This document shows, one piece after another, positions 1 to 64,000 of a stretch of 64,000 bases of DNA. Position numbers and translations under genes: made by a program. The DNA lies in the NCBI GenBank assembly GCA_018672055.1, contig JABHGM010000001.1:136884-200883 (forward strand). Direction: 5' to 3'. Source of the stretch: a bacterium (GTDB lineage: Bacteria; Patescibacteriota; Patescibacteriia; UBA1558; UBA10009). The notes beneath the pieces are model-generated. The model was not told the origin of the DNA. It was given only the letters and a program-made list of their open reading frames with translations, and ran no database searches. How positions within the stretch are numbered: position 1 is the first letter of the stretch; every line of letters starts with the position of its first letter.

Positions 1-2
1 CA

Positions 3-119
3 AGTGGCTCAGATATTATTATTGTAGGTAGAGGTATATATGAATCAGCTAATCCAGAAGAAGAAGCTAAAAAATATAGAGAAGAAGGATTTAATGCTTA
101 CAAAACAAGAGAATATTGA
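3..119 (+). CDS. pyrF: 3' end of orotidine-5'-phosphate decarboxylase (partial; N-terminus lies upstream of the window)
   Basis: Frame 3 reads [38 protein letters not shown] then TGA at 117-119. The [11 protein letters not shown] motif is the conserved C-terminal phosphate-binding segment of URA3-type OMP decarboxylases. Confidence 0.5.
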
Positions 120-191
120 CTTTAATGATATAATATAATAAAATAATTTTAATCGTAAATTAAAAAAAATCAATTAGAAGAGGAGTCTAAT

Positions 192-602
192 ATGATGATC
201 AAAAAAATAGTAATCTTTATTATTACTACATTAGTACTAATTGCAGGAACCTTACACTATTTACCAATATTAACTAATTGGGAAATATATCTTTCTACTG
301 AGAGATATAGATTTCTGTGTGGAAGTATCATATTTGGTATAACTGCTAGTATAATACTTATCATGTTCCAAAACATACATGAAACACGTCTTGGAACAAT
401 ATGGTTTATAGGAACAAGTGGTATTATTGGTATAATAAATATTATTTATGGTATCATGATCTTTGGCTTTTGGGGAATTGTACCTGGAGTAGCATTATTA
501 ACTACTTACTACTTAATCTATTTTATAACCAAAATCACGGGTATCTTATACCATAATTATACTAACACTAATTATTTTATTGATAATAAAGTTCTTCCCT
601 AA
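192..602 (+). CDS. hypothetical small polytopic membrane protein
   Basis: 136-aa ORF with 4 hydrophobic helices. Nothing in the sequence identifies a family. An intrinsic terminator follows it. Confidence 0.4.
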   Translation: MMIKKIVIFIITTLVLIAGTLHYLPILTNWEIYLSTERYRFLCGSIIFGITASIILIMFQNIHETRLGTIWFIGTSGIIGIINIIYGIMIFGFWGIVPGVALLTTYYLIYFITKITGILYHNYTNTNYFIDNKVLP

Positions 603-622
603 ATCTAAAAAATCTTTCTCAT

Positions 623-652
623 CCCTCGTTTTTTTAAACGAGGGTTTTTTTT
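623..652 (+). terminator. rho-independent terminator
   Basis: Hairpin CCCTCG-TTTTTTTAAA-CGAGGG (623-644) followed by an 8-T run. Confidence 0.55.
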
Positions 653-749
653 AAGATAAACTTACAAAATAATATAAAAAATGATATAATATCCACATCA
701 AAAGCATGGGAGTATCTTAAATAGAACTCATGCTTTTATAATCCATAAT

Positions 750-3341
750 ATGTTTTTATCTAAACTAGAAATACAAGGTTTTAAATCTTTTGCTGAAAAA
801 GTTACTTTAGAATTCAATAAAGAACTAACAGCTATTGTCGGACCTAATGGTAGTGGTAAATCAAATATTACTGATGCTATCCGTTGGGTACTTGGCGAAC
901 AAAGTTTAAAACTTCTACGTGGTAAAAAATCAGCTGATGTTATCTTTGCTGGTTCCAAGAAAAAAGCTAGACTTGGCTTTGCTGAAGTAAGTCTTTTTTT
1001 AGATAATAAAAGTGGCAGAGCTCCGCTCGATTACCAAGAGATAGTCATCACACGTCGCATATACAGAAGCGGTGAAAGTGAATATTTAATAAATAAAAAT
1101 AAAGTAAGATTAACTGATATTCAACTCCTCTTAGCCAAATCATCTTTCGGACAAAAAACATATTCAATTATTGGCCAAGGCATGATTGATTCCATACTTA
1201 CCTCTTCACCAGCTGAAAGAAAAGAATTTTTTGACGAAGCTACTGGTATAAGAGAATTTCAAATTAAAAAAGATCAAGCCTCACATAAATTAGATCGTTC
1301 TGAAGAAAATCTAGGACAATCTCAACAAGTCTTACAAGAAATATCACCTAGACTTAAATCTCTGACTAGACAAATGAAAAAATTAGAACGTAAAGAAGAA
1401 ATAAATGAAAAATTAAAAGATTTACAAACTAAATATTATTCAAAACTCTTAAATGATTTAAAAAAGGATGAGGATAAAATTAATGAAAAACTAGCTAAAG
1501 TAGGAATTCAGAAAAAAGATTTAGAAACAGAGCAACTTGAATTACAAAAAGATATGGAAGCTATCCATATTCAAGATACTGAAGCTGAGGCTTTCCATAA
1601 GTTACAAGAAGAATACTCTCAAAAAAATAATAAAAAAAATAGTTTAATGCAAGAATTAACTATTATTAAAGGTAAGATAGATTTAGGACTAACCAAACTT
1701 GGAAAAACAGACTTAGTATGGGCAAGTTCCAAAAAAGAAGAATTAGATAATGAATTAACTGTAACTATAAGCAGTATTAAGAGTAATAATGATCTATTAG
1801 ATAAAGTGAGTAAGCAATTAGAAGAAAAGAGTGATAAGCAGAATAATATATTAAAAGAATTTAATGAATTACAAGATGAATTACTTAAAGCTCAAAAAGA
1901 ATTATCAAAGAGTGATAACTTTTCATTAAATAAAATTCAAAGTCATTTAACTGACCTCTATGAAAAGCAACAAGAATTTTTAGAAGCTTTAGATAAAATA
2001 ACTGAATTAGGACAACTAAAGAAGTTAAAAGATAAAGCAGAAGCTATAGCTAAAGAAATTAATTGGCTAACAAATAAATTAAGTGAGAATGATAATGATA
2101 ATTCTAATCAAATAGTTAAATTACAAGAACGTTTAAATAATTTCTTAGTTACTAAAGATTCTTTAGTTAATGAAATACAAGAACTTAAAATAAACTATGA
2201 AACTACCAAACAAAAAAATAATCATTTAAATGATTCAAAGGATAAATATGAAAATGATTTAAAAAAGATAAGCGGACAAATAAATGGTAATGAATCTAAA
2301 GATGCTATAAATAATGATAAGCAAGAATTAGAAAAAAAGATTCAACTAATTGAACAGGAATTAGATAATTTAAAAAAGAAGTTAGACAGTTTTTCTAAAG
2401 ATCAAGAAGCTAGTAGATTAACATTGCTTAAAGCACAAAGAGCTATACAAGACATACAGATACAATTAAATAATCAAAATAATGAGTATAGTAATTTCAA
2501 GATTGAACTAGCCAAGGTTGAAACAAAACATGAAGAGTTAGAAAAAGAAATTGCTACCAATGTAAAAAATGATTTTAAGCAATCTGAAATTAAAGATGAT
2601 ATTAATCTAGGAGAAACTTATGCAGAAATATCACGTCTTAAAAATCAATTAGCAATTATTGGTGGCATTGATGAAGAAGTGGCAGTGGAATACAAAGAAG
2701 TAAAAGAAAGGCATGACTTCTTAAACGAACAGATTACTGATCTTGGGCAAGCTATTAAATCATGTCATGACATTATTGAAGATTTAGATCAAAAAATGAA
2801 AAAACAATTTGAAAATTCATTTGAAAAGATAAATGAAAAATTCACATACTTTTTTAAAGTATTATTTAATGGTGGTAATGCAAAGTTAATACTTAAAAAA
2901 TCTGAAATAAAAGAAGTAGTAAAAGAAACTGAAGAAAATATAAAAGAAGAAATAGTAGAAGAAGAGATTAGACCTAAAAAAATAGAATATGGTATTGAAA
3001 TAGAAGCTACACCTCCAGGTAAAAAGTTAAAGAATTTAAATATGTTATCAGGTGGAGAAAAAGCTTTAACTTCAATCGCTATTATCTCTGCTATCATGTC
3101 AAATAACCCCTCACCTTTCGTAATACTAGATGAAGTAGATGCAGCACTTGATGAAGCTAACTCTGAAAGATTTATAAAAATAATAGATGAATTATCTGAT
3201 AAAACACAATTTATAACTATAACCCATAATAGAGCAACTATGCATCAAGCAGCTATACTTTACGGTGTTACCATGGGTGATAACGGTATATCTAAATTAC
3301 TCTCTATTAATCTAACTGAAGCAGAAAAAGTGGCAGAATAA
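750..3341 (+). CDS. smc: SMC-family chromosome condensation ATPase (short form, no recognisable hinge)
   Basis: N-terminus FKSFAEKVTLEFNKELTAIVGPNGSGKSNITDAIRWVLGEQS gives the Walker A motif. The C-terminus LSGGEKALTSIAIISAIMSNNPSPFVILDEVDAALDEAN gives the signature motif and Walker B, followed by a D-loop. The roughly 560 residues between the heads are continuous K/E/L/Q-rich coiled coil. Confidence 0.8.
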   Translation: MFLSKLEIQGFKSFAEKVTLEFNKELTAIVGPNGSGKSNITDAIRWVLGEQSLKLLRGKKSADVIFAGSKKKARLGFAEVSLFLDNKSGRAPLDYQEIVITRRIYRSGESEYLINKNKVRLTDIQLLLAKSSFGQKTYSIIGQGMIDSILTSSPAERKEFFDEATGIREFQIKKDQASHKLDRSEENLGQSQQVLQEISPRLKSLTRQMKKLERKEEINEKLKDLQTKYYSKLLNDLKKDEDKINEKLAKVGIQKKDLETEQLELQKDMEAIHIQDTEAEAFHKLQEEYSQKNNKKNSLMQELTIIKGKIDLGLTKLGKTDLVWASSKKEELDNELTVTISSIKSNNDLLDKVSKQLEEKSDKQNNILKEFNELQDELLKAQKELSKSDNFSLNKIQSHLTDLYEKQQEFLEALDKITELGQLKKLKDKAEAIAKEINWLTNKLSENDNDNSNQIVKLQERLNNFLVTKDSLVNEIQELKINYETTKQKNNHLNDSKDKYENDLKKISGQINGNESKDAINNDKQELEKKIQLIEQELDNLKKKLDSFSKDQEASRLTLLKAQRAIQDIQIQLNNQNNEYSNFKIELAKVETKHEELEKEIATNVKNDFKQSEIKDDINLGETYAEISRLKNQLAIIGGIDEEVAVEYKEVKERHDFLNEQITDLGQAIKSCHDIIEDLDQKMKKQFENSFEKINEKFTYFFKVLFNGGNAKLILKKSEIKEVVKETEENIKEEIVEEEIRPKKIEYGIEIEATPPGKKLKNLNMLSGGEKALTSIAIISAIMSNNPSPFVILDEVDAALDEANSERFIKIIDELSDKTQFITITHNRATMHQAAILYGVTMGDNGISKLLSINLTEAEKVAE

Positions 3342-3453
3342 AATAATTTAAATGAGAAATGTGTTTAGCCTTGACATTTCTCTGTTTTCTATTATAATAT
3401 CCCTAAATAACGAAATAGTGCTCAAATTTTAATTAATAATAAATACACAAGAT

Positions 3454-3909
3454 ATGTTAATGATTCGCTTATCCAGAGTCGGTAAGAAAAAACAACCTAC
3501 TTATAGAATAATAATTTCTGAAAAACAGAAGGATCCTTGGGGTAAATATCTAGAACTCTTAGGAAATTATAATCCTCATACTAAAGAAATTAACTTAGAA
3601 GTAGATAGAATAAAATATTGGCTTAGTAAAGGTGCTCAAGCTTCTAATACAGTAAATAACCTTTTAATTAAAGAAGGTATTTTAGAAGGTGATAAGAAAA
3701 AATCAGTTGCTATCTCTAAAAAGCTTATTGCTAGAAAAGAAAGTAAAGATAAAGAAGCTGATGATAAAAAACAAGCCGAAGAAGTTAAGAAAGAAGAGCC
3801 AAAGACTGAAACACCCAAAGAAGAAGCTAAAGTAGAAGAAAAGCCTAAGGAAGAAAAAGCTGAAGAAGCTCCAAAGGAAGAAGTTAAGAAAGAAGAGCCA
3901 AAAGCTTAA
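3454..3909 (+). CDS. rpsP: 30S ribosomal protein S16 with a K/E/P-rich C-terminal extension
   Basis: MIRLSRVGKKKQPTYRIIISEKQKDPWGKYLELLGNYNPHT matches the S16 N-terminal core. It is followed by a ~70-aa low-complexity tail of PKEE/VKKEEPK repeats. Confidence 0.85.
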   Translation: MLMIRLSRVGKKKQPTYRIIISEKQKDPWGKYLELLGNYNPHTKEINLEVDRIKYWLSKGAQASNTVNNLLIKEGILEGDKKKSVAISKKLIARKESKDKEADDKKQAEEVKKEEPKTETPKEEAKVEEKPKEEKAEEAPKEEVKKEEPKA

Positions 3910-4009
3910 ATACCTTGACAAAACATAATATACAATATATAATGTTATATACATTATCATCTCTTAATTAAGATAGTAATGGAAATCTAATCAATCTAAC
4001 TGCAGAAAT

Positions 4010-4330
4010 ATGGCAGAAGAAGTAGATCACAAGTTTCTAGATTTCGTCGTAAAAGGATTAGTTGATAATCCAAAAGACGTCAAAATCGAAAGAACTATCG
4101 ATGAAATGGGTGTACTATTAACACTCAATATTAATCCAGCCGACATGGGACAAATAATTGGTCGCCAAGGTCAAACAGCAAGAGCTATCAGAACTCTTTT
4201 AAGAGTTGTTGGTGCTAAATCAAATGCTAGGGTTAATTTAAAAATTGTTGAACCTGAAGGTTCAAGAAAACCAGCTGAGACTAAGACCGAAGAGGTTGAT
4301 ACCAGCGCAGTAGATGATTTAAAATTATAA
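4010..4330 (+). CDS. KH-domain RNA-binding protein (YlqC/UPF0109-like)
   Basis: Carries the GxxG KH motif IGRQGQTARAIRTLLRVVG. Its position between rpsP and trmD is the conserved position for this protein. Confidence 0.75.
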   Translation: MAEEVDHKFLDFVVKGLVDNPKDVKIERTIDEMGVLLTLNINPADMGQIIGRQGQTARAIRTLLRVVGAKSNARVNLKIVEPEGSRKPAETKTEEVDTSAVDDLKL

Positions 4331-4355
4331 ATTCAAATCATTGAATAAAACAAAA

Positions 4356-4381
4356 ACCTTACCACACGTGTAAGGTTTTTG
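4356..4381 (+). terminator. rho-independent terminator
   Basis: CCTTAC-CACACGT-GTAAGG followed by TTTTT. Confidence 0.55.
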
Positions 4382-4410
4382 TATTGATTAATATATGATA
4401 CTATTTAAAT

Positions 4411-5052
4411 ATGAAATTCGACATAATAACAATCTTTCCTAAAATACTAGATTCTTACTTTAATGAGTCTATTCTTAAACGTGCTCAAAAAAATAAGAAG
4501 GTTAAAATTATAACTCATGATTTAAGAAAGTGCTCAAAGGATAAGCATAAAAATACTGATGACTCACCTTATGGCGGAGGCCCTGGCATGATAATGATGA
4601 TTCAACCGCTCTATAACTGTTTAAAAAAGATAAGGCGTAAAAAGAATTCGCGTGTTATTATGCTTGATCCAGCTGGTAAACAATTTGATCAAAAAACAGC
4701 ACTTAGATATTCAAAATTAGATCAACTAATTTTTATATGTGGTAGATACGAAGGAATTGATGAGAGAATAAGTAATTATGTAGATGAAAAAATATCTATT
4801 GGCCCATATGTCTTATCCGGCGGTGAGCTTGGTGCTGCTGTTATTACTGAAGCAGTAGCTAGATTAATACCAGGTGTTTTAGGTTCAAAAGACTCACTTC
4901 AATATGAAACATTCTCAGGTGAAAAAAGCGATATTGTAGAATACCCACAATATACAAGACCAGAAAGTTTTAAAGACATGAATGTTCCTAAAATACTACT
5001 TAGTGGTAATCATAAAGAAATAGATAAGTGGCGAAAAAATAAGAAGAAATAG
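4411..5052 (+). CDS. trmD: tRNA (guanine37-N1)-methyltransferase
   Basis: MKFDIITIFP, YGGGPGM, ICGRYEGIDERI and SIGPYVLSGGELGA match the SPOUT-fold TrmD motifs. Confidence 0.9.
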   Translation: MKFDIITIFPKILDSYFNESILKRAQKNKKVKIITHDLRKCSKDKHKNTDDSPYGGGPGMIMMIQPLYNCLKKIRRKKNSRVIMLDPAGKQFDQKTALRYSKLDQLIFICGRYEGIDERISNYVDEKISIGPYVLSGGELGAAVITEAVARLIPGVLGSKDSLQYETFSGEKSDIVEYPQYTRPESFKDMNVPKILLSGNHKEIDKWRKNKKK

Positions 5053-5064
5053 AATATATAAAAA

Positions 5065-5094
5065 AGCCCAGTCTTATTTACGACCGGGCTTTTA
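5065..5094. terminator. probable bidirectional terminator between convergent genes
   Basis: AGCCCAGTC-ttatttac-GACCGGGCT with one mismatch, followed by TTTT. Confidence 0.45.
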
Positions 5095-5107
5095 TAATTA
5101 ACCATAA

Positions 5108-5869
5108 TTAAAGATTAAACTTTTCAAACTTATTTCTTACAGCTTGATAACTCAAGTGTATAGATTTAGCTAATACAGTTTTCTTATACCCAGATTCTCT
5201 ATACAGATACTCTAAGATATGCTTATCAAATTCATCATTCGCAGGGTACCATTTTTTAACTTCAAGGTGATCAATAAAATCCTGTATAGGCTGGATAATA
5301 TTCTCAGTAGGCATGACTTTATCACTGATTCGTAAATCAATGAACTCAAAACCTTTTTTATTCAACTTCAGATGATTAGAATAATAAGTTGCTTTTATTA
5401 AATCAATATCTTCCAAGAACTTTTGAAACTTATTATTATTATGCCTATGATAAGAAATCAAATTGTAATGAAAAAGATCTTTTATCTCTTGCCATGGCTT
5501 ATCCTTAATTAGTTCAAATAGATCATTATCTGATGTCTTTTCTAATTTAGAATCTGCTAAAAAACCAGGCCGAATATTCCATTTAATTTTAATCGTCGAC
5601 CCCTCGTGTTCATATTCACATTCAAATGGATTATCATCCTCTAATAATGAAATAATTTTCTTTAGTAATTCTCCAAAACTACTATCTATTTCCAGTATAC
5701 TTACTAATGGCTCAGACAACTCATTGTCGATTATAAAACCGTCTATTAGACGTCCATCCCATAAAAGAATTCCTATTACCAATCCCTCAAGCACTGGATT
5801 TTTAACTTCAAATGAAGTTAATAGATCGAGTAATTCTCCATACTTCCTTGCTAAATATATATTTATCAT
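5108..5869 (-). CDS. hypothetical protein, with a possible C-terminal helix-turn-helix
   Basis: 253-aa ORF. The C-terminal GYKKTVLAKSIHLSYQAVRNKFEKF resembles a Fis/NtrC-type HTH. No other recognisable motifs. Confidence 0.35.
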   Translation of the reverse strand: MINIYLARKYGELLDLLTSFEVKNPVLEGLVIGILLWDGRLIDGFIIDNELSEPLVSILEIDSSFGELLKKIISLLEDDNPFECEYEHEGSTIKIKWNIRPGFLADSKLEKTSDNDLFELIKDKPWQEIKDLFHYNLISYHRHNNNKFQKFLEDIDLIKATYYSNHLKLNKKGFEFIDLRISDKVMPTENIIQPIQDFIDHLEVKKWYPANDEFDKHILEYLYRESGYKKTVLAKSIHLSYQAVRNKFEKFNL

Positions 5870-5987
5870 TTCTTCTCCTTATTTTTATGATTAATGTATT
5901 TATTTTTTAATTTACGTGAATAATATAGACTATCATTTAGGCCGCTTTATGTCAATCACCTGCTCTTTCTACTGGCTTTTTATACCC

Positions 5988-6016
5988 TTGACTTAATATA
6001 GGGTATAATATATAAT
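5988..6016 (+). promoter_or_regulatory. sigma70-like promoter, candidate rRNA operon promoter
   Basis: TTGACT (5988-5993), a 17-nt spacer, then TATAAT (6011-6016), about 390 nt upstream of the 16S 5' end. A boxA-like CTTTAAGCAA lies at about 6153. A 13-nt tandem repeat AATACTAACAATT occurs at 6053 and 6073. Confidence 0.35.
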
Positions 6017-6276
6017 CCTCATAGGTTCCAATAAGTCGAATTTTATAAATTAAATACTAACAATTTCAACAAAATACTAACAATTAGTTAATTTTGAACG
6101 AAAGACAGAGGTTTTTGAAAGACTAAAGGCTTAGAGACATCATATTTGATAATCTTTAAGCAAACAGTTGTCGAAACCCCCTGTTTTTTGTTCACTATAT
6201 AAATACGAACTATTTAGTCGCAGCACCAATTGCATATACTAAATATATGGATATTTATATAGTCCCCGGACTTTGA

Positions 6277-6313
6277 CAGCTGAAAAAGTAATAGGATTAA
6301 CATATGTTAATTC
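6277..6313 (+). other. 5' arm of the pre-16S processing stem
   Basis: CAGCTGAAAAAGTAATAGGATTAACATATGTTAATTCC is nearly perfectly complementary to 7960-7992. Confidence 0.6.
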
Positions 6314-6396
6314 CTTCAATTCCAAAGGTGAACTTTTTATAACTGTTCATCTTATTCTCCGATCTCTTTGGAGAATAGAAAAAATAAATGTTATAT

Positions 6397-7888
<1,492 letters not shown>

Positions 7889-7959
7889 TAGGGAGTATTT
7901 ACTCAGTCATCTTTTTTAAAGATGATCTTAGAGAGGTCGAATACATTTTAATGTATACG

Positions 7960-7992
7960 GGAATTAACATTAATCCTATTACTTTCTAGCTG
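7960..7992 (+). other. 3' arm of the pre-16S processing stem
   Basis: GGAATTAACATTAATCCTATTACTTTCTAGCTG is the reverse complement of the 5' flank at 6277-6313, the usual RNase III-type processing helix. Confidence 0.6.
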
Positions 7993-8000
7993 TTAAAGTG

Positions 8001-8027
8001 GCTGGGTTTTCAAGCCCAGCTTTTTTT
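8001..8027 (+). terminator. terminator-like hairpin between the 16S and the tRNA pair
   Basis: GCTGGG-ttttcaag-CCCAGC followed by TTTTTTT. Confidence 0.4.
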
Positions 8028-8044
8028 GTTATCATTTACCTATT

Positions 8045-8119
8045 GCCACGGTAGCTCAGTGGTAGAGCAGTGGACTGAAAATCCACGTGTCGGCGGTTCA
8101 ATTCCACCCCGTGGCACCA
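8045..8119 (+). tRNA. tRNA-Phe (GAA), CCA encoded
   Basis: GCCACGG acceptor stem, GTTCAATTCC T-loop, anticodon loop CTGAAAA. Confidence 0.9.
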
Positions 8120-8196
8120 GGGCGATTAGCTCAGTTGGTTAGAGCGCTACACTGATAATGTAGAGGTCGGAGGTTCAACTCCTCCATCGCCCACCA
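8120..8196 (+). tRNA. tRNA-Ile (GAT), CCA encoded, directly abutting tRNA-Phe
   Basis: GGGCGAT acceptor stem, anticodon loop CTGATAA, GGTTCAACTCC T-loop. Confidence 0.9.
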
Positions 8197-8202
8197 TAAA
8201 AG

Positions 8203-8226
8203 ACCGAATTTACTTTCGGTTTTTTA
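8203..8226 (+). terminator. rho-independent terminator after the tRNA pair
   Basis: ACCGAA-tttact-TTCGGT followed by TTTTTT. Confidence 0.55.
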
Positions 8227-8283
8227 TATTGACTAATATTTTATATTAAGCTAAGGTTATTCTAATATTTAAATGGAGGGCAT

Positions 8284-8637
8284 ATGCCTTATTTCGTTAT
8301 ACTTATATTAGTAGCCCTAGTTCTTTACACAATCGCAATCTGGTCAGAAACAATTGTTAAACAATTAAAGCCATGGATAATTATAATATTTTCCATTGCT
8401 CTAATTTGTGACATTATTAGCACTTCTAAAATGTACTTTTTAGCAGGTAATCAAGAACTTAATCTTCATAGTGTAGCTGGTTATGCAGCCTTAGGAATTA
8501 TGTTATTACATTTTATCTGGGCAATCCTAGCTATAATAGGATTTAAAAACTTGGCTTTTTACTTTAATCGCTACTCTGTCTATGCTTGGTTTTTCTGGTT
8601 AATTACTTTTGGCACAGGAGTTTATCATAGGTTATGA
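8284..8637 (+). CDS. hypothetical small membrane protein (4 TM)
   Basis: 117-aa hydrophobic ORF. Its TGA stop is embedded in the following terminator hairpin. Confidence 0.45.
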   Translation: MPYFVILILVALVLYTIAIWSETIVKQLKPWIIIIFSIALICDIISTSKMYFLAGNQELNLHSVAGYAALGIMLLHFIWAILAIIGFKNLAFYFNRYSVYAWFFWLITFGTGVYHRL

Positions 8638-8656
8638 GAAATCATAACCTTTTTTA
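8629..8656 (+). terminator. rho-independent terminator
   Basis: AGGTTATGA-gaaa-TCATAACCT followed by TTTTT. Confidence 0.5.
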
Positions 8657-8685
8657 TTTTAGTTAAAAAGTATATAATAATTAAT

Positions 8686-9651
8686 ATGTTAATAAATATA
8701 CTATTCATAATAATAGGTTTTCTTATCCTTATTAAATCTGCTGATTGGTTAGTTGATAGTTCAGCAAATTTAGCAAACAAACTAGGAATATCTGCTTTAG
8801 TTATTGGTTTAACTATTGTGGCTTTTGGTACTTCAGCTCCAGAACTTGTAGTTAATCTAATTTCAAGTTTAAAAGGTAATAATGCTTTAGTTTTTGGTAA
8901 CATAGTTGGTAGTAATATTGCCAATATATTGTTAGTAGTAGGTTTGGGTGCTTTAATTATGCCCTTAACCATTAAATCACAAACTCTATTTAAAGAAATA
9001 CCTTTAATGGTGCTTGGAGGTTTGGGTTTGATTATTTTAGCTTTTGATAAGTTTTTTACAAATAGTCCTAATATAATTGATAGAAGTGATGGAGCTATCT
9101 TACTTTTGATCTTTGCTATCTTTGTATATTACATAATTCAATCTGCTCTTTCTGAAAGAGGTAAAGTAGAAAAAAAATTCGCTAAGAGTATTAAAGAACA
9201 AAATACATTATTATCTATAGTCTTAATTATAGTATCAGCTATTGGCTTGTTCATTGGTGGTAAATTAGTAGTTGATAATGCTATTTCTCTAGCAACTATA
9301 CTTGGAGTAGGTGAAAAATTAATTGGTTTAACTATTGTAGCCATTGGCACTTCCCTACCTGAACTTACTACTGTTATAATATGTACTCTTAAGAAAAATA
9401 CTGATATGGCTATTGGTGGTATAATTGGTAGTAATATATTTAATACCTTATTTATATTTGGTCTAAGTAGTTTTATAACACCTGTTGAGCTAAATATGCC
9501 AGTTAGATTTGATCTATCAGTAATGATGATAGCTTTTCTCTTAATCTTTTTATTCAGTTTAACTAAGAGAAGAATTGAGAAATGGGAAGGTTTTGTTCTT
9601 TTTGTAATATACTTAGTCTATATATTAATGCTTATTCTAGGAGTTAATTAA
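8686..9651 (+). CDS. Ca2+/Na+ antiporter of the CaCA family (YrbG-like)
   Basis: Two alpha-repeat signatures, GTSAPELVVN and GTSLPELTT, separated by a hydrophilic loop, plus about 10 TM helices. Confidence 0.8.
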   Translation: MLINILFIIIGFLILIKSADWLVDSSANLANKLGISALVIGLTIVAFGTSAPELVVNLISSLKGNNALVFGNIVGSNIANILLVVGLGALIMPLTIKSQTLFKEIPLMVLGGLGLIILAFDKFFTNSPNIIDRSDGAILLLIFAIFVYYIIQSALSERGKVEKKFAKSIKEQNTLLSIVLIIVSAIGLFIGGKLVVDNAISLATILGVGEKLIGLTIVAIGTSLPELTTVIICTLKKNTDMAIGGIIGSNIFNTLFIFGLSSFITPVELNMPVRFDLSVMMIAFLLIFLFSLTKRRIEKWEGFVLFVIYLVYILMLILGVN

Positions 9652-9706
9652 TAGACTTGATTTATTTTAATAGAAATGGTATCGTTAGGTACGATTTCAT
9701 TATTAT

Positions 9707-9783
9707 CGGGCTGTGGCGCAGTTGGCTAGCGCGCCTGCTTTGGGAGCAGGAGGCCGTGAGTTCAAGTCTCACCAGCCCGACCA
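9707..9783 (+). tRNA. tRNA-Pro (TGG), CCA encoded
   Basis: CGGGCTG acceptor stem, anticodon loop TTTGGGA, GTTCAAGTC T-loop. Confidence 0.9.
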
Positions 9784-9787
9784 GAAC

Positions 9788-9863
9788 GCGGGTATTGTAT
9801 AATGGCTTATTATGTCAGCCTTCCAAGCTGAAGATACGGGTTCGATTCCCGTTACCCGCTCCA
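9788..9863 (+). tRNA. tRNA-Gly (TCC), CCA encoded
   Basis: GCGGGTA acceptor stem, anticodon loop CTTCCAA, ACGGG/CCCGT T-stem, one mismatch in the D-stem. It sits 4 nt after tRNA-Pro. Confidence 0.85.
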
Positions 9864-9901
9864 AATAACCAATTATGGTTATTTTTTGATATAATAAAAA
9901 T

Positions 9902-10219
9902 ATGAACTTCAATCAAAAAGTAATAGTCTTAATTAAAAAAATACCAAAAGGTAGAGTAGCTACTTATGGTCAAATAGCTTCTTTAGTCTCAACACCTCGT
10001 GCAGCTCGTATGGTAGGCGGTATTTTACATAGAGACTCAGAAAAATATGATTTACCATGGCAAAGAGTCATTAATTCAAAAGGTATGATCTCTACTACTT
10101 GCCAAAAGCATTCTTCTAACCTTCAAGCTAAGCTTCTTCAAAATGAAGGAGTTAAAGTAATTAAAAAAGATAATAATTACTTTATTGATTTAAAAAAATA
10201 TCTTTGGAGGGAAGCTTGA
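9902..10219 (+). CDS. alkyltransferase-like protein (MGMT DNA-binding fold with Trp replacing the catalytic Cys)
   Basis: ATYGQIASLV followed by PWQRVINSKG. The Ogt/Ada active-site PCHRV motif has Trp here, the hallmark of ATL proteins such as YbaZ and Atl1. Confidence 0.65.
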   Translation: MNFNQKVIVLIKKIPKGRVATYGQIASLVSTPRAARMVGGILHRDSEKYDLPWQRVINSKGMISTTCQKHSSNLQAKLLQNEGVKVIKKDNNYFIDLKKYLWREA

Positions 10220-10292
10220 CAAAATAAGTATAATATGCTAAGATATAGGGGTAATCCAATGCTATATGCATAGGTTTTTTTAATACCCATAT

Positions 10293-10850
10293 ATGAAAAA
10301 AATACATAAAAACTATAGGAAAATAGCTAAAAAAGCCACATTATTTATTAATAAATATTGGCCTATCTTTATGCTTGTTTTCATGCTTAATTTCTGTTTA
10401 CCTCATTTAGCTTTAGCTAAAAATATTGAAGTAATGCCTATATCTCAATTACCTCTTGAAGCTGGCAGAACTGAAGTAATTAAAAAAATTCCAACATTAC
10501 CAGGATTACCTATAATTGAAATAAAAGATCCACGTTGGACAGTAAATATTGCAGTTTCTGCATATAATTCATTACCTGGTCAAACTGACTCCACTCCATG
10601 TATTACTGCATCTAATCTTGATGTTTGTGAAAGATTTGAAAAATTAGGTGAAGAAGATGTTATTGCTACTAATTTCTGGAGATTACCCTTTGGAACTAAA
10701 GTAAGATTTCCTGACTTATTCGGTGATAAAATATTTACCATTGAAGATAGAATGAATCGTAGATATAATCAAACAGCAGATATCTGGATGGAAGAGTATT
10801 CTGATGCTAAGAAATTTGGTCGTAAATGGACTCAAATGGAAATACTATAA
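10293..10850 (+). CDS. secreted 3D-domain (MltA/RlpA-like double-psi beta-barrel) protein
   Basis: Signal/TM segment, then SAYNSLPGQTDSTPCITASN, LPFGTKVRF and FTIEDRM spaced as in 3D domains. Confidence 0.45.
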   Translation: MKKIHKNYRKIAKKATLFINKYWPIFMLVFMLNFCLPHLALAKNIEVMPISQLPLEAGRTEVIKKIPTLPGLPIIEIKDPRWTVNIAVSAYNSLPGQTDSTPCITASNLDVCERFEKLGEEDVIATNFWRLPFGTKVRFPDLFGDKIFTIEDRMNRRYNQTADIWMEEYSDAKKFGRKWTQMEIL

Positions 10851-10872
10851 TTTAAATATATTAAATAATAAA

Positions 10873-10902
10873 AAACTCTTAAATAATTTAAGAGTTTTTT
10901 AT
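10873..10902 (+). terminator. rho-independent terminator
   Basis: AACTCTTAAAT...ATTTAAGAGTT followed by TTTTT. Confidence 0.5.
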
Positions 10903-10903
10903 T

Positions 10904-10978
10904 TGGAGGCCTGGACTGGGATCGAACCAGCGAATGGCGGTTTTGCAAACCGATGCCTTACCACTTGGCTACCAGGCC
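10904..10978 (-). tRNA. tRNA-Cys (GCA), CCA encoded
   Basis: The minus strand reads GGCCTGGTAGCCAAGTGGTAAGGCATCGGTTTGCAAAACCG...GGTTCGATCCCAGTCCAGGCCTCCA. The anticodon loop is TTGCAAA. Confidence 0.85.
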
Positions 10979-11068
10979 GTTAATCTACACTTATATATAT
11001 CAAATATATGGATAAAAATCAAGATATAAAAAAGGAGCAGAACGAGCCACTCCTTTAAATTTTTTCAA

Positions 11069-11440
11069 TTAACATAGAAATATAATTTCAATGAGGCTTA
11101 CATTTATACCAAACTTCTCAATAAATCTAGAAAAACTTTCTTTTAGTCCCTTGTCAAACTGTAGTTTCTCTTTCTCGGTTATATTATTATTAATTATTAT
11201 TGTGAATTTCATTTTGCCATGTTTGGTTTTACTCATAACTTCAATATTTATTGACTCTCTAGAATAATTTATCTCAGCAGATGGCAATTCTTCAAATTCA
11301 TCCGTAAATTCATCTAGGTAAAGTGGGCAACGCCTAACAGCTTGAATTAATTCATTATTTAAATCTTTCTTAAACGTTTCATCAACAATACTACCTGAAC
11401 TTGATGGCATACCATGTATATGTATTTCGAAACTTCTCAT
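11069..11440 (-). CDS. hypothetical protein
   Basis: ORF with no recognisable motifs. Its likely start is MRSFEIH, preceded by AGAGGAAA, rather than the upstream Met at 11470 given in the ORF track. Confidence 0.35.
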   Translation of the reverse strand: MRSFEIHIHGMPSSSGSIVDETFKKDLNNELIQAVRRCPLYLDEFTDEFEELPSAEINYSRESINIEVMSKTKHGKMKFTIIINNNITEKEKLQFDKGLKESFSRFIEKFGINVSLIEIIFLC

Positions 11441-11547
11441 TTCTATTTCCTCTTTTTTATTAAATAACAATAATATAGTAAATTACCATATAATAACTAT
11501 TGTGTCAATACTTAGCTAAAATCAATAAAAAATGATAAAATGGGCGT

Positions 11548-12039
11548 ATGAAACAAGCCTTACTTATAGTTGATGTACAGAATTATTTCATCAATAAATA
11601 TACTCAAAAAATACCTAATTTAATTAAAACACTAATTGAAGAAAATAGCTTTAAAACTATTATTTTTTCGCAATTCATAAATACTCCAGATAGTTTATTT
11701 GTTACTGAACAAGACTTTACTGGTTGTCTAAAATCTCCATATATTGATATTGTTGACGAGTTAAAACCATGGTTAAAAAAAGATAATCTATTTACTAAAT
11801 GTGCCTACTCTGTATTTACAAATCCTAAATTTAATAAATATTTAAAAAAGAATAAAATAGAAGAATTAGTTATTGTAGGACTAGATACAGATTTTTGTGT
11901 TTTAGCTGACTGCTTTAATGCTTTTGACAAGGGATATAAAATAAGTGTTGTTTCTAATTGTACTGCTAGCTATACTTCTGGATCAGAAGGCACTAAACAT
12001 GCTTTAAATATAATAAAAGATATTGGTAAAATAATATAA
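11548..12039 (+). CDS. isochorismatase-family cysteine hydrolase
   Basis: ALLIVDVQNYF, then VIVGLDTDFCV with the catalytic Cys in context. Confidence 0.6.
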   Translation: MKQALLIVDVQNYFINKYTQKIPNLIKTLIEENSFKTIIFSQFINTPDSLFVTEQDFTGCLKSPYIDIVDELKPWLKKDNLFTKCAYSVFTNPKFNKYLKKNKIEELVIVGLDTDFCVLADCFNAFDKGYKISVVSNCTASYTSGSEGTKHALNIIKDIGKII

Positions 12040-14783
12040 TGCCTAAAAAAGAAAAATTTATTATCATCGATGGTAACGCTCTTCTGCATAGAGCCTTCCA
12101 TGCCCTACCTCCAATGACTACGTCTGACGGAACGTTAGTTAATGCTGTTTACGGCTTTACTTCAATTCTTTTAAAAATTATTAAAGAGTTAAAACCTGAT
12201 TATTTATGTGCTTCTTTTGATAGAAAAGGTACTACTCTTCGAGCTCAAGAATTTAAAGAGTATAAGGCGCAACGTAAAAAACAACCTGATGAATTATATG
12301 CTCAAATACCTTTAATAGAAAATGTCTTAGAAGCTTTTAATATACCTGTAGTTGATTCTGAGAAAGCCGGCTATGAAGCAGATGATGTTATTGGTAGTGT
12401 AGTTACCGAATTAAAAGGTAAAAATATTTTAAGTACTATTGTTACTGGAGATTTAGATGCTTTACAACTAGTAGACAAACAAACAGAAGTCTTTACTTTA
12501 AGAAAAGGTATTTCCGATACTATTACCTATGATCCTAGTACAGTTTTTGAAAGATATTCCTTAAAACCAGATCAATTAATTGATTACAAGGCGCTACGAG
12601 GTGATCCTTCAGATAATATACCTGGAGTTCGTGGTATTGGTGAAAAGACTGCTACCGGGCTAATTAAAGCCTTTAAAACACTAGATAAGCTATATGAAGG
12701 CATTGATAAAGATGATAAGAAGTTAGGTGAATTTAAAGAGCGTATTATTAATCTACTTAAAGATAATAAGAAAGAAGCGTATTTAAGCAAAAAACTAGTT
12801 ACCATTGAAACTAATTTACCAACTAATTTTAAACTTAAAGATACAGCTCTAAATGGATTTGATACAAAAAAAATTATTAAATTATTTAGTAAATTAGAAT
12901 TTAATAGTTTACTCACTAAGATTCCTCAAAGTATGACTGGTCAGATTAATTTAGCACATAAACAGAATCAAATGGAATTCGCTAAAATTGAAACTCAAAC
13001 TAAAGATACAAAATTAAAATATACTCTAATTGATACTGATCAAAAATTTAAAGACTTTTTAAATAAAATAAGTAAAGTAAAAGAATTTGCCGTTGATACT
13101 GAGACTACTTCATTAAATATTTGGCAAGCTAAACTATTAGGTATTAGTTTTTCCTGGAATCATGATGTTGGTTACTATGTAGTAAATAATAAAAAGTATT
13201 TAAAAGACTTAAAACCTATACTAGAAGATCCTCAAATTAAAAAAGTTGGTCATCATTTAAAATATGATTACGGAATTCTCTCAAATTATGATATCTATTT
13301 AAAAGGTATTTCTTTCGATACTCTGCTAGCTGCCTATTTACTAACTTCAGGAAGTCGTAATTTAGATTTAGATAGTTTAGTATTTGCAGAATGTGAACAT
13401 AAAATGCAATCTATTGAAGAATTAATTGGACCAAGAGGTAAAAATCAATTAACTCTAGATAAAATACCTTTAGAAGAAGTGTCTTGGTATGCCTGTGAAG
13501 ATGCTGATTTTACATTAAAGCTATCTACTAAGCTCAAACCAAGAATGGATGATATAGCTGATATGGGTCTTTTAAAAAAATTGGAAATTCCTTTAATTTC
13601 TGTACTTTCTAAAATGGAAAAACAAGGTATTTTAGTAGATAAAACATTTTTAAAAAAATTAGATACTAAATTTACAAATGAATTGAAGAAAATTAAGAAA
13701 AAGATATATAAATTTGCTGGATCTGAATTTAACATTGCTTCTCCCCTTCAATTAAAAGAAATACTATTTGAAAAATTAAATATTTCTTCAGCTGGTTTAA
13801 AAAGAACTAAAACTGGTATTTCAACAGCAGCTGGTGAACTTGAAAAAATGAAAGACAGACACGCCATTATTCCTTTAATATCTCAGTTTAGAGAATATTC
13901 TAAACTACAAAATACATATACTCGTTCCCTGCAAGATGATTTAGATAAGAATAATAGGATACATACTACATTTAATCAAACTATTACTGCAACAGGTAGA
14001 TTATCTTCTTCAAAGCCTAATTTACAAAACATTCCAATTAGAACAGAGCTAGGCAGAGAAATAAGGAAAGCTTTTATAGCACCGCCTGGTTTTGAATTAA
14101 TTGCAGCTGATTATTCTCAAATAGAACTTAGAGTTATTGCTTCACTTGCTAATGATAAAAAAATGATTTCATACTTTAAACGTGGTGATGATATTCATAA
14201 AAGAACAGCAGCTAATATAAATAAAAAAGACATGAAAGATGTTACCTTTGAAGAAAGATATGCTGCTAAAGAAATTAACTTTGGCATAATATATGGTTTA
14301 GGTGCCAGAGGTTTAGCTCAAAGAACAGAACTAGATCACAGTGAAGCTAAAGCATATATTGAAGCATATTATAAGTTACATCCAAGTGTTAAAAAATGGC
14401 TTGTTGAAACTAAAGATATTGCTAGTGAACTAGGCTATGTAGAAACATTATTAGGTAGACGTAGATACTTGCCTGATATTAACTCAGGAGTACCTATGAT
14501 ACGAGCATCAGCTGAAAGAATGGCTACTAATGCTCCAATCCAAGGTACGGCAGCTGATCTACTTAAAATGGCTATGATAGAAATAGATAAAGAACTTAAT
14601 GATATTTCAACTAAAACTAATATGTTACTTACAGTACATGATGAAATAGTATTTGAAGTACCTAAAAAAGATACTAAAAAGGTTACTAAGTTTATTAAAA
14701 ATAAAATGGAAAATATATATAAATTAAGAGTACCAATTAAAGTAGATATTCACTCTGGTAAAAATTGGGGGGAATGTAAATAA
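12039..14783 (+). CDS. polA: DNA polymerase I
   Basis: 5'-nuclease N-domain (IIDGNALLHRAFHA, GDPSDNIPGVRGIGEKTA), a 3'-5' exo-like domain, then polymerase motifs RLSSSKPNLQNIP, DYSQIELRV, QGTAADL and VHDEIVFE. Confidence 0.9.
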   Translation: MPKKEKFIIIDGNALLHRAFHALPPMTTSDGTLVNAVYGFTSILLKIIKELKPDYLCASFDRKGTTLRAQEFKEYKAQRKKQPDELYAQIPLIENVLEAFNIPVVDSEKAGYEADDVIGSVVTELKGKNILSTIVTGDLDALQLVDKQTEVFTLRKGISDTITYDPSTVFERYSLKPDQLIDYKALRGDPSDNIPGVRGIGEKTATGLIKAFKTLDKLYEGIDKDDKKLGEFKERIINLLKDNKKEAYLSKKLVTIETNLPTNFKLKDTALNGFDTKKIIKLFSKLEFNSLLTKIPQSMTGQINLAHKQNQMEFAKIETQTKDTKLKYTLIDTDQKFKDFLNKISKVKEFAVDTETTSLNIWQAKLLGISFSWNHDVGYYVVNNKKYLKDLKPILEDPQIKKVGHHLKYDYGILSNYDIYLKGISFDTLLAAYLLTSGSRNLDLDSLVFAECEHKMQSIEELIGPRGKNQLTLDKIPLEEVSWYACEDADFTLKLSTKLKPRMDDIADMGLLKKLEIPLISVLSKMEKQGILVDKTFLKKLDTKFTNELKKIKKKIYKFAGSEFNIASPLQLKEILFEKLNISSAGLKRTKTGISTAAGELEKMKDRHAIIPLISQFREYSKLQNTYTRSLQDDLDKNNRIHTTFNQTITATGRLSSSKPNLQNIPIRTELGREIRKAFIAPPGFELIAADYSQIELRVIASLANDKKMISYFKRGDDIHKRTAANINKKDMKDVTFEERYAAKEINFGIIYGLGARGLAQRTELDHSEAKAYIEAYYKLHPSVKKWLVETKDIASELGYVETLLGRRRYLPDINSGVPMIRASAERMATNAPIQGTAADLLKMAMIEIDKELNDISTKTNMLLTVHDEIVFEVPKKDTKKVTKFIKNKMENIYKLRVPIKVDIHSGKNWGECK

Positions 14784-15241
14784 TGTTTTTAACAGTTCAT
14801 GCTTCAGCTGGAATATATATTGGCACAGTTATAACTAATCCTTGGCTAGCATTTATTCTTGCAATTATTTCTCATTTAATTTTAGATGCAGTGCCACATG
14901 GAGATGAAAATATAGGAAAAGAAACTGATAGAAAGAAAAAAATAATTAAATTAAGTATCATAGCCTTTGTAGATACGCTAGGCGTAGTAATTTTATACTA
15001 CTTCTTAACTTCATACTTTATTACACCATCCCCAGCTATTATATTAGGTATCATTGGTTCAATCATGCCTGATTATCTTTGGGGTGTATATGAATTAACT
15101 AAGAACAAAATATTAGGCTGGATATCAATCCATATATTAAGCTATTTTCATAATATTCTACACACCAGAGTATCACTCCCTGTAGGCATGTTAATCCAAG
15201 CTTTAACTCTATTATTCTTTATCACTCTTGTTATTTTATGA
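14783..15241 (+). CDS. hypothetical membrane protein
   Basis: 152-aa ORF with 4 TM helices, overlapping polA by 1 nt. Confidence 0.4.
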   Translation: MFLTVHASAGIYIGTVITNPWLAFILAIISHLILDAVPHGDENIGKETDRKKKIIKLSIIAFVDTLGVVILYYFLTSYFITPSPAIILGIIGSIMPDYLWGVYELTKNKILGWISIHILSYFHNILHTRVSLPVGMLIQALTLLFFITLVIL

Positions 15242-15813
15242 AAATAAAACGTAGATGCGCTTGGACTAATCAAAAAAATGAACTATATATAAAATACCAT
15301 GATGAAGATTGGGGCGTGCCTATTCATGATGATCAAAAACTTTTTGAAATGATAGTTCTTGAAGGAGCTCAAGCAGGTCTTTCCTGGGAAACAGTTTTGA
15401 AAAAAAGAAAAAATTATAAGAAAGCTTTTAATAATTTTGATCCAAAAAAAGTATCTAAGTATAATGAGAAAAAAATAGAAGAGTTACTACAGAATGAAGG
15501 AATAATTCGAAATCGCTTAAAAATAAGATCAGCTATTCAAAATGCAAAAAGCTTTTTAAAAATTCAAAAAGAATTCAAAAGCTTTAATAAATATATCTGG
15601 AGTTTTGTAGATAATAAGCCAATTAAAAATAAATTTAAATCTTTTTCTGAAATACCAGCAAAAACTGAGCTTTCTGACAAAATATCTAAAGATTTAAAAA
15701 TAAGGGGTATGAATTTTGTTGGCTCAACTATAATTTATGCTTTTATGCAATCTACAGGATTAGTTAATGATCATGAAGTCTCATGCTTTAGATATAAGGA
15801 AGTAAATAAATAA
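15238..15813 (+). CDS. tag: DNA-3-methyladenine glycosylase I
   Basis: RCAWTNQKNELYIKYHDEDWGVPIHDDQKLFEMIVLEGAQAGLSWETVLKKR is the Tag signature, followed by the expected Cys/His zinc-site residues. Confidence 0.85.
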   Translation: MKIKRRCAWTNQKNELYIKYHDEDWGVPIHDDQKLFEMIVLEGAQAGLSWETVLKKRKNYKKAFNNFDPKKVSKYNEKKIEELLQNEGIIRNRLKIRSAIQNAKSFLKIQKEFKSFNKYIWSFVDNKPIKNKFKSFSEIPAKTELSDKISKDLKIRGMNFVGSTIIYAFMQSTGLVNDHEVSCFRYKEVNK

Positions 15814-15870
15814 TAAAAAGTTAAATAAATTGACTTTTATCCTCAATATACTAAACTATTATCACCTATT

Positions 15871-16821
15871 ATGATTTTATTCCTATGGGGTGAAGATAGT
15901 TATAGATCTCACCAAAAGTTAAAAAAAATTAAAGAAAAGTTTCAACAAGAAAGAGATCCCTCTGGTCTTAATATTGTAGTACTTGAAGGAGATAAATTTG
16001 ATTTAGAAAAATTTAATAATGCTGCTGTCCAGCAGGGTTTTATAGTTAGTAAAAGATTAATTATAATCAAAAATCTTTTAATGAATAAACCTAATAAAGA
16101 ACTAGTTGATAGTTTAATAGAAATACTAGATAGAATAAAAGATGGTGATAATGTATTTATCTTCTATGAACAAGGCGCACCTGATAAAAGAAATAAGCTA
16201 TATAAATATTTATCTAAAGATAAAAAATTATCTGAAGAATTTTCTACACTAACACCATTTGAACTTGAGAGTTGGGTAAAAGAATATATTAAAATTAATA
16301 ATGGTAAAGTAGAAAAAAAAGCTATTAATCTTTTAATTAGCTTTGTAGGAAATAATTTATGGCAACTTAGTAATGAGCTTGATAAATTAATATCATTTAA
16401 AAATAAAGGTGTTATTTTAGAAAAAGATATCGAAAACATGGTTCAAGCTAAACTTGATGAAAATATTTTTGGTTTAGTTGATGCTATTTCAAATAATAAT
16501 AAATCTTTGGCTCTAAAATTATTAACTGAACAATTTGAAGTTGGTTTAAATGAAATATATATCTTTTCTATGATAACTAGACAATTTAGAATACTTTCAA
16601 TTCTAGCTTCTTTAAAAAGTCAAAAATTAAGTGAAGTAGAAATAGTTAAATTAACTAAATTACATCCATATGTTGTTAAAAAACTACTTCCTGTTTCTAG
16701 TAAATTTAAATTTCAAAGATTACAAGATATATATAACAAATTAACTGAAATAGATTTGAAACTTAAATCTACTTCACTGCCTCCTCAAACATTAATTGAT
16801 CTATTTATTCAAGAAATATAA
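15871..16821 (+). CDS. holA: DNA polymerase III delta subunit
   Basis: N-terminal LFLWGEDSYR clamp-loader delta motif. The length and helical C-terminal domain fit HolA. Confidence 0.55.
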   Translation: MILFLWGEDSYRSHQKLKKIKEKFQQERDPSGLNIVVLEGDKFDLEKFNNAAVQQGFIVSKRLIIIKNLLMNKPNKELVDSLIEILDRIKDGDNVFIFYEQGAPDKRNKLYKYLSKDKKLSEEFSTLTPFELESWVKEYIKINNGKVEKKAINLLISFVGNNLWQLSNELDKLISFKNKGVILEKDIENMVQAKLDENIFGLVDAISNNNKSLALKLLTEQFEVGLNEIYIFSMITRQFRILSILASLKSQKLSEVEIVKLTKLHPYVVKKLLPVSSKFKFQRLQDIYNKLTEIDLKLKSTSLPPQTLIDLFIQEI

Positions 16822-16822
16822 A

Positions 16823-16848
16823 ATCCCTCATGAATGAGGGATTTAAAT
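16823..16848. terminator. bidirectional terminator between holA and rpsT
   Basis: ATCCCTCA-tgaa-TGAGGGAT flanked by A/T runs on both sides. Confidence 0.5.
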
Positions 16849-16860
16849 TTAATATGTATA

Positions 16861-17130
16861 TTATTTCTTAACTGCTTTTTTTACTTTCTTAGCTAATCTT
16901 GATTTCTTACGATTACCTGTATTTTTCTTAAGCCATCCTGTCTTAACTGCTTTATCTATAGCTTTTTGATATGTAAGAGATATTTTTTTTACTTCATCAA
17001 GTTTAGAATCATCTACAGCTTTAATAGCTTTTTTAAGAAGTTCTTTAATATTTCTCTTTTCATTAGCATTTTTAAGAGCCTTCTTCTTAGAAGACTTTAA
17101 ATCTTTAATTGCTGCTTTTTTTACTGGCAT
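16861..17130 (-). CDS. rpsT: 30S ribosomal protein S20
   Basis: 89-aa lysine-rich helical protein: MPVKKAAIKDLKSSKKKALKNANEKRN...AIDKAVKTGWLKKNTGNRKKSRLAKKV. Confidence 0.7.
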   Translation of the reverse strand: MPVKKAAIKDLKSSKKKALKNANEKRNIKELLKKAIKAVDDSKLDEVKKISLTYQKAIDKAVKTGWLKKNTGNRKKSRLAKKVKKAVKK

Positions 17131-17202
17131 AATTGTTGTTTAATGTTTATACTTAAGTAAGACGATACTAACATATATAATAAATTAAATCAAGGGTCAT
17201 CT

Positions 17203-17667
17203 ATGAATATTAAAAATTGGTTTAAATCTAAGCCAATGTGGTTAAAAAGCGCATTAATAACTTATAGTTTAAATATTATACCGGCTTTGCTTTTTCTATA
17301 TTACATATACTTAGATACTAACGGCTTTGATGCACTCGGTATGTTGATATTATTAATTTGTGGCTTAATCATACTTTTTCCTATTGGGGCAATAATTGGT
17401 ATTTTCATAGACAAAATTAACAAAACCAAGCACCATAAAAACTATAAAATATTATGCTCCTTAATTGCTTCTATTTTATTTTTAGCATTACATTTTTCCA
17501 AGTTAATCATTACTTTGATAACTAATAGACGAAAATTTAATTTTGGATTTAGTTTATATGATTTACGAAGTTTACTTACATTCATAATAACTGGATTGAT
17601 TATTGGTTATATTATTGATCTTGTAATAAAATGTAAAACAAAATCTAACCAAAAATATGATAGTTAA
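17203..17667 (+). CDS. hypothetical membrane protein
   Basis: 154-aa ORF with 4 TM helices. Confidence 0.4.
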   Translation: MNIKNWFKSKPMWLKSALITYSLNIIPALLFLYYIYLDTNGFDALGMLILLICGLIILFPIGAIIGIFIDKINKTKHHKNYKILCSLIASILFLALHFSKLIITLITNRRKFNFGFSLYDLRSLLTFIITGLIIGYIIDLVIKCKTKSNQKYDS

Positions 17668-17902
17668 ATATATCTCTTACAATAAACAGCTTAAAATAGC
17701 AGAAGACCTATATAGTATGTCAGATTCTATTGAAGCAGCTAAACGTTTAGAAAAAGACTATAATATTACTATAAAATATGGTAAATCAGTTAAACTAAGA
17801 CCATTTGCTAGAAAATTAAATAAAACTAGATTTTTTAATCATAAAATAGAAAAATCTATTTTAAAACATACGGGTAATGAAATTGACTTAAATAAATTAT
17901 AG
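17657..17902 (+). CDS. hypothetical small protein
   Basis: 81-aa ORF overlapping the upstream gene by 11 nt. No motifs. Confidence 0.3.
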   Translation: MIVKYISYNKQLKIAEDLYSMSDSIEAAKRLEKDYNITIKYGKSVKLRPFARKLNKTRFFNHKIEKSILKHTGNEIDLNKL

Positions 17903-17903
17903 T

Positions 17904-18395
17904 ATGGATCAAGAACAAAATAATCCTAGAAAATCAGCTGCAGATGATATTAATATTGATCAAATCGGTCAAGGTAATCTATATTCCAAAGGTGCTTCAA
18001 GTGGCGGGTCAGGTAATAAAGGCTGGGGTCTTAAAGGTCAATTATCTCAATATAGAAAAAGAGGCGGGAGAACAGAAACTAAGAATCTATCAAAACAGAA
18101 TCTTGATGATATGGAAAATTTGATTTCTAGTCGTATAAAAGGTAATTCTAGTAGATCTTCAGCTATTGTGTCTAGACAGGATAGTCTAAATATAATGAAA
18201 AAAGCTGAAGAGCTAGTTAAGACTGAGGGTAGTAATTTTACTAGGCAGGATAAAGAAGATTTAAAAAATGTTGTCAGTACTATGCGAATTAAAAGTCGTC
18301 AAGCACTTAGATCTAGACCTTTAAACAATACTAATGAATTAAAAAACAGTAGTTCAACTACTGTTAGTGATATTAATGAATTCTTAGTAGATTGA
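17904..18395 (+). CDS. hypothetical Gly/Ser/Arg-rich, probably disordered protein
   Basis: 163-aa ORF starting 2 nt after the previous stop. Low complexity. Confidence 0.35.
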   Translation: MDQEQNNPRKSAADDINIDQIGQGNLYSKGASSGGSGNKGWGLKGQLSQYRKRGGRTETKNLSKQNLDDMENLISSRIKGNSSRSSAIVSRQDSLNIMKKAEELVKTEGSNFTRQDKEDLKNVVSTMRIKSRQALRSRPLNNTNELKNSSSTTVSDINEFLVD

Positions 18396-19514
18396 TTATT
18401 TTGCGCAGTACTCATTTATTACATCTATCCCTTCTAATGGTTTTATCCTATATTTAAAATAATTCTCTTTAGTAATATTATTAATTTTAATTGAATTGCT
18501 AGATTTAAAATCACCAATAGCAATTCTTTTTAATTCTTCAATATAGGCTCCTGTTTTTAACTTTTTACCAATATCATGAGCTAGTGTTCTAATATAGGTG
18601 CCTGTACTACACTTAACTCTTATTTTTAATAAATCATTCTTAAATTCTATTAATTCAATATTATATATTTCTATTGAACTTTTTTTTCTTTTTATTACTT
18701 TACCTTGTCTGGCTAAATCATATAGCTTTTTACCATTTACTTTTTTTGCTGAATACATTGGAGGTGTTTGTTTTTGTTTACCAATAAATTTATTTAAAAC
18801 TTTTTCTAATTTTTCTTTTGAAATATCTACCTCTTTCTCTTTGCTTATAGTACCTGTTCTATCGTAAGTATCAGAAATACCCCCTAATTTAATAGTTGCC
18901 TCATATTCTTTTGGTAATAGATCAAATATACCAACAAGCTTAGTAGCCTTAGAAACAGCACATATTAAAAGACCTGTAGCAAATGGATCTAGAGTACCTG
19001 TATGGCCAATTTGTTTTAAGTCTAAAATAGACCTTAATTTAGAAACAACATCATGTGAAGTCCATTCATCTTCTTTATCAATTAGTAAAAAACCAGCTTG
19101 TTCATCCAAATGTGCTTTTCGTAATTTTCTACCTTTACAATAATCTTCTTTAAAAGGCATTAACTCTTCTATTTTATAATGTAATTTTGAATTTAATCTT
19201 AAATCATACAAGCCTTTAACAAAGAATTGTTGATCATAACCTAAAGCCACTACATCAGGCTCTTCTTCTCTTATAATTTTATATGGATCCTTTAAGTCTC
19301 CTAAGATTACTTTATCAACTATTTTCAAGATTTTTAAATAGCTTAGTCTTTCCTCTTCATTAAAATGCGGTTTAAAACCTTTATGTTTTTCTACGTTCTT
19401 ATCTCTAGCAATTATTACAATTAAAAAATCCCCCAGTTCCTTAGCTTGTCTAATTGCATCAATATGACCTGGATGAAAAAAATCGAAAGTTCCCGTTAAT
19501 ATTACTTTTTTCAT
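18396..19514 (-). CDS. truB: fusion protein: RibL-like HxGH nucleotidyltransferase domain plus tRNA pseudouridine(55) synthase TruB
   Basis: N-terminal ~130 aa (VILTGTFDFFHPGHIDAIRQAKELGDFLIVIIARDKNVEKHKGFKPHFNEEERLSYL...PDVVALGYDQ) carry cytidylyltransferase-superfamily motifs, closest by eye to archaeal FAD synthetase RibL. Residues ~140-372 (LLIDKEDEWTSHDVV...GHTGTLDPFATGLLICAVSKATK...YSAKKVNGKKLYDLAR) carry the TruB catalytic Asp and PUA-less core. Confidence 0.75.
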   Translation of the reverse strand: MKKVILTGTFDFFHPGHIDAIRQAKELGDFLIVIIARDKNVEKHKGFKPHFNEEERLSYLKILKIVDKVILGDLKDPYKIIREEEPDVVALGYDQQFFVKGLYDLRLNSKLHYKIEELMPFKEDYCKGRKLRKAHLDEQAGFLLIDKEDEWTSHDVVSKLRSILDLKQIGHTGTLDPFATGLLICAVSKATKLVGIFDLLPKEYEATIKLGGISDTYDRTGTISKEKEVDISKEKLEKVLNKFIGKQKQTPPMYSAKKVNGKKLYDLARQGKVIKRKKSSIEIYNIELIEFKNDLLKIRVKCSTGTYIRTLAHDIGKKLKTGAYIEELKRIAIGDFKSSNSIKINNITKENYFKYRIKPLEGIDVINEYCAK

Positions 19515-19574
19515 ATATTTCTATTGTATCTTACTTACTAAAATTAACAAGTATTAAATCTAAAATACTACAAA

Positions 19575-19603
19575 TTGACAAAAATCGATAGATATGTTAC
19601 AAT
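19575..19603 (+). promoter_or_regulatory. sigma70-like promoter with an extended -10
   Basis: TTGACA (19575-19580), a 17-nt spacer, TGnTACAAT (19595-19603). It sits about 165 nt upstream of the 19770 CDS. Confidence 0.4.
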
Positions 19604-19769
19604 ATATAATTATTTTACCTCTGTTATTATAATGTAAATAGCATATAACCTCTATTTATATGTTGTAAAATAATGTGAAAGATTATTAACAAAGATATTT
19701 AATCTAGGCTGATTTAAACAAATCGTAGATTAAAATGTCGCTCATTGATAAACAAAGAAAGGAAAGATC

Positions 19770-21299
19770 ATGAAAAGAATCACTCTCTTCATTATCGCTG
19801 TCTTAGCTATTAGCCAAGCATCTATAACTATTGAACCCAATATAATCATTGATCAGAGTAACAATACTGGTATTGCAACCGTCTGGATTACAAATGCTAA
19901 TGTAGATATTGCTGGAATTCACCTCGGCCTCTATGATACTGAAAATTTCAATCCTATTACAATTACCAATGTCTACGGCGAGATTTTGGAAAATTTAAAC
20001 TGGTTAACCGGCTGGAATGAAAATGAAATAATGACAGTAATGCTTAATCCAAATACACAGTTTCCAACCGGAAACAATCTTCTAATTAATATTGAATTTC
20101 AAGTTGAAGATGCGGCATGTGTTGTATTAATACCTAATCTAGAAATGCCAGCTTTCGTCTCAATGCAATCATTTAATCTGATTACAGATTATATATTCAT
20201 AAATGATGAAAATTGCGAATTAATTTCTGGTTGTACTGACCTATCAGCGCAAAACTATAACGATATCGCTCTCTATAACAACGGCACATGCGAATACGCA
20301 CCAATTATAGAACATATACCAAACCAATGGTTAACACCAAGCGAACCGTTATTGATTGAACTTAATGCCAGTGATGAGGATGATGATGAACTTACTTATT
20401 CAATAAATGATAATGGACTACTGTCAATCTTGCTAGACTCTAACGTTTTAATAATAGATACTTCTCAGTTAAATTGGGGATTCACTGAAGTCACAGTATA
20501 TGTCAGCGATGACACTTATCAAGACCAAGTCACATTCTCTATTATGGAAAACATGGAGTATGAGACTAGTTATGGAGATGTTAATAATGACGGCATTGTT
20601 AATGTAAGTGATATAGTTACAACTATTTCCATAATTTCTGGTCAATTAACCATGACTGAACAGGCAGACATTAACAGCGATGGTATTGTTAATATCATTG
20701 ATGTAGTTCTCCTAGTAGAAATTGTCTTGGGTTATAATCCTGGACGACTTTCTCCGTCGATAATTGACCTCTTACTTGAAGAAGGTTCTCTGAATACTAA
20801 AGCATCTGGTATCGCCGGTTTTCGACTAACAACTAACGTCGAAGATTTCGAAATTACGAATCATCCTGACAACTGGATACTAACACAATACGATAATCAA
20901 TTAATTATGATAAATCTCGATGGTTCAGAATCTGCTGGTAAATTATTTGAATACTCTGGTAAAATAGAAATCGAAGATGTCTTCCTGATCGGCTGGAATG
21001 GTGTTCAAATTGAAACCAATATTATTACTGTACCGAATGATTTTGAGCTATTCCCAGCTTATCCTAATCCTTTCAATCCTCAAACAACCATTGACTTTGA
21101 ATTGGCTTCTGACTCAAATGTCAAAATATCAATCTATAACTTATCCGGTCGTGAAATAGAAACCCTAGAAAATGGTACTAGACAATCCGGTTATTATTCT
21201 ATGACCTGGGATGCCAGTAGTCAAGCTACAGGCGTTTACCTAGTCAGAATGACTGTCGATAACTTTACCACCACACAAAAAGTGATGTTGGTTAAATAA
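19770..21299 (+). CDS. secreted protein with two dockerin-type Ca-binding repeats and a T9SS-type (Por) C-terminal sorting domain
   Basis: Signal peptide MKRITLFIIAVLAISQA. Dockerin repeats GDVNNDGIVNVSDIVTTISIISG and ADINSDGIVNIIDVVLLVEIVLG. The C-terminus YPNPFNPQTTIDFELASDSNVKISIYNLSGREIETL...GVYLVRMTVDNFTTTQKVMLVK matches the Por secretion tail consensus. GC and C/G-ending codon use look higher than in neighbouring genes. Confidence 0.6.
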   Translation: MKRITLFIIAVLAISQASITIEPNIIIDQSNNTGIATVWITNANVDIAGIHLGLYDTENFNPITITNVYGEILENLNWLTGWNENEIMTVMLNPNTQFPTGNNLLINIEFQVEDAACVVLIPNLEMPAFVSMQSFNLITDYIFINDENCELISGCTDLSAQNYNDIALYNNGTCEYAPIIEHIPNQWLTPSEPLLIELNASDEDDDELTYSINDNGLLSILLDSNVLIIDTSQLNWGFTEVTVYVSDDTYQDQVTFSIMENMEYETSYGDVNNDGIVNVSDIVTTISIISGQLTMTEQADINSDGIVNIIDVVLLVEIVLGYNPGRLSPSIIDLLLEEGSLNTKASGIAGFRLTTNVEDFEITNHPDNWILTQYDNQLIMINLDGSESAGKLFEYSGKIEIEDVFLIGWNGVQIETNIITVPNDFELFPAYPNPFNPQTTIDFELASDSNVKISIYNLSGREIETLENGTRQSGYYSMTWDASSQATGVYLVRMTVDNFTTTQKVMLVK

Positions 21300-21321
21300 T
21301 ACTTTTAAAATGTATTATAAA

Positions 21322-21356
21322 AGGCCTTATGAATTTATTCCTCTAAGGCCTTTTTT
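21322..21356. terminator. bidirectional terminator
   Basis: AGGCCTTA-14 nt-TAAGGCCT followed by TTTTTT. It overlaps the 3' end of uvrB on the other strand. Confidence 0.5.
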
Positions 21357-23391
21357 ATTTCTTTAACTTTTTAATCTGATCTCTAATACTAGCTGCTTTT
21401 TCAAATTCTAAATTCTCAGCTACTAATTTCATTTGATTTTCTAAATCATGAATAAGCATAGCTTTTTCTTTTCTAGGTAGTTTTTTCATAGCTTTTTCAT
21501 CAACCTTATTATTCTTAGTAAAGCTATCATCTATTTCCTTTTCAATACCTTTTGGAGTTATCTTATGCTTTATATTATATGCTTCTTGTATTTTTCTTCT
21601 TCTCTTAGTTTCTAAAATAGCTCTTTTCATCGAATTAGTCATTTTATCTGCATACATTATTACCTTACCTTCAACATGTCTGGCTGCTCTACCCATTGTT
21701 TGTATGAGAGCTGTTTCTGATCTTAAAAAGCCTTCTTTATCAGCATCTAATATGGCTACTAATGATACCTCTGGCAAATCTAAACCCTCTCTAAGTAAAT
21801 TAATACCAACTAAAACATCATATTTACCAAGTCTCAAATCTTTAATTATTTCAATCCTATCTAAAGTATCTACTTCTGAGTGTAAATACTGAACTTTAAC
21901 TTTTAAATCATTTAAATAATCAGTAAGTTCTTCTGCTAAACGTTTAGTAAGCGTAGTTACTAAAACTCTTTCCTTTTTATCAGTTCTTAACTTTATTTCA
22001 TTTAATAGATCATCTACTTGATACTTAGATTTTCTTAATTCAATTTCAGGATCAAGTAACCCTGTTGGTCTTATTACTTGTTGCGCAATAGCAGAGCCCT
22101 TCTCTTTTACTTTCTTTTTAAGATCAATGTAATCTACTAAGAGTTTTTGCTTATGATTAACTTCAATTTTTTTAGTTATTATACCCGATCTATCATATTC
22201 ATAACCAGCAGGTGTAGCTGATACATAAATTATCTTATTTACCTTTTTCTCAAACTCTTTAAATTTAAGTGGTCTGTTATCAAGTGCTGATGGTAATCTA
22301 AAACCATATTCAATTAAATTCTCTTTCCTAGCTTTATCTCCTCTATACATTCCATTAATTTGAGGTATGGTCATGTGTGATTCATCAACGAAAAGTAAAA
22401 AATCTTTCGGAAAGTAATCTATTAAGGTTTCAGGTCCAACACCTTCAGCTCTACCAGTTAAATACCTTGAATAATTTTCAATACCATTACAATATCCAAC
22501 ATGATTCATCATTTCTAAATCATGCTTAGTTCTCTCTTCAATACGCTGTGCTTCAATTAATTTATTATTCTTCTTAAAATACTTTATCTGTTTCTTCATG
22601 TCATTCTCAATTTCTTTGTTTACTCTTTTTATTGTAGTTTCTGGTGTTACAAAATGTTTTACTGGGAATAATACAATATTATCTAAAGTCTCTTTTTTTC
22701 TTCGAGTTAAAAAGTTAACTTTGGTTATCTTATCAATTTTATCGCCAAAAAATTCAACCGTTACTATATCTTCACTTGATTCAACTGGAAACACTTCCAC
22801 TGTATCACCTCTTACTCTAAATGTTCCTCTCTTAAATTCAATTTCATTTCTTGTAAATTGTACATTAACTAATTTTTTTAAAAATTCTTGAATACTTATT
22901 TTCTCATTTACTTTTATCTTAACAGAAAGATCTTGATAGAACTCTTTAGAGCCTAAACCATAAATACAAGAAACTGAAGCTACAATAATTACATCTTTTC
23001 TGGATAATAGTGAATTAGTTGAAGCATGTCTTAATCTATCTATCTCTTCATTAATATCTGTTTCCTTTTCAATATATGTATCTGAAGATACAACATATGC
23101 TTCTGGTTGATAGTAGTCATAATAGCTCACAAAATAATGAACTGCATTATCTGGAAAAAATCTCTTAAATTCTGAAGCTAATTGCGCAGCTAATGTCTTA
23201 TTATGTGAGATAACTAATGTTGGTTTCTGATACTTAGCAATAATATTTGCCATAGTAAACGTTTTACCTGAACCAGTTACACCAAGCAATGTTTGATCTT
23301 TATAATTCTTTAAACCACTATTAAGTTTAGCAATTGCCTGAGGCTGATCACCTGTTGGTTTAAATTTAGATTGTAATTTAAACTTATTCAT
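21355..23391 (-). CDS. uvrB: excinuclease ABC subunit B
   Basis: [15 protein letters not shown] Walker A, a helicase motif set, a beta-hairpin region, and the C-terminal UVR domain [12 protein letters not shown]. Confidence 0.9.
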
Positions 23392-23487
23392 AAAGTAACA
23401 TTCATATTATCACTATATCTGACATTTATCAATTATATTGATTTTTAATCCTAAACTTGCTAAAGTAATAATAATTAATAATATAAA

Positions 23488-24408
23488 TTGAATAATATGA
23501 ATGAACAATTTGAAGATCAGTCTGAATCACCAGAAACTTTAGCAGAAAAAATGACAGAGGATGGAATACAAAATTTAGGTGAACGATATATTGATATTTT
23601 CTATGAAAAAGCTAGATCAATGTTGAGAGAAGACAAGATAGATCCAGATAACTTTGAATATTACGATAAAGAAATGATAGCTAGAGATAAGAAATATGTA
23701 GAAGAGATGAAATCAATATTTTCAGAATCCAATACTAAAGAAGAAAAAATTTCACTAAAATTTGCTACTGTTTTAGAAGCTATCATTGATCAACATACTA
23801 CTCTTAGCAATTGGCTTGGTGAAAGGGCTCATTCTAGACAAGCAAGTGATTTTGATAATTACAAAAATGGTATTGATACAATTGTTGAATTTGAAACAGA
23901 ACAACCAGAATCAACCTCACATTTAGGACTAGCTATGGACGTTACTTTCTCAAATAACTTATCAAAAAAAATTAGCCGCATAAAAGATGAGATTGATAAG
24001 GATGAATTACCAGAAATAAAATACTTTGAATCAGAAATTGAAGACTCTATTAGTTCTCAAGGCAGGGTTAGGGATCTTCCACGTGTTATTATTGCTTTTG
24101 ATACAAAATCTTTATCAGAACTTGCAGCTCTTTGGATTCAAGGTAAAAATAGTGAACTAGGTAATCATCCTGCTCAGATACTAATAATTGAAGAAATACT
24201 TCTTCAATTAAAAACATACAGAGAATATGCTCAAGCAAATAATCAACGTAAAATTGTTAGACGATATGATCGATCAATTAGTATTGTTGAAAGCATTAAA
24301 CTCGAAAAAGAAGAACTATATTTAGAAACTCAAAAAAAACACGGTCAATCACATAAAGATAACCCTGCATTTATTAATCTGCAAAAGAATTTAAAAATAT
24401 TTAGATAA
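23488..24408 (+). CDS. hypothetical acidic protein
   Basis: 306-aa ORF with no recognisable motifs. Confidence 0.4.
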   Translation: MNNMNEQFEDQSESPETLAEKMTEDGIQNLGERYIDIFYEKARSMLREDKIDPDNFEYYDKEMIARDKKYVEEMKSIFSESNTKEEKISLKFATVLEAIIDQHTTLSNWLGERAHSRQASDFDNYKNGIDTIVEFETEQPESTSHLGLAMDVTFSNNLSKKISRIKDEIDKDELPEIKYFESEIEDSISSQGRVRDLPRVIIAFDTKSLSELAALWIQGKNSELGNHPAQILIIEEILLQLKTYREYAQANNQRKIVRRYDRSISIVESIKLEKEELYLETQKKHGQSHKDNPAFINLQKNLKIFR

Positions 24409-24488
24409 AATCACTAAAATTACTATAATATTTATTTAGTAATTTTTTGATTGATTTTTTGCTCTAAATTTGCTACTTTTTATATACT

Positions 24489-25070
24489 ATGATTTCTTAC
24501 TTAAAAGGCAAAATATTACATATAAAAAGCAGTTACTTGATACTTGAGGTTAATAACATTGGTTATCAAGTATTTTTTAATAATAATGCTCTAAATAGCT
24601 TAAATGAGGGTGATGATATTAAAATATATACTCATCATCAAATAAAAGAAGATCTTGATGATCTGTATGGTTTTTTAACTCTACCTGAACTTGAGCTCTT
24701 TAAGCTTGTTATCTCTATTTCTGGAGTGGGTCCCAAAAGTGGTTTAAATGTTTTAGCTACAGCTACTGTTGAAGAGATTATTCAAGCTATACTTTCAGAA
24801 AATCCTGAACTCTTGAAATCAGCATCTGGTATTGGTATTAAAACTGCTGAAAGATTAGTTATTGAACTAAAATCTAAAATAGGTAAACTGGGTAAAGAAT
24901 TAACTGGTAAAGATATAAAAGTCATGTCTGCAGATAATGAAGTGATTGAAGCTTTAATTAGTTTAGGTTATTCAAGGAATGAAGTGATGGTGGCTGTTCG
25001 TGGAATAGATAAAGATATTAAAGATATATCTGAAAAGATAAAAGCTGCTTTAAAAATCTTAGGCAAATAA
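24489..25070 (+). CDS. ruvA: Holliday junction branch-migration complex subunit RuvA
   Basis: MISYLKGKI then GYQVF in an OB fold, two HhH motifs (GVGPKSG and GIGIKTAERL), and a C-terminal domain III. Confidence 0.85.
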   Translation: MISYLKGKILHIKSSYLILEVNNIGYQVFFNNNALNSLNEGDDIKIYTHHQIKEDLDDLYGFLTLPELELFKLVISISGVGPKSGLNVLATATVEEIIQAILSENPELLKSASGIGIKTAERLVIELKSKIGKLGKELTGKDIKVMSADNEVIEALISLGYSRNEVMVAVRGIDKDIKDISEKIKAALKILGK

Positions 25071-26054
25071 ATGGAAGTAAGATTAATAGAAAAAAAAGAG
25101 TTAGATAACTTTTTAAAAAGTACGTCTCATGCTCAAATATTACAATCATGGGATTGGGGCGAATTTCAAAAAAAAGTAGGACACCAAGTATGGCGCTTTG
25201 GTGTTTTTAATAATGATGAATTAATTGCTTCTGCTCAAATTATAGAACATAAATTAAAACTTAATTTAAGCTATATCTATTGCCCTCGAGGACCTATGTT
25301 GGGTAGTAATATAGAAGATAAAGATAAAATACTTAAATTAATTCTAAGTAAAGCTCGTGATATAGCAATTACAACTCAAAAACAAGAAGAAATATTTTTT
25401 AGATTTGAACCAACTTTTAATTTTAAAATAAAGGCTACTAAAACTAAATCAGTTCAACCAAGCGATACTGTAATAATCAATCTAGCTAAAAGTGAAGAAG
25501 AATTATTAAAAAGTTTTCATCAAAAAACTAGATACAATATTAAAGTAGCTTCAAAACATAATATTAAGGTAGAAGAATATGATAATTCTAATTTTGAAAG
25601 AATTTGGGCTATCTTTGATAAGACAGCTAAGCGCGATAACTTTAATTTACATAAAAAAGAATATTACCAACAGATGGTTAAACAATCCGAGATTATTAAA
25701 ATATATGTTGCCTATCATCAAGCAATACCAGTTGCTGTAGCTCTCTGTGGTATAACTGGTGATACTATTACCTACTTACATGGAGCTTCAAATTATGAAT
25801 TCAGAAAATTAATGGCACCTCATGCTCTACATTGGGAGATAATACAACAAAGTAAAAAACAAGGATTTAAATACTATGATTTACATGGTATTACTATGAG
25901 TAAAAAATCAAATCATCCCTGGTCTGGCTTTACTCGATTTAAAAAAGGTTTTAATGGTGAAATAACTAATTATCCAGGTACATATGACTTTATTTATTCT
26001 CATACATGGTATATGATATATAAAATTTTTAGATTATTAAATAAACTAAGATGA
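25071..26054 (+). CDS. FemAB-family (FemX-like) peptidyl/aminoacyl transferase, candidate
   Basis: 327 aa. Length and N-terminal profile (hydrophobic core, WDWGEF, then an acyltransferase-like half) fit PF02388. No experimental-level certainty. Confidence 0.45.
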   Translation: MEVRLIEKKELDNFLKSTSHAQILQSWDWGEFQKKVGHQVWRFGVFNNDELIASAQIIEHKLKLNLSYIYCPRGPMLGSNIEDKDKILKLILSKARDIAITTQKQEEIFFRFEPTFNFKIKATKTKSVQPSDTVIINLAKSEEELLKSFHQKTRYNIKVASKHNIKVEEYDNSNFERIWAIFDKTAKRDNFNLHKKEYYQQMVKQSEIIKIYVAYHQAIPVAVALCGITGDTITYLHGASNYEFRKLMAPHALHWEIIQQSKKQGFKYYDLHGITMSKKSNHPWSGFTRFKKGFNGEITNYPGTYDFIYSHTWYMIYKIFRLLNKLR

Positions 26055-26767
26055 TTAAAAAAGTAGTAGTAGCTGCTGCTGGTCGTGGCACACGCATGCT
26101 ACATTTAAGCGCAAATAAACCAAAACATTTAATAAAAGTAAATGGTAAGCCTTTTTTATACTATCTAATGAATAATTTAAAAAAGGCCGGACTCACTGAA
26201 ATCTATATGATTATTGGATATAAGAAAAGAATGATTGAAAAATTCTTAACAGAGTATAAAGATGAATTCAATATTACAGTTATTAATCAATTTGATGAAT
26301 TAGGTGATAAATATGGTACTGCCTGCCCTATTGAATGTGTTAAAGATTTAATAAAAGAAAATTTCATCTCTGTAAATGGTGATAACCTCTATTCAGTTCA
26401 TGATTTAAAAAGAATGATGATTGATGACGACTTTAACTATATTGCTGGAATTAAAGTTCAGGATCCTCAAAAATATGGTGTACTAATTAGAGATGGTGAT
26501 GACTATTTAGATAGTATAAATGAAAAACCAGAAAATTACGTAGGTAATTTAATTAATACCGGACTCTTTAAATTGACCCCTAATGTATTTTCAAAATTAC
26601 CTGACCTAAAAAAATCCTCTCGTGATGAATATGAATTTACTGATATAATTACAATGCTAGCACAAGAAAAAAAAGTAAAGATAAAAGAAATAGCTGATTA
26701 CTGGTTAGATTTAGGAAAACCTAGCGACGTTAAAAAAATAGAATACTTTTTAAACAATAATAAATAA
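26051..26767 (+). CDS. sugar-phosphate nucleotidyltransferase
   Basis: VVAAAGRGTRM is the G-x-G-T-R NTP_transferase motif. Overlaps the upstream gene by 4 nt. Confidence 0.6.
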   Translation: MIKKVVVAAAGRGTRMLHLSANKPKHLIKVNGKPFLYYLMNNLKKAGLTEIYMIIGYKKRMIEKFLTEYKDEFNITVINQFDELGDKYGTACPIECVKDLIKENFISVNGDNLYSVHDLKRMMIDDDFNYIAGIKVQDPQKYGVLIRDGDDYLDSINEKPENYVGNLINTGLFKLTPNVFSKLPDLKKSSRDEYEFTDIITMLAQEKKVKIKEIADYWLDLGKPSDVKKIEYFLNNNK

Positions 26768-26771
26768 AAAT

Positions 26772-27119
26772 ATGAGATCATATCACAAAAGATTAGAACA
26801 ATATAAAAGTAGAGGTATTTCACATAAAGAAAAGCTAGCAGATAATATATCTAACTGGTCTGGCTCATGGAATTTTTTAATCCTACATATTATTTGGTTT
26901 ACAATCTGGATCGGCTTAAAACTAGAAGTAAATGTTTTAACATTAATTGTTTCACTCGAAGCTATTATCTTAATGAGCATACTTTTAATGACTCAAACCA
27001 GACAAGCTAAAAAAGATGATCTTAGAGATGAAGCTGATTACCAAGCTGATAAAAATAGTGAATTAGAAATAAATGAAATTAAAAAAATAGTAGATGAAAT
27101 AAATAGAAAATTAAAATAA
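26772..27119 (+). CDS. DUF1003-like small membrane protein
   Basis: NWSGSWNFLILHIIWFTIWI and a second TM, followed by a charged coiled tail. Confidence 0.4.
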   Translation: MRSYHKRLEQYKSRGISHKEKLADNISNWSGSWNFLILHIIWFTIWIGLKLEVNVLTLIVSLEAIILMSILLMTQTRQAKKDDLRDEADYQADKNSELEINEIKKIVDEINRKLK

Positions 27120-28406
27120 ATGTTAAAATCTATTTTAAAAAAAATAATCCCTACCTGGATAATTAGCTGGTATCATAAAATACTAGCTTATTTAGCTATG
27201 ATAATTTATCTTAATCCTTCATCTAAGCTAATAATAATAGGGGTAACAGGTACTAATGGTAAATCAACGGTAGTTAATTTAATTGGTGAAATATTAAACA
27301 AAGCAGGTCATAAAACTGGCTGGACCTCTACTACTAATTTTAGTATAGGAGACAAGAGCTGGTTAAATGATAAAAAGATGACTATGCTTGGACGTTTTCA
27401 AACACAAAGTTTTTTGAAAAAATGTCTTAAAGAAAAATGTAAATATGTAGTTATTGAAACTTCCTCAGAAGGCATTAAACAGTCAAGACATTTAGGAATT
27501 AATTATGATATTGCTCTTTTTACTAATTTAACACCAGAGCATATTGAATCACATGGTTCATTTGAAAAATATAAAGAAGCTAAAGGTAAATTATTTAAAC
27601 ATCTCTCATCAAGAAAAAGAAAATCTATTGATAAAACTATCATAGTAAATAGTGATGACTTAAATGCTGATTACTTTCTTTCATTTAAAGCAGAGCGTAA
27701 GATAACTTTTTCAATTAATAATAATTCTGAATTTAAAGCAAAAAATATTGAACTTACTTCTAATGGTACTATCTTTAATCTTGAGCAAGAAACATTTAAA
27801 ACAAATTTGCTTGGCAATGTAAATGTATATAATTGTTTAGCTACTATTTCAGTTTGTAAAATATTAAAAGTTGATGATCAAAAAATACGTGAAGCTCTTT
27901 TAAAATATAAAGGAGTGCCTGGACGTTTTGAATTTATTAATGAAGGTCAAAATTTTAAAGTTATGGTTGACTATGCTCCTGAAATAGAATCAATGAAAAA
28001 ACTATATGAAACAGTTAAACTATTTAAGTATAATAAAATAATTCATGTGCTTGGTTCTTGTGGTGGTGGTAGAGATTTAGCTAGAAGACCTGTGCTAGGC
28101 AAACTGGCAGCTACAAACGCTGATTACGTAATCATAACCAATGAAGATCCTTATAATGATGATCCAATAGAAATTATTAATCAAGTTTCTCTAGGTGCTG
28201 AAAATAATGGTAAAGTCTTAAATCAAAACTTATTCAAAATAATAGACAGAAATGAAGCAATTAAGAAAGCCCTATCCCTTGCCTCTCCAAATGATTTAGT
28301 CTTAATTACAGGCAAAGGCTCAGAACAAGCAATCTGTCTAGAACATGGCAAAAAAATGCCTTGGGATGATAGAAAAATAGTTAAAGAATTACTTTCATCC
28401 AAATAA
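27120..28406 (+). CDS. Mur ligase family protein (MurE/MurT-like)
   Basis: N-terminal TM, then IIGVTGTNGKSTVVNLIG P-loop, and a central domain ending with a DDQK-type motif. Confidence 0.55.
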   Translation: MLKSILKKIIPTWIISWYHKILAYLAMIIYLNPSSKLIIIGVTGTNGKSTVVNLIGEILNKAGHKTGWTSTTNFSIGDKSWLNDKKMTMLGRFQTQSFLKKCLKEKCKYVVIETSSEGIKQSRHLGINYDIALFTNLTPEHIESHGSFEKYKEAKGKLFKHLSSRKRKSIDKTIIVNSDDLNADYFLSFKAERKITFSINNNSEFKAKNIELTSNGTIFNLEQETFKTNLLGNVNVYNCLATISVCKILKVDDQKIREALLKYKGVPGRFEFINEGQNFKVMVDYAPEIESMKKLYETVKLFKYNKIIHVLGSCGGGRDLARRPVLGKLAATNADYVIITNEDPYNDDPIEIINQVSLGAENNGKVLNQNLFKIIDRNEAIKKALSLASPNDLVLITGKGSEQAICLEHGKKMPWDDRKIVKELLSSK

Positions 28407-28569
28407 CTGTGGATAACTTAGTGTATAAACTACTAATTTTGAGCTAAATTTAGCTTAATTTTTTTAATTTCTTGACTTTTTATCAAATTTAGTATATTTT
28501 CAGCGCTGTGGATAAATCCATTGTTCTTACCTAATATTAGGCAAATAACTACCTGTTCAAGATAAGTCC

Positions 28570-28598
28570 TTGACAAAAGTAAAAAAATGATGTATTAT
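28570..28598 (+). promoter_or_regulatory. strong sigma70-like promoter upstream of rpoB
   Basis: TTGACA (28570-28575), a 17-nt spacer, TGTATTAT (28591-28598, extended -10). Confidence 0.5.
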
Positions 28599-28644
28599 CC
28601 TCTTATGTTTTTGCGCCCAACTGTGTAAAAAATCTCGATTCTGT

Positions 28645-28673
28645 CACCCCTCATACCTCTAGGGTGGCTTTTT
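28645..28673 (+). promoter_or_regulatory. leader hairpin plus U-run (attenuator-like) between the promoter and rpoB
   Basis: CACCC-ctcatacctcta-GGGTG followed by GCTTTTT, about 40 nt after the predicted TSS and 35 nt before the rpoB start. Confidence 0.35.
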
Positions 28674-28705
28674 AAATGCCTAAAAATCAATAATTTTAAT
28701 ATTTT

Positions 28706-31700
28706 ATGCCTCAAGCACCCGAGAGAAAATATTTTACTGATACTAAGACCACTCAAGAGCTACCTGATTTAATCGAAATTCAAAAAAGTTCTTATGATTG
28801 GTTCCTGCAAAATGGATTAAAAGAGCTTTTAGAAGAAATTTCACCTATCCAAGATTTTATTGGTCGTGATTTAGAATTGCACTTTGTTGATCATTATTTA
28901 GATGAACCTAAATTTGATGAAGTTACTTCAAAAGCTAAAAATATTACTTACGATGCTCCGCTTCGTGTAAAAGTAAAACTTTCAAATAAAAAAACTGGTG
29001 AATCTAAGTCTCAAGAAATATACTTAGGTGATTTTCCATTAATGACTCAAAGAGGAACCTTTATCATTAATGGTGTTGAAAGAGTTGTAGTCTCCCAATT
29101 AATTAGATCTGCGGGAGTCTTTTTTAGTTCTGAGAACTATCGTGGTAAAAGACTTTACGGTGCTAAGATAATTCCTAATCGTGGAGCATGGCTTGAATTT
29201 GAAACTGATGCTAACCATATTATTTATGTAAAGATAGATCGTAAAAGAAAAGTTGCTGCTACTTCATTACTTCGTGCTTTTGGTTACTCCACTGACGAAG
29301 AAATACTTGAACTCTTTAAAGATGTAGACAACTTACCAGAATATAGTTTTATACAAAATACTTTAGCTAAAGATATTGCCCATAATATGGATGAAGGTCT
29401 TATTGAAATATATAAAAGAATTAGACCAGGTGACTTAGCTACTGCAGATAATGCAAAATCTTTAATCTATGCTATGTTTTTTAACTTTGATAGGTATGAC
29501 TTTGGTGTTGTTGGAAGATATAAGTTAAATAAAAAATTTGATCAAGATTTAGAAATAAATAAAGAAACTAGAGTTTTAACTAAAGAAGATATTGTTAAAG
29601 TTTTAAGAGAAGTTATACGTTTAAATATTACTCAAGAAGAAGCTGATGATATTGATCACTTAGGAAATCGTAGAATTAGAGCTATTGGTGAACTTGTTCA
29701 AAATAAATTTAGAGTAGGGCTTGCTAGACTCGAAAGAATAGTTAAAGACAGAATGAGTACCATGGATATTAATGCTTTAACTCCTAACATGTTAATTAAT
29801 GCTCGCCCTGTAATTGGTACTATTAAAGAATTCTTTATGAGTTCTCAATTATCTCAATTCATGGATCAGACTAACCCTCTAGCAGAATTAGAACATAAGC
29901 GTAGATTATCTGCTATGGGTCCTGGAGGATTATCAAGAGAACGTGCTGGTTTTGAAGTTCGTGATGTTCATAGAACTCATTACGGACGTATTTGCCCTAT
30001 TGCTACTCCTGAAGGACCAAATATTGGTTTAGTTGGACATCTTTCATGTTACGCTAAAGTTAATGAATATGGTTTTATTGAAACTCCTTTTAGAAAAGTC
30101 TTACATGATATACCTAACAATCCTAAAATAACTTTAGATAAAATTGCCAGAGAAGATATAATTGATCCTGAATCAAAGAAAACTATTGTTTCTAAAGACG
30201 ATGTAATTGACAAGAAAAAAGCTGAAACTCTTAAAAAATATTCTGATATTAAAACTATTCCTATTAAACCAGTTGCTACTAAAGAAATCGAATATTTAAA
30301 TGCTTTTACCGAAGAACAGGCCGTTACAACTGCAGCCACAACTCCTCTTGATGAAAATGGGCATTTTATAAAAGACTATGCTGAAATGAGAATTCACGGT
30401 ACTCCTTCTTATGATAGTGTAAATAAAATTGATTATATGGATGTAGCACCTAATCAGATTATTTCTGTAGCTACTTCCTTGATTCCTTTCTTGGAACATG
30501 ATGATGCTGTTCGTGCTTTAATGGGAACAAACATGCAACGTCAAGCCGTCTCTGTTATTAGACCTGATTCCCCTATTATCGGTACAGGTATTGAATACAG
30601 AGCTGCTAAAGATTCTGGACAAGTTATTGTAGCTAATGAAGACGGTGAAGTTACAAGTGTTCAAAGTAATAAGATAACTATTAAAACTAAAAATAAAGAA
30701 CGTGAATATAGTTTAGGTAAATTTGTTCGTTCTAATGCTTCAACTTGCATGAATCAACGTCCTTTAGTAAATAAAGGTGAAAAAGTTAACAAAGGTGATA
30801 TTATTGCTGATGGTGCTGCTACTGATAAAGGCGAACTTGCTCTTGGTCAAAACTTAACTGTTGCTTTCATGACTTGGGAAGGTGGTAATTATGAAGATGC
30901 TATTTTAATTTCTGAACGCGTAGTACAACAAGATCGTTTCTCTTCAATTCATATTGAAGATTATTCAATTGATATTCGTGATACTAAGCTTGGACCAGAA
31001 GTAGTAACTCGTGATATTCCAAATGTTGGTGAAGAAAAATTAAAAGATTTAGATGAAGAAGGTATTATACGTATTGGTGCTCATGTAACTTCCGGTGATA
31101 TTTTAGTTGGTAAGATTACACCTAAAGGTGAAACTGAACTTAGTGCTGAAGAAAAATTACTTAGAGCAATCTTCGGAGAAAAAGCCAAAGATGTTAGAGA
31201 TAGCTCATTGTACTTAGAACATGGTGAACGTGGTAAAGTTATTGATGTTAAAATATTTTCTCGTAAAAATGGTGATAAATTACAATCAGGTGTTATTAAA
31301 TCAATCCAAGTTACTGTAGCTCAACTAAGAAAAATTCAACCTGGTGATAAATTAGCTGGTCGTCATGGTAATAAAGGTGTTATTTCAAGAATAGTACCAG
31401 TAGAAAATTTACCGTTTTTAGCAGACGGTACTCCTGTAGACATTATTCTAAATCCTCTTGGGGTTATTTCTCGTATGAACTTAGGTCAACTTTTAGAAAC
31501 TCATTTAGGTATTGCTGCTCGTACTCTAGGTTACAAAGTAGCTACTCCAGCTCTTAACGGCGTACCTGGTAAATTTATTAAAGAAGAATTAGAAAAAGCA
31601 GGACATACTCCAGATGGTAAAGCTCAATTATATGATGGTAGAACTGGTGAGCCTTTTAATAAAAAGACAACTGTTGGTGTTATTTATATGCTTAAATTAA

Positions 31701-32116
31701 ATCACTTAGTAGAAGATAAGATACATCAACGTTCAATTGGTCCTTATTCACTTGTAACTCAACAACCTCTTGGTGGTAAAGCTCAAGGTGGTGGACAAAG
31801 ATTTGGAGAAATGGAAGTATGGGCTTTAGAAGCCTATGGTGCTGCTAATACCCTGCAAGAAATATTAACAATTAAATCTGATGATGTAGCTGGTCGTTCT
31901 AAAGCTTATGAATCAATTATTAAAGATGAGCCAATTAGTAAATTAGCTATACCTGAATCATTTAATATTTTAGTTCGTGAACTTAAAGGTCTTGGTTTAG
32001 ATGTAGAACTTATGAAAGGTAAAAGAGAAAGAGTAATTAAAGAAGTAAAAGAAGAAAAACCTAAGGTCGAACCTAAAAAGGAAACTAAGAAAGAAACTAA
32101 GAAAAAAGATAAATAA
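28706..32116 (+). CDS. rpoB: DNA-directed RNA polymerase subunit beta
   Basis: 1136 aa. Contains [45 protein letters not shown] and [18 protein letters not shown]. Confidence 0.95.
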
Positions 32117-32121
32117 AATAT

Positions 32122-35100
32122 ATGCCTACACCTTCTTCAACAAGAACAACTTTAATGCCAGATGACAATATCCCGGTAGTGGAATTTGAAGCTATTCGTT
32201 TAAAATTAGCTTCCCCAGAAATAATGCATAGATGGTCACATGGTGAAGTATTAAAACCTGAAACTATTAATTATAGAACTCAGAAACCTGAGAAGGATGG
32301 TTTATTTTGTGAAAAAATATTTGGACCTACTAAAGATTGGGAATGCTATTGTGGTAAATATAAAAAGATCCGTTACAAAGGTATTGTTTGTGATAAATGT
32401 GGCGTAGAAGTAACTAGATCAGTTGTAAGACGTGAAAGAATGGGACACATTGATTTAGCTGTACCTGCTGCCCATATTTGGTTCTTAAGAGGTATTCCTT
32501 CAAAGATAGGTCTTGTTTTAAATCTATCAATTCAAGAACTAGAAAAAATTATATACTTTGCTTCTTTTATAATAACTTCTGTTAAAGAAGAATTAAAAGA
32601 ACAAACTCTTGAACAAATTAAAAATGAGTTAAAGAGTAAACGTAAAGTAATAGAAAAAGAATTTGAAAATAAATTAAATCAGATTAATCAAAAGAAATCC
32701 GAACTACTTGGTAAAGCAAAGGATGATGCTAAAAAAGGCGCCATACAATCTGATATTGCTAAAGAAATTAAACTTTTAGAAACATTAAAAGATAATAAGG
32801 CTAGTACTCTAGAAGAAGCAGCAGATACTGCTAAAAAAGAATTGCGTGATATTAAAAAATTAAAAATTATTTCAGAAACTAAATATCGTGACTTATCACT
32901 TAAATATGGTCATGTTTTTGAAGCTGGCATTGGTGCTAAAACTATACGTGACTTATTAGCTGAAATTGATTTAAAGAAATTATCTAAAGAATTAGCAGAA
33001 GAGATCTCTCATGCTATTCCTTCAAAAAAGAAAAAATTAGTAAAACGTTCAAGGTTAGTAAATAGTTTAATACTAAACAATATTAATCCTGAATGGATGA
33101 TTTTAACAACTATTCCAGTAATTCCACCAGATTTAAGACCTATGGTACAACTTGATGGTGGTCGTTTTGCTACTTCAGATTTAAATGATCTATATAGAAG
33201 AGTTATTAATAGAAATAACAGATTAAAGAGATTACTCGACCTTAAAGCTCCTGAAGTTATTCAAAGAAATGAAAAAAGAATGCTTCAAGAAGCTATTGAT
33301 GCTTTAATTGATAATAATGCTCGTCATTCAAAGACAGTAACTGCTTCAACTGGTCAAAAAAGACAATTAAAGAGTATTGCTGATATTTTAAAAGGTAAGC
33401 AAGGTCGTTTTAGACAAAACTTACTTGGTAAACGTATTGATTATTCAGGACGTTCTGTAATTGTTATTGGACCTAAATTAAAAATGAATGAATGTGGTTT
33501 ACCTAAAACTATGGCTCTTGAACTATTTAGACCATTTGTAATATCACAGCTTATTAAAAGAGAATTAGTACATAATGTAAGAAGTGCTAATAAATATATT
33601 GAACAAGATCACGCAGAAGTATGGGATATTTTAGAAGGCATTACTAACAAAGCTCATGTTCTCTTAAATAGAGCGCCTACTCTACACAGACTTGGTATTC
33701 AAGCTTTTAAACCTGTTTTAATTGAAGGTAAAGCTATTCAAGTTCATCCTCTAGTATGTCGCCCATTTAATGCTGACTTTGACGGTGATCAAATGGCTGT
33801 TCATGTACCACTTACAGCAAAGGCTAGACATGAAGCAGCTACAATTATGCTTTCAACTAAAAACTTACTTAAACCAGCAACTGGTGAACCTATTAATTCA
33901 CCTGATCAAGATATTGTCTGGGGTTGTTATTATTTAACCTTTATTAATCCACAGCAAAAAGAATCTGTTAAATTCTTTAGCTCTAAAGAAGAGGCTAAAC
34001 TTGCTTATGATTTAAAGGCTATTCGTTTACATGATAGAATTACTATTAAATTTAAAAATGAAAGAATTGAAACTACTGTTGGACGTGTCATATTTAACTC
34101 AATAATTCCTGAAAAATTACAATTTGTTAATAATGAAATGAATTCTGGTAAACTAAAGAATTTAGTAGCTCAAGTCCTTGAAGCTTATGGTAGAGAAGAA
34201 ACTGCTGAATTTTTAGACAATATTAAAAAACAAGGTTTTGAAACAATTACTGCCTCAGGATTGTCATGGGGAATGGATGATGTGCCTATTCTTAAAGAAA
34301 AGAAAGATATTATTAAGTCTGGTGAAATAAAAGTAAAAGAAATTCAAGAACAATTTGAAAAGGGTTTACTAACCAATAAGGAAAGATATGTTAAGGTAGT
34401 TGAAACCTGGAAAGAAATAAAAGATGAGATTACTGAAATTAGTCAAAACCTATTTAGCGTACATAGTTCACTTTACTCCATTATTAACTCTGGTGCTCGT
34501 GGTTCATGGGCTCAGATGATTCAAATCATGGGTATGAAAGGTTTAGTAATTAACCCGGCTGGTGAAGTTATTGAATTACCTATTAAAGCTAACTTCCAAG
34601 AAGGTCTTGATGTGCTTGAATACTTTATCTCTACTCATGGTACTCGTAAAGGATTATCTGATACTGCTCTTCGTACTGCTAATGCTGGTTATTTAACACG
34701 TAGACTTGTTGATGTTTCACAAGATATTATTACTAATATAGCTGATTGTGGCGATAAAGAAGGCTTAACTTTAAACCAAGCTGATGCTGAAATGATGGGT
34801 GAACCTTTAGTTAATTTAATCATGGGTCGTACAGCAATGACCAAGATTGTTCATCCTAAGACAAAAACTGTTTTAGTTAAAAAGAATGAAATAATTAACA
34901 AGGATCATATAAAGAAATTAAAAAAACTAACTCTTGAATCAGTTCATATACGTTCACTATTCTCATGTAAATCAGTACGTGGTATTTGTCAAAAATGTTA
35001 TGGTACTGACTTGGCTTTTAATGCTCCGGTAAAACAAGGTGTAGCTGTTGGTACTATTGCTGCTCAAAGTATTGGTGAGCCTGGTACACAGCTTACTATG

Positions 35101-36027
35101 AGAACTTTCCATACAGGTGGTGTAGCTGGTACTGATATTACTCAAGGTTTACCTAGAGTTGAAGAATTATTTGAGGCTAGACCTCCAAAGAATAAATCAA
35201 TTATCTCTGATGTTGCTGGACAAGTTATAATTGATAAAGAAATGGCTAGTGGTGTTAGAAATCAAAGAATTGTTAAAGTTAAATACAGAGGATATATTAA
35301 AGAAGATTACTTAGTTCATGAAGATTATGATATTTTAGTTAAAGATGGTGACAAGGTTAAAGCTAAGCAACAAATAATGAAACATAAGCAAACTGAGAAA
35401 CCTGTAGTTACTAAACATGATGGAACTATTAAAATTGATTCTAAAAAAGTTAAAATTATTTCTGATGAAGAAACAATAAAAGAATTTACTATACCTCCAG
35501 GTTTAAGTTTATGGGTTAAAGATGGTGACTTAGTTAATCCAGGAGATCCTTTAACTGAAGGTAGCATTGATCTAAGAGAATTATATGAACATCGTGGTGA
35601 ACTAGCTACTCAAAAATACATCATTAAAGAAATTCTTAAGATTTATTCAATGCAAGGTCAGAAACTAAATATGAAACATATTGAAATTATTGTCAGACAA
35701 ATGTTCTCAAGAGTTCTGATTCAAGATTCAGGTGATACTAAATTATTATCTGGTGAAATTATTACTAGACCTATCTTTAATGAAGAAAATAACAAAGCTA
35801 AGAAAGAAGGCAAAAAAGAAGCTGAAGGTGAAATTCTACTCTTAGGTATTACTAAAGCTTCATTATCTACTGATTCCTTCTTATCAGCTGCCTCATTCCA
35901 AGAAACAGCTCGTGTCTTAATAGATGCTGCTATTACTGGTAAAGTAGATCATTTAAGAGGTTTGAAAGAAAATGTTATTATTGGACGCTTAATACCTGCT
36001 GGAACTGGCTTTGAAAAGAAAAAATAA
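32122..36027 (+). CDS. rpoC: DNA-directed RNA polymerase subunit beta'
   Basis: 1301 aa. Zn-finger CYCGKYKKIRYKGIVCDKCGVEV, the catalytic NADFDGDQMAVHVPL motif, and trigger-loop and bridge-helix regions. Confidence 0.95.
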   Translation: MPTPSSTRTTLMPDDNIPVVEFEAIRLKLASPEIMHRWSHGEVLKPETINYRTQKPEKDGLFCEKIFGPTKDWECYCGKYKKIRYKGIVCDKCGVEVTRSVVRRERMGHIDLAVPAAHIWFLRGIPSKIGLVLNLSIQELEKIIYFASFIITSVKEELKEQTLEQIKNELKSKRKVIEKEFENKLNQINQKKSELLGKAKDDAKKGAIQSDIAKEIKLLETLKDNKASTLEEAADTAKKELRDIKKLKIISETKYRDLSLKYGHVFEAGIGAKTIRDLLAEIDLKKLSKELAEEISHAIPSKKKKLVKRSRLVNSLILNNINPEWMILTTIPVIPPDLRPMVQLDGGRFATSDLNDLYRRVINRNNRLKRLLDLKAPEVIQRNEKRMLQEAIDALIDNNARHSKTVTASTGQKRQLKSIADILKGKQGRFRQNLLGKRIDYSGRSVIVIGPKLKMNECGLPKTMALELFRPFVISQLIKRELVHNVRSANKYIEQDHAEVWDILEGITNKAHVLLNRAPTLHRLGIQAFKPVLIEGKAIQVHPLVCRPFNADFDGDQMAVHVPLTAKARHEAATIMLSTKNLLKPATGEPINSPDQDIVWGCYYLTFINPQQKESVKFFSSKEEAKLAYDLKAIRLHDRITIKFKNERIETTVGRVIFNSIIPEKLQFVNNEMNSGKLKNLVAQVLEAYGREETAEFLDNIKKQGFETITASGLSWGMDDVPILKEKKDIIKSGEIKVKEIQEQFEKGLLTNKERYVKVVETWKEIKDEITEISQNLFSVHSSLYSIINSGARGSWAQMIQIMGMKGLVINPAGEVIELPIKANFQEGLDVLEYFISTHGTRKGLSDTALRTANAGYLTRRLVDVSQDIITNIADCGDKEGLTLNQADAEMMGEPLVNLIMGRTAMTKIVHPKTKTVLVKKNEIINKDHIKKLKKLTLESVHIRSLFSCKSVRGICQKCYGTDLAFNAPVKQGVAVGTIAAQSIGEPGTQLTMRTFHTGGVAGTDITQGLPRVEELFEARPPKNKSIISDVAGQVIIDKEMASGVRNQRIVKVKYRGYIKEDYLVHEDYDILVKDGDKVKAKQQIMKHKQTEKPVVTKHDGTIKIDSKKVKIISDEETIKEFTIPPGLSLWVKDGDLVNPGDPLTEGSIDLRELYEHRGELATQKYIIKEILKIYSMQGQKLNMKHIEIIVRQMFSRVLIQDSGDTKLLSGEIITRPIFNEENNKAKKEGKKEAEGEILLLGITKASLSTDSFLSAASFQETARVLIDAAITGKVDHLRGLKENVIIGRLIPAGTGFEKKK

Positions 36028-36047
36028 TATATTAATTTATATACTAA

Positions 36048-36075
36048 AACAGGGTTAAAATAGCCCTGTTTTTTG
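36048..36075 (+). terminator. rho-independent terminator after rpoC
   Basis: AACAGGG-ttaaaatag-CCCTGTT followed by TTTT. Confidence 0.55.
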
Positions 36076-36126
36076 ATATAGCCATAATTAAAAAAAAATG
36101 TTAAAATACTACTACTAAAATACAAA

Positions 36127-38397
36127 ATGGCAAGAAAAAAAAGAAGAAAATCAAAGAAAAAAAAGAAACAGTTACTTGAAGAAGAATACGAATCTGAGGG
36201 TACCCTAAATGGAGAGACAAAAAGGGGTATTTTTATTGTATTAATTCTAGTTATAGCTCTTTTAGTAATTCTCTCTTTATTCAATTTATCTGGTGAATTA
36301 GGCTTATATTTGAAAAATTTCTTAGGTATTATATTTGGCTGGGGCTTTTACTTTTTCCCAGTTATTTTATTACTTTTAGCATTTACTCTGCTTAATCCAG
36401 AAAGATACGAAGTAAGACCTAGTAACTATTTTGGTCTTTTTTTACTACTAGCTAGTCTCTTGGGTTTATTACAGATAATAAAGAGTGATCCTACAACATA
36501 TATATCTGGTTCTGGTGGTGGTTATCTAGGTTATGCTCTGGCATTTCCTTTAATCGGCTTGACTGGTATTTGGGCAACTTTAATAATATTGGTAGCTATT
36601 TTTTTAATATCCCTGTTAGTAACCTTTAACACATCTTTAAATACAATTTTAGGTAATTTTAATATTCTAAATTGGTTCAGAGGCAAAGTAAATCAAGCTG
36701 AAGAATATTACGAAGATGATGACGAAGAAGAGGAAGAAGAAATAGAAGAAGATGATGACGAAGAAGAACCCACTTTTAAAACTAAAAAAATGCCATTCTC
36801 TAAACAAAAAAGTAATGGCAAGATAAAAGAAATTCCCGAAGGTTTAAATGTTACTTTCTCGCATGGTAAAAGTCATAAAGTAGAAGTTCCTTTAAATCTA
36901 TTAGATAACAGAACATCAAAACCAACTAGTGTTGATATTAAAGCTAATTCTGAAAAAATTAAAGATACTTTAGATAATTTTGGTATTGAAGTTACTATGG
37001 GCGAAGTAAATACTGGTCCAACGGTTACTCAATTTACTTTAAAACCTTCAGAAGGAATTAGATTAAATCAAATTACTGGTTTACAAAATGACTTAGCTCT
37101 AGCTTTAGCTGCACATCCTATCCGTATTGAAGCTCCTATCCCGGGCAAATCATTAGTTGGTATAGAAATTCCAAATCAAAGTATTGCTTTAGTTAAATTA
37201 AGAGAAATTTTAACTAGCAATGAATTTAAAAAGAAAAAAGGTGCTTTACTATTTTCACTCGGTAAAGATGTGGCCGGACGTCCTTGGATCGGTGATCTAG
37301 ATAAAATGCCTCACTTACTTATTGCTGGAGCTACTGGTTCTGGTAAATCAGTTTGTATAAATAATATTATTGTTAGTCTACTCTATCAATACACCCCTGA
37401 AAATCTAAGATTAATAATGGTTGATCCTAAGCGTGTTGAACTTTCTACTTTTAATGGTATTCCTCATTTACTTACTCCTGTTATTACTGAGCCTGATAAA
37501 ACCATCAATGCTTTAAGATGGGCTATCAATGAAATGGATGAAAGATATAAATTATTCTCAGCTGTTGGTAAACGTAATATTGGTGCCTATAATTCATCTG
37601 TAATTACCAATAAATTACCATATATAGTTATTATAATAGATGAACTTGCTGACCTTATGGCTGTTGCTCCTCGTGATGTTGAAGCTGCCATTGTTAGACT
37701 AGCTCAAATGGCTAGAGCTACTGGTATTCACTTAATAGTTGCTACTCAAAGACCTTCTGTTAATGTTATTACAGGTTTAATTAAAGCTAATGTTACTTCA
37801 CGCATTGCTTTTGCTGTAGCCTCATCTGTTGATTCTAGAACAATTATTGATACTTCTGGTGCTGAAAAATTATTAGGTAAAGGTGATATGTTGTTTATCT
37901 CTGCTGAGCTATCTAAACCAAAACGTTTGCAATGTGCTTTCATTAGTGACGCTGAAATAGAAGGTGTAGTTGATTTCTGGTCAAAACAAGGCGAAGCAGA
38001 ATTCAAAGATAATATAACTGAAAAACAAACTAAAGTTAGTATGCCAGGTAGCGGAGGCTCAAGTGATGAGGATGAATTATTAGAAGAAGCTAAAGATGTA
38101 ATTATAAAAGCTGGTAAAGCATCTGCTTCACTTTTACAAAGAAGATTAAGAGTTGGTTACGCTAGAGCAGCACGTATGTTAGATCTTTTAGAAGAGCAAG
38201 GTATTGTTGGACCATCTGAAGGAGCTAAGCCTCGTGAAATATTAATAGATGATGATTATTTAGCAATACCAGTTGAAACAACTGAAAGCTATGTTAGTCC
38301 TGAACCTGAGTATATAGAATCAGAAGATACAGAAGAAGTAGAAGATGATGATACTGAAAACTTTGAAGAGGAGGATGAAGAAGAAAAGATAAATTGA
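36127..38397 (+). CDS. ftsK: DNA translocase FtsK/SpoIIIE
   Basis: N-terminal TM segments and an acidic linker, GATGSGKSVCINNII Walker A, IIIDELADLM Walker B, and a C-terminal gamma winged helix LLQRRLRVGYARAARMLDLLEEQGIV. Confidence 0.85.
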   Translation: MARKKRRKSKKKKKQLLEEEYESEGTLNGETKRGIFIVLILVIALLVILSLFNLSGELGLYLKNFLGIIFGWGFYFFPVILLLLAFTLLNPERYEVRPSNYFGLFLLLASLLGLLQIIKSDPTTYISGSGGGYLGYALAFPLIGLTGIWATLIILVAIFLISLLVTFNTSLNTILGNFNILNWFRGKVNQAEEYYEDDDEEEEEEIEEDDDEEEPTFKTKKMPFSKQKSNGKIKEIPEGLNVTFSHGKSHKVEVPLNLLDNRTSKPTSVDIKANSEKIKDTLDNFGIEVTMGEVNTGPTVTQFTLKPSEGIRLNQITGLQNDLALALAAHPIRIEAPIPGKSLVGIEIPNQSIALVKLREILTSNEFKKKKGALLFSLGKDVAGRPWIGDLDKMPHLLIAGATGSGKSVCINNIIVSLLYQYTPENLRLIMVDPKRVELSTFNGIPHLLTPVITEPDKTINALRWAINEMDERYKLFSAVGKRNIGAYNSSVITNKLPYIVIIIDELADLMAVAPRDVEAAIVRLAQMARATGIHLIVATQRPSVNVITGLIKANVTSRIAFAVASSVDSRTIIDTSGAEKLLGKGDMLFISAELSKPKRLQCAFISDAEIEGVVDFWSKQGEAEFKDNITEKQTKVSMPGSGGSSDEDELLEEAKDVIIKAGKASASLLQRRLRVGYARAARMLDLLEEQGIVGPSEGAKPREILIDDDYLAIPVETTESYVSPEPEYIESEDTEEVEDDDTENFEEEDEEEKIN

Positions 38398-38414
38398 GTT
38401 AAAACAAAAATTTA

Positions 38415-39101
38415 ATGACTAGTTTTATACAAAAAAAACTACCTACCAACAAAACCCTGCCTGAAATTTTAAAAGATCAACGGAGCAGGGCTGATTTATC
38501 ATTAGACGAAATTTCATTTAAAACTAACATAAGTATTAAATACATTGATGCTTTAGAAAAAGGTAAATATGATAAATTGCCAGGTGAAATATATAATAGA
38601 CAATTTATAAAAAAATTAGCTAACATATATTCATTATCCGAAAAATCTTTACTTAAAATATATCAAGATGAAAAAGAATCTCAACTTACTTTTAAAGAAT
38701 TAGCTAGAGAGACTCCTAAAAAAGAAAATATTTTAAATAATATTTCTCCTAAGATAATAAAAAGAAGTTTAGTAATATTACTAATTTTAGCTTGTTTTAC
38801 ATATTTAGGTTGGGAAGTATTTAATATATTTTCTCCACCAAATTTAGAAATAGCTTCACCCTTACCACAAACTATTACTACGGACCCTTATGTAGAAATA
38901 ATAGGCATAACTGAACCAGAGGCTATTTTGACAATTAATAATCAAAAAGTAATTATTGAACCTGATGGAAAATTCGATCAAACAGTAGATTTAACATTTG
39001 GCTTGAATAATTTCGTAATTTCTGCTAAAAAGAAACATAGTAAAGCTATAGATATCACCTTATCTATTCTAAGACAAGGCGAAGCTACAGCCTTTAAATA
39101 A
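38415..39101 (+). CDS. RodZ-like cytoskeleton/morphogenesis protein (HTH, TM, extracytoplasmic domain)
   Basis: XRE-type HTH LSLDEISFKTNISIKYIDALEKGKYDKLPGEIYNRQFIKKLA, a single TM at about residue 115-135, and a C-terminal beta-rich domain. Confidence 0.5.
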   Translation: MTSFIQKKLPTNKTLPEILKDQRSRADLSLDEISFKTNISIKYIDALEKGKYDKLPGEIYNRQFIKKLANIYSLSEKSLLKIYQDEKESQLTFKELARETPKKENILNNISPKIIKRSLVILLILACFTYLGWEVFNIFSPPNLEIASPLPQTITTDPYVEIIGITEPEAILTINNQKVIIEPDGKFDQTVDLTFGLNNFVISAKKKHSKAIDITLSILRQGEATAFK

Positions 39102-39131
39102 TAGGGTCATTTAAACATTAATCATAATTAT

Positions 39132-40145
39132 ATGGTAAAAGAAGAAAAGAAAAAGGAAAAACAAAAAAACAAAGCAGCAGATGATGCTATTGCTCAAATT
39201 CAAACAAAATTTGGTGAAGGCTCTATTATGAAGCTAGGTGATGCTAAACAGTTAAAAGTAGACTCTATCCCAACGGGATGCTTATCGCTAGACATAGCTC
39301 TAGGTATTGGTGGTGTACCAAAAGGTAGAATCATTGAAATATACGGACCTGAAGCATCAGGTAAAACTACCCTATCCCAACACATTACTGCTGAGTGTCA
39401 AAAATTAGGTGGTACTGCAGCTTTTATTGATGCTGAACATGCTCTAGATCCATCTTATGCAAAAAAGATAGGAATCAATGTAGATGATCTGCTAATTTCA
39501 CAACCTGATACAGGTGAACAAGCTTTAGAAATTGCAGAAGCATTAGTTAGATCTAACGCAGTTGATGTAATTATTATTGATTCAGTAGCAGCTCTTGTAC
39601 CTAAATCAGAAATTGAAGGTGAAATGGGCGATAGACAAATGGGTACCCAAGCTAGACTAATGAGTCAAGCCTTAAGAAAGCTATCTGGTATTGTTAGTAA
39701 AACAAATACCACTGTAATATTTATTAATCAGATCAGAATGAAGATAGGCGTCTTCTTCGGTAACCCAGAAACAACTACTGGTGGTATGGCTCTTAAATTC
39801 TATTCTTCAGTTAGAATTGAAGTAAGAAGAGCAGCACAAATTAAAAAAGGTGATCAAGTTATTGGTAACCGTGTAAGATGTAAAGTAGTTAAGAATAAAG
39901 TAGCTGCTCCATTTAAAAATACTGAATTTGATATTATGTATAATGAAGGTATTTCAATTGGCGGTGATGTCTTAGACACTGGAGTTAACCTAGGTATAGT
40001 TGATAAATCTGGTAACACTTATTCCTTCCAGGGTGAAAAACTAGGCGTAGGCAGAGAAAATTCAAAAGATTTCTTAAAACAAAATCCAAAGCTTATACAA
40101 AAAATTAAGAAAGACGTTTGGAAAGCAGTTAAAGAAGAAGATTAA
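39132..40145 (+). CDS. recA: recombinase A
   Basis: [27 protein letters not shown], and the L1/L2 loops. Confidence 0.95.
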
Positions 40146-40149
40146 ATAG

Positions 40150-40616
40150 TTAAATAAACTACCACCAGCTAAAATAGCTGGTGGTATTCACTTGCCTGCT
40201 AAACGCAGGCTACAATCTACCTTCTGAAAGTAAAGGGTAGTTTGGGCAATTCTACTTGATGGTGTTGTTGATTCATAACATATTGTCTAACTATCTCTTC
40301 ATCAACGCCAACTGTAGTAACAAAATAGCCTCTGGCCCAAAATGAACCTTTGGGTATTTTTTTAGTCTTTTTTTTGATCCAAGCTGATGATTTGCTTTTG
40401 ATTAAGCAAACAACGTATGATATTGAATATTTAGGTATCCAGACCAAATGATACGAACATCGGTAAGTGCAATGTGATAGCTGATATAATCTATGATTAT
40501 TAATAAAAATCACCTCCTTTCTTTTTTGAGGTGATTTAATTATATCATTTTGATTATTTTACCAAGAGCTTCGCTCTAAACGCACCCACCAGCCTTTGGC
40601 TGGTGGTTTTTGGGTG
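40150..40616. mobile_element. degenerate IS200/IS605-family element with flanking sub-terminal palindromes
   Basis: Hairpins ACCACCAGCT/AGCTGGTGGT (40161-40185) and CCACCAGCC/GGCTGGTGG (40586-40606) share the same stem core on both sides of a truncated tnpA. A further hairpin AATCACCTC/GAGGTGATT (40508-40536) sequesters the tnpA RBS. Confidence 0.5.
40217..40513 (-). pseudogene. tnpA: IS200-type Y1 (HUH) transposase, internally deleted
   Basis: YHLVWIPKY and the C-terminal FWARGYFVTTVGVDEEIVRQYVMNQ match IS200 TnpA. The ~50-aa block containing the HUH histidines between the two PKYS motifs is missing, and the start codon is GTG. Confidence 0.55.
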
Positions 40617-40671
40617 TATAAAAGAGCCCGGTGTAAATAACCGGGCTTTTTGAAATTAAGAAAATTTCTTT

Positions 40672-41079
40672 TTAATATTGAGACTGACCAATCACGATCA
40701 TGAAATGGTCCAAAACCGGATTATAACCAAAACCTAAATTTAATCGATAAGTATCATTAGGGAAAAGCGCGAAATCTCTGCTAAAAATATAGCTAAACTC
40801 TGCCTCACCAATATAGTTTATTAAGAAATCGTAATTTCCAAATGATTTTCTCAATGAATAATTTAAGTACCAGCTGTCATCTGTAACTAGATCTCCATTA
40901 TCCTCGACATCGAGAATTGTGATGACTCGACTTACACCAATACCAGGTGAAATAGGCCAAGCAGGTTTTAGTTCAAGACCGATATGTCTCAATCTAGGAT
41001 GAAATGCAAGATAATGGCTATAATCAAAGGCCATTACCATTGTTGTTAATGTAATTAAAATAATTACTTTTTTCTTCAT
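40672..41079 (-). CDS. hypothetical secreted protein
   Basis: N-terminal signal peptide MKKKVIILITLTTMVMA, a beta-rich composition, and a terminator hairpin AGCCCGGT/ACCGGGCT on its 3' side. Confidence 0.35.
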   Translation of the reverse strand: MKKKVIILITLTTMVMAFDYSHYLAFHPRLRHIGLELKPAWPISPGIGVSRVITILDVEDNGDLVTDDSWYLNYSLRKSFGNYDFLINYIGEAEFSYIFSRDFALFPNDTYRLNLGFGYNPVLDHFMIVIGQSQY

Positions 41080-41257
41080 TACGTACTCCTTATATAATAT
41101 GCGTAATATACTATACTAAGCTAAATCTATATAGTTGTCAAGTTTTATAATATTCCACAAAATTTAAAGCTTTTTAAAATAGTTACTAATTTGACTTAAA
41201 CTACTTAAAATGATAATTTATCATTAATCGTACAAAAACAACAAGAGGAGATTTAAA

Positions 41258-41686
41258 ATGCCTGATACTATACCGACTGGAATAAATACAACTATCGGTT
41301 CAATAATTACTAAAAAGTTTTCTTCGACGGATGCTAAGATATATTGTATTAAAAATGCTTTTATTAAAGGCTGTGTCCATATTGTCCTAGGTTATAAAGG
41401 TAAGCAACTCACCAACATCTTTATTAATCCTGAAGACACATCAAAGGCTCGAGAGTATATAGTTATTGGCGAATTGATATCTGCTGTTTTGCAAAATTCA
41501 GATAACCCTAATATTGTATTAAAAGAATTGCGAAACATATTCGATCCTGATGAAAAACCTTTCAACGCAGACAAATACCATAAATCCTTCTATTCTGAAA
41601 TAGCTGACGTCATTGAACAATTCTTTTTAGAGGTAGGTGCTATTAAACCAATAGATAATACCAATAAAAACCATTCAATTAACTAA
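41258..41686 (+). CDS. hypothetical protein
   Basis: 142-aa ORF with no recognisable motifs. Confidence 0.35.
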   Translation: MPDTIPTGINTTIGSIITKKFSSTDAKIYCIKNAFIKGCVHIVLGYKGKQLTNIFINPEDTSKAREYIVIGELISAVLQNSDNPNIVLKELRNIFDPDEKPFNADKYHKSFYSEIADVIEQFFLEVGAIKPIDNTNKNHSIN

Positions 41687-41704
41687 AGATTAATTGTAAA
41701 ATAA

Positions 41705-41736
41705 AAGCCTGTAGTAATATAGGCTTTTTTATTTTT
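41705..41736 (+). terminator. rho-independent terminator
   Basis: AAGCCT-gtagtaatat-AGGCTT followed by TTTTT. Confidence 0.5.
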
Positions 41737-41831
41737 CTAAATTGTATTCAAATAATAATATCTATTATACACTAATAAAAAAGTGCTTAGATATTGTAAT
41801 CCAAGCACCTACTAAAAAGTTTTGTAACGTT

Positions 41832-42377
41832 TTATTCAATACCATATCGCTTTAATAGTTGTTTTGAATTTTCAATTGATCTTTCATGGTGTTCAAGCCC
41901 TAATAGCTCAATTACTTCTTCAAATAATTTACCTTCTGGATCACCATGTGATGATTCAAGCTCAATATACGTAGGAATTCTATTACCACCTTTGAACAGT
42001 TCTCTTATCTCGACTTTCACACCATTTAACTCAAAAACTATTTTAGTTTTTTCGATTTCAACAAAACATGAATGACCAATACGTTCAAAAATTTCATTTA
42101 ATATTCTAGCATCACCAATCTCAGTCTCTAGCTCTTTTACAGTAGCTACCTGACTTTTTAACGTTCCAGTAATTGTCTCGCCATACTTACAGGTAACAGT
42201 GGGTTTATTATTTTGAACCCTTATTCTAAGTATTTTAACTGAATCTGGAATATTATAATATCTATCACAGATACTAAGCGGAACACCTCCTCCAACGCCT
42301 AATTCTTTGAGTCGAGCAATAACTTCTTGTTTATTGATCTCTAAAATCTTAGTTTCAGGTTCATTAATTCCTGGCAT
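41832..42377 (-). CDS. CYTH-domain protein (triphosphate tunnel metalloenzyme / class IV adenylyl cyclase-like)
   Basis: N-terminal EPETKILEI (ExExK) motif and later acidic-strand motifs, in the 181 aa typical of CYTH proteins. Confidence 0.45.
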   Translation of the reverse strand: MPGINEPETKILEINKQEVIARLKELGVGGGVPLSICDRYYNIPDSVKILRIRVQNNKPTVTCKYGETITGTLKSQVATVKELETEIGDARILNEIFERIGHSCFVEIEKTKIVFELNGVKVEIRELFKGGNRIPTYIELESSHGDPEGKLFEEVIELLGLEHHERSIENSKQLLKRYGIE

Positions 42378-42481
42378 TTTCTTCTCCTTTTTCTATTATT
42401 TTAATTTGTTCAGAATAGATGATTATATATTAAATGATTATCATTGTCAACCGCTCTTATTTAAGCTAAAATAGGTTTAAT

Positions 42482-43900
42482 ATGACAATAGCCAGATCAA
42501 TAGCAAACAATACATTTTGGCAGATAATCGGTAAAATAATCGGTACTTTTTTAGGTATCATAACTATTGGTTTATTAACTCGATACTTAGGCCAAACTGG
42601 TTTCGGACAATATACAACTGCTCTTGCATTTATGCAATTCTTTGGTGTTTTAGTAGACATGGGTCTTTATTTAATATGTCTTCGTGAAATATCAGCAAAT
42701 CCTGAAAGAGAAGAATATATAATAAGTAATATATTTACTTTAAGAATTATTTCTGCATTTATCTTTATTGGTGGTGGTGCTTTATTAATCTTTTTATTCC
42801 CCTACCCAGCTATAGTTAAATACTCAGCTCTCATAGTATCACTATCATTTTTCTTCATGTCTTTAGTCCAAATCTTAACAACTGTCTTTCAAAAAAATCT
42901 AAAGATGACACAAGTTGCTTTAGCAGAAGTAATTGGTAGAATTGGTTTCTTAATTGTTATATTCCTATTTATTTTTTATAAAGAAAACTTACCAGCTTTA
43001 ATGCTAGGTAATGTAGCTAATACTTTTATTTACTTTTTAATATTGTGGGTCCTAGTAAAAAAGTATGTAAAAATTACCTGGCTTATTGATCTACCGTATT
43101 GGAAAGAAATAATTACTAAAGCTTGGCCTATAGCTTTAGGCGTTGTTTTAAACTTAGTATATTTTAGAGCAGATACTATAATATTGAGCTTATATAAGCC
43201 AGCCAGTGAAGTTGGTATTTACGGAGCTCCATATAAAATATTGGAAATCATAGCTACTTTCCCTCATATGTTTATGGGATTAGTTATGCCTCTTTTAACT
43301 GCCGCTTGGCTTGTTAAAAATAAAGAAAAATTTCAAAATATTTTACAACATACTTTCAATTTCTTTTTAATTATAATAATACCAATGATACTAGGAACTA
43401 TTCCTTTATCTCACGGAATTATGAAATTAATAGCTGGAGACGGATTTACAGAGTCTGGTGCCATCTTACCGATTTTAATAGTAGCTACAGGCTTAATATT
43501 CTTAGGCACTATGTTTACCTATACTTTAGTAATTTTAGATAAGCAAAAAGCTATGCTTAAATATTTTGGCTTAGCTGCTGTACTTGCTTTAATCGGCTAC
43601 TTTATTTTCATTCCGCGTTACTCATACTTTGGAGCTGCCTGGGTCACAGTTATAGTAGAAGGCTTTATTACAATAATGGCTCTTAGTTTAACTTTCTACC
43701 ATGCTAAGATTAAACTTAAATTAAATGTCCTTTGGAAATCATTACTTGCTTCAATAATAATGACTTCTTGTTTATACTATTTATTACCCTTCAATTTAAA
43801 TATAATACTTCTACTTTTAATTGCTTGCCTTGTTTATTTTATCTTTCTATTTCTTCTTAAAGGAATTGACAAAAAAATGATAAATGCTATATTGAAATAG
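42482..43900 (+). CDS. MOP-superfamily polysaccharide/oligosaccharide flippase (Wzx/MurJ-like)
   Basis: 472 aa with about 14 TM helices. The N-terminal SIANNTFWQIIGKIIGTFLGIITIGLLTRYLG is typical of PF01943-type flippases. Confidence 0.6.
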   Translation: MTIARSIANNTFWQIIGKIIGTFLGIITIGLLTRYLGQTGFGQYTTALAFMQFFGVLVDMGLYLICLREISANPEREEYIISNIFTLRIISAFIFIGGGALLIFLFPYPAIVKYSALIVSLSFFFMSLVQILTTVFQKNLKMTQVALAEVIGRIGFLIVIFLFIFYKENLPALMLGNVANTFIYFLILWVLVKKYVKITWLIDLPYWKEIITKAWPIALGVVLNLVYFRADTIILSLYKPASEVGIYGAPYKILEIIATFPHMFMGLVMPLLTAAWLVKNKEKFQNILQHTFNFFLIIIIPMILGTIPLSHGIMKLIAGDGFTESGAILPILIVATGLIFLGTMFTYTLVILDKQKAMLKYFGLAAVLALIGYFIFIPRYSYFGAAWVTVIVEGFITIMALSLTFYHAKIKLKLNVLWKSLLASIIMTSCLYYLLPFNLNIILLLLIACLVYFIFLFLLKGIDKKMINAILK

Positions 43901-43928
43901 TTCTGTTCTAAATAACTTAGGAGAAATC

Positions 43929-44453
43929 GTGTTTAACAAAATAGACATTCTTAAAAAAATCTTCGCGCTAGATAATACAAGATTTGCTTTATGTCTTTTG
44001 GGAGCAATATCTTTAGGGATCCTAACCGCCTTATTTTCTCAATGGATTATAAAAAATACCTGGTTCAATCAATACTTTGCTGCCATAATGATTTCAATTA
44101 TTGTGCTTTCAAGCATACTTTACATTCTGTTACTTAAAAAATCACCTAGACGTAATAAATATAGTCAAGTAATTTATTTAATAGGGGCTGTAACTATATT
44201 GATATTAATGTCTCTTGAAGTATTTTCAGATGCAAATCAAGTAAAAGAACGAATCGTAATTATTACACTTACACTATTCTATCTAGTAATAATAGTTTTC
44301 ATGATAGATAGCAAAGATGATCAAAAATTATTTCTTGCAAATCAACACATGATAAGTGAATTAATAAAAGAAGTAAAAGTTAGACTAGCTATTGAAGAAA
44401 CCAAAGAAGACGAAAAAGAACTAAAAAGACTACTCAATCTACAAAAACAGTAG
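43929..44453 (+). CDS. hypothetical membrane protein
   Basis: 174-aa ORF with 4 TM helices and a charged C-terminal tail. Confidence 0.35.
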   Translation: MFNKIDILKKIFALDNTRFALCLLGAISLGILTALFSQWIIKNTWFNQYFAAIMISIIVLSSILYILLLKKSPRRNKYSQVIYLIGAVTILILMSLEVFSDANQVKERIVIITLTLFYLVIIVFMIDSKDDQKLFLANQHMISELIKEVKVRLAIEETKEDEKELKRLLNLQKQ

Positions 44454-44479
44454 TAATGCTTAAAAATATTTTCTCTATA

Positions 44480-44508
44480 AACGCTCAGTCCAATTGAGCG
44501 TTTTTTAT
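44480..44508 (+). terminator. rho-independent terminator
   Basis: AACGCTCA-gtccaat-TGAGCGTT followed by TTTTT. Confidence 0.5.
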
Positions 44509-44536
44509 TTACTTAAAAGTCTGTTAAAATAGAGCT

Positions 44537-45880
44537 ATGTTAAACATCGTATTAATCATTCTATTCTACCTATTATTCGCCTATTTAAGCTCAAAAAACG
44601 TTAAATATGGCCTCTTTATGGTAACTGCGTTACTTCCATCATATTTGGTTAGATTTAACGTTTTTAACATACCAACTACACTTTTAGAAGGTATGATATA
44701 TATTCTATTTATCATTTGGCTATTTAAAATGAAGAAAGAATATAGTCTTACCTTTAACCCACTTAAGTGGTTTAAATCTAAAAAAGAATTATTTAATCCA
44801 GTACCTAATATATTAAAATTACCTTTAATTCTCTTTTTAGTAGCAGCTACTATCTCCGTATTTGTATCACCTAACTTTGAATCTGCTCTAGGTTTATGGA
44901 AAGCATATTTTATTGATGCCCTATTATATTTCATAATATTTATTTATACTATTAAATCTAAAATTGATATACAAAATATTATCAGAGTTTTAGGTTTAAC
45001 TGTTATTGTAATTGGTTTATTTGCTATATATCAAAAAATAACTGGCAATTTAATTCCTAACCCTTTTTGGGCAGACGAAAGTACTAGACGCATAACAACA
45101 TTTTTTGGTTATCCCAATGCTAATGCTTTATTTATATCACCTATACTTCTTTTAACTTTAATTAATTTAGTTAAAGACAAAAAAAAGTATTTATATCAAA
45201 TACTAAATATTTTAATCTTAATACTTGGCTTTCTAACTGTGCTTTGGGCAGAATCAACAGGAGCCTTACTTGGTATCCTAGCTGGTTTAATAACAATATT
45301 TATTTTCACTAAAAAAACTAGACTTATAACTCTTACTTTAATTGCATTTGTTTTAATTGTTTCATTATTTATACCGGGAGTTACCTCAAAGATAGAAAGT
45401 TCATATATTTCCATAAATGAAACTCATCTTTCTGCATCACCAACTGATTTACAACTAAGAACAAGCCAGTGGCGTGAAACATATGAGCTTTTAAAAACAA
45501 AACCTATCTTAGGTGCTGGCTTAGCTGGGTATCAAACATTAGTTGAGCCATATCATATAAATAAACATATTGAAATCTATTTATATCCACATAACTTCTT
45601 TCTAAACTTTTATGTTGAGATTGGTCTACTAGGATTAATTAGTATTTGCTGGCTTCTTATTATATACTACAAGCTATCATATAAGTCAGAATATTCTATT
45701 TATTCCATAATCTTAAGTTCAGTAATGATTACTATTCTAGTACATGGTTTAGTAGATGTACCATATTTAAAAAATGACTTAGCAATATTATTTTGGATTA
45801 TCTTTGGCTTAACAATCAGTATATATAATACACGGAGAGGTGCCGGAGTGGTTGAACGGGCTGCTCTCGAAAAGCAGTAG
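44537..45880 (+). CDS. O-antigen ligase/polymerase-like (Wzy_C family) polytopic membrane protein
   Basis: About 12 TM helices with a large extracytoplasmic loop near the C-terminal third, as in Wzy/WaaL proteins. The last ~15 codons overlap tRNA-Ser. Confidence 0.5.
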   Translation: MLNIVLIILFYLLFAYLSSKNVKYGLFMVTALLPSYLVRFNVFNIPTTLLEGMIYILFIIWLFKMKKEYSLTFNPLKWFKSKKELFNPVPNILKLPLILFLVAATISVFVSPNFESALGLWKAYFIDALLYFIIFIYTIKSKIDIQNIIRVLGLTVIVIGLFAIYQKITGNLIPNPFWADESTRRITTFFGYPNANALFISPILLLTLINLVKDKKKYLYQILNILILILGFLTVLWAESTGALLGILAGLITIFIFTKKTRLITLTLIAFVLIVSLFIPGVTSKIESSYISINETHLSASPTDLQLRTSQWRETYELLKTKPILGAGLAGYQTLVEPYHINKHIEIYLYPHNFFLNFYVEIGLLGLISICWLLIIYYKLSYKSEYSIYSIILSSVMITILVHGLVDVPYLKNDLAILFWIIFGLTISIYNTRRGAGVVERAALEKQ

Positions 45881-45923
45881 ACTTTTACTAGTCACGGGGG
45901 TTCGAATCCCTCCCTCTCCGCCA
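45834..45923 (+). tRNA. tRNA-Ser (CGA) with a long variable arm, CCA encoded
   Basis: GGAGAGG acceptor stem, anticodon loop CTCGAAA, a long extra arm, GGTTCGAATCC T-loop. Confidence 0.9.
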
Positions 45924-45989
45924 TAAAAGATAATTTAAATTTTTAATGTTACTTTTTTCATTTTAATTCGTTGTATATATTAGAAAACC

Positions 45990-46514
45990 ATGGTTTTAGA
46001 AGAACAAAATATAATAGATATGTATGATAAATATGTAGATAAAATATATAATTTTGTTTACTATCGTACACATCATAAAGAAACTGCTGAGGATTTAACT
46101 AGCTTAATCTTTATTAAAGCTCTTGAAAACATTAGTAATTATAAAAAGGGAACTAATTTTAATGCTTGGATATATAGAATAGCTAGAAACACAATTATAG
46201 ATCATTATCGTACAAAACGAGAATTTAAAGATATTGATGATATTTGGGACTTAGCTTCTAGTGATGACCTAAGCTCAAAGATTGATAACAAAGAAACATT
46301 AAAAAAGATAGAAAAATACCTTAATACTTTGAAATCATTACAAAGAGATGTAATAATAATGAGAATCTGGGATAATCTATCTTTTAAAGAAATAAGTAAA
46401 ATTCTAAATAAAAGTGAAGGCTCTTTAAAAATGATGCTTAGCAGAAGCAGGAAAGAGTTAAAAGAAAATTATTTAACTATATTAATCCTCTTAATATCAA
46501 TAAAACATGGATAA
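45990..46514 (+). CDS. ECF (sigma-70 family group 4) RNA polymerase sigma factor
   Basis: Region 2 (YNFVYYRTHHKETAEDLTSLIFIKALENISNY...AWIYRIARNTIIDHYR) and region 4 (LQRDVIIMRIWDNLSFKEISKILNKSEGSLKMMLSRSRKELK). Confidence 0.8.
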   Translation: MVLEEQNIIDMYDKYVDKIYNFVYYRTHHKETAEDLTSLIFIKALENISNYKKGTNFNAWIYRIARNTIIDHYRTKREFKDIDDIWDLASSDDLSSKIDNKETLKKIEKYLNTLKSLQRDVIIMRIWDNLSFKEISKILNKSEGSLKMMLSRSRKELKENYLTILILLISIKHG

Positions 46515-47994
46515 AGAAATTAAAAACATTTTAAATGATCTATATAAAATAGATAAAAGTTTTAAAAAACATGAATCTGAATTAATTAAAACTATAAATG
46601 AATTAATAAATAATAAGCCAAAAATTATTATTAACAAAGATTTTAGAGAAGAATTAAAATCTAAACTCATTAAACAAGCTAAAAAGCTCAATAAAACAAA
46701 AATTAAAAAACTAAACTTAAACTTTATGAAATTAAGAAACTATTATTATGTATTCGGCAGTTTTGCTATTATTATCTTAATAGTTATATCATCTGTTTAC
46801 TACTCAAATCAAACAAGTAACCTAGCCTTTGGATTAAATATTGAATCTGTTTCAGAAAATGCCTTTGGATCTATTGAAAATAATCTTTCCGCTAATGAAA
46901 CCGTCGACAGGCAAGCATTGGGCATTGGCGCTGGAGGCGGAGGCGGTTATGCAACTGCTTCTTCAGAAATGGCTACTAAATCAGATACAGCTGTTTCTAT
47001 GATAGCCCCTGATTATATGAATAATTTTCAATACATATATGAAGGTGATGAAATAACTATCTCTGAAAATGAAATGGCAGTACTTAAAAAATCAAAAAAC
47101 ATTAATAATCTTAATCTTTCATCAATAATTAATAACTTTAATTTTGAAACTGTTAATTTAAATAAGTTTTCTGATGCAAAAGTCCAAAATATTTCGTTTG
47201 CTCAAGAAAAAGACTTTGGTTATCAAGTTTATCTTAATTTCTTAGAAGGCCAGGTTAGTCTTAACCAAAACTACAGCACTTGGCCACAAAATAATGAGCA
47301 TGGATGTATAGGTGATGTTTGTACAATAGAAATACAGCAAAGGACTTCTATTTCTGATGTTCCAGAAAACCAGGCTTTAATCAATATTGCAAATGATTTT
47401 TTAAATGAATATGACATAGATACTTCCCTATACGGCGAACCTGAAGTAGATAACAGATGGAAAATATATTATGAACAATCCAAAGATAAGGCTAGCTACT
47501 ATATTCCAGAAGTTATTAATGTGCTCTATCCTCTCAAAATCAATAACCAAATTGTATATAATGAAGGAGGCAATAAAGAGGGTTTAAATCTGGCTATTCA
47601 TATTAAATATAAGAAGGTTTATAGTCTACATAACCTAACCTCGCAGAATTATCAAAGTTCAATGTATAAAACTGAGACTGATATAAATAAAATTTTGGAT
47701 ATAGCAAGACGAGGAGGTAGAAATGTTTATACATATCAAAACAATCAGAAAGTTATTGAAGTTAAAATAGGAACACCAACACTATCATATGTAAAAATAT
47801 GGCAATATAATAATAATCAAAATGATGAATTATTGGTTCCAGCATTTATATTTCCCATCTTAGAAAAACCAGCTGTTAACTATTTTTACAAAGATAATAT
47901 AATAGTCCCTCTTATTAGTGATATGCTTGATTCAGATAATAATCCACGAGTAATGCCTATGCCTCTTGTTGAACCTGCAATAATGGAAAATTAA
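46507..47994 (+). CDS. putative anti-sigma factor (cytoplasmic N-domain, single TM, large extracytoplasmic domain)
   Basis: Overlaps the sigma factor by 8 nt. Has a ~80-aa N-terminal region, TM YYVFGSFAIIILIVISSVYY, and a ~395-aa outer domain. Assignment is by position and topology only. Confidence 0.35.
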   Translation: MDKEIKNILNDLYKIDKSFKKHESELIKTINELINNKPKIIINKDFREELKSKLIKQAKKLNKTKIKKLNLNFMKLRNYYYVFGSFAIIILIVISSVYYSNQTSNLAFGLNIESVSENAFGSIENNLSANETVDRQALGIGAGGGGGYATASSEMATKSDTAVSMIAPDYMNNFQYIYEGDEITISENEMAVLKKSKNINNLNLSSIINNFNFETVNLNKFSDAKVQNISFAQEKDFGYQVYLNFLEGQVSLNQNYSTWPQNNEHGCIGDVCTIEIQQRTSISDVPENQALINIANDFLNEYDIDTSLYGEPEVDNRWKIYYEQSKDKASYYIPEVINVLYPLKINNQIVYNEGGNKEGLNLAIHIKYKKVYSLHNLTSQNYQSSMYKTETDINKILDIARRGGRNVYTYQNNQKVIEVKIGTPTLSYVKIWQYNNNQNDELLVPAFIFPILEKPAVNYFYKDNIIVPLISDMLDSDNNPRVMPMPLVEPAIMEN

Positions 47995-48005
47995 TAATTA
48001 TATAT

Positions 48006-48040
48006 AAAAGCTCTAATAATATACTTAGAGCTTTTATATT
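48006..48040 (+). terminator. rho-independent terminator
   Basis: AAAGCTCTA-10 nt-TAGAGCTTT followed by a T-rich run. Confidence 0.45.
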
Positions 48041-48074
48041 TACCTAATATTAGCTAAATTATATCAATTATTTA

Positions 48075-48103
48075 TTGACAAAACTTCTAACACATGCTAA
48101 TAT
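48075..48103 (+). promoter_or_regulatory. sigma70-like promoter of a short leader or sRNA unit
   Basis: TTGACA (48075-48080), a 17-nt spacer, TAATAT (48098-48103). Confidence 0.45.
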
Positions 48104-48165
48104 AATATATCGTCTACTAACTATGGTAGATGAAATAAAAGTCCGAATGGACAAGGAGAATCTAT

Positions 48166-48210
48166 ATGATTCAAACAAAACCAGTATTGAACAAAAGCCA
48201 TACAAGCTAA
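48166..48210 (+). CDS. 14-codon mini-ORF with a strong Shine-Dalgarno (possible leader peptide or small protein)
   Basis: AAGGAG (48154-48159) sits 6 nt before the ATG at 48166. The ORF reads MIQTKPVLNKSHTS then TAA. SD sites this strong are rare elsewhere in the window. Confidence 0.25.
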   Translation: MIQTKPVLNKSHTS

Positions 48211-48349
48211 TCAAATCTATGCCGGTGACAAGGTGCTAAAAGCAACCTTGAAAAATTCCCTGAAGTATTAAACTTTTAAAATCAGATTACAATACTCCTA
48301 TTAGAATAATTTTAGGATAATTGCTTTAAAATGATAATAATCTAATTTT

Positions 48350-48379
48350 GAAAATCCTGCTTCAGGGATTTTCTTTTTA
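48350..48379 (+). terminator. rho-independent terminator with a possible alternative antiterminator pairing
   Basis: GAAAATCC-tgcttcag-GGATTTTC followed by TTTTT. The CTTCAGGGA segment of the loop and 3' arm is perfectly complementary to TCCCTGAAG at 48258-48266. Confidence 0.5.
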
Positions 48380-48382
48380 TTA

Positions 48383-48411
48383 TTGCTTATATACTTTAAA
48401 AATTGTATAAT
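48383..48411 (+). promoter_or_regulatory. sigma70-like promoter immediately upstream of galU
   Basis: TTGCTT (48383-48388), a 17-nt spacer, TGTATAAT (48404-48411). It would give a near-leaderless transcript for the ATG at 48424. Confidence 0.4.
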
Positions 48412-48423
48412 AATATCATATTT

Positions 48424-49287
48424 ATGACTAAAATTCGCAAAGCAATTATACCAGTAGCTGGTTTTGGAACTAGATTCCTACCTGCTTCAAAAGCTCAGCC
48501 TAAAGAAATGTTGCCTATAGTTGATAAACCAACTATTCAATACATTGTCGAAGGCTGTGTTAAGGCTGGAATAAAAGATATTATCTTTGTTACTTCAAGT
48601 AACAAACGTGCTGTTGAAGATCACTTTGATAATTCAACTGGTTTAGAAAATTGGTTAAAAAAACAAGGCAAAACTAAACAGTTAAATGAAATTAAAAAAA
48701 TTGCTCAGATGGCTAATTTTATTTACATCCGACAAAAAGGACCTATGGGTAATGGTACTCCTGTTTTAAATGCTGAAAAAATAATTGGTGATGAGCCCTT
48801 TATGGTTTTTTGGGGTGATGAATTCTATACTGGTCCTAAATCTTGGGTAAAACAAATGATTGATGTCTATGAAAAATATGGAGATCCAGTTCTAGCTGCT
48901 GTTAAAACTGATAAAGAAGGCCAGGCTCGTTACGGAATTATTGATGGCGTTAAAGTAGATAAAAATATTTATGAAATTAAAAAAGTAATTGAAAAACCTG
49001 GTCCTAAAAAAGCACCTTCTAAATTAGCTTCAGTTGGTGGTTATCTTTTAACACCTGATATATTCCCTATTTTAAAAAAATTAAAACCTAGTAAAGGTGG
49101 TGAAGTATGGCTAGCTGATGCTATTCATACACTAAGCAAACAAAGAGCTATGTATGCCTGTGAAATTGATGGTGAATTATATGATGCCGGAACTCTATTT
49201 GGTTGGTTAAAGGCTAATGTTGATCTAGCTTTAACTCATCCTAAAATAAGTAAAGAATTTAAAAAATATCTTAAAAAAATTAAGTAA
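48424..49287 (+). CDS. galU: UTP--glucose-1-phosphate uridylyltransferase
   Basis: MTKIRKAIIPVAGFGTRFLPASKAQPKEMLPIVDKPTIQYIVEG is the canonical GalU N-terminus. The ORF track starts at 48403, but that start would place the -10 element inside the coding sequence. Confidence 0.8.
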   Translation: MTKIRKAIIPVAGFGTRFLPASKAQPKEMLPIVDKPTIQYIVEGCVKAGIKDIIFVTSSNKRAVEDHFDNSTGLENWLKKQGKTKQLNEIKKIAQMANFIYIRQKGPMGNGTPVLNAEKIIGDEPFMVFWGDEFYTGPKSWVKQMIDVYEKYGDPVLAAVKTDKEGQARYGIIDGVKVDKNIYEIKKVIEKPGPKKAPSKLASVGGYLLTPDIFPILKKLKPSKGGEVWLADAIHTLSKQRAMYACEIDGELYDAGTLFGWLKANVDLALTHPKISKEFKKYLKKIK

Positions 49288-50660
49288 TGAGATTATTTTC
49301 AAACAAAATATTCGTTTTACTCTTAATTAGTACTTTCTTTTTAACTACTGGTTTATCTTGTAAATTATTTCCCGGTAAACAAGCTCCTGCTGCATATACC
49401 AAAGCTCAAACTTTAACTTTTTGGGGTGTCTGGGATACAAGTGATGATTTAGAAGTGTTGATAAAAGATTTTAAAGCTATACATCCAAATATTAAAATAA
49501 GTTATAAGAAGTTTAGATATCAAGAATATGAACAAAAACTTTTAGAAGCTTGGGCTGAAGACAGAGGTCCGGATATATATAGTATTCCAGCTACTTGGCT
49601 TAGAAAATATAAATCAAAAATTACTCCAATGCCGGATAGCACTAAACTTAGTTTTCAAGAAGTAAAAACTACTTTAGGTAAAACTGAAATAAATACCTAT
49701 GTTAGAGATATTCCAACCTACAGTGCTCGTGACATTAAAAATGAATTCGTTGATGTTGTCTATAATGATGTAATAATCGGTGGTAAAGTATTAGGTATAC
49801 CATTTAGCATGGATACTTTAGTTCTTTACTATAATAAAGATTTACTAGATGCTAGCGATATACCTGTACCTCCAACTGATTGGACTGAATTAAAAGAAGC
49901 TGTTAAAAAAATTACTAAAGTAAATAATAATAATGAAATATTACAAGCTGGTGTAGCTTTGGGTGTAGCTGACAATCTACCACATAGCGTTGATATAGCT
50001 TCTTTACTCATGATTCAAAATGGAGCACAAATGGTTGATGCTCGTGGTCAAGTTGCTTTCCATACTTCACCTACTAAAGATAAAAGTTATGCTCCAGGAC
50101 TCCAAGCTTTACAATTCTATCTAGACTTTGCAGATCCAATAAAAGAAGTATATTCTTGGAATAATAATCAAAATGATGCCTTTAATGCTTTTGTCTCGGG
50201 TAAACTTGCTATGTTCTACGGCTATTCATATCACTTACCTCTCATTAAAACTCAAGCTCCCAAATTAGAAATAGATATTGCCCCAATGACTCAGATAGAA
50301 GGTTCTCAAAAAAATATTAATTATACTGATTACTGGGTCTATACTGTTTCTCATAAATCAGCCAATACTGATGCTGCTTGGGGTTTTATAAACTTTGCTT
50401 CAGGTGACAAAGAAGTAACTAAGTATTTAAATCAAACTAAAAAACCTACAGCTTTAAGAAGTTTAATTACAAAGCAAAAAGCAGATCCAGAACTAGCAGT
50501 CTTTGCAGATCAAGTATTAACTGCTACCCATTGGTATAGAGGTAATGATGCTTTAAAAATGGAAGAATTCTTTAAAGAAATGTTAGACAGGCTACCTAAT
50601 GCAGCAGATCCTATTGAAATAATGCAAAACGCAGCTTTAAAAATAAATCAAACTTTATAA
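49287..50660 (+). CDS. ABC-type extracellular solute-binding lipoprotein (sugar-binding family 1), orphan
   Basis: Lipobox LTTGLSC, then TLTFWGVWDTSDD...LEAWAEDRGPDIYSIPATW typical of SBP_bac_1. No permease or ATPase genes are adjacent. The start overlaps the galU stop, and the stop lies 1 nt before the first pilin-like gene. Confidence 0.6.
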   Translation: MRLFSNKIFVLLLISTFFLTTGLSCKLFPGKQAPAAYTKAQTLTFWGVWDTSDDLEVLIKDFKAIHPNIKISYKKFRYQEYEQKLLEAWAEDRGPDIYSIPATWLRKYKSKITPMPDSTKLSFQEVKTTLGKTEINTYVRDIPTYSARDIKNEFVDVVYNDVIIGGKVLGIPFSMDTLVLYYNKDLLDASDIPVPPTDWTELKEAVKKITKVNNNNEILQAGVALGVADNLPHSVDIASLLMIQNGAQMVDARGQVAFHTSPTKDKSYAPGLQALQFYLDFADPIKEVYSWNNNQNDAFNAFVSGKLAMFYGYSYHLPLIKTQAPKLEIDIAPMTQIEGSQKNINYTDYWVYTVSHKSANTDAAWGFINFASGDKEVTKYLNQTKKPTALRSLITKQKADPELAVFADQVLTATHWYRGNDALKMEEFFKEMLDRLPNAADPIEIMQNAALKINQTL

Positions 50661-50661
50661 T

Positions 50662-51417
50662 ATGAAATTATTTATATTAATAATTACTTTGCTTATACTA
50701 TTAAACCCATTAGCAGCTGAGGCTAGTGTCTTACCTGCTTGTACAGCTACTGGTAATTGTGGTTTATGTGACTTTTTTGATACTTTCATTAATATTATAA
50801 ATTGGTTACTAGGCGTTGTTGGTGGAATTGCTCTTTTCTTATTTGGCTGGCATGGTTTTGGTATGATAACTAGCGCAGGTAACCCAGAAAAAGTAACTGC
50901 TGCCAGAAAAGGCATGATGCATACTGTTTTAGGAATAGTTATTATTATTTTCTCTTGGTTCTTAGTTACTATCATAATCGGCATATTACTATCAACACCT
51001 GGTTCTACAGGTGATGATGCTTTCAAAAATACTTTATTTAATAATGAAGCTGCTTGGAATCAATATTGTGTAGGTAAGACTGATATTAAAAAATGCCAAG
51101 GCAGAGGCCTAGGTAGTCCTTGTGGTAGTGGTAACTTCTGTTATCCTGACGATGGTAACAAAAAAGTACTAACTTGTACTAATTCAGCTTTTATAGATAA
51201 TAAAGATGGGGATGCTCTGATTGAGGTCAAGAATGCCTGTGAATATTGGGCCAATAGGCCACTCAACCCTAAAGAAGGTTTTCATAATAATCCATACACT
51301 GGCTATACTTGTTTAGAAAAAAAATTATGTGATCCATATGAAAATTTAGGTGCCAGTTATTGTGCTACTTCTGATGCTGAATGTTGTCTGACGCTCCCCT
51401 TTGATCCTTTTTTATAA
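50662..51417 (+). CDS. VirB2/TrbC-like (T4SS-type) pilin-family paralog 1, with a ~140-aa Cys-rich C-terminal module
   Basis: Signal peptide, a variable segment (ACTATGNCGLCDFF), the helix-loop-helix core LFGWHGFGMITSAGNPEKVTAARKG then IIIFSWFLVTIIIG, and a tail with about 15 Cys. Confidence 0.5.
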   Translation: MKLFILIITLLILLNPLAAEASVLPACTATGNCGLCDFFDTFINIINWLLGVVGGIALFLFGWHGFGMITSAGNPEKVTAARKGMMHTVLGIVIIIFSWFLVTIIIGILLSTPGSTGDDAFKNTLFNNEAAWNQYCVGKTDIKKCQGRGLGSPCGSGNFCYPDDGNKKVLTCTNSAFIDNKDGDALIEVKNACEYWANRPLNPKEGFHNNPYTGYTCLEKKLCDPYENLGASYCATSDAECCLTLPFDPFL

Positions 51418-51431
51418 TAATATAAATAAAT

Positions 51432-51827
51432 ATGATAAATAAAAAAAACATTTCAATTCTTTTCCTAGCTATTCTAATGGCTACTCTAATCATTCCTCTA
51501 CCTTTAACTCTAAATGCTGCTGGTAACTGTGGTAACAGTTATTCTGAAGACGATTCAGGAAGTTGTTTAGAAAATCCTTTAGGCTCAGAAACAATTGATC
51601 TGCCAACTTTATATGGTAGGTTACTTTTCTACGGTGTCCTTTTTGTAACTGGTGGTGTAGCTTTAATTATGTTTGTAATAGGTGGCTTTATGTGGATGAC
51701 TGCAGCAGGTAATCCTGAGAAAATTAAAAAAGGTAAAGACACATTAATGTGGGCTATCTTGGGAATAATATTGATATTTTCTAGTTATTCCATACTTCGT
51801 GCTATCTTTGAAATATTACAATTTTAA
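51432..51827 (+). CDS. VirB2/TrbC-like pilin-family paralog 2
   Basis: Signal peptide, a GNCG-containing variable segment, then the core GGFMWMTAAGNPEKIKKGKDTLMWAILGIILIF. Confidence 0.55.
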   Translation: MINKKNISILFLAILMATLIIPLPLTLNAAGNCGNSYSEDDSGSCLENPLGSETIDLPTLYGRLLFYGVLFVTGGVALIMFVIGGFMWMTAAGNPEKIKKGKDTLMWAILGIILIFSSYSILRAIFEILQF

Positions 51828-51961
51828 ATTATCTAGTTTTATTATTAGAATTATTGTATAATATAACTAGGTTATCCACATTTAAAATAAATTTAAATAA
51901 TATTAATTAAAGTAAATTAAAACAAAAACAAAATTTTAATTTACATTTAAGGAGCAAGTCT

Positions 51962-52351
51962 ATGAAAAAATACTTTTCAAAAAAAAGTATCATGGCTTCA
52001 GCAGCAACTATTCTTTGGGTAGTCCCAATGATAGTTGGCGCACAAGTTGATGCTGACTTTGGATTAGGTTATCCTGCAGCAACTGGCTTGGGCACAAACG
52101 ACTTAAAAGACACTATTATAGCTGTACTAAATGTACTGCTTGGTTTCTTAGGCATAATTGCCGTAATTGTAATCTTACTTGGTGGTTTCAAATGGATGAC
52201 AGCCGCTGGTAATGAAGACAAAGTCGCTGAAGCTAAAAAACTACTTGGCGCTGGTATTGTCGGTATAATAATTATATTATCCGCCTATGCAATTGCCACT
52301 TACGTTATTACTCAGATTCAAACCTCGACCGGTGGCACTTTAATTGAGTGA
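51962..52351 (+). CDS. VirB2/TrbC-like pilin-family paralog 3
   Basis: Strong SD AAGGAG. Signal peptide, then the core GGFKWMTAAGNEDKVAEAKKLLGAGIVGIIIILSAY. Confidence 0.55.
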   Translation: MKKYFSKKSIMASAATILWVVPMIVGAQVDADFGLGYPAATGLGTNDLKDTIIAVLNVLLGFLGIIAVIVILLGGFKWMTAAGNEDKVAEAKKLLGAGIVGIIIILSAYAIATYVITQIQTSTGGTLIE

Positions 52352-52450
52352 TAAACTTTAAAAAACTATAGTTATTTAAAGTCTAGACGTTTTCCTCCTC
52401 TGTTTGAGGGGGAATGGCTTAGACTGTAATGACAACTTATACAAAATTAA

Positions 52451-52864
52451 ATGTTTGAAAAACTATACAAACAGTTAATAATTCGGGCATTATTCTTTGC
52501 CCTATTTTTGTATTTGGTAATACCTTTTAATTTACAAGCTTCCCCTGCTGGTGATATTGCTACTCAAATATTAGAAGATACAGCTGTTGAAGCTAAATTA
52601 ATTAATTCAGCAGACAATGCTTTAAATATCTTTGAAATCTCTGGCTTTGTAATTAATATAGTTTTAGGATTTGTAGGTATAATATTTCTAGTCCTTATAA
52701 TTGCTGGTGGCTATATGTGGATGACTGCAGGAGGTAATGATGAAAAAGTAACTAAAGGTAAATCTCTTTTAACTCAATCAATTATAGCTTTAGCTGTTAT
52801 TCTAAGCGCTTTCCTATTAACCAACTTTGTTATAATAAGATTAATGACTAATCTATGGGGTTAA
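52451..52864 (+). CDS. VirB2/TrbC-like pilin-family paralog 4
   Basis: Core GGYMWMTAGGNDEKVTKGKSLLTQSIIALAVILSAF. Confidence 0.55.
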   Translation: MFEKLYKQLIIRALFFALFLYLVIPFNLQASPAGDIATQILEDTAVEAKLINSADNALNIFEISGFVINIVLGFVGIIFLVLIIAGGYMWMTAGGNDEKVTKGKSLLTQSIIALAVILSAFLLTNFVIIRLMTNLWG

Positions 52865-53526
52865 TTAAAAAAAACTTATTTTTAATTCTAATACTATGTT
52901 TTTTAATTATTCCTTTTTATACTCAAGCTGAAGCTGCTTGTCCAAAAAGTCTTAGTATTCAAGAATGTGTTAAATGGGGTCTAGAACAAACTAGCGCTGA
53001 AGCAGGCTATACATTTAATGAAAATCTTGATTCTCAAAGTATTTCAGAAACTGTAGGTAATATTATTTCAAATATTTTAACCTTTTTAGGTGCTTTAGTC
53101 TTGATAATGATTATTACGGCTGGTTTTCAATGGTTAACTGCCCAAGGCGATGAAGAGAAGCTAAACACTGCTAAATCTAGACTGAAGAATGCATTAATTG
53201 GTTTATTAATAATTGTAGCTGCATTTGCTATTACTACATTTGTAACTAGTAATCTAAAAAATATTATTGATGATGCTACAATACCTGATAATCCTGCTAA
53301 TTATATATGCTCTAATTATGATTATGATGTCTGTATTGATAATGTTGACAGAGCTTGTGGTTATTGGATTCCTGATCAAGGATGCTATCCAAACCCTTTT
53401 GACTGTGATTTACGATATCCTTCAGATTGTGAAATACCTGATCCTGATACAGGCCATGATGTTTGTTTGGGTGAAGGCGGTAACTGTATAATAACGCCCC
53501 AAGGCGATAGTTGTTATTGTAATTAA
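52855..53526 (+). CDS. VirB2/TrbC-like pilin-family paralog 5, with a Cys-rich C-terminal module
   Basis: Core AGFQWLTAQGDEEKLNTAKSRLKNALIGLLIIVAAF, then an ~85-aa tail with 12 Cys (CSNYDYDVCIDNVDRACGYW...CYCN). Overlaps paralog 4 by 10 nt. Confidence 0.55.
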   Translation: MGLIKKNLFLILILCFLIIPFYTQAEAACPKSLSIQECVKWGLEQTSAEAGYTFNENLDSQSISETVGNIISNILTFLGALVLIMIITAGFQWLTAQGDEEKLNTAKSRLKNALIGLLIIVAAFAITTFVTSNLKNIIDDATIPDNPANYICSNYDYDVCIDNVDRACGYWIPDQGCYPNPFDCDLRYPSDCEIPDPDTGHDVCLGEGGNCIITPQGDSCYCN

Positions 53527-53527
53527 T

Positions 53528-54073
53528 ATGAATAAAAAATATATAATTCTGTTTCTAACCTTAATAATCTTACTTATTCCTGTTTTAACATACTCCGCAA
53601 ATATTACAGATATAATAGAAGGGTTAGATAAAACAGCAGAAAAATCACTTTTAATAGATCCTAATGAAGAGGCTACTACAATATATGATATGATTGGACG
53701 TATTCTATTTTTTACTTTAAGCCTTCTTGGTATTATTTTCTTAGGTTTAATTATATTTGGTGGTATTGGTTGGTTAACAGCTGCTGGCAATGAAGAAAAG
53801 ATAACTAAAGCTAAAGGTTTGATGTCTAATGCTTTAATTGGTTTAATAATAATAATTGCTGCATATACTATAGCTAACTTTGTAATATTTACTTTAGCTG
53901 ATAAAATAACTGAGGGCAATGATTCATTATGTATAGAAGCTTCAGGAGAATGCCAAAACCATGCATTGGGTGCCACAGATTGCACAATTAATGGTTCTCC
54001 TGGTACTTATGCTTCTAATTATTGTGGAAGTCAATCAAATGATTCTCTTTATCGTTGCTGTATAGCTAACTAA
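53528..54073 (+). CDS. VirB2/TrbC-like pilin-family paralog 6, with a Cys-rich C-terminal module
   Basis: Core GGIGWLTAAGNEEKITKAKGLMSNALIGLIIIIAAY, then a ~60-aa tail with 8 Cys. Starts 1 nt after paralog 5. Confidence 0.55.
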   Translation: MNKKYIILFLTLIILLIPVLTYSANITDIIEGLDKTAEKSLLIDPNEEATTIYDMIGRILFFTLSLLGIIFLGLIIFGGIGWLTAAGNEEKITKAKGLMSNALIGLIIIIAAYTIANFVIFTLADKITEGNDSLCIEASGECQNHALGATDCTINGSPGTYASNYCGSQSNDSLYRCCIAN

Positions 54074-54079
54074 TAATTT

Positions 54080-54589
54080 ATGTTTTTAAATTTAAAAAAA
54101 TCTTTATTTATTCTAATAATAAGTTTTTTAATACTAAGTCCTTCTTTATTATTCGCTCAATCTCCAGAGGATCCTAGTAATCAACCTAATTATACTTATA
54201 AGCAAATTTGTAAATGGGGTGATAATTTAACTGATTGCTTAGAAGAAAATTATAATACTATTACTGGGACTGAGAATGATGATTTTGAAAAAGTAACTTC
54301 TGCAAGTTTATCTACAAAAATAGGAATTATCATTTCATACGTTTTAGCATTTTTAGGAGTTATTTTCTTAGTTTTAATTGTAATTTCTGGATTTCAATGG
54401 TTAACAGCTGGTGGGAATGAAGAAACTGTAACTACTTCTAGAAAAAGAATTATTAATGCTGTTGTTGGCCTCATTATTATTCTCTCTGCCTACGTTATTA
54501 CTGCTTTTGTTACTGATAGGATAGAAAGATCTATTGATAAAACAAATACTGTTAGTATTAATTTGCCTAGTGACTATTTATCTATTTAA
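54080..54589 (+). CDS. VirB2/TrbC-like pilin-family paralog 7
   Basis: Core SGFQWLTAGGNEETVTTSRKRIINAVVGLIIILSAY. Confidence 0.55.
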   Translation: MFLNLKKSLFILIISFLILSPSLLFAQSPEDPSNQPNYTYKQICKWGDNLTDCLEENYNTITGTENDDFEKVTSASLSTKIGIIISYVLAFLGVIFLVLIVISGFQWLTAGGNEETVTTSRKRIINAVVGLIIILSAYVITAFVTDRIERSIDKTNTVSINLPSDYLSI

Positions 54590-54604
54590 TATTTAATTAT
54601 TTAT

Positions 54605-54976
54605 ATGACTAAAAAAATTATAATTTCATTACTAATACTAATTATCTCTAGTTTTTTAATAATCCCCGCTCTAGCTCAAACAAATATAAATACCAATCTT
54701 GAAGCAGCTGGAGAAGGTGCTAAGTATAATATAGACGTTGATGATAATACTATACCTGAAATAATTGGTAAAGTAGTGGCTACTCTACTGGCTTTTGTCA
54801 CCTCAATTTTTATGATGATGGTTGTTTTCTCTGGCGTTCAATGGATGGTTGCTGGAGGTAATGAAGAAAAAATTACTAAAGCTCGTGGTAGATTAATAAG
54901 TAGTATTATTGGCGTAGGTATAACTGCTGCTGCTTATTTCATAACCTGGTTAATTACTGAAACTTTACTAAAATAA
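54605..54976 (+). CDS. VirB2/TrbC-like pilin-family paralog 8
   Basis: Core SGVQWMVAGGNEEKITKARGRLISSIIGVGITAAAY. Confidence 0.55.
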   Translation: MTKKIIISLLILIISSFLIIPALAQTNINTNLEAAGEGAKYNIDVDDNTIPEIIGKVVATLLAFVTSIFMMMVVFSGVQWMVAGGNEEKITKARGRLISSIIGVGITAAAYFITWLITETLLK

Positions 54977-54979
54977 AAT

Positions 54980-55648
54980 ATGAAATCATTTCTTTTAATA
55001 ATTGCTGTTTGTTTCTTAATCCTAGCACCCTTAACTGTGTCTAATGCTTTAAATTTAGGCCAAGAAACATATTTAGAAAGTTTAGCTGGTACAGCCGGCT
55101 ATCAAATTGATAGTGTTCAATCTAATACCTATCTTGATTCGACAATTGGTAAACTACTAGCAAGTATATTTACTTTAGTTGGTATTTCTTTCTTATCACT
55201 TATCATTGTTTCTGGATTTCAATGGATAAACGCTCATGGTAATGAAGAAAGCGCTAAAAAAGCTAAAGATCGAATAATCCATGCTACTATTGGATTAATT
55301 ATTATTGCTTCTTCCTATTTAATCTCCTTCTTCATATATAATTCAATAAATTCCTCAATTACTGGCGAGGTTAATAACTTTGTTCCAGAACCAGGCTTAG
55401 AATGTATAGATAATACAAATTGTATTGGGCATGAAAATGGACCTTACTGTAACTATAATCAAGCTACTGGTTATTGTGGTGGGTGTACAGATGACGATGA
55501 TTGTTCAAGCCCTACTCCTGAATGTGTACGTCCTCTTATTGGCCCTAGCTCATGTCATGAATGCGTAATAGATGCAGATTGTTCTGATAATTTTGGTCCC
55601 AGTTTTGTTTGTGGTAATTTCGAATGTATAGAAAATAATGATTTTTAA
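54980..55648 (+). CDS. VirB2/TrbC-like pilin-family paralog 9, with a Cys-rich C-terminal module
   Basis: Core SGFQWINAHGNEESAKKAKDRIIHATIGLIIIASSY, then a ~100-aa tail with 13 Cys, including the repeated C-x-E-C...D-x-C motifs CTDDDDCSSPTPEC and CHECVIDADC. Confidence 0.55.
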   Translation: MKSFLLIIAVCFLILAPLTVSNALNLGQETYLESLAGTAGYQIDSVQSNTYLDSTIGKLLASIFTLVGISFLSLIIVSGFQWINAHGNEESAKKAKDRIIHATIGLIIIASSYLISFFIYNSINSSITGEVNNFVPEPGLECIDNTNCIGHENGPYCNYNQATGYCGGCTDDDDCSSPTPECVRPLIGPSSCHECVIDADCSDNFGPSFVCGNFECIENNDF

Positions 55649-55653
55649 TTAAT

Positions 55654-56631
55654 ATGATAAAAAAATATAAAAAAATAATATTAAGCTCTCTAATCCTACT
55701 TTTTTTAATACTGGGAATAAATGTTTTAGCACAAGGTGGTTTTCAACAAGAGTTAATAAATAATATTGCTAGTACTACTGAAATTGTTGGTCAAGGACCA
55801 GGTTACAATACAAACGCTCAAGGTGAGGATTTTTTTGGAGGTATTTTAATTAAAATATTTGGTTATGGAATTAGTTTCTTAGGCGTTTTCTTCATGTTAC
55901 TTATTGTCTACTCTGGATTTCAATGGATGTTTTCTAGTGGTAATGAAGAAAAGGTTACTCAAGCTAAAACTAGAATTACTCAAGCAGTGACAGGTTTAGT
56001 TATTGTCTTAGGTGCTTTTATAATCTCCTATGCTATATTCTCATTCTTGACTACAGAATATTTAGAAACCCCTTCCTCTGGCATTCAAGCTCCTGATGGT
56101 TATCAAGAGCAAATAGCTTGTAGTAATTCTAATAGTGATACGCCTCCTGAATGCGCTGATAGAGGAACTAGAATATATTGTTCTAGCTCTGGTAATTGTG
56201 TTGAATGTTTAGACGACGCACGTTGTGCAGAAGCTCCATTTGAACCGCTCGGCTTAACATCTTGCGACCCAACTTGGAATGTTTGTACTTTCGATTTAGA
56301 TCATACATGTGCTGAAATTACCAACGCTGGCTTATGCATATCTAATGAAAGTTGTAATTGGGCACTGACACCGTCTAACCCAACATGGGAGACAGGTGTA
56401 TGTGTTAATTCAAATGAATATAATTGCACAACTGGACAATGCCCTCAAGATAGGCCATATTGCATAAATAATAATCAACCAGAAGGAGAATATAGCTGTC
56501 ATGAATGCAGCCCTGGTATAGATGCTTCATGTGGTCTTTTAAAAAACTGCACACAGCCATTTCTTGAAGGTGGTGAAGGTATCAATGAAGATGATTATCA
56601 TCTCTACATTTGTACAATTTTTGGTTTTTAA
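55654..56631 (+). CDS. VirB2/TrbC-like pilin-family paralog 10, with a long (~185-aa) Cys-rich C-terminal module
   Basis: Core SGFQWMFSSGNEEKVTQAKTRITQAVTGLVIVLGAF, then a tail with about 24 Cys including CVECLDDARC and CHECSPGIDASC, the same motif seen in paralog 9. Confidence 0.55.
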   Translation: MIKKYKKIILSSLILLFLILGINVLAQGGFQQELINNIASTTEIVGQGPGYNTNAQGEDFFGGILIKIFGYGISFLGVFFMLLIVYSGFQWMFSSGNEEKVTQAKTRITQAVTGLVIVLGAFIISYAIFSFLTTEYLETPSSGIQAPDGYQEQIACSNSNSDTPPECADRGTRIYCSSSGNCVECLDDARCAEAPFEPLGLTSCDPTWNVCTFDLDHTCAEITNAGLCISNESCNWALTPSNPTWETGVCVNSNEYNCTTGQCPQDRPYCINNNQPEGEYSCHECSPGIDASCGLLKNCTQPFLEGGEGINEDDYHLYICTIFGF

Positions 56632-56643
56632 ATAATAAAACAT

Positions 56644-57051
56644 ATGAAAAAAACAATATTAAAAATTTCTAGCCTTTCCCTTATTATAGGATTAGGCTTT
56701 ACAAAAATAGCTTTGGCTATGCCAACGTTAAATCCTTTAGCCAGAATGAAACACACTGCTGATGTTATTGGTCTGTCCACTGTAAATGTTCATCCAGCTG
56801 AAGTAGCAGCTAATATTATTGCCATCATACTCGGATTAGTAGGTATTATATTTTTTGTGATGATACTTTTTTCTGGTTATGAGCTTATGACTTCTGGTGG
56901 TAACGAAGAAGTAGTGGGTAGAGCTAAAAAAAGATTACAATATGCAATTATTGGAATTGTAGTAATCTCTCTTTCATACATAATAACTATTTATGTTTCT
57001 GAATTAATAAACAGAGCTACATGTGAAGGTTATTATTGTATTAATGAATAA
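56644..57051 (+). CDS. VirB2/TrbC-like pilin-family paralog 11
   Basis: Core SGYELMTSGGNEEVVGRAKKRLQYAIIGIVVISLSY, with the conserved Trp replaced, and a short C-terminal CEGYYCINE. A hairpin and T-run (AGACTGACTTCAT/ATGAAGTCAGTCT) follow the stop. Confidence 0.5.
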   Translation: MKKTILKISSLSLIIGLGFTKIALAMPTLNPLARMKHTADVIGLSTVNVHPAEVAANIIAIILGLVGIIFFVMILFSGYELMTSGGNEEVVGRAKKRLQYAIIGIVVISLSYIITIYVSELINRATCEGYYCINE

Positions 57052-57125
57052 TATATTATTTAAAGACTGACTTCATAAATGAAGTCAGTCTTTTTTATTT
57101 ACTAAATACTTGTTAAACTAGTAAC

Positions 57126-59045
57126 ATGATTAATTATATTAAAGAAAAACAAATTAAAATATTAATAATATCTATTATTACCTATATTACTATTTTTTCT
57201 TTAATTTGCTACTGGAAGTACCTTAATTTTGGCTATAATGGCTTAGATTTGACGATATTTAACCAAGTTTTCTTTAATTCGGTACATGGTGACTTTTTTA
57301 GGTTTACTATCCATCCTGGGCTATATTTAGGCGATCACTTTACGCCTATTATTCTATTACTTCTGCCATTATATTACTTTTTTCAAAGCCCAATTACTCT
57401 GCTTATTCTACAAACTATTATCCTAGCTTTATCTGCTTGGCCAATATATTTAATTGCTAAAAAATATTTACCTTCTGCCTGGCCACTTTTTATTTCCTTA
57501 GCCTGGCTTTTTAATCCATTCGTACAAAATGTAAATCTTTTTGAATTTCATTTACTTCCTTTTGCAATATTTTTAATATTCTGGACGTTTTATTTTTATT
57601 TAAAAAATAACTTTAACTTATTTCTTCTATTCTCTCTTCTGAGCATGTTGGTTAGAGAAGATGTGGCTTTAGTAATTATTATGATGGCTGTACTGGCTCT
57701 TTTTGAAAAAAGAAAATGGTTTTGGTTTATTATTCCAGGGGTAATAAGTATTATCTATTTCTTAACCTCTATGTCTATAATCGGACATTTTACTCCTGAC
57801 GGACAATACAAATTTCTTTACTACTACAATTTTTTAGGTAACAGCTTTAAAGAAATAATTATAACTGCTTTAACTAAACCTTGGCTTATTATTAAACAAA
57901 TTGCATCATGGCATAACTTATTTTTTACTCTAACGCTTTTTATGCCCTTTGCTTATCTATTAAGACTTAAATATTTGATACCAGCTTTTTTAATCTACCT
58001 CCAACTAATCATTGGGAGTGCTAATGACTCAGTTTTGGTCCTTAGTATGCACTATGTTTCTTTATTACTGCCCCCAATATTTATTGCTTTTATTATGTTT
58101 TTGAATAGATTCCTATTAACTGATAACTATTTAAAATTAAAAAGCCTTCTTCAATTAAATAATTCATTATTTATATTAATTCTTTCAACAATTGTATTGT
58201 ATAGTTCTTTAACTATGGGCCCTCTGCCCTCTGTTGCTAAAAATTTAATAAGCCCCGGTTGGTCAGAAGAAAAACTATTAATTAAAAAAGAATTAGTTAA
58301 AAATATTTCACCTAGTGATAATTTAGGAGCTACTTATGAATTTCTATCACCCATGTCGTCAAGGCATAATCTCTATTCAATGCATTATGCGTTCTTAGGT
58401 AAATTACAATTTTCTAATACAGATTATGAGCTACCATTAGACGTTGATACATTGCTTATTGATTTTAATGATTTTATATACTATGAACTACAATACCCTG
58501 ACGAGCCAACTTGGCAATCATATTATCAAAAAGGTGATGATAGTATAAGGAAGTTAATTGAAGAACGTAGTTTTGGGATAACTAAAATTAATGACTTATA
58601 TGTTTTAATGAAAAAAGATGTAAATAATAATATTAAGTTATATGAAATAGTTGACGATACTAAGTTTGATGAAGTGGATTATAAAAAAATAGGTGAAAAT
58701 ATTTCATTCCTGGGTTATGAAAATAATTTAGATCATATTTCACTATATTTTAAATCAAATTCTAAACTTAATGAAGACTATCAAATAAGATTAATTGGTA
58801 AAAATAATAATGAAGAAGTTTTTAATAGATATTTACCACTAGCCTACGGCTTATACCCCACCAGAGAGTGGGGAAAAGATGAAATTATTAAAATTAATTA
58901 TTATTTGAATTTAAAAGATGTATCTTCTTTAGAATTAAATTTAGTTAATCTTCAAGGCTACTACACTTTAAATAACCTAGGAACCATGATAAATAAAATA
59001 ACCCAAGAAAATACCCTGGGTTATGTTAAAATCGATTTAGATTAA
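57126..59045 (+). CDS. large polytopic membrane protein with a C-terminal extracytoplasmic domain; GT-C-fold glycosyltransferase-like (DUF2079-like) candidate
   Basis: About 11 TM helices in the first 360 aa. After TM1 comes a long first external loop with Asp/His residues (GYNGLDLTIFNQVFFNSVHGDFFRFTIHPGLYLGDHF) as in GT-C enzymes, then a ~280-aa soluble C-terminal domain. Confidence 0.3.
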   Translation: MINYIKEKQIKILIISIITYITIFSLICYWKYLNFGYNGLDLTIFNQVFFNSVHGDFFRFTIHPGLYLGDHFTPIILLLLPLYYFFQSPITLLILQTIILALSAWPIYLIAKKYLPSAWPLFISLAWLFNPFVQNVNLFEFHLLPFAIFLIFWTFYFYLKNNFNLFLLFSLLSMLVREDVALVIIMMAVLALFEKRKWFWFIIPGVISIIYFLTSMSIIGHFTPDGQYKFLYYYNFLGNSFKEIIITALTKPWLIIKQIASWHNLFFTLTLFMPFAYLLRLKYLIPAFLIYLQLIIGSANDSVLVLSMHYVSLLLPPIFIAFIMFLNRFLLTDNYLKLKSLLQLNNSLFILILSTIVLYSSLTMGPLPSVAKNLISPGWSEEKLLIKKELVKNISPSDNLGATYEFLSPMSSRHNLYSMHYAFLGKLQFSNTDYELPLDVDTLLIDFNDFIYYELQYPDEPTWQSYYQKGDDSIRKLIEERSFGITKINDLYVLMKKDVNNNIKLYEIVDDTKFDEVDYKKIGENISFLGYENNLDHISLYFKSNSKLNEDYQIRLIGKNNNEEVFNRYLPLAYGLYPTREWGKDEIIKINYYLNLKDVSSLELNLVNLQGYYTLNNLGTMINKITQENTLGYVKIDLD

Positions 59046-60022
59046 ATCTTATCCCTAAACTTCAACCACTTGCTCATAATCTTTGGTGCTAAATAGATAG
59101 CAATAAACGCTACTAATAATCCAGCTAGCAGATCTATTAAGTAATGCCATCTTAAATAAAGAGTAGAAAGCCAAACAGACGTTACTAATGGAATATGTAG
59201 ATAATATAAATACTTAAGGTATTTATTTTTTCTTAAATATTTCCAAGCAAAGTATAACCAAATAAAAGTTACTCCAAAGTGAAGACTTGGAAAACAATGC
59301 AAAGCCCTATTTTCAATCAAATATTCCATTACCATAGTATTGGGAGTATAGTATGGCTCGCCATTTAAAGTAATAAGTTCAGTTGTTAAAACCTCCTTTT
59401 GAGCTAGTAATGGACCATCACAAGGCACTAAAACATACCCTGCTAGTCCTAAAAAATTAGTTATTATGACAGTCAATAAAAGAGTTTCAAAAACTCTTTT
59501 ACTTTTAAAAATAGAATATATTATTGGGTTCACAAAATAAAACACAAAATATAAAGTGTAAGCAAAAGCAAACCAACTAGTTAGGCCTGGAGTAATTAAT
59601 TTTTCAAATAAAACTGCAATGTCGTTACCAAATAATAGTGCTCTATCAATGCTTATTAATACTTCATCATAATTATTTGAATTAAAAAATCTTGTTATAT
59701 CATGAATTGAATCGTATATGTATAAAAAAATAAAAAAAGGAATTATTTGAATAATAAAATCCTTAGTAGCAATTAAGGCCTCTTTAAATATTTCTAATAT
59801 CTTTATATCTTCTTTAAATCTAGTAAACAATATAAGAGTTAGTTTAATTAAAGAAAAGCCTAAAATTATATAAATAAATAAAATAATTCCACTAATCTCA
59901 TTAATCGAATTAATTGGCAAATTAAAAACTTTAAACGCTAAGAGAGTTAATGTTAAACAAATAAAACTAACCCAGAATACTGGGTTAAAAAAATTTAATA
60001 TAAACTGCTTGTATTTTTCCAT
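59042..60022 (-). CDS. PAP2-superfamily-like membrane phosphatase/phosphotransferase candidate
   Basis: Polytopic. CFPSLHFGVT resembles the PSGH motif, and LRWHYLIDLLAG resembles the SRxxxxxHxxxD motif. Confidence 0.35.
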   Translation of the reverse strand: MEKYKQFILNFFNPVFWVSFICLTLTLLAFKVFNLPINSINEISGIILFIYIILGFSLIKLTLILFTRFKEDIKILEIFKEALIATKDFIIQIIPFFIFLYIYDSIHDITRFFNSNNYDEVLISIDRALLFGNDIAVLFEKLITPGLTSWFAFAYTLYFVFYFVNPIIYSIFKSKRVFETLLLTVIITNFLGLAGYVLVPCDGPLLAQKEVLTTELITLNGEPYYTPNTMVMEYLIENRALHCFPSLHFGVTFIWLYFAWKYLRKNKYLKYLYYLHIPLVTSVWLSTLYLRWHYLIDLLAGLLVAFIAIYLAPKIMSKWLKFRDKI

Positions 60023-60029
60023 TCTTAAG

Positions 60030-61055
60030 CTACTTACTAGCCATCCTATGTTTAAAATAATCTACCCAAGGTATAAGAGTGGGGTCTTGTTTATTAAGCT
60101 TAGTTAATTTAAAAGATAATAAAGCACCAAAAGTAAGCATGCTAAATACTTGCTCTTCTTTTGTTCCATTCAACTTAATATCAGAATATTTTATCTTATA
60201 TTTATTCAATACTTCTTTCATTACTTTATATCTCTTTTGATTTCTAGGTAAATACATGTCTGAGTTTACTAAAACAAAGTGTAATAACTTAGTATTTGCT
60301 TTAGGGAAGGTTAAGCCTTCTAACAAATGATGGTTTAATTCTGGAATATGGTAATAATATGCTAACTGTTTTGAAGATTCGTTTGTTTGATTAGTTATAA
60401 TATGTCCATTACCCTCTAAAAATTCTGAGGTAACATATATTATTATTTTGTCTTTTAATTTCTTAGCTAAATTATCTACTTCTTTAGTTTTTGTATATTT
60501 TTTATAACTCTTAACTAAATATTTAGCTAAATTATCTACTTCACTATCTGTTATTTTTAAAGCTCCTGATTTTTTTAATATTTGTAAAACAGCTCCGGTG
60601 GTATAGCTAGTTCCCATCCTTGGTTGACCGCTAGGATTATCTATTGGATCAAATAAATATATTGGTAGCTTATATTTCTTAGCTAAGCTGGCTAACTTGC
60701 CTCCCGTACATATGGCTAGAGCTTTAAGTCCTCTCTTCTTTGCTTCGTGTGCTCCGCTTATTACCTCTTCTGTACTGCCCGAATAACTTGATAAAATAAC
60801 TAATGTTTTTTTATCAACATACTTTGGTAATTTATAACCTCTAATTTGTGTAATAGGATATTTTAATCTATCAAAAAATAAAGCATTTATTAAATCTACA
60901 CCTAATTGAGAACCACCCATTCCAACAACTAATACCTTATTTATATCACTAAAATTCTTAGGTAACTTTAATAATTTTGCCTCATTATAGCTTGCTAATA
61001 ATTGTTTACCGCTAAGCTCAATTGACTCTAAATATGTCTCATCTGCTTTATTCAT
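60030..61055 (-). CDS. SIS-domain bifunctional phosphoglucose/phosphomannose isomerase-like protein
   Basis: VLVVGMGGSQLGVDL matches the GMGGS motif of archaeal-type PGI/PMI, and the protein has two SIS-like halves. Confidence 0.55.
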   Translation of the reverse strand: MNKADETYLESIELSGKQLLASYNEAKLLKLPKNFSDINKVLVVGMGGSQLGVDLINALFFDRLKYPITQIRGYKLPKYVDKKTLVILSSYSGSTEEVISGAHEAKKRGLKALAICTGGKLASLAKKYKLPIYLFDPIDNPSGQPRMGTSYTTGAVLQILKKSGALKITDSEVDNLAKYLVKSYKKYTKTKEVDNLAKKLKDKIIIYVTSEFLEGNGHIITNQTNESSKQLAYYYHIPELNHHLLEGLTFPKANTKLLHFVLVNSDMYLPRNQKRYKVMKEVLNKYKIKYSDIKLNGTKEEQVFSMLTFGALLSFKLTKLNKQDPTLIPWVDYFKHRMASK

Positions 61056-61125
61056 AGTCTAAATTATATCATATTTTGACGAAATTACTAATTTAAGCTA
61101 AACTTTTAAAGTAAATAATATACAT

Positions 61126-61830
61126 ATGTCAGGACATTCTAAATGGTCAAAAATTAAAAGAAAAAAAGGCGTTAATGATGCTAGGCGTTCAGCTAACTTT
61201 ACCAAACTAGCTAATGCTATTTCTCTTGCTGCACGCGGAGGTAGCGATCCAGACACCAATTTTAAACTTAAAATGGCTATTGATAAGGCCAAGTCTAATT
61301 CTCTGCCAAAAGATAATATTGATAGAGCTATAAAGCGTGGTACTGGTGAAATAGAAGGTCAACAAATTGAAGAGCTAACTTATGAAGGTTATGGACCTGA
61401 AGGTGTAGCTATTATCGTAGAAATTGTTACTGATAATAAAAATAGATCCTCTCAAGAAGTAAAGCATATTCTTTCCAAATATGGTGGTAAGTTAGCAGGA
61501 CCAGGGAGTGTTATGTGGCAATTTGATTACAAAGGTGTGGTTACTCTTGAATTAGATAAATTAGATGATGATACTCAATTGCTTTTAATTGATGCCGGGG
61601 CTGAAGATATTAAAACAGATGGCGGCATTACTCTTATAACTCAAACTGATAATTTAAATATTTTAAAGAATAAAGTTGTTGAACTTAAGCTACCATTAAT
61701 TGATCATATTTTAGAGTACGTACCTAAAGAAACTGTTAAACCTACAAATGAAAATTCTCTTCTTAAATTATTTGATGAACTTGATGAATGTGACGATGTA
61801 AATAATTTCTTTTCTAACGCTGATTTATGA
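61126..61830 (+). CDS. yebC: YebC/PmpR-family DNA-binding transcriptional regulator
   Basis: MSGHSKWSKIKRKKGVNDARRSANFTKLANAISLAARGGSDPDTNFKL is the family hallmark N-terminus. Confidence 0.9.
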   Translation: MSGHSKWSKIKRKKGVNDARRSANFTKLANAISLAARGGSDPDTNFKLKMAIDKAKSNSLPKDNIDRAIKRGTGEIEGQQIEELTYEGYGPEGVAIIVEIVTDNKNRSSQEVKHILSKYGGKLAGPGSVMWQFDYKGVVTLELDKLDDDTQLLLIDAGAEDIKTDGGITLITQTDNLNILKNKVVELKLPLIDHILEYVPKETVKPTNENSLLKLFDELDECDDVNNFFSNADL

Positions 61831-62315
61831 CTTCTAAAAAACAAATTATTTTAGGTATTGATCCAGGTCTAGCTGATACTGGATTTGGTGTCATTTCTAA
61901 AGAAGGTCAAACTTTAACTATGCTCGATTGTGGTAGTATAAAAACAAAACCACAAACTGAGTTTATGGATAGGTTAAAAATTATAAATTTTGAACTTAAG
62001 AAAATTATTAAAAAGCATAAACCAGATATAGCTGCTGTTGAAGAGCTGTTTTTTTGTAAAAACGCTAAGACTGCTCTTTTGGTTGGCCAAGCTCGTGGTG
62101 TTTGCTTACTAACCATAGCTGAAGCTAAAATCGAATTTACTGAATTTACTCCACTTCAAATTAAACAAGCTATAACCGGGTATGGTAAAGCTGATAAAAA
62201 CCAAGTAGGACAAATGGTAAAGTTTTTTTTAAATTTAAAAGAAGTCCCTAAACCTGATGATGCAGCTGACGCTCTAGGCGCTGCCATAACTTGTGCTAAT
62301 ACTAAGAAATTTTAA
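61827..62315 (+). CDS. ruvC: crossover junction endodeoxyribonuclease RuvC
   Basis: ILGIDPGLADTGFGVI then EELFF and DAADALGAAI give the catalytic Asp/Glu/Asp/Asp set. Overlaps yebC by 4 nt. Confidence 0.85.
   Translation: MTSKKQIILGIDPGLADTGFGVISKEGQTLTMLDCGSIKTKPQTEFMDRLKIINFELKKIIKKHKPDIAAVEELFFCKNAKTALLVGQARGVCLLTIAEAKIEFTEFTPLQIKQAITGYGKADKNQVGQMVKFFLNLKEVPKPDDAADALGAAITCANTKKF
62298..62315 (+). repeat. 18-bp direct repeat, copy 1 (AATACTAAGAAATTTTAA)
   Basis: Identical to 63119-63136. Copy 1 supplies the last codons and the TAA stop of ruvC. Confidence 0.8.
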
Positions 62316-62329
62316 TATATTTAATAATA

Positions 62330-62358
62330 TTGACATATATTAGTATATATAATATACT
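62330..62358 (+). promoter_or_regulatory. sigma70-like promoter of the cassette gene
   Basis: TTGACA (62330-62335), a 17-nt spacer, TATACT (62353-62358). An alternative TATAAT lies at 62348-62353. Confidence 0.4.
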
Positions 62359-62402
62359 GCTATATTCAACTGAACATTTCACAAACAAATCAAGGAGAGA
62401 AA

Positions 62403-63059
62403 ATGAAGAATTTATTAATTCTTGCACTAACTGTATGGCCAGCCATGGCTCAAGCTTCTGAAGGAGTCAATCAATTTTGGTTCGGTATCATTTATATTGT
62501 AGGCGCTATACTCATAATCATTACCATATGCCTTGGTATAGCGTATAGATCAGTTAAAAAGGATCTCAAAGAAAAAAATGGACTCTACAATTACTTAAAA
62601 ACAAAAAACGAACGTTGCGATAGGCTGCTAGAAGGGCGCTTAGAGTTTGTTGAAAGACAAAGTTATGACGACTTATTTAGGGAACATCCTAATTTCTTAT
62701 TAACAGACTTGGCAGGAATTCTTTCTTGCGCAGACAGAGATATAGAAATAGTAGAACGTGGCTTACTTAAAATAATATTGTCTTCATTGGCTGAAAATAA
62801 AATAGTACGTCAAGGTGAACTAATATATACTGAAGCTGTGATCCAAATTGGGCGATGTGAAGGTATAGTTTTTCTACTTAAACATGATGAGGGTGTGGTA
62901 CGAATTAAAACTAATAAACGCGTCTACTATCTTTTGCCAAGACTGGGCTTCATTATTGAAGAAGAAGTTGCTTCATATACTAAATTTAATAATTTAAAAA
63001 ATATCTATCCTTTTTCTGGGGAAAAAGGCAAGCCTGCAAGAATAGATTTAAAAAAATAA
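62403..63059 (+). CDS. hypothetical exported/membrane-anchored protein (cassette gene)
   Basis: Classical signal peptide MKNLLILALTVWPAMAQA, then TM FWFGIIYIVGAILIIITICLGIAY, then a ~150-aa soluble domain with no recognisable motifs. It has its own promoter and terminator. Confidence 0.4.
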   Translation: MKNLLILALTVWPAMAQASEGVNQFWFGIIYIVGAILIIITICLGIAYRSVKKDLKEKNGLYNYLKTKNERCDRLLEGRLEFVERQSYDDLFREHPNFLLTDLAGILSCADRDIEIVERGLLKIILSSLAENKIVRQGELIYTEAVIQIGRCEGIVFLLKHDEGVVRIKTNKRVYYLLPRLGFIIEEEVASYTKFNNLKNIYPFSGEKGKPARIDLKK

Positions 63060-63093
63060 AAATCTCAATAAAACTTGAGAAATTATATTTAAG

Positions 63094-63118
63094 GGCAGAT
63101 TTTATATCTGCCTTTTTT
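63094..63118 (+). terminator. rho-independent terminator
   Basis: GGCAGAT-tttat-ATCTGCC followed by TTTTTT. Confidence 0.5.
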
Positions 63119-63136
63119 AATACTAAGAAATTTTAA
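63119..63136 (+). repeat. 18-bp direct repeat, copy 2 (AATACTAAGAAATTTTAA)
   Basis: Perfect copy of 62298-62315. It contains the TAG stop codon (minus strand) of tyrS. Confidence 0.8.
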
Positions 63137-64000
63137 CAAATTTTCTCTTACCAACTTGTATAATCATGCCTGATTTTACTTCTATCTCTGATATAGAAAT
63201 TATTTTTTTATCATCTATCTTTACTGCTCCTTGTTTTACCATTCTCTTTGCATCTGATTTTGAAGACACAAGCTTTGTTTCAAATAATAATTCAATAATA
63301 TCCCATTTCTTATTTTCAATTTTAACTTCTTTAATATCATCTGGTATTTCATTATCCTTAAACTGTTTATCAAAATTATCTGAAGCAGTTTTTGCTTTTT
63401 TTTCACCATAAAACATCTTGACTATTTCATTAGCTAATTTAGCCTTAATATCTCTTGGGTTTGCACCAGATTTTATTTGTGATTCAATGCCTATTATATC
63501 ATCCATAGGTACACGAGTTACTAAAGTAAAATATTTAACAATCAAGTCATCTGAAATTGACATCACTTTACCAAACATATTATTTGGTTCTAAGGTTAAA
63601 TCAATTGTATTACCCCATGAAGAACTCATTTTTCTTGAATCAGTGCCTGCCATAAGTTCCGTCATTAATATATTTTGTGGTTCTTGTTTAAAATGCTCTT
63701 GCATCTTTCTGCCAGCTAAAAGATTAAATCTTTGATCAGTTCCGCCAAGCTCAACATCTGCTTTTATAGCTACGCTATCGTAGCCCTGCATTAAAGGATA
63801 AAGCATTTCTCTGAGTGATACTCTTGAGCCTTTATCTAATCTTTTTTTAATATTTTCACGAGCAATAAACTCAGCGACTGAAAATAGATTAGCTTGTTCC
63901 CCTATTTCATTATATTTTAATTTCTTTAGCCACTTACTATTATATTTAACTTCGCATTTTCTTAAATTAATAATCTTACCTGCTTGGGCAGCATACTCTG
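63123..64000 (-). CDS. tyrS: tyrosine--tRNA ligase (C-terminal ~290 aa; the 5' part runs off the window)
   Basis: LYPLMQGYD...ELGGTDQRFN, KMSSSWGN (KMSKS motif) and the C-terminal S4 domain KSDAKRMVKQGAVKIDDKKI. The same frame stays open upstream of the listed Met out to the window edge. Confidence 0.75.
   Translation of the reverse strand, partial: EYAAQAGKIINLRKCEVKYNSKWLKKLKYNEIGEQANLFSVAEFIARENIKKRLDKGSRVSLREMLYPLMQGYDSVAIKADVELGGTDQRFNLLAGRKMQEHFKQEPQNILMTELMAGTDSRKMSSSWGNTIDLTLEPNNMFGKVMSISDDLIVKYFTLVTRVPMDDIIGIESQIKSGANPRDIKAKLANEIVKMFYGEKKAKTASDNFDKQFKDNEIPDDIKEVKIENKKWDIIELLFETKLVSSKSDAKRMVKQGAVKIDDKKIISISEIEVKSGMIIQVGKRKFVKIS

Follow-up and report, generated by a model that had tools for sequence, protein, structure and literature searches.

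Arrays of VirB2-like genes are known from Patescibacteria, where 441 arrays of 2–11 genes were found in 383 assemblies (PMC12102498). The pilin series of Southlakia lies inside a T4SS cluster and is essential (PMC10633639, PMC12857230), and the essential array of Ca. Southlakia epibionticum ML1 holds six pilins (PMC10633639). The array described here lies in a stretch of 64,000 nucleotides, hereafter the window. Like the published Patescibacteria arrays (PMC12102498; Ca. Southlakia epibionticum ML1; the "Sec-secreted array" of TM7x), it consists of tandem same-strand genes of the PF18895 family and is chromosomal and near dnaA (~13 kb). Low mutual identity is common to both, with a mean of 25% and a maximum of 54% in the published arrays and 30% and 39%, respectively, here. 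Unlike those arrays, it is not located beside virB4 or other T4SS genes but follows a solute-binding protein (SBP) lipoprotein gene and galU, has one privileged copy, and bears Cys-rich C-terminal ectodomains on five of its eleven copies. The papers on such arrays that could be searched make no mention of the SBP/galU context, a privileged copy, or Cys-rich ectodomains.

Outside Patescibacteria, several two-helix proteins invite comparison. VirB2/TrbC (PF04956) of Gram-negative conjugative and effector T4SSs shares with the present proteins a leader peptide, two hydrophobic helices, and a short charged loop preceded by Trp. However, the loop here is ~7 residues longer and acidic/basic (G-N-E-E-K-V-x-K-A-K), PF04956 matches are sub-threshold, the host is apparently monoderm, and there are many paralogs with long C-terminal ectodomains. 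The two-helix layout recurs in the Mbov_0395/ICE_MMCAP2_0565 pilin-like protein of Mycoplasma ICEs (NF045849), which likewise belongs to a wall-less or monoderm background; this protein was the best non-Pfam match of all ten copies scanned (copy 10 was left out), at 20–42.5 bits. Its equivalog cut-off was passed only by copy 5, and the ICE protein is single-copy with an 80-residue core and lies on a mobile element. PrgF of Enterococcus pCF10 has been proposed to form pili as a two-helix component of a T4SS of the monoderm MPF_FATA type (bioRxiv 10.64898/2025.12.18.695078); Patescibacteria VirB4 is related to this class of systems. PrgF nevertheless shows no detectable sequence relationship (hhalign probability 6%), and it is a single-copy protein of 75 aa without ectodomains. 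In Bartonella and Anaplasma phagocytophilum, both host-associated, VirB2 genes have likewise been amplified in tandem and have diverged; they are few, mutually similar, and read as antigenic variants, whereas the copies here are old position-specific orthologues.

Layout and chromosomal setting of the array

The ORF listing of the window gave eleven plus-strand ORFs in one tandem array at 50662–57051, at exactly the coordinates assigned by the first-pass annotation. The array and its upstream neighbours comprise the following features.

48403–49287, + strand: galU-like UTP--glucose-1-phosphate uridylyltransferase gene; TIGR01099 and NTP_transferase matches
49287–50660, + strand: orphan solute-binding protein, SBP_bac_1/SBP_bac_8, carbohydrate type; Pfam 108 bits
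50662–51417, + strand: pilin 1, 251 aa, "class A"; PF18895 47.7 bits
51432–51827, + strand: pilin 2, 131 aa, "class A"; PF18895 42.9 bits, TrbC E 3.2e-4
51962–52351, + strand: pilin 3, 129 aa, without Cys or tail; PF18895 37.0 bits, TrbC E 3.8e-4
52451–52864, + strand: pilin 4, 137 aa; PF18895 27.8 bits
52855–53526, + strand: pilin 5, 223 aa; PF18895 39.7 bits; 92-aa tail with 10 Cys
53528–54073, + strand: pilin 6, 181 aa; PF18895 36.3 bits; 60-aa tail with 6 Cys
54080–54589, + strand: pilin 7, 169 aa; PF18895 32.6 bits
54605–54976, + strand: pilin 8, 123 aa, the shortest copy; PF18895 35.2 bits; orthologues 50–59% identical
54980–55648, + strand: pilin 9, 222 aa; PF18895 33.7 bits; 102-aa tail with 12 Cys
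55654–56631, + strand: pilin 10, 325 aa; PF18895 29.0 bits; 193-aa tail with 20 Cys
56644–57051, + strand: pilin 11, 135 aa; PF18895 39.1 bits; short C-terminal C-x-x-x-x-C tail
57062–57103, + strand: canonical intrinsic terminator, 14-bp stem then T-run, closing the array

From pilin 1 to pilin 11, the intergenic distances are 14, 134, 99, −10, 1, 6, 15, 3, 5, and 12 nt; these are the spacings first reported, except that a gap given as 100 nt measures 99 nt. All eleven copies exceeded the Pfam gathering score of PF18895 (T4SS_pilin; curated cut-off 26.6 bits) with 27.8–47.7 bits, and the family membership of the array is therefore not due to chance. The T4SS pilin identification thus stands, under the very accession that the first-pass annotation had named, as does its statement that comparable paralog sets are in the literature (PMC12102498). 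This kind of array is already published, and eleven copies are not exceptional in the lineage: related genomes carry 5–16 pilin genes, and the arrays of relatives reach 15–16, above the published maximum of 11. What seems undescribed is an ancient, ordered array with a distinct copy 3, Cys-rich ectodomains, and an SBP gene directly upstream. The surrounding window is housekeeping chromosome of an uncultured, low-GC, Patescibacteria-like bacterium, which probably belongs near ABY1/Komeilibacteria.

Only 1 nt separates the SBP gene from pilin 1. The SBP has a lipoprotein-like signal (LTTGLSC) and weak GanS/MalE/UgpB similarity, and its gene has neither an ABC permease nor an ATPase gene as a neighbour. 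Of 80 loci selected by their pilins, 59 have an SBP gene as the immediate same-strand upstream neighbour of the array, and so do all 5 loci selected by their SBP. In 44–45 of the 80 related loci, a galU homologue is found upstream of the SBP gene; the copy here scored 325 bits against TIGR01099, just under the cut-off of 326.8, and a −10-like box, TTGTATAAT (48403–48411), sits just before its alternative ATG at 48424. VirB4, VirD4, and other recognisable T4SS genes were absent from the 64-kb window, as had been noted before, and also from its flanks (~10 kb upstream and 9 kb downstream). T4SS machinery was likewise absent among the common neighbours of 80 related arrays.

Hairpin core and Cys-rich tails

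The four-part layout first proposed, with a signal-peptide-like N-terminus, a variable segment, a TM helix with a W-M/L-T-A-x-G-N-E-E-K charged loop, and a second TM helix, was seen in the alignment, in hydropathy (a signal-type helix plus two TM helices), and in AlphaFold models, which gave a helical hairpin with pLDDT above 90. The two peptides quoted as examples were found in copy 3 and copy 7. Describing the core as strictly conserved was too strong, as only M1 and two Gly are invariant, and identity among the copies is 24–49% (mean 36%) in the core and 20–39% (mean 30%) over whole proteins. Moreover, the S/A-A-Y motif lies within TM2 and does not mark its end. The suggested search against TrbC (PF04956) returned it as second match in four copies, with a best E of 3e-4, but it stayed below threshold (best score 21.3 versus 27.9 bits). 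Against genuine VirB2/TrbC, hhalign placed TM1-loop-TM2 in register across 60 columns and paired the conserved Trp (E 2.5e-4, probability 43%). Together with the predicted hairpin, this in-register profile alignment bears out the VirB2/TrbC pilin layout. Sequence searches detected no solved pilin, and structural searches with the hairpin were uninformative because any helical hairpin matches.

The copies differ mainly outside this core. In pilin 1, the hairpin core is preceded by a short N-segment containing Cys and followed by a tail of 141 aa with 11 Cys, while pilin 2 has 2 Cys in its N-terminal variable segment and pilin 7 has a long N-terminal variable segment, also with 2 Cys. Pilin 5 scored 42.5 bits against NF045849 (cut-off 40), and PF18895 was present in all 36 database homologues of pilin 6. 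The first-pass annotation overlooked the C-terminal Cys tails of copies 1, 5, 6, 9, and 10, which span 60–193 aa with 6–20 Cys. Such fast-evolving ectodomains occur on about one-fifth of array members, including these five. In related arrays, proteins reach 540 aa, the Cys count is even in 90% of Cys-rich tails, and Cys accounts for 8.4% of tail residues versus 1.5% in all ORFs. The even count and Cys enrichment fit extracytoplasmic disulfides. The pilin 9 tail includes C-x-x-C-x-D-x-D-C-like repeats. Among 1.84 billion representative proteins, the pilin 10 tail had only six other relatives: five of 197–312 aa that match from about residue 130, where the tail starts, and a sixth of 751 aa with 11 matched stretches. 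No confident fold was predicted for it (pLDDT 30–67). We know of no solved precedent for ectodomains of 100–190 aa on a tightly packed VirB2-type lattice.

Expression signals around copy 3

Copy 3 is the most conserved copy, with orthologues at 67–70% identity overall and 79–84% in the core, compared with 36–64% core identity for the other copies. Its AlphaFold hairpin (H48–80/H85–123) has pLDDT above 90. It is also set apart by two long gaps, which had been overlooked as a distinguishing mark; the pattern is kept in related loci, where the copy-3-like gene has a median gap of ~90 nt upstream and 88 nt downstream versus 6 nt elsewhere. The gaps hold these features.

51850–51881, + strand: conserved promoter region of pilin 3, invariant blocks in an AT-rich spacer
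51949–51954, + strand: Shine-Dalgarno (SD) AAGGAG of pilin 3; no other SD in the array is strong
52371–52433, + strand: stem-loop 3' of pilin 3, no U-tract; −27 kcal/mol, z = −4.3

The −10 box ATTATTGTATAAT (51850–51862) and the block GTTATCCACAT (51871–51881) are invariant in the window and in related loci L005, L006, and L007, while the spacer is otherwise poorly conserved; both also occur in L010. Duplex formation with the 16S 3' end has a ΔG of −7.4 kcal/mol for pilin 3 and −2.7 or weaker for the other ten pilins and the neighbouring genes. In 62 of 75 loci, the strongest SD of the array belongs to the copy-3-like gene; the median ΔG is −17.8 for such genes versus −2.7 for other pilins (Mann-Whitney p = 6e-31). 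Gaps equivalent to that downstream of pilin 3 gave z below −2 in 92% of 53 related loci, with a median of −6.1 versus −1.1 for upstream gaps (z-scores from mononucleotide shuffles). A T-rich tract follows this hairpin in only 3/48, whereas the terminator that closes the array is canonical. The stem-loop may act on the mRNA as a 3' stabiliser or as an attenuator.

Copy 3 combines a conserved promoter of its own, the array's sole strong ribosome-binding site, and a stabilising hairpin at the 3' side with the highest sequence conservation. Judged from these sequence features, it is probably the major pilin, and copies 1–2 and 4–11 are probably minor or accessory subunits. Major and minor subunits are encoded together, with differential mRNA stability, in pap/fim chaperone-usher operons and by VirB2 plus VirB5 in T4SSs. 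The array may resemble such operons in having an abundant structural subunit, a stem-loop, and then a weakly translated accessory/adhesin train. Neither the protein families nor the assembly machines are related, and any likeness would be regulatory and architectural only.

Positional orthology and function of the array

Genes at the same position in other species are 39–70% identical, whereas paralogs within the array are 20–39% identical. Orthology with L005, L006, and L007 is one-to-one by position, and the order of classes is conserved across 80 species; on these comparisons the array seems to be ancient and ordered. Pilin 1, which comes first after the SBP gene, finds its best matches in the position-1 genes of all three loci (40–45%). 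Position-2 orthologues share 51–60% identity with pilin 2, position-4 orthologues in L005 and L007 share 49–50% with pilin 4, and the L005 position-7 orthologue shares 56% with pilin 7.

We favour a joint reading, with a probability of about 0.6, in which the locus is a chromosomal module of eleven T4SS_pilin (PF18895) members, remote relatives of VirB2/TrbC, that would form a T4SS-built filament with copy 3 as major subunit, the other copies as accessory subunits, and the SBP as partner. The hairpins might instead be non-polymerising two-helix membrane anchors that display ectodomains and form, with the SBP, a T4SS-independent adhesion or nutrient-capture complex. Linkage of the lineage's arrays to SBP and glycan genes rather than virB4, the lack of T4SS genes in the window and flanks, and proteins with tails of up to 193 aa here and total lengths of up to 540 aa in relatives, which are hard to fit into a pilus lattice, all speak for such anchors. 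We nonetheless consider them unlikely, since PF18895 is also the family of the Saccharibacteria pilins inside an essential T4SS cluster (PMC10633639), the similarity to VirB2 is remote but in register, and copy 3, tail-less, very conserved, and predicted to be very highly expressed, resembles a polymer subunit and is hard to explain as an anchor.

The first-pass annotation saw the copies as a diversified repertoire, and a repertoire has also been proposed for published Patescibacteria arrays (PMC12102498) and for the VirB2 paralogs of Bartonella and Anaplasma. Eleven interchangeable pilins would then be kept for antigenic or host-range variation, the copy used depending on circumstances, and between orthologues the exposed N-segments (36% identity) and tails (28%) do diverge far faster than the core (55%). 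Interchangeability appears distinctly doubtful, however, given that every copy can be paired with an orthologue at its own position in other species, that class order is kept over 80 species, that no long near-identical repeats or invertible elements for switching or gene conversion were found, and that the expression signals single out one copy. Population-level variation is also little, because the exact 325-aa copy 10 is present in 137 blocks of the assembly collection and 90% clusters hold 1–4 sequences each. The copies are better described as position-specific orthologues with one privileged, probably major, subunit. An identity as holins, bacteriocin immunity proteins, or transporter fragments is highly improbable. 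Weak sub-threshold Pfam matches were scattered over the copies (Holin_9 E 0.17, Colicin_V 0.0036, MatE 4.5e-5), but none reached threshold or recurred among copies, and no phage or bacteriocin context surrounds the array. The passing of PF18895 by 11/11 copies effectively refutes this identity.

In the favoured filament model, each precursor starts with a cleavable signal, followed by an exposed segment that varies among copies and by a membrane hairpin of two helices. The short charged loop (G-N-E-E-K...) would face the cytoplasm, which would place both termini outside the cell. If assembly resembles that of solved conjugative pili, the hairpins may be pulled out of the membrane and assembled into a tube by a VirB4/VirB6-type machine whose genes lie in another part of the genome. 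Structures of such pili have the loop toward the lumen and both termini pointing outward (bioRxiv 10.64898/2025.12.18.695078); here the loop would likewise line the lumen, leaving the variable N-segments and C-terminal tails outside. Five accessory pilins would display fast-evolving disulfide-rich ectodomains, probably contacting host or substrate. The co-transcribed orphan sugar-type SBP lipoprotein would be a conserved partner of the filament, perhaps serving in ligand or host-glycan capture or as an assembly aid.

Family and architecture of the array

Eleven consecutive open reading frames (ORFs) were found at exactly the coordinates given by the first-pass annotation.

50662-57051, forward strand: eleven T4SS_pilin (PF18895) genes, numbered copies 1-11 in gene order

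They encode proteins of 251, 131, 129, 137, 223, 181, 169, 123, 222, 325 and 135 aa, with spacings in order of 14, 134, 99, -10, 1, 6, 15, 3, 5 and 12 nt. The annotation had described them as a T4SS-type pilin array, and this identification was correct. PF18895, which it had named as a candidate family, proved to be the right one: all eleven copies scored 27.8-47.7 bits, above the gathering threshold of 26.6 bits, and the precomputed Pfam labels on the source contig agreed. The other family it had proposed to search, TrbC/VirB2 (PF04956), gave only sub-threshold matches in four copies (best E 3e-4). No copy reached the 27.9-bit threshold; copies 2 and 3 came closest, at 21.3 and 21.0 bits (E ~3e-4), and a genuine VirB2 scored 63 bits. 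A CPR pilin profile (A2) was aligned by hhalign with five genuine VirB2/TrbC genes from plasmids, yielding a probability of 43% and an E of 2.5e-4 over 60 aligned columns. TM1-loop-TM2 stood in register and the Trp was matched. This alignment is suggestive of remote homology to VirB2/TrbC, short of proof. The top NCBIfam match of the ten copies tested (all but copy 10) was NF045849, a Mycoplasma-ICE pilin-like conjugal transfer protein; copy 5 passed its 40-bit cut-off with 42.5 bits, and the nine others scored 20-36 bits. PrgF of pCF10 (Enterococcus) was rejected as the closest relative, with an hhalign probability of 6%.

MAFFT alignment and hydropathy resolved four parts in the array proteins: a hydrophobic signal-like N-terminal helix, a variable segment of 10-50 aa, a hydrophobic helix with the end motif G-[FYIV]-x-W-[ML]-T-A-x-G-N-E-E-K, and a second hydrophobic helix. 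A signal-like N-terminus and two hydrophobic helices around a short charged loop is the PF18895 layout, also seen in AlphaFold models at pLDDT >90. Copy 3 was modeled as a confident two-helix hairpin (H48-80 and H85-123, pLDDT >90), as was copy 10. Fold searches with these hairpin models returned generic hairpins only and a profile search of PDB sequences had no match, so the fold is compatible with a pilin but not diagnostic. Membership in PF18895 and the topology are very probable. The core had been called strictly conserved, which was an overstatement, as M1 and two glycines alone are invariant across the copies. Paralogs share 20-39% identity over the whole protein (mean 30%) and 24-49% over the core. 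The first-pass annotation had also overlooked C-terminal extensions of 60-193 aa with 6-20 cysteines in copies 1, 5, 6, 9 and 10.

The eleven genes fit the published description of a patescibacterial VirB2-like array, at least two genes of low mutual identity that are in tandem or have one gene between them (PMC12102498). That survey counted 441 such arrays, spread over 383 Patescibacteria assemblies; they contain 2-11 genes and average 25% identity. It also cited the TM7x array and the pilin array of Southlakia epibionticum, which is essential. Since such arrays were already published, the array as first noted is a further example of a described kind. None of the organism's NCBI accessions occurs in the supplements of PMC12102498.

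Array order, upstream partner and genomic setting

One genome per GTDB species was scanned with a four-paralog alignment as the query. This yielded 570 relatives, of which the best 80 loci (L005-L084) were analyzed, and array genes in these were counted with an HMM built from the hairpin core. Among these 80, arrays of 5-16 same-strand pilin genes were the rule, with 16 in L025 and 15 in L019, and eleven copies are unremarkable in this lineage. In five loci (L025, L019, L022, L023 and L065), the array has 12-16 PF18895 genes on one strand, which exceeds the published maximum of 11 (PMC12102498); these counts were made on raw ORFs, and overlapping ORFs may inflate them by a few.

Diversified arrays of this kind could be read as an interchangeable variation repertoire, and host-range or antigenic versatility has been proposed for VirB2-like arrays (PMC12102498). 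The best match of each copy in the window lay at the same array position in L005, L006 and L007. These matches share 39-70% identity, clearly more than paralogs share with one another. Across the best 80 loci of the 570, a gene order of class 1, class 2, class 3 and then a series resembling copies 4-11 was recurrent. Long near-identical repeats, silent cassettes and convincing invertible elements, the marks of a recombination-driven antigenic-variation system, were absent from the array DNA, and no convincing inverted repeats surrounded its promoters. Only conserved-motif DNA recurred, at 60-77% identity. The sequence of copy 10 was identical in 137 blocks of the assembly collection. Together, the positional orthology, the recurrent order, the lack of switching elements and the identical copy 10 indicate an old and stable array whose members are individually maintained, into which a fast-switching repertoire fits poorly.

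Two further genes precede the array.

48403-49287, forward strand: galU-like gene
49287-50660, forward strand: orphan SBP_bac_1 lipoprotein gene (SBP)

The SBP gene encodes an SBP_bac_1 protein with a lipoprotein-type signal and ends 1 nt before pilin 1. In 59 of the best 80 loci of 570, the array is directly preceded by a same-strand homologue (35-66% identical), the gap usually being -4 to +15 nt. Of the 21 loci without a preceding SBP, about nine are contigs broken off. Sampling from the SBP side gave the same association, with PF18895 genes immediately 3' of all five homologues picked (45-52% identity; L091-L095). galU lies upstream in 44-45 of the best 80 loci. No ABC permease or ATPase gene is adjacent to the SBP gene. 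Translational coupling of the orphan SBP gene to the leading pilin gene, usually with galU upstream, applies to the window (49287-50660), to 59 of the loci L005-L084 and to all of L091-L095. In Falkowbacteria-type loci, SBP and pilin 1 stay joined, and the array led by the copy-3 equivalent lies ~4.5 kb away beyond unrelated genes. A homologue of a protein with HTH_25 and Glucodextran_B domains, encoded in the window at 38415-39101 (~12 kb upstream of the array), directly follows the first pilin gene in such loci (L069 5501-6160, L092 11839-12507 and L093 11815-12483).

Glycan- and glycosylation-type genes recur around the arrays, in the window at 42482-45880, 48403-49287 and 57126-60022 and in L093, L094 and L095. 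They encode a Wzx-like flippase, a Wzy_C protein, GalU, GT2, PMT_2/MptA-type GT-C enzymes, DUF2079 and PAP2. This recurrence raises the possibility that the pilins are glycosylated. The Wzy_C protein weakly resembles the pilin O-oligosaccharyltransferase TfpM, with a match (E 6.5e-7) that falls far short of the cut-off. The last 47 nt of the Wzy_C-family ORF (44537-45880) are overlapped on the same strand by tRNA-Ser(CGA) at 45834-45923. Between an ECF-type sigma factor gene and galU lies a 495-aa ORF (46507-47994) with no Pfam or NCBIfam match and a homologue in one of the best 80 loci of 570.

The window is ordinary chromosome, with 16S rRNA, tRNAs, rpoB/C, recA, ftsK, polA, uvrB, SMC, murein and FemAB genes, at ~30% GC. 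The 16S rRNA gene is followed by tRNA-Phe, tRNA-Ile and then protein genes (6398-8196), and the other 56 kb contain no 23S gene; the rRNA genes are therefore not linked. A 509-aa protein at 19770-21299 combines dockerin type I, Por_Secre_tail (T9SS C-terminal sorting) and FlgD_ig-like domains, which is unexpected for a presumed monoderm CPR bacterium. The genes dnaN-dnaA-rpmH-rnpA-yidC lie ~11-15 kb beyond the array, which places the array near the origin and transcribed towards dnaA. In the flanking DNA (L004 15906-20279), the cluster reads dnaN-dnaA-rpmH-rnpA-yidD-yidC, at window coordinates of ~68.3-72.7 kb, past the window end. Cumulative GC skew in the window peaks near 56 kb, with no obvious fit to an origin at ~71 kb.

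The host is a putative Patescibacteria/CPR bacterium. The nearest relatives of the pilins, SBP and galU were all from Patescibacteria MAGs, among them Komeili-, Uhr-, Magasanik-, Falkow- and Kerfeldbacteria and the 'Parcubacteria group'. Sequences identical to the organism's proteins came up in 130-157 blocks of the assembly collection as well as in several NCBI MAGs. Of the contigs with array proteins, the longest measured 963 kb. The NCBI proteins of this species include MBT4495402-MBT4495413. No identical match to copy 3 occurred in the one-genome-per-species GTDB collection (best 69%). L006, L009-L011, L013 and many other Patescibacteria-like loci with low GC and SBP-pilin arrays come from records titled 'uncultured Gammaproteobacteria bacterium', and a few others from records titled Vicinamibacterales, Binatia or Acutalibacteraceae. 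Such titles probably reflect MAG bins that are contaminated or wrongly labelled.

Copy 3 and the cysteine-rich tails

Copy 3 differs from the other members in conservation and in its flanking elements.

51850-51862: conserved -10 box
51871-51881: GTTATCC(A/C)CAT block
51949-51954: Shine-Dalgarno (SD) AAGGAG
51962-52351, forward strand: copy 3, 129 aa
52371-52433: 3' hairpin
57062-57093: canonical terminator at the array end

Compared with orthologues, copy 3 is the most conserved member (67-70% identity overall and 79-84% in the core, vs 36-64% for the cores of the others), and it has no Cys and no tail. It is flanked by both of the long gaps that the first-pass annotation had noted. In the related loci, the median gap at the copy-3-like gene was ~90 nt upstream and 88 nt downstream, vs 6 nt for the spacings of other members. 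Within the upstream gap, ATTATTGTATAAT and the GTTATCC(A/C)CAT block are both invariant in four species. The block recurs in five loci (the window, L005 at ~9872-9882, L006, L007 and L010), 8-25 nt downstream of the -10 box that is conserved before the copy-3 gene, and might serve as an operator or as part of the 5' UTR. Across the genome, TTGTATAAT was rejected as an enriched promoter word, with 4 matches vs 3.1 expected; for this reason, the promoter call draws on cross-species invariance only.

The SD of copy 3 (-7.4 kcal/mol) is the sole strong one of the array. Across 75 loci, the median SD duplex energy was -17.8 kcal/mol for copy-3-like genes vs -2.7 kcal/mol for 519 other pilins (p = 6e-31), and in 62 of these loci the copy-3-like gene had the strongest SD among the array members. 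The gap downstream of copy 3 forms a -27 kcal/mol hairpin (z = -4.3). Among 53 loci, 92% of the equivalent downstream gaps had z below -2, vs 35% of the upstream gaps. A canonical intrinsic terminator was rejected for this hairpin, which has no U-tract here and has one in only 3 of 48 relatives. From these signals, we slightly favor copy 3 as the major subunit with the other copies as accessory. Copy 3 would then be strongly expressed from an mRNA segment that is stabilized or partly insulated, and the genes downstream would supply weakly translated accessory subunits.

Tails of at least 40 aa were present in 21% of 594 pilins from the related loci (best 80 of 570). At least 4 Cys occurred in 86% of these, and the Cys number was even in 90% of the Cys-rich tails. 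Cys made up 8.4% of tail residues vs 1.5% in all ORFs. The tails are also the fastest-evolving part between orthologues, at 28% identity. Pfam gave no match for them. For the copy 10 tail, a word-index search found only itself, and an exhaustive phmmer search of 1.84 billion representative proteins found six other relatives. AlphaFold pLDDT was 30-67 there, so no fold was assigned. Because the loop is cytoplasmic, the tails would be extracytoplasmic, and both termini lie on the outer surface in solved conjugative pili (bioRxiv 10.64898/2025.12.18.695078). This makes the tails candidate host- or ligand-contact domains; that they mediate such contact together with the SBP is a tentative proposal.

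A putative ordered filament and its meaning

The array pilins probably form a T4SS-dependent filament, a view favored by family membership and Saccharibacteria genetics. The Southlakia pilins are essential and are encoded inside the T4SS cluster (PMC10633639, PMC12857230). Against this view stands the lack of machinery nearby. As the first-pass annotation had cautioned, VirB4, VirD4 and other T4SS families had no match among the window ORFs scanned; there were likewise no T4SS genes in the flanks (~10 kb upstream and ~9 kb downstream of the window on the 416,887-bp ENA contig), and none, VirB4, VirB6 and VirB3 included, among recurrent neighbors of the best 80 arrays of 570. In the published survey, a pilin was near virB4 in only 1135 of 1948 assemblies (PMC12102498). 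Alternatively, and less probably, the proteins might be non-polymerising membrane anchors displaying ectodomains together with the SBP.

Our fuller reading, to which we give a probability of about 0.35 with all its parts included, is that in ABY1-type Patescibacteria the array encodes, in a conserved order, the parts from which a monoderm cell would assemble a heteropolymeric T4SS-type filament. It would start with an orphan sugar-type SBP lipoprotein and one or two 'class A' pilins. Next would come a single major pilin, expressed at a very high level from a promoter of its own, with a strong SD and a U-tract-less 3' stabilizing hairpin, and after it a series of minor pilins with weak translation. 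The ectodomains of these minor pilins, which evolve fast and are rich in disulfides, would, possibly with the SBP, replace the missing VirB5 or adhesin and set which host or ligand the filament engages. The searchable literature contains no mention of the SBP-pilin linkage, of an ordered SBP, class A, major and minor pilin architecture, or of the Cys-rich ectodomains. The interest of this array lies, by inference from sequence, in its ordered division into major and minor pilins, in ectodomains rich in Cys and in an SBP partner that is conserved.

For genome annotation, the array proteins are currently 'hypothetical protein' at NCBI, and the array itself was already described in the phylum. 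Few systems have been shown to be essential to a cultivated Patescibacterium in its life as an epibiont; the T4SS and its pilins belong to these, and the role of this T4SS has been called 'completely unknown' (PMC11665869). If one member of the array is structural and the others are host-facing accessories with an SBP partner, this would speak against a simple antigenic-variation reading and would provide concrete testable targets, namely, the filament gene, the ectodomains and the ligand.

Follow-up and report, generated by a model that had tools for sequence, protein, structure and literature searches.

The cysteine-rich C-terminal tails of five VirB2-like pilins (P1, P5, P6, P9 and P10), encoded in an array of eleven genes from a member of the Patescibacteria, are probably extracytoplasmic disulfide-rich display domains, a reading to which we assign a probability of roughly 60% from the sequences. 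Each subunit would have a signal peptide of the Sec type and two hydrophobic helices with a short loop, rich in K/R, between them, and in the five tailed paralogs the outer C-terminus would run on into an acidic Cys-rich domain, which in P10 would be joined to the core by a short flexible linker. The domains would consist of small units, most likely held by disulfides. In P9 and P10 these would be 4-Cys units, each spanning about 25 aa and connected through C-x-x-C; P6 and the last part of P1 would have a 6-Cys framework that closes with CC. They may be exposed at the cell surface or along the outside of a VirB2-type filament, where they would most likely serve contact with, or recognition of, the host cell or surface glycans, or alternatively form a stable outer coat. 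An adhesin function of the tails can only be inferred. The bulk subunits would probably be the tail-less paralogs, P3 above all, and evolution would add, delete and swap units on a fixed set of cores.

The gene array and its pilin cores

The window analysed here is a stretch of 64 kb from a genome of about 0.96 Mb. The features located in it are listed below, with tails counted past the second helix.

48403..49287, + strand, galU-like UTP-glucose-1-phosphate uridylyltransferase gene
49287..50660, + strand, solute-binding protein (SBP) gene, carbohydrate-type (SBP_bac_1/SBP_bac_8)
50662..51417, + strand, P1, PF18895 core and 136-aa tail (nt 51007-51414, 11 Cys); 3 extra Cys at the N-terminus in the conserved motif LPACTATGNCGLCDF
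51432..52864, + strand, P2 (51432-51827), P3 (51962-52351) and P4 (52451-52864), PF18895 paralogs without tail
52855..53526, + strand, P5, core and 88-aa tail (nt 53260-53523, 10 Cys) with C-Y-C end; 2 more Cys in the mature N-terminal segment
53528..54073, + strand, P6, core and 56-aa tail (nt 53903-54070, 6 Cys) with CC end
54080-54589, + strand, P7, 21-aa tail with 0 Cys; 2 N-terminal Cys
54605-54976, + strand, P8, tail-less
54980..55648, + strand, P9, core and 99-aa tail (nt 55349-55645, 12 Cys)
55654..56631, + strand, P10, core, Pro-rich linker of about 20 aa and 190-aa tail (nt 56059-56628, 20 Cys)
56644..57051, + strand, P11, core and 12-aa tail with one Cys pair (CEGYYC)
57062..57093, + strand, terminator-like hairpin (14-bp stem, then a T-run) 11 nt past the P11 stop, the likely end of the operon

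The eleven co-oriented tandem genes span 50662-57051 and lie 1-134 nt apart, with one overlap; the ORFs and translations of the initial annotation were borne out on re-checking. The SBP gene stops 1 nt upstream of P1. In 32 of 66 related loci an SBP homolog precedes the first pilin gene by 0-185 nt; such homologs were present upstream of 22 of the 24 tail-bearing arrays, of which the SBP gene is a conserved opening gene, versus 10 of the 42 tail-less ones. A galU homolog was found 5' of the array in 32 related loci at a median distance of 1.4 kb. Other neighbours included genes for DUF2079 (glycopolymer-formation-like), PAP2, Wzy_C and a polysaccharide flippase; the conserved neighbours are envelope and sugar genes, not secretion genes. 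The related loci were all from Patescibacteria MAGs, some of them mistitled, and the region is best explained as a conserved ordered operon on a Patescibacteria chromosome, in which the SBP gene is followed by the genes for eleven VirB2-like subunits.

All eleven paralogs matched PF18895 (T4SS_pilin) over the two-helix core with 27.8-47.7 bits, above the curated gathering score of 26.6 bits, in line with the pilin core described in the initial annotation. The best scores against PF04956 (TrbC/VirB2) were 21.3 bits for P2 and 21.0 bits for P3 (E about 3e-4), below the cut-off of 27.9, and as judged by these profiles the kinship of the cores with PF04956 is at superfamily level only. Hydropathy and the N-terminal sequences revealed a VirB2-type layout with signal-peptide-like N-termini, two hydrophobic helices and a short basic loop, and every inter-helix loop contained 3-4 K/R (loop pattern xxGNEEK). 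According to the positive-inside rule this loop should face the cytoplasm or the filament lumen, and therefore both ends of the mature subunits would be outside the cell. The core alignment showed wide divergence among the paralogs; the paralog best conserved among arrays was P3 (50-70% identity).

Composition, conservation and evolution of the tails

The tails had been described as 60-185 aa long with 8 to about 24 Cys; the pattern holds, and the measured figures are 56-190 aa and 6-20 Cys. Apart from these five paralogs and P11, the remaining five had tails of 1-21 aa with 0 Cys. Cys made up 8-12% of the tails, versus 0.51% across 24 further ORFs from the window, and the tails were acidic, with a K+R content of 1-4% (P1 excepted). 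The strings GCTDDDDCSSPTPEC, CHECVIDADC, CVECLDDARCAEAP and CHECSPGIDASC quoted in the initial annotation were all found, in P9 and P10 only. A C-x-E-C motif common to the five tails was not, since it is absent from P1, P5 and P6 and confined to the P9/P10 lineage. That P9 and P10 are made of repeated small units was upheld. The P9 tail can be read as three units, each of about 25 aa with 4 Cys, linked by C-x-x-C. Two conserved sites of the form C-V/H-E-C-x(5-7)-C lie in the P10 tail, and the two ends of this tail are related to each other (hhalign E = 5.5e-5). The P9/P10-type tails also retain loops rich in Asp/Asn (C-x2-[DN]-x-[DN]-C), and the P10-type linker is conserved, flexible and Pro-rich (consensus [FY]L-x-x-P ... 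P-P-x-G). The frequency of CxxC alone was rejected as evidence, with about 3.5 occurrences expected by chance in P9 and P10 (an estimate) versus 4 seen; the C-x-E-C motif is considered real because it is conserved among homologs, not because of this count.

In orthologs at 62-64% identity, all tail Cys of P9 (12/12) and P10 (20/20) were kept, while the non-Cys tail positions were 40-55% identical versus 78-80% for the cores. The 20-Cys tail type of P10 recurred in at least 15 distant representatives; among 15 such tails at 22-41% identity, 16 Cys columns were invariant, and the Cys and E/Q of the two C-V-[EQ]-C sites were invariant in 15/15 and 14/15 of them. Our survey sample comprised 79 related Patescibacteria loci with 601 pilin ORFs, in which 69 of the 70 tails longer than 45 aa were Cys-rich. 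Of 67 tails, 60 had an even Cys count (binomial p = 1e-11), and five of the seven odd-count tails accompany exactly 3 conserved N-terminal Cys, which brings the whole proteins with an even count to 65 of 67. This parity argues for disulfides rather than metal sites. The tails are supported as genuine conserved modules rich in paired Cys.

The order of the array was collinear with that of three related loci (L005, L007 and L009), and tail size differed among orthologs. The L005 ortholog of P6 keeps 6/6 tail Cys; the P7 orthologs in L005, L007, L008 and L009 carry tails of 45-57 aa with 6 Cys; and P11 orthologs elsewhere carry tails of 40-72 aa with 4-10 Cys. No homolog of the P5 tail was found in the related loci fetched. 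The suggestion that orthologous arrays differ mainly in their tails was thus supported, the tails being gained, lost or resized with gene order kept in the closest arrays. A tail-profile search (W10-type) of all ORFs from about 1.3 Mb around the arrays, a space biased to arrays, retrieved pilin ORFs only.

Similarity searches assigned the tails to no known domain. With E allowed up to 10, the tails of all five paralogs hit nothing in Pfam except for an 11-residue match to Dumpy_DPY (E = 0.47), and no NCBIfam family covered the tails when full-length proteins were searched; in these two databases there was no profile match to the EGF, knottin, granulin, LDLR-A, furin-like, VSP, Dicty_CTDC or other known families of Cys-rich repeats. 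Against PDB sequences, searches with the P10-type profile and with the tails of P9 and P1 yielded nothing at E < 1. A word-indexed search with the P9 tail alone returned no matches and missed the query itself, the index being ill-suited to such sequences, and a search with the P10-type tail alignment returned 3 proteins only, which says nothing on the domain outside pilins. AlphaFold2 with 21 sequences predicted short hairpins and helices for the P10 tail (pLDDT 77-91 over most of residues 150-300) after a low-confidence linker (low pLDDT at 139-150); the tail in the single-sequence prediction of P9 was unusable (pLDDT 27-51 across most of it). Fold searches were dominated by the helical hairpin and uninformative on the tail.

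Alternative explanations

The alternative that survives best, though considerably less probable than the reading given at the outset, is that these proteins and the co-transcribed SBP form a separate surface or membrane apparatus and not a T4SS pilus, in which VirB2-fold hairpins would anchor disulfide-rich ectodomains in the cytoplasmic membrane for the capture of host-derived sugars or the organisation of the envelope. The SBP gene immediately before P1, the association of its homologs with tail-bearing arrays and the envelope and sugar genes nearby are consistent with this, as is the T4SS gene search. Among 50 ORFs of the window with a length of 100 aa or more that were scanned against Pfam, a set leaving aside those of rpoB/rpoC size and a few short ones, there was no T4SS ATPase, VirB4, VirB6 or coupling protein gene. 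The sole FtsK-type ATPase of the window has every domain of a chromosomal FtsK. In the 79 loci, conserved neighbours within 8 kb of the arrays included no gene for a T4SS ATPase, VirB6 or a coupling protein. Assembly of a pilus by this locus is accordingly hypothetical. However, the cores are bona fide PF18895 members, the SBP has no accompanying ABC permease or ATPase, and homologous Saccharibacteria arrays are within a T4SS cluster and essential (PMC10633639, PMC12857230). Distance from virB4 is also weak evidence, because pilin genes are away from it in about 40% of the assemblies encoding both (PMC12102498). A broader form of this idea, which we put forward tentatively and consider rather unlikely, is that tail-bearing arrays define a conserved surface machinery of its own kind, which belongs to a single branch of Patescibacteria and consists of the SBP and a fixed series of 8-12 VirB2-fold subunits with interchangeable disulfide-rich ectodomains at set positions. 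It might take the form of a decorated or heteropolymeric filament, or of a platform in the membrane, that mediates contact with the host or captures nutrients, independently of a classical T4SS or only loosely coupled to it. If so, the tails would make up a family of modular disulfide domains not recognised in bacteria before.

Some VirB2/TrbC pilins are known to be processed at the C-terminus, and that of RP4 TrbC is trimmed before cyclisation. By analogy, the tails could be removable pro-regions or cargo, cleaved and then discarded or released as a small disulfide-rich peptide (toxin or signal), and the Pro-rich linker of P10-type proteins, at the low-pLDDT residues, could hold a cleavage site. 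We regard this as unlikely, since no gene for a TraF-like or other protease is present in the operon and the tails are large (up to 190-298 aa) with strongly conserved frameworks, unlike short discarded propeptides. Moreover, the odd tail Cys count of P1-type proteins together with their 3 conserved N-terminal Cys suggests a covalent link between tail and N-terminus, which fits retention of the tail.

Metal or Ca binding had been raised in the initial annotation. Binding of metal (Zn, Fe) or Ca by the Cys clusters in place of disulfide bonding would agree with the C-x-x-C pairs and Asp/Asn-rich loops of P9/P10-type tails and with the Cys counts of P9 and P10, which are multiples of four. The commonest counts in the family (6, 10, 18 and 22) are not, however, and the even parity of whole proteins, the predicted extracytoplasmic location, tails that are not His-rich by eye and the absence of hits (E up to 10) among metal- or Ca-binding repeat families make this explanation highly improbable. 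Ca binding by the acidic loops alongside disulfides is possible. For disulfide formation outside the cytoplasm, Patescibacteria have genes for MdbA-like oxidoreductases and VKOR (bioRxiv 10.1101/335083); no disulfide oxidoreductase or VKOR was detected in the 64-kb window, which is uninformative for a genome of about 960 kb.

Frameshifted fusion with downstream ORFs or assembly chimerism was ruled out, with nothing found in its favour: identical proteins are present on 62-83 contigs of up to 963 kb (NCBI, JGI, ENA and Logan), independent gene calls yield the same ORFs, and core and tail are in one frame in orthologs at 30-64% identity.

Relation to known pilins and arrays

The classical VirB2/TraA/TrbC pilins (PF04956; F, T and RP4) share with the present proteins a signal peptide, a two-helix hairpin, a basic loop and the placement of both termini outside, which is predicted here. 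They are 70-120 aa when mature and often cyclised or acetylated, to our knowledge they carry no appended domain, and adhesion of classical pili is mediated by separate proteins such as VirB5 or TraN, whereas in the present array the subunit itself bears fused domains as long as 190 aa. Modular type IV pilins, among them PilB/PilC of Streptococcus sanguinis as well as minor pilins, show grafted C-terminal domains on the filament. The design of a pilin core with an extra C-terminal domain is the same, but the fold is unrelated and the machinery (prepilin peptidase) different, so that the parallel is purely one of analogy. Giardia VSPs, ciliate surface antigens and furin-like/TNFR-type 4-Cys modules are extracellular and built of variable numbers of Cys units joined by C-x-x-C; the likeness of the tails to these is by general description, with no sequence kinship in Pfam (E up to 10) or PDB sequences. 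A subunit with a built-in display domain, as predicted here, would be a structural idea undescribed for conjugative-type pilins.

Display specifically at the tip, as the initial annotation proposed, is not implied. In F-type pili the C-terminus of each subunit is on the outer face (PMC5018250), and tails in that position would coat the shaft unless the tailed subunits are minor ones. By a rough estimate, a 190-aa domain on every F-like subunit would be crowded, because about 670 square angstroms of outer surface are available per subunit versus a cross-section of about 950 for the domain.

Arrays of 2-11 VirB2-like genes in Patescibacteria have been published (Quinonero-Coronel et al. 2025, PMC12102498), and Southlakia epibionticum has an essential six-gene array (Wang et al. 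2023, PMC10633639). VirB2-like arrays are essential for epibiotic life in the sole Patescibacterium tested genetically. The present array, like the published ones, consists of at least two tandem, co-oriented PF18895/PF04956 genes with widely divergent paralogs in a Patescibacteria genome, and its eleven genes equal the top of the 2-11 range. It differs in its location away from T4SS genes and behind an SBP gene, and in having C-terminal domains and cysteines, of which the published descriptions make no mention. The array itself is accordingly already known and the tails are not mentioned in those descriptions; we found no paper describing Cys-rich tails on such pilins, in agreement with the earlier remark that this is not a described VirB2 arrangement. 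Published arrays have been treated as variation comparable to that in Bartonella/Anaplasma, whereas the closest arrays here have a fixed order and positional orthologs. Fixed order with swappable tails is a reason to question the antigenic-variation reading of arrays. Many such arrays are ordered sets of distinct subunits in which set positions carry conserved yet swappable domains, predicted to be outward-facing and disulfide-rich, and the tail-bearing ones are coupled to a sugar-type binding protein. The tail domains would also offer handles, being expressible and testable for binding, and are candidate determinants of host range.

The profile of the Mbov_0395 family (NCBIfam NF045849), a pilin-like protein of mycoplasma ICEs, has 80 positions covering the core only, without tails, and the core hairpin aligned along its whole length. 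P5 scored 42.5 bits, above the cut-off of 40, and the other paralogs 25-36 bits, most paralogs thus being under the cut-off. This core match agrees with the monoderm origin published for the T4SS of Patescibacteria.

Organization of the pilin array

Eleven pilin-like paralogs (P1 to P11) lie in tandem and in one orientation in the window, with spacings of -10 to 134 nt. The window has a low GC content of about 30% and is a chromosomal segment carrying a 16S rRNA gene, tRNAs and housekeeping genes. The array and its surroundings are as follows.

directly before the solute-binding protein gene: galU
49287-50660, forward strand: orphan gene of a carbohydrate-type solute-binding protein (SBP), 1-nt gap to P1
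50662-57051, forward strand: P1 to P11
50662-50790, forward strand: N-terminus of P1, with a three-Cys motif
57062-57093: strong terminator-like hairpin, after the array
after the array and hairpin: genes of a DUF2079 membrane protein and a PAP2 protein

All of the eleven paralogs matched PF18895 (T4SS_pilin) above the Pfam gathering score, matches to PF04956 (TrbC/VirB2) were sub-threshold only, and the cores also showed similarity to NF045849, a mycoplasma ICE pilin-like conjugal transfer protein. The assignment of the cores to the PF18895 family is secure. Each protein comprises a signal-peptide-like start followed by two long hydrophobic helices, which are joined by a conserved loop (xxGNEEK...) with 3-4 Lys/Arg in each paralog; by the positive-inside rule, this loop would be cytoplasmic and both mature termini would be outside. 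Public proteins also include single polypeptides of 555-966 aa (P0010, P0011, P0025, P0072 and P0128) in which 6-10 pilin cores follow one another in tandem; each core has about two hydrophobic segments, and signal peptides are absent between the cores. These could be either true polyproteins or read-through gene calls.

Cysteine-rich tails and their conservation

The tail was taken as all residues C-terminal to the second hydrophobic helix.

Tails of the window paralogs, with the range of tail lengths in orthologs
P1: 136 aa, 11 Cys; orthologs 22-182 aa
P5: 88 aa, 10 Cys
P6: 56 aa, 6 Cys; orthologs 0-60 aa
P9: 99 aa, 12 Cys; orthologs 65-144 aa
P10: 190 aa, 20 Cys; orthologs 66-172 aa
P11: 12 aa, 2 Cys; orthologs 2-72 aa
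P2, P3, P4, P7 and P8: 1-21 aa, 0 Cys; orthologs of P7 8-57 aa

Cys makes up 8-12% of the tails versus 0.51% of 24 other ORFs in the window, and the tails, with the exception of that of P1, are acidic with few Lys/Arg. The initial annotation had described Cys-rich C-terminal modules on five paralogs; the pattern and all of the strings quoted there were recovered, but its length and Cys ranges were slightly off. The recurring C-x-E-C ... D-x-x-C motif that it proposed is present in P9 and P10 but in none of the other tails. Its count alone is within chance given such Cys richness, and the motif is considered real because it is conserved in homologs, not because of its occurrence.

An artefactual origin of the tails was ruled out by identical proteins on many contigs and by a Cys-keeping ortholog at 62-64% identity. 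Public assemblies contained the identical P10 protein in 137 indexed blocks, with agreeing gene calls on contigs of up to 0.2-1 Mb, and P1, P5, P6, P9 and P10 each occurred on 62-84 contigs from several sources, annotated as hypothetical proteins wherever named. The P8-P9-P10 order was kept in a relative at 62-64% identity (L002, L003 and L004), which retained 12/12 tail Cys of P9 and 20/20 of P10, with identities at the other tail positions of 40% and 55% versus 78-80% in the cores. The Cys-rich tails are thus genuine and conserved, and the initial observation holds on firm statistical grounds.

An exhaustive phmmer search gave 14,117 relatives of P10 at E <= 0.001. Among the best 150 representatives, about 50 carried Cys-rich tails, with an even Cys count in almost every case, and approximately seventeen had 20 Cys and aligned with the P10 tail over its full length. 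In an alignment of 15 P10-type tails (22-41% identity), 16 Cys columns were invariant; both C-V-[EQ]-C sites were conserved as well, with Asp/Asn enriched in the following loop. The N-terminal third of the P10-type domain is related to its C-terminal third (hhalign E = 5.5e-5). AlphaFold2, run with a 21-sequence alignment, predicted short hairpins and helices after a Pro-rich low-confidence linker, most of residues 150-300 having pLDDT values of 77-91. P1-type and P6-type tails have orthologs with conserved Cys frameworks, and both end in CC, while no homolog of the P5 tail was found among the sequences searched around related arrays. P9-type orthologs vary in length and contain 8 to 20 Cys; in our reading of the sequences, the variable blocks look like 4-Cys units of about 25 aa, two to five per tail. 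One P10 ortholog retains only the first 59 profile positions. By blastp, 87 Cys-rich tails fell into 45 clusters, the largest of which (23 tails) contains the P9 and P10 types. Many 6-Cys tails (L013, L019, L034, L038, L076 and others) end in C-P-x-G-x-x-C-C, some of them with an earlier C-P-S-G element (e.g. L013 and L019), and by eye they are reminiscent of granulin-type half-modules.

Species-representative genomes were scanned for related loci, which gave 78 loci, all from Patescibacteria MAGs including the Parcubacteria group, Komeili-, Magasanik-, Falkow-, Uhr- and Buchananbacteria. Many related MAG records (L004, L006, L011, L014 and others) bear the title 'uncultured Gammaproteobacteria bacterium' and one bears 'Candidatus Binatia'; the pilin arrays and neighboring genes of these records match loci labelled as Patescibacteria, and the titles are probably wrong. 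Using an HMM built from the eleven window cores, 601 pilin ORFs were called in 79 loci, mostly in arrays of 6-12 genes. The tail was at most 25 aa long and free of Cys in 491 of them, while 69 of the 70 tails longer than 45 aa had at least 4 Cys. The Cys count was even in 60/67 tails (p = 1e-11), and such parity, judged from sequence, is a signature of disulfide bonding in the tails. Five of the seven odd-Cys tails belong to P1-type proteins with exactly three N-terminal Cys, located directly before the first helix in the motif LP[AP]C[ST][AT]TGNCG[IL]CDF, which is also present in L005, L006, L007, L009, L025 and L034. Because these three Cys complement the odd P1-type tails, 65/67 proteins are even, pointing to a disulfide that would link the N-terminal segment of P1 with its tail. 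MdbA-like oxidoreductases, frequently adjoining VKOR, have been reported as enriched in CPR genomes (bioRxiv 10.1101/335083).

Array order and the adjoining SBP gene

With the window paralogs as references (W1 to W11), best-hit mapping gave the orders W1, 2, 3, 4, 7, 6, 7, 8, 9, 10 for L005, W1, 2, 3, 4, 6, 7, 8, 9, 10, 11, 11 for L007 and W1, 2, 3, 4, 7, 8, 9, 10, 11 for L009. The conserved order in the closest arrays (L005-L010) therefore indicates that the paralogs are old lineages and not recent local duplicates; more distant arrays showed no such mapping. Orthologous arrays differ mainly in their tails: those of W1, W6, W7, W9, W10 and W11 are resized while the order is kept in the closest arrays. 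The tail-less P3 is the best conserved paralog (50-70% identity) and a candidate bulk subunit.

The junction between the SBP gene and the array is conserved: in 32 of the 66 loci with enough upstream sequence, no more than 185 nt separated an SBP homolog from the first pilin. These loci comprised 22/24 arrays with Cys-rich tails versus 10/42 arrays without such tails. SBP is strongly associated with Cys-rich-tail arrays. A second array type, with 6-7 tail-less pilin genes and no adjoining SBP, was observed in Falkow-, Uhr- and Buchananbacteria-like MAGs (L011, L014, L015, L017, L020 and about 35 other loci), often beside a divergently transcribed gene for a polytopic membrane protein (about 540 aa, no Pfam match).

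Possible roles of the tails

The tails are best read as extracytoplasmic display domains that are stabilised by disulfides and carried by VirB2-like subunits; they evolve in a modular manner and probably serve in surface or host contact. The initial annotation had spoken of tip domains at the distal end of the pilin; if the subunits polymerise like F or T pilins, the tails would decorate the exterior of the shaft and not a tip. By a rough estimate, there would be little room for a 190-aa domain on each subunit, which favors a mixed filament whose bulk subunits are tail-less.

VirB2-like arrays of 2-11 genes are known from 383 Patescibacteria assemblies and have been likened to pilin variation in Bartonella and Anaplasma (PMC12102498), in a paper with no mention of C-terminal domains, cysteines or solute-binding proteins. 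In Southlakia, the array is located inside a T4SS cluster and is essential (PMC10633639, PMC12857230). No VirB4, VirB6 or coupling-protein gene was found among the 50 ORFs of the 64-kb window (100 aa or longer) that were scanned with Pfam, and the sole FtsK-like ATPase of the window has the full FtsK domain set. Alternatively, the pilin-like proteins may form a membrane-anchored apparatus with no T4SS tie, acting with SBP; no ABC permease or ATPase was found among the conserved neighbors of the SBP-pilin arrays. The tails might also be pro-regions or secreted peptides that are released by cleavage. A metal-binding role is disfavored, since many of the Cys counts are not divisible by four, which speaks against tetrahedral sites.

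The pilin arrays of Patescibacteria were known already. The Cys-rich domains of the tails, the modular way in which they are gained and lost on paralogs of conserved position, and the SBP link are apparently undescribed, and full-text literature searches returned nothing relevant on cysteine-rich pilins of Patescibacteria or of the VirB2 type.

Two further features of the window were recorded. At 6398-8196, tRNA-Phe and tRNA-Ile and then protein-coding genes come after the 16S rRNA gene; neither 23S nor 5S genes are present in the window, so that the rRNA genes are apparently unlinked. A 509-aa protein (19770-21299) carries dockerin type I and Por_Secre_tail (T9SS C-terminal sorting) domains, a combination that is unexpected in a lineage thought to be without an outer membrane.

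Follow-up and report, generated by a model that had tools for sequence, protein, structure and literature searches.

The convergent genes ruvC and tyrS of the Patescibacteria (CPR) bacterium considered here are separated by an 802-bp segment that holds a single gene and is bracketed by perfect 19-bp direct repeats. The DNA analysed, hereafter the window, is a stretch of 64,000 nt (GCA_018672055.1, contig JABHGM010000001.1, positions 136,884–200,883 of the forward strand) from an organism with a small genome of roughly 0.96 Mb (GTDB Patescibacteriia; UBA1558; UBA10009). The segment is flanked by yebC-ruvC and tyrS, which belong to a region of core housekeeping genes with dnaA/dnaN about 7 kb away. 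The features of the locus are the following.

61827–62315, plus strand: ruvC, 162 aa, intact (Pfam PF02075 at E = 2e-50; 213 bits for the NCBIfam RuvC equivalog, whose cut-off is 163)
62297–62315, no strand assigned: left repeat copy, TAATACTAAGAAATTTTAA, the last 19 nt of ruvC
62316–63117, plus strand: insert of 802 bp with promoter, Shine-Dalgarno sequence, ORF218 and two hairpins, absent in the sister lineages L083 and L084–L093
62330–62358, plus strand: promoter-like site of sigma-70 type, TTGACA-17-TATACT, by consensus match only
62392–62399, plus strand: Shine-Dalgarno sequence AAGGAGAG, read from the sequence, 3 nt 5' of the ATG (5 nt for the AAGGAG core)
62403–63059, plus strand: ORF218, 218 aa, with a frame-specific coding signal
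63063–63080, no strand assigned: weak hairpin TCTCAA-N6-TTGAGA, from folding of both strands
63091–63117, plus strand: predicted intrinsic terminator of ORF218, a hairpin (63091–63115) and a U-run abutting the right repeat copy
63118–63136, no strand assigned: right repeat copy, TAATACTAAGAAATTTTAA, at the tyrS 3' end
63123–64000, minus strand: 3' part of tyrS (NCBIfam TIGR00234, 219 bits), running past the end of the window; the complete gene encodes 397 aa and is found at full length on L001 (10721–11914)

The first-pass annotation had reported a perfect 18-mer at 62298–62315 and 63119–63136 and had considered such a repeat very unlikely by chance. Its coordinates are exact, the repeat really being 19 bp long (62297–62315 and 63118–63136), and the statistical claim holds, since an exact direct repeat of at least 19 bp within 1.5 kb arose in only 1/200 simulations of the 64-kb window under a first-order Markov model, a figure counted without demanding that both copies fall on gene ends. 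The 18-mer has no further exact copy on either strand of the window. A window scan for genes bracketed from boundary to boundary by direct repeats of at least 13 bp returned the ruvC/tyrS case and one low-complexity 13-mer. When the repeat is extended by 7 nt in the 3' direction, 24/26 positions match, the extension being AT-rich and its 5/7 match close to chance.

Each copy carries the end of one gene and a remnant of the other. RuvC finishes in the left copy with ...NTKKF*, and positions 62302–62315 of this copy are the counterpart of an ancestral 14-bp ruvC/tyrS overlap, with a relic tyrS stop (CTA) retained; translated from the minus strand with the 7 nt that follow it, the copy still yields ...KYIKIS*, the relic of a tyrS tail. 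In the right copy, 63123–63136 form the tyrS 3' end (last codons ...KIS*, stop CTA at 63123–63125 in plus-strand letters), and 63118–63122 are a non-coding relic of ruvC codons. A repeat unit that holds both stops in the overlapped configuration can only sensibly be read as a copy of a pre-existing overlap.

Such an overlap is present in the closest relatives. The sister lineages, represented by short contigs only (≤4.3 kb) and about 20% diverged from the window, are L083 (RuvC identity 86%) and a second species with ten contigs, L084–L093 (RuvC 80%, TyrS 84%). In all of these, ruvC and tyrS are convergent and overlap by 14 bp, with no gene between them and the motif in single copy. Once 62316–63136 (821 bp) are removed, the window aligns to both sister lineages over 240 bp with 0 gaps, and the RuvC and TyrS C-termini that result are those of the sister lineages; the RuvC ending ITCANTKKF* is the same in the window and L083. 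By yebC+ruvC DNA, much the same distance separates the window, L083 and L084 from one another (78–80% identity), and the three form a near-trichotomy to which L003 is an outgroup (68–70% DNA identity over the same genes). More distant relatives have convergent ruvC and tyrS with a terminator spacer of 84 bp or 152 bp, and others (L003, L100) have unrelated genes near the junction, a NaPi transporter and PhoU, and never ORF218. Because the two closest lineages have empty sites and the distant ones have spacers or unrelated genes, the occupied state is, on these alignments, a derived insertion accompanied by duplication of the overlap plus 5 bp. An empty-site junction in the species of the window would read ...ACTTGTGC-TAATACTAAGAAATTTTAA-CAAATTTTCTC... 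In a sister species an IS481-family transposase adjoins tyrS (L085).

These comparisons are those that the first-pass annotation had proposed, namely a search for relatives in which no gene separates ruvC from tyrS and the motif occurs once; the sister lineages agree exactly with this expectation. The opposite outcome, a gene carried by all relatives and flanked by a common genomic repeat, was not found, as empty sites exist and the window has no other copy. The suggestion that the repeat regenerates the 3' end of ruvC is right for ruvC and incomplete as a description, since the tyrS end is regenerated too by way of the 14-bp overlap.

The arrangement recurs across the contigs of the species. 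It was present on 24/24 long contigs, which come from independent samples, and likewise in three or more NCBI MAGs (in which ORF218 and RuvC have consecutive accession numbers) and in a strain that is a 99% variant. Within the species the insert is there on each contig that continues beyond ruvC, and contigs carrying ORF218 are about as many as those carrying RuvC. No within-species empty-site allele emerged when metagenomes were scanned for the motif at the ruvC 3' end; the only matches were two contigs, and these belong to the species of L084 type. Although AT-rich DNA (30% GC) gives many short repeats and the window stems from a metagenome assembly, the probability of a chance repeat or an assembly chimera is practically negligible in view of this recurrence and of the simulations. 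The repeat furthermore falls on the ends of two genes and on the junction at which the relatives have one copy, and at 19 bp it is shorter than the k-mers of assemblers. An assembly artefact is refuted.

All elements of the self-contained unit that had been proposed from a first reading, a TTGACA-17-TATACT promoter, a 218-aa ORF and an intrinsic terminator, were found in the 802 bp between the copies. The promoter-like site is near-consensus with 11/12 matches and ranked top of the 3-kb region scanned. The terminator has a 10-bp stem, AAGGGCAGAU/AUCUGCCUU(U), and a folding energy of −13.2 kcal/mol (z = −4.6 to −5.1; 0/200 shuffles as stable). ORF218 is probably transcribed from its own promoter, and read-through from yebC-ruvC possibly also feeds its expression. 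The weak hairpin at 63063–63080, together with a T-rich run on the minus strand, is a possible terminator for tyrS. A somewhat higher GC content had also been noted for the unit; this is a weak claim, as the ORF has 0.339 compared to 0.331 for ruvC, 0.329 for yebC and 0.30 ± 0.03 for the long genes of the window. GC3 is mildly raised (0.248 versus 0.174 ± 0.042, about 1.8 sd) and composition is near-native.

The in-frame codon log-likelihood of ORF218 is +0.18 per codon, the five remaining frames scoring between −0.33 and −1.17, and a run of 218 sense codons has a chance probability of about 8e-9. With its frame-specific coding signal, Shine-Dalgarno sequence, promoter and terminator, ORF218 is to be regarded as a real gene. 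The earlier prediction of a signal peptide plus a transmembrane segment was borne out by hydropathy, which gave a signal-peptide-like N-terminus (residues 1–18, AMA-QA) and one strong transmembrane helix (about residues 25–48), followed by a basic stretch. The C-terminal part is a soluble domain of ~165 aa predicted to be cytoplasmic, and the product is probably a small protein anchored in the inner membrane with this domain on the cytoplasmic side. AlphaFold2 run on the single sequence gave a pLDDT of 51.6 for the full length and 39.7 for the soluble domain, too poor for fold searching.

Database searches with ORF218, as had been suggested at the outset, yielded no homolog outside the ruvC/tyrS locus of the species. 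Nothing significant was found in Pfam, NCBIfam, PHROGs (no match reaching E < 0.06) or PADLOC, and nothing credible in PDB sequence searches. The protein search space comprised about 15 billion proteins, the viral search space 2.9 million viral contigs (IMG/VR) plus phage and plasmid collections, and neither yielded a homolog; nor did 5.8 billion clusters or 1.84 billion representatives. A word-indexed protein search recovered ORF218 itself only, and an exhaustive HMMER search recovered itself plus two spurious partial matches. One of these (P0126) is a repetitive protein that shares only a common motif of ~20 aa, and the other (P0127) is a weak match of 30% identity over a ~55-residue stretch of a 1,522-aa multi-domain protein; both were rejected as homologs. 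Across this search space, ORF218 is a true orphan.

The insert itself showed no similarity to its flanks, to the rest of the window or to any fetched locus, and identity in register past the repeat was 25/60 and 20/60 between insert and flanks. An origin by tandem duplication or de novo out of flanking DNA was rejected, with local alignment z scores of +1.1 for the tyrS 3' region and −1.1 for yebC/ruvC. A paralog elsewhere was likewise rejected, blastn and tblastn of the insert and ORF218 being empty against the remaining window and 95 loci. Since similarity to flanks and window is lacking and ORF218 has no homolog among the 5.8 billion clusters and 1.84 billion representatives, the insert is, by these comparisons, foreign and unique.

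Signs of a known mobile element were sought at the locus. Terminal inverted repeats were absent, the best local alignment of the left end with the reverse-complemented right end scoring 7.5 at a shuffle mean of 8.9 ± 1.3, so that 93% of shuffles score as well (p = 0.93). There is no GTTRRRY core of an attC site anywhere in 62251–63200, and the sole RYYYAAC lies in the 5' UTR. No dif-like site with fewer than 8 mismatches was found and none lies at the locus, no Rfam family was detected, and no tRNA or tmRNA serves as the target or lies in or beside the insert. ORF218, the only ORF of the insert, has no transposase domain in Pfam or NCBIfam. Integrase genes elsewhere, which the first-pass annotation had recommended looking for, were absent, as were transposase genes, from the ~74 kb around the locus that were inspected. 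No second copy of the unit was found in the window, the fetched loci or the protein databases; ORF218 and the 19-mer are both absent from the IMG/VR contigs, and ORF218 from the phage and plasmid collections. What was found is a perfect 19-bp direct repeat bracketing the unit in the manner of attL and attR, in single copy at the empty sites (L083, L084) as expected for a target-site duplication, and atypically long for one. The original proposal of either a target-site duplication or a site-specific insertion is accordingly upheld by the empty sites in respect of insertion with target duplication, and finds no support in respect of an integron or tyrosine-recombinase cassette, given the unit's own promoter and the absence of attC, integrase and a second copy.

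We consider the most probable explanation, at roughly 0.8, to be that an 802-bp foreign monocistronic unit inserted into the 14-bp overlap of ruvC and tyrS with a 19-bp duplication of host sequence. The foreign DNA would have entered precisely at the overlap of the convergent genes in the lineage of the window species, duplicating 19 bp (possibly 26 bp originally) that comprise the 14-bp overlap and 5 bp of ruvC. One duplicate now ends ruvC and the other tyrS, so that both exact 3' ends are kept and the genes no longer overlap. That the insertion event itself copied the duplicated stretch from host DNA is somewhat favoured, judging from the end product only. The sister versions of the 19-mer differ at 2 positions in L083 and at 1 in L084, and both window copies have the version of the window lineage, which favours copying of host sequence over an att core that had come pre-matched on an incoming element. 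The copying could have taken place by fill-in of a staggered break or by repair involving replication or template switching, resembling target-site duplication without a recognisable transposon. As a counterpoint, 19 bp is longer than most known transposases make, and no enzyme or end structure for a 19-nt stagger was found. Selection probably helped, as insertions without duplication of the overlap would damage tyrS or ruvC. Terminal RuvC and TyrS residues differ among relatives, the L003 RuvC ending in ...CANST*, and this variability makes the argument for a duplication required by selection plausible and not strict. Intermediates, such as a tandem duplication without insert, could have existed unseen.

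A site-specific or Campbell-type integration would explain the same repeats as attL and attR. A small circle made up of the insert and one 19-mer as attP would have recombined with an identical attB at the ruvC/tyrS junction, catalysed by RecA acting on very short homology or by a tyrosine or serine recombinase whose gene lies elsewhere; the circular junction would read ...CTGCCTTTTTT-TAATACTAAGAAATTTTAA-TATATTTAAT... (also written ...ATCTGCCTTTTTT-TAATACTAAGAAATTTTAA-TATATTTAATAAT...). Perfect repeats of 19 bp are within the typical size range of att cores, the 3' ends of both target genes are regenerated, and the recombinase search covered about 74 kb, against about 0.9 Mb in the rest of the genome. 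We nevertheless judge integration unlikely. Neither the insert nor about 74 kb of surroundings has an integrase, the target is neither a tRNA nor a tmRNA gene, attC cores and a dif-like site are lacking, and there is no sign of mobility, with unit, ORF218 and 19-mer all absent outside the locus from the viral contigs, the phage and plasmid collections and the proteins searched. The incoming core must moreover have equalled the window lineage's variant of a sequence that differs in the sister species. Quite unlikely, in our estimate, is a two-step course in which a tandem duplication of 19–26 bp, by slippage, un-overlapped the genes and foreign DNA later came between the copies by illegitimate recombination. 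It leads to the same end product, the extended 24/26 match and the relic KYIKIS* hint at a duplicated segment longer than 19 bp, and the junction length is labile among relatives (−14, 84, 152 and about 2200 bp). It requires, on the other hand, two events within the same 5-nt window, the hint from the 7-nt extension is weakened by its near-chance match in AT-rich sequence, and a tandem duplication without insert was not seen in any relative examined.

The gene might also be ancestral, in which case the empty sites would be independent, repeat-mediated deletions of the cassette in the sister lineages that created the 14-bp overlap. Precise deletions do occur between short direct repeats, streamlining is a feature of CPR genomes, and L003 and L100 carry genes near the junction. 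This history is nonetheless highly improbable: an earlier duplicative insertion is still needed to make the repeats, the same precise deletion must have occurred in two lineages of a near-trichotomy (or at least one extra event is required), the outgroups have non-coding spacers or the transporter and PhoU genes at this place, and no other lineage has an ORF218 homolog. Finally, the unit may belong to a class of minimal cassettes, recombinase-less or mobilised in trans, that enter CPR/Patescibacteria at abutting convergent 3' ends with a target duplication of 19–26 bp. We regard this as very unlikely. What leaves room for it is that no characterised family of transposases makes duplications of this length, that the unit lacks every known hallmark, and that only a minor part of the genome and of the clade has been sampled. 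If true, this would be the first visible example of such a cassette and a new route for orphan genes into ultra-small genomes without disruption of packed essential genes.

Returning to insertion with duplication of the overlap, the locus shows at base-pair resolution that gene gain is still open to a streamlined genome whose essential genes overlap. The duplicated overlap spares both neighbours, and promoter and terminator arrive together with the new gene. ORF218, present in one species and lacking in two sister lineages, dates this orphan's arrival to a single lineage, which makes the locus useful for studying the origins of orphan genes in CPR bacteria. The present evidence does not make the unit a new class of mobile element or a new biological system; it is a clean, fairly ordinary snapshot of gene gain. 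Full-text searches of the literature gave no precedent for a convergent-gene overlap duplicated by insertion, nor for orphan cassettes between repeats in Patescibacteria, which is no proof of novelty.

Compared to known systems, the unit shares with IS elements and MITEs that a discrete segment is flanked by a perfect duplication of host sequence, single-copy at the empty site of relatives. It differs from them in having neither terminal inverted repeats nor a transposase and in occurring as a single copy, and characterised IS families usually have target duplications of 2–14 bp, shorter than the 19 bp seen here. Integrative elements with an att core in a tRNA or tmRNA gene resemble it in having direct repeats of about this length and in keeping the target 3' end, which here applies to two genes at once; unlike these, the unit is only 0.8 kb long with one gene and no integrase, its target is an overlap of protein genes, and no mobile form was found. 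With integron cassettes the unit has in common that it consists of a single gene, measures about 0.8 kb and is structured at its 3' end. Such cassettes are promoterless ORFs expressed from Pc near IntI and attI, whereas this unit has housekeeping neighbours, its own 11/12 promoter, no attC, an ordinary terminator hairpin and no attI or IntI nearby. Phage morons, in the concept of Hendrix and Juhala, are autonomous promoter-gene-terminator units located between two genes, and are not classically defined by flanking duplications. The present unit lies between chromosomal housekeeping genes (yebC-ruvC and tyrS) and not in a phage or prophage, and it has no PHROG or viral matches, but it resembles a moron in having its own sigma-70-like promoter, one ORF and a terminator between two conserved genes, together with a mildly different composition by codon position.

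The convergent genes ruvC and tyrS are parted in the window by 802 bp (62316-63117) lying between two copies of a perfect direct repeat, and this arrangement is shown to be an insertion flanked by a target duplication. The first-pass annotation had placed an 18-mer, AATACTAAGAAATTTTAA, at the end of ruvC and at the tyrS stop (62298-62315 and 63119-63136); these positions are exact, although the perfect repeat is 19 bp long, TAATACTAAGAAATTTTAA, at 62297-62315 and 63118-63136. When the repeat is extended 7 nt in the 3' direction, 24 of 26 positions match. A search for further exact copies of the 18-mer on both strands of the window returned none. The first-pass annotation also judged the repeat unlikely by chance, and when the 64-kb window was simulated 200 times under a first-order Markov model, an exact direct repeat of at least 19 bp within 1.5 kb arose in only one simulation. 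Both flanking genes are firmly identified, RuvC by Pfam (E = 2e-50) and by an NCBIfam equivalog with a score over cut-off, and TyrS by TIGR00234 (219 bits). The features of the region are as follows.

61827-62315, plus strand: ruvC, whose end (...ITCANTKKF*) is the left repeat copy
62330-62358, plus strand: sigma-70-like promoter TTGACA-17-TATACT, 11/12 positions, top match of the region
3 nt upstream of the ATG (5 nt for the AAGGAG core), plus strand: strong SD sequence AAGGAGAG
62403-63059, plus strand: ORF218, 218 codons
63063-63080: weaker second hairpin, in an orientation that could allow termination of tyrS
63091-63117, plus strand: terminator hairpin with U-run, -13.2 kcal/mol, z = -4.6, directly adjoining the right repeat copy
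63123-63125: tyrS stop, read as CTA on the plus strand (gene on the minus strand); the right repeat copy holds this stop and the last codons (...KFVKIS*)

The three other window repeats of such size all belong to tandem repeats of short period (36-99 bp). Short tandem repeats with exact copies of at least 19 bp occur within three genes: that for ribosomal S16 (3454-3909), with a 99-bp period at 3778-3896 in its C-terminal extension; ftsK (36127-38397), with a 36-bp acidic repeat at its start (36712-36766); and pgi, with a 60-bp period at 60463-60542.

In the two closest sister lineages the predicted empty site, ruvC followed directly by tyrS with one copy of the motif, is found exactly. In contig L083 (RuvC 86% identical) ruvC occupies 850-1338 on the plus strand and tyrS runs from 1325 on the minus strand, and ten contigs of another species (L084-L093; RuvC 80%, TyrS 84%) share this arrangement, as in L084 with ruvC at 2417-2905 (plus) and tyrS at 2892-4085 (minus). 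In both species the convergent genes overlap by 14 bp with no intervening gene. The single-copy junction reads ...TGTGC CAATACTAAAAAATTTTAA CAAATTTCC... in L083 and ...TGTGC TAATACTAAGAGATTTTAA TATACTTTC... in L084. Removal of 62316-63136 from the window (821 bp, the insert plus one copy) leaves 0 gaps against L083 and L084 over 240 bp, and the junction so reconstructed gives the same RuvC and TyrS C-termini as in the sister lineages. The 19-mer contains the whole of this overlap (CTAAGAAATTTTAA, 14 bp, bounded by the tyrS and ruvC stops), and the duplicated unit is thus the overlap plus 5 bp of ruvC. Upstream of tyrS the L084-type species carries an IS481-family transposase-like gene (L085 2524-3312, minus strand, 17 nt from tyrS; NCBIfam 194 bits, slightly below the cut-off of 224; Pfam rve), and cut genes lie at the same place in L084 (4102-4347), L086, L087, L090 and L091; in the window species this position is taken by a DUF4202/HD-like gene.

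As the first-pass annotation described, the insert is a complete predicted transcription unit of promoter, 218-aa ORF and intrinsic terminator. The somewhat higher GC also noted proved marginal, total GC of ORF218 (0.339) being near that of ruvC (0.331) and yebC (0.329), with only GC3 mildly raised (0.248 vs 0.174 +/- 0.042). No similarity was detected between the insert and its flanks, which rules out an origin by tandem duplication, nor between the insert and the rest of the window or any fetched locus. The coding score of ORF218 is positive in its own frame only (+0.18 bits/codon vs -0.33 to -1.17 in other frames; reference genes 0.37 +/- 0.13, minimum 0.135), and the chance of a 218-codon open frame at this composition is ~8e-9. 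The signal-peptide-plus-TM reading of its product holds, with a signal-peptide-like N-terminus (K2, hydrophobic 4-15, AMA|QA) and one strong TM helix at about residues 25-48, followed by the basic stretch RSVKKDLKEK and a soluble domain of ~165 residues. This layout suggests a membrane anchor with most of the protein in the cytoplasm.

ORF218 is a genuine orphan. The database search advised by the first-pass annotation matched the protein to itself alone among 5.8 billion clusters, and an exhaustive HMMER scan of 1.84 billion representatives added two spurious partial matches. There was no match in Pfam, NCBIfam, PHROGs, PADLOC, PDB, phage records, plasmid records or IMG/VR contigs, and single-sequence AlphaFold models were too poor for use (pLDDT 51.6 and 39.7). 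The gene appears to be fixed in this species: 76 + 5 + 3 contigs carry it, close to the number with RuvC (80), its NCBI accessions are consecutive with those of RuvC in at least three MAGs, only two variants occur, each of a single residue, and a 99%-variant strain (L107) has it at identical spacing. The window lies at 136884-200883 on the 417-kb metagenomic contig ERZ27237618 k141_275804, and its proteins are found also on contigs of up to 963 kb and in NCBI MAGs. Two contigs from different assemblies, L108 (GCA_018651045.1 JABIET010000050.1) and L109 (ERZ4200990 NODE_203765), both break off at exactly position 62250 of the window, a point within ruvC that lies 47 nt before the left repeat. 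This could reflect strain heterogeneity or a graph branch from 62251, possibly tied to the cassette boundary.

The origin of the duplication is an inference. The 19-mer carries the window lineage's own variants, the sister lineages differing at 1-2 of 19 positions, and the unit shows no sign elsewhere; we therefore favour a duplication that would have been templated from host sequence at the moment of insertion, by staggered-break fill-in or through a repair event involving replication or template switching. Products in which tyrS, and probably ruvC, stayed undamaged would have the advantage under selection. It is unlikely that a small circle with a matching 19-bp core integrated by a Campbell-type or site-specific route; the 19-mer is absent from viral contigs, no dif-like site, adjacent tRNA or Rfam family was found in the region, and the advised search for integrase genes, run over ~74 kb, returned no integrase, transposase or recombinase. 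Integron-like and tyrosine-recombinase origins had been proposed and are left without support, the region having no attC cores (no GTTRRRY). Terminal inverted repeats were likewise not found (shuffle p = 0.93). Somewhat less probable again is a two-step origin, in which a short tandem duplication would have preceded the insertion. On the minus strand the left copy with its next 7 nt (62302-62315 and 62316-62322) encodes KYIKIS*, the TyrS tail of L084, while the functional window tail is KFVKIS*. From this relic the duplicated segment may once have been at least 26 bp, or the left flank may have a different history, a weak indication, given that these 7 nt are rich in A and T and match at close to the chance level.

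That the insert is ancestral and was precisely deleted in the sister lineages is barely credible. Distances among the window, L083 and L084 are roughly equal (DNA identity of 78-80% for yebC and ruvC, 73-79% for the tyrS 3' part), with L003 as outgroup (68-70% and 58-62%). Independently of the tree, both stop codons lie in the repeat in their overlapped arrangement, the tyrS stop in the left copy being a functionless relic and the five ruvC-derived bases in the right copy non-coding, a pattern explained only if an overlapped junction was copied. Junction content varies across the clade: ruvC and tyrS are convergent in the P0132 species (L102, L104, L105) with an 84-bp spacer of two terminator hairpins and in the P0145 species (L106) with a 152-bp spacer, L003 has Na/Pi-cotransporter-like and PhoU-like genes between them (6501-8281), and in L100 HAD hydrolase, PhoU and Na_Pi_cotrans genes come after tyrS (5202-7763), the 4 kb fetched beyond tyrS containing no ruvC. 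ORF218 is absent from all these loci. In the simplest history, a short terminator spacer would have been lost in the common ancestor of the L083, L084 and window lineages, leaving the genes overlapped by 14 bp, and insertion with duplication would have followed in the window lineage.

The rest of the window is made up of core housekeeping genes (SMC, TrmD, PolA, UvrB, RuvA, RpoB/C, FtsK, RecA, pgi, yebC), with dnaN/dnaA ~5-7 kb beyond tyrS. A GC content of 30%, T4SS_pilin gene arrays and best named relatives among 'Patescibacteria group', 'Ca. Komeilibacteria' and 'Parcubacteria' point to a member of the Patescibacteria (CPR). Some ten T4SS_pilin (PF18895) paralogs lie in tandem at 52855-57051 and further upstream, from ~51.4 kb, and 16-mers are shared between 54384 and 55209 and between 55211 and 55912. 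Between the last of these and pgi, DUF2079 (639 aa) and PAP2 phosphatase genes occupy 57126-60022, with no flanking direct repeat seen; the pair is missing from L084, L088 and L089; there, pilin and pgi are separated by 79 bp (L084 543-621), which include a terminator hairpin. Since a large membrane protein adjoins pgi in more distant relatives, the absence may be a deletion in L084. A Wzy_C-type ORF (44537-45880) shares the 47 nt at its 3' end with a tRNA-Ser(CGA) gene (45834-45923); either the ORF was called too long or gene and tRNA truly overlap.

The target is unusually informative, being the overlap of two essential-type genes, and the result is neat and well resolved, if not very surprising. 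That it reflects a minimal cassette of a new kind, or a new insertion route, in CPR genomes is very doubtful. The outcome resembles a transposon target-site duplication, but the insert has no terminal inverted repeats or transposase; it resembles integrating elements that restore the 3' end of the gene they enter, but without an integrase; and it differs from an integron cassette in lacking attC and integrase. In its order of promoter, gene and terminator the unit is built like a phage 'moron', although here outside any prophage context. Since the insert fails the tests that define each of these families, it is classed among gene insertions of a known type: small, specific to one lineage and accompanied by duplication of the target.
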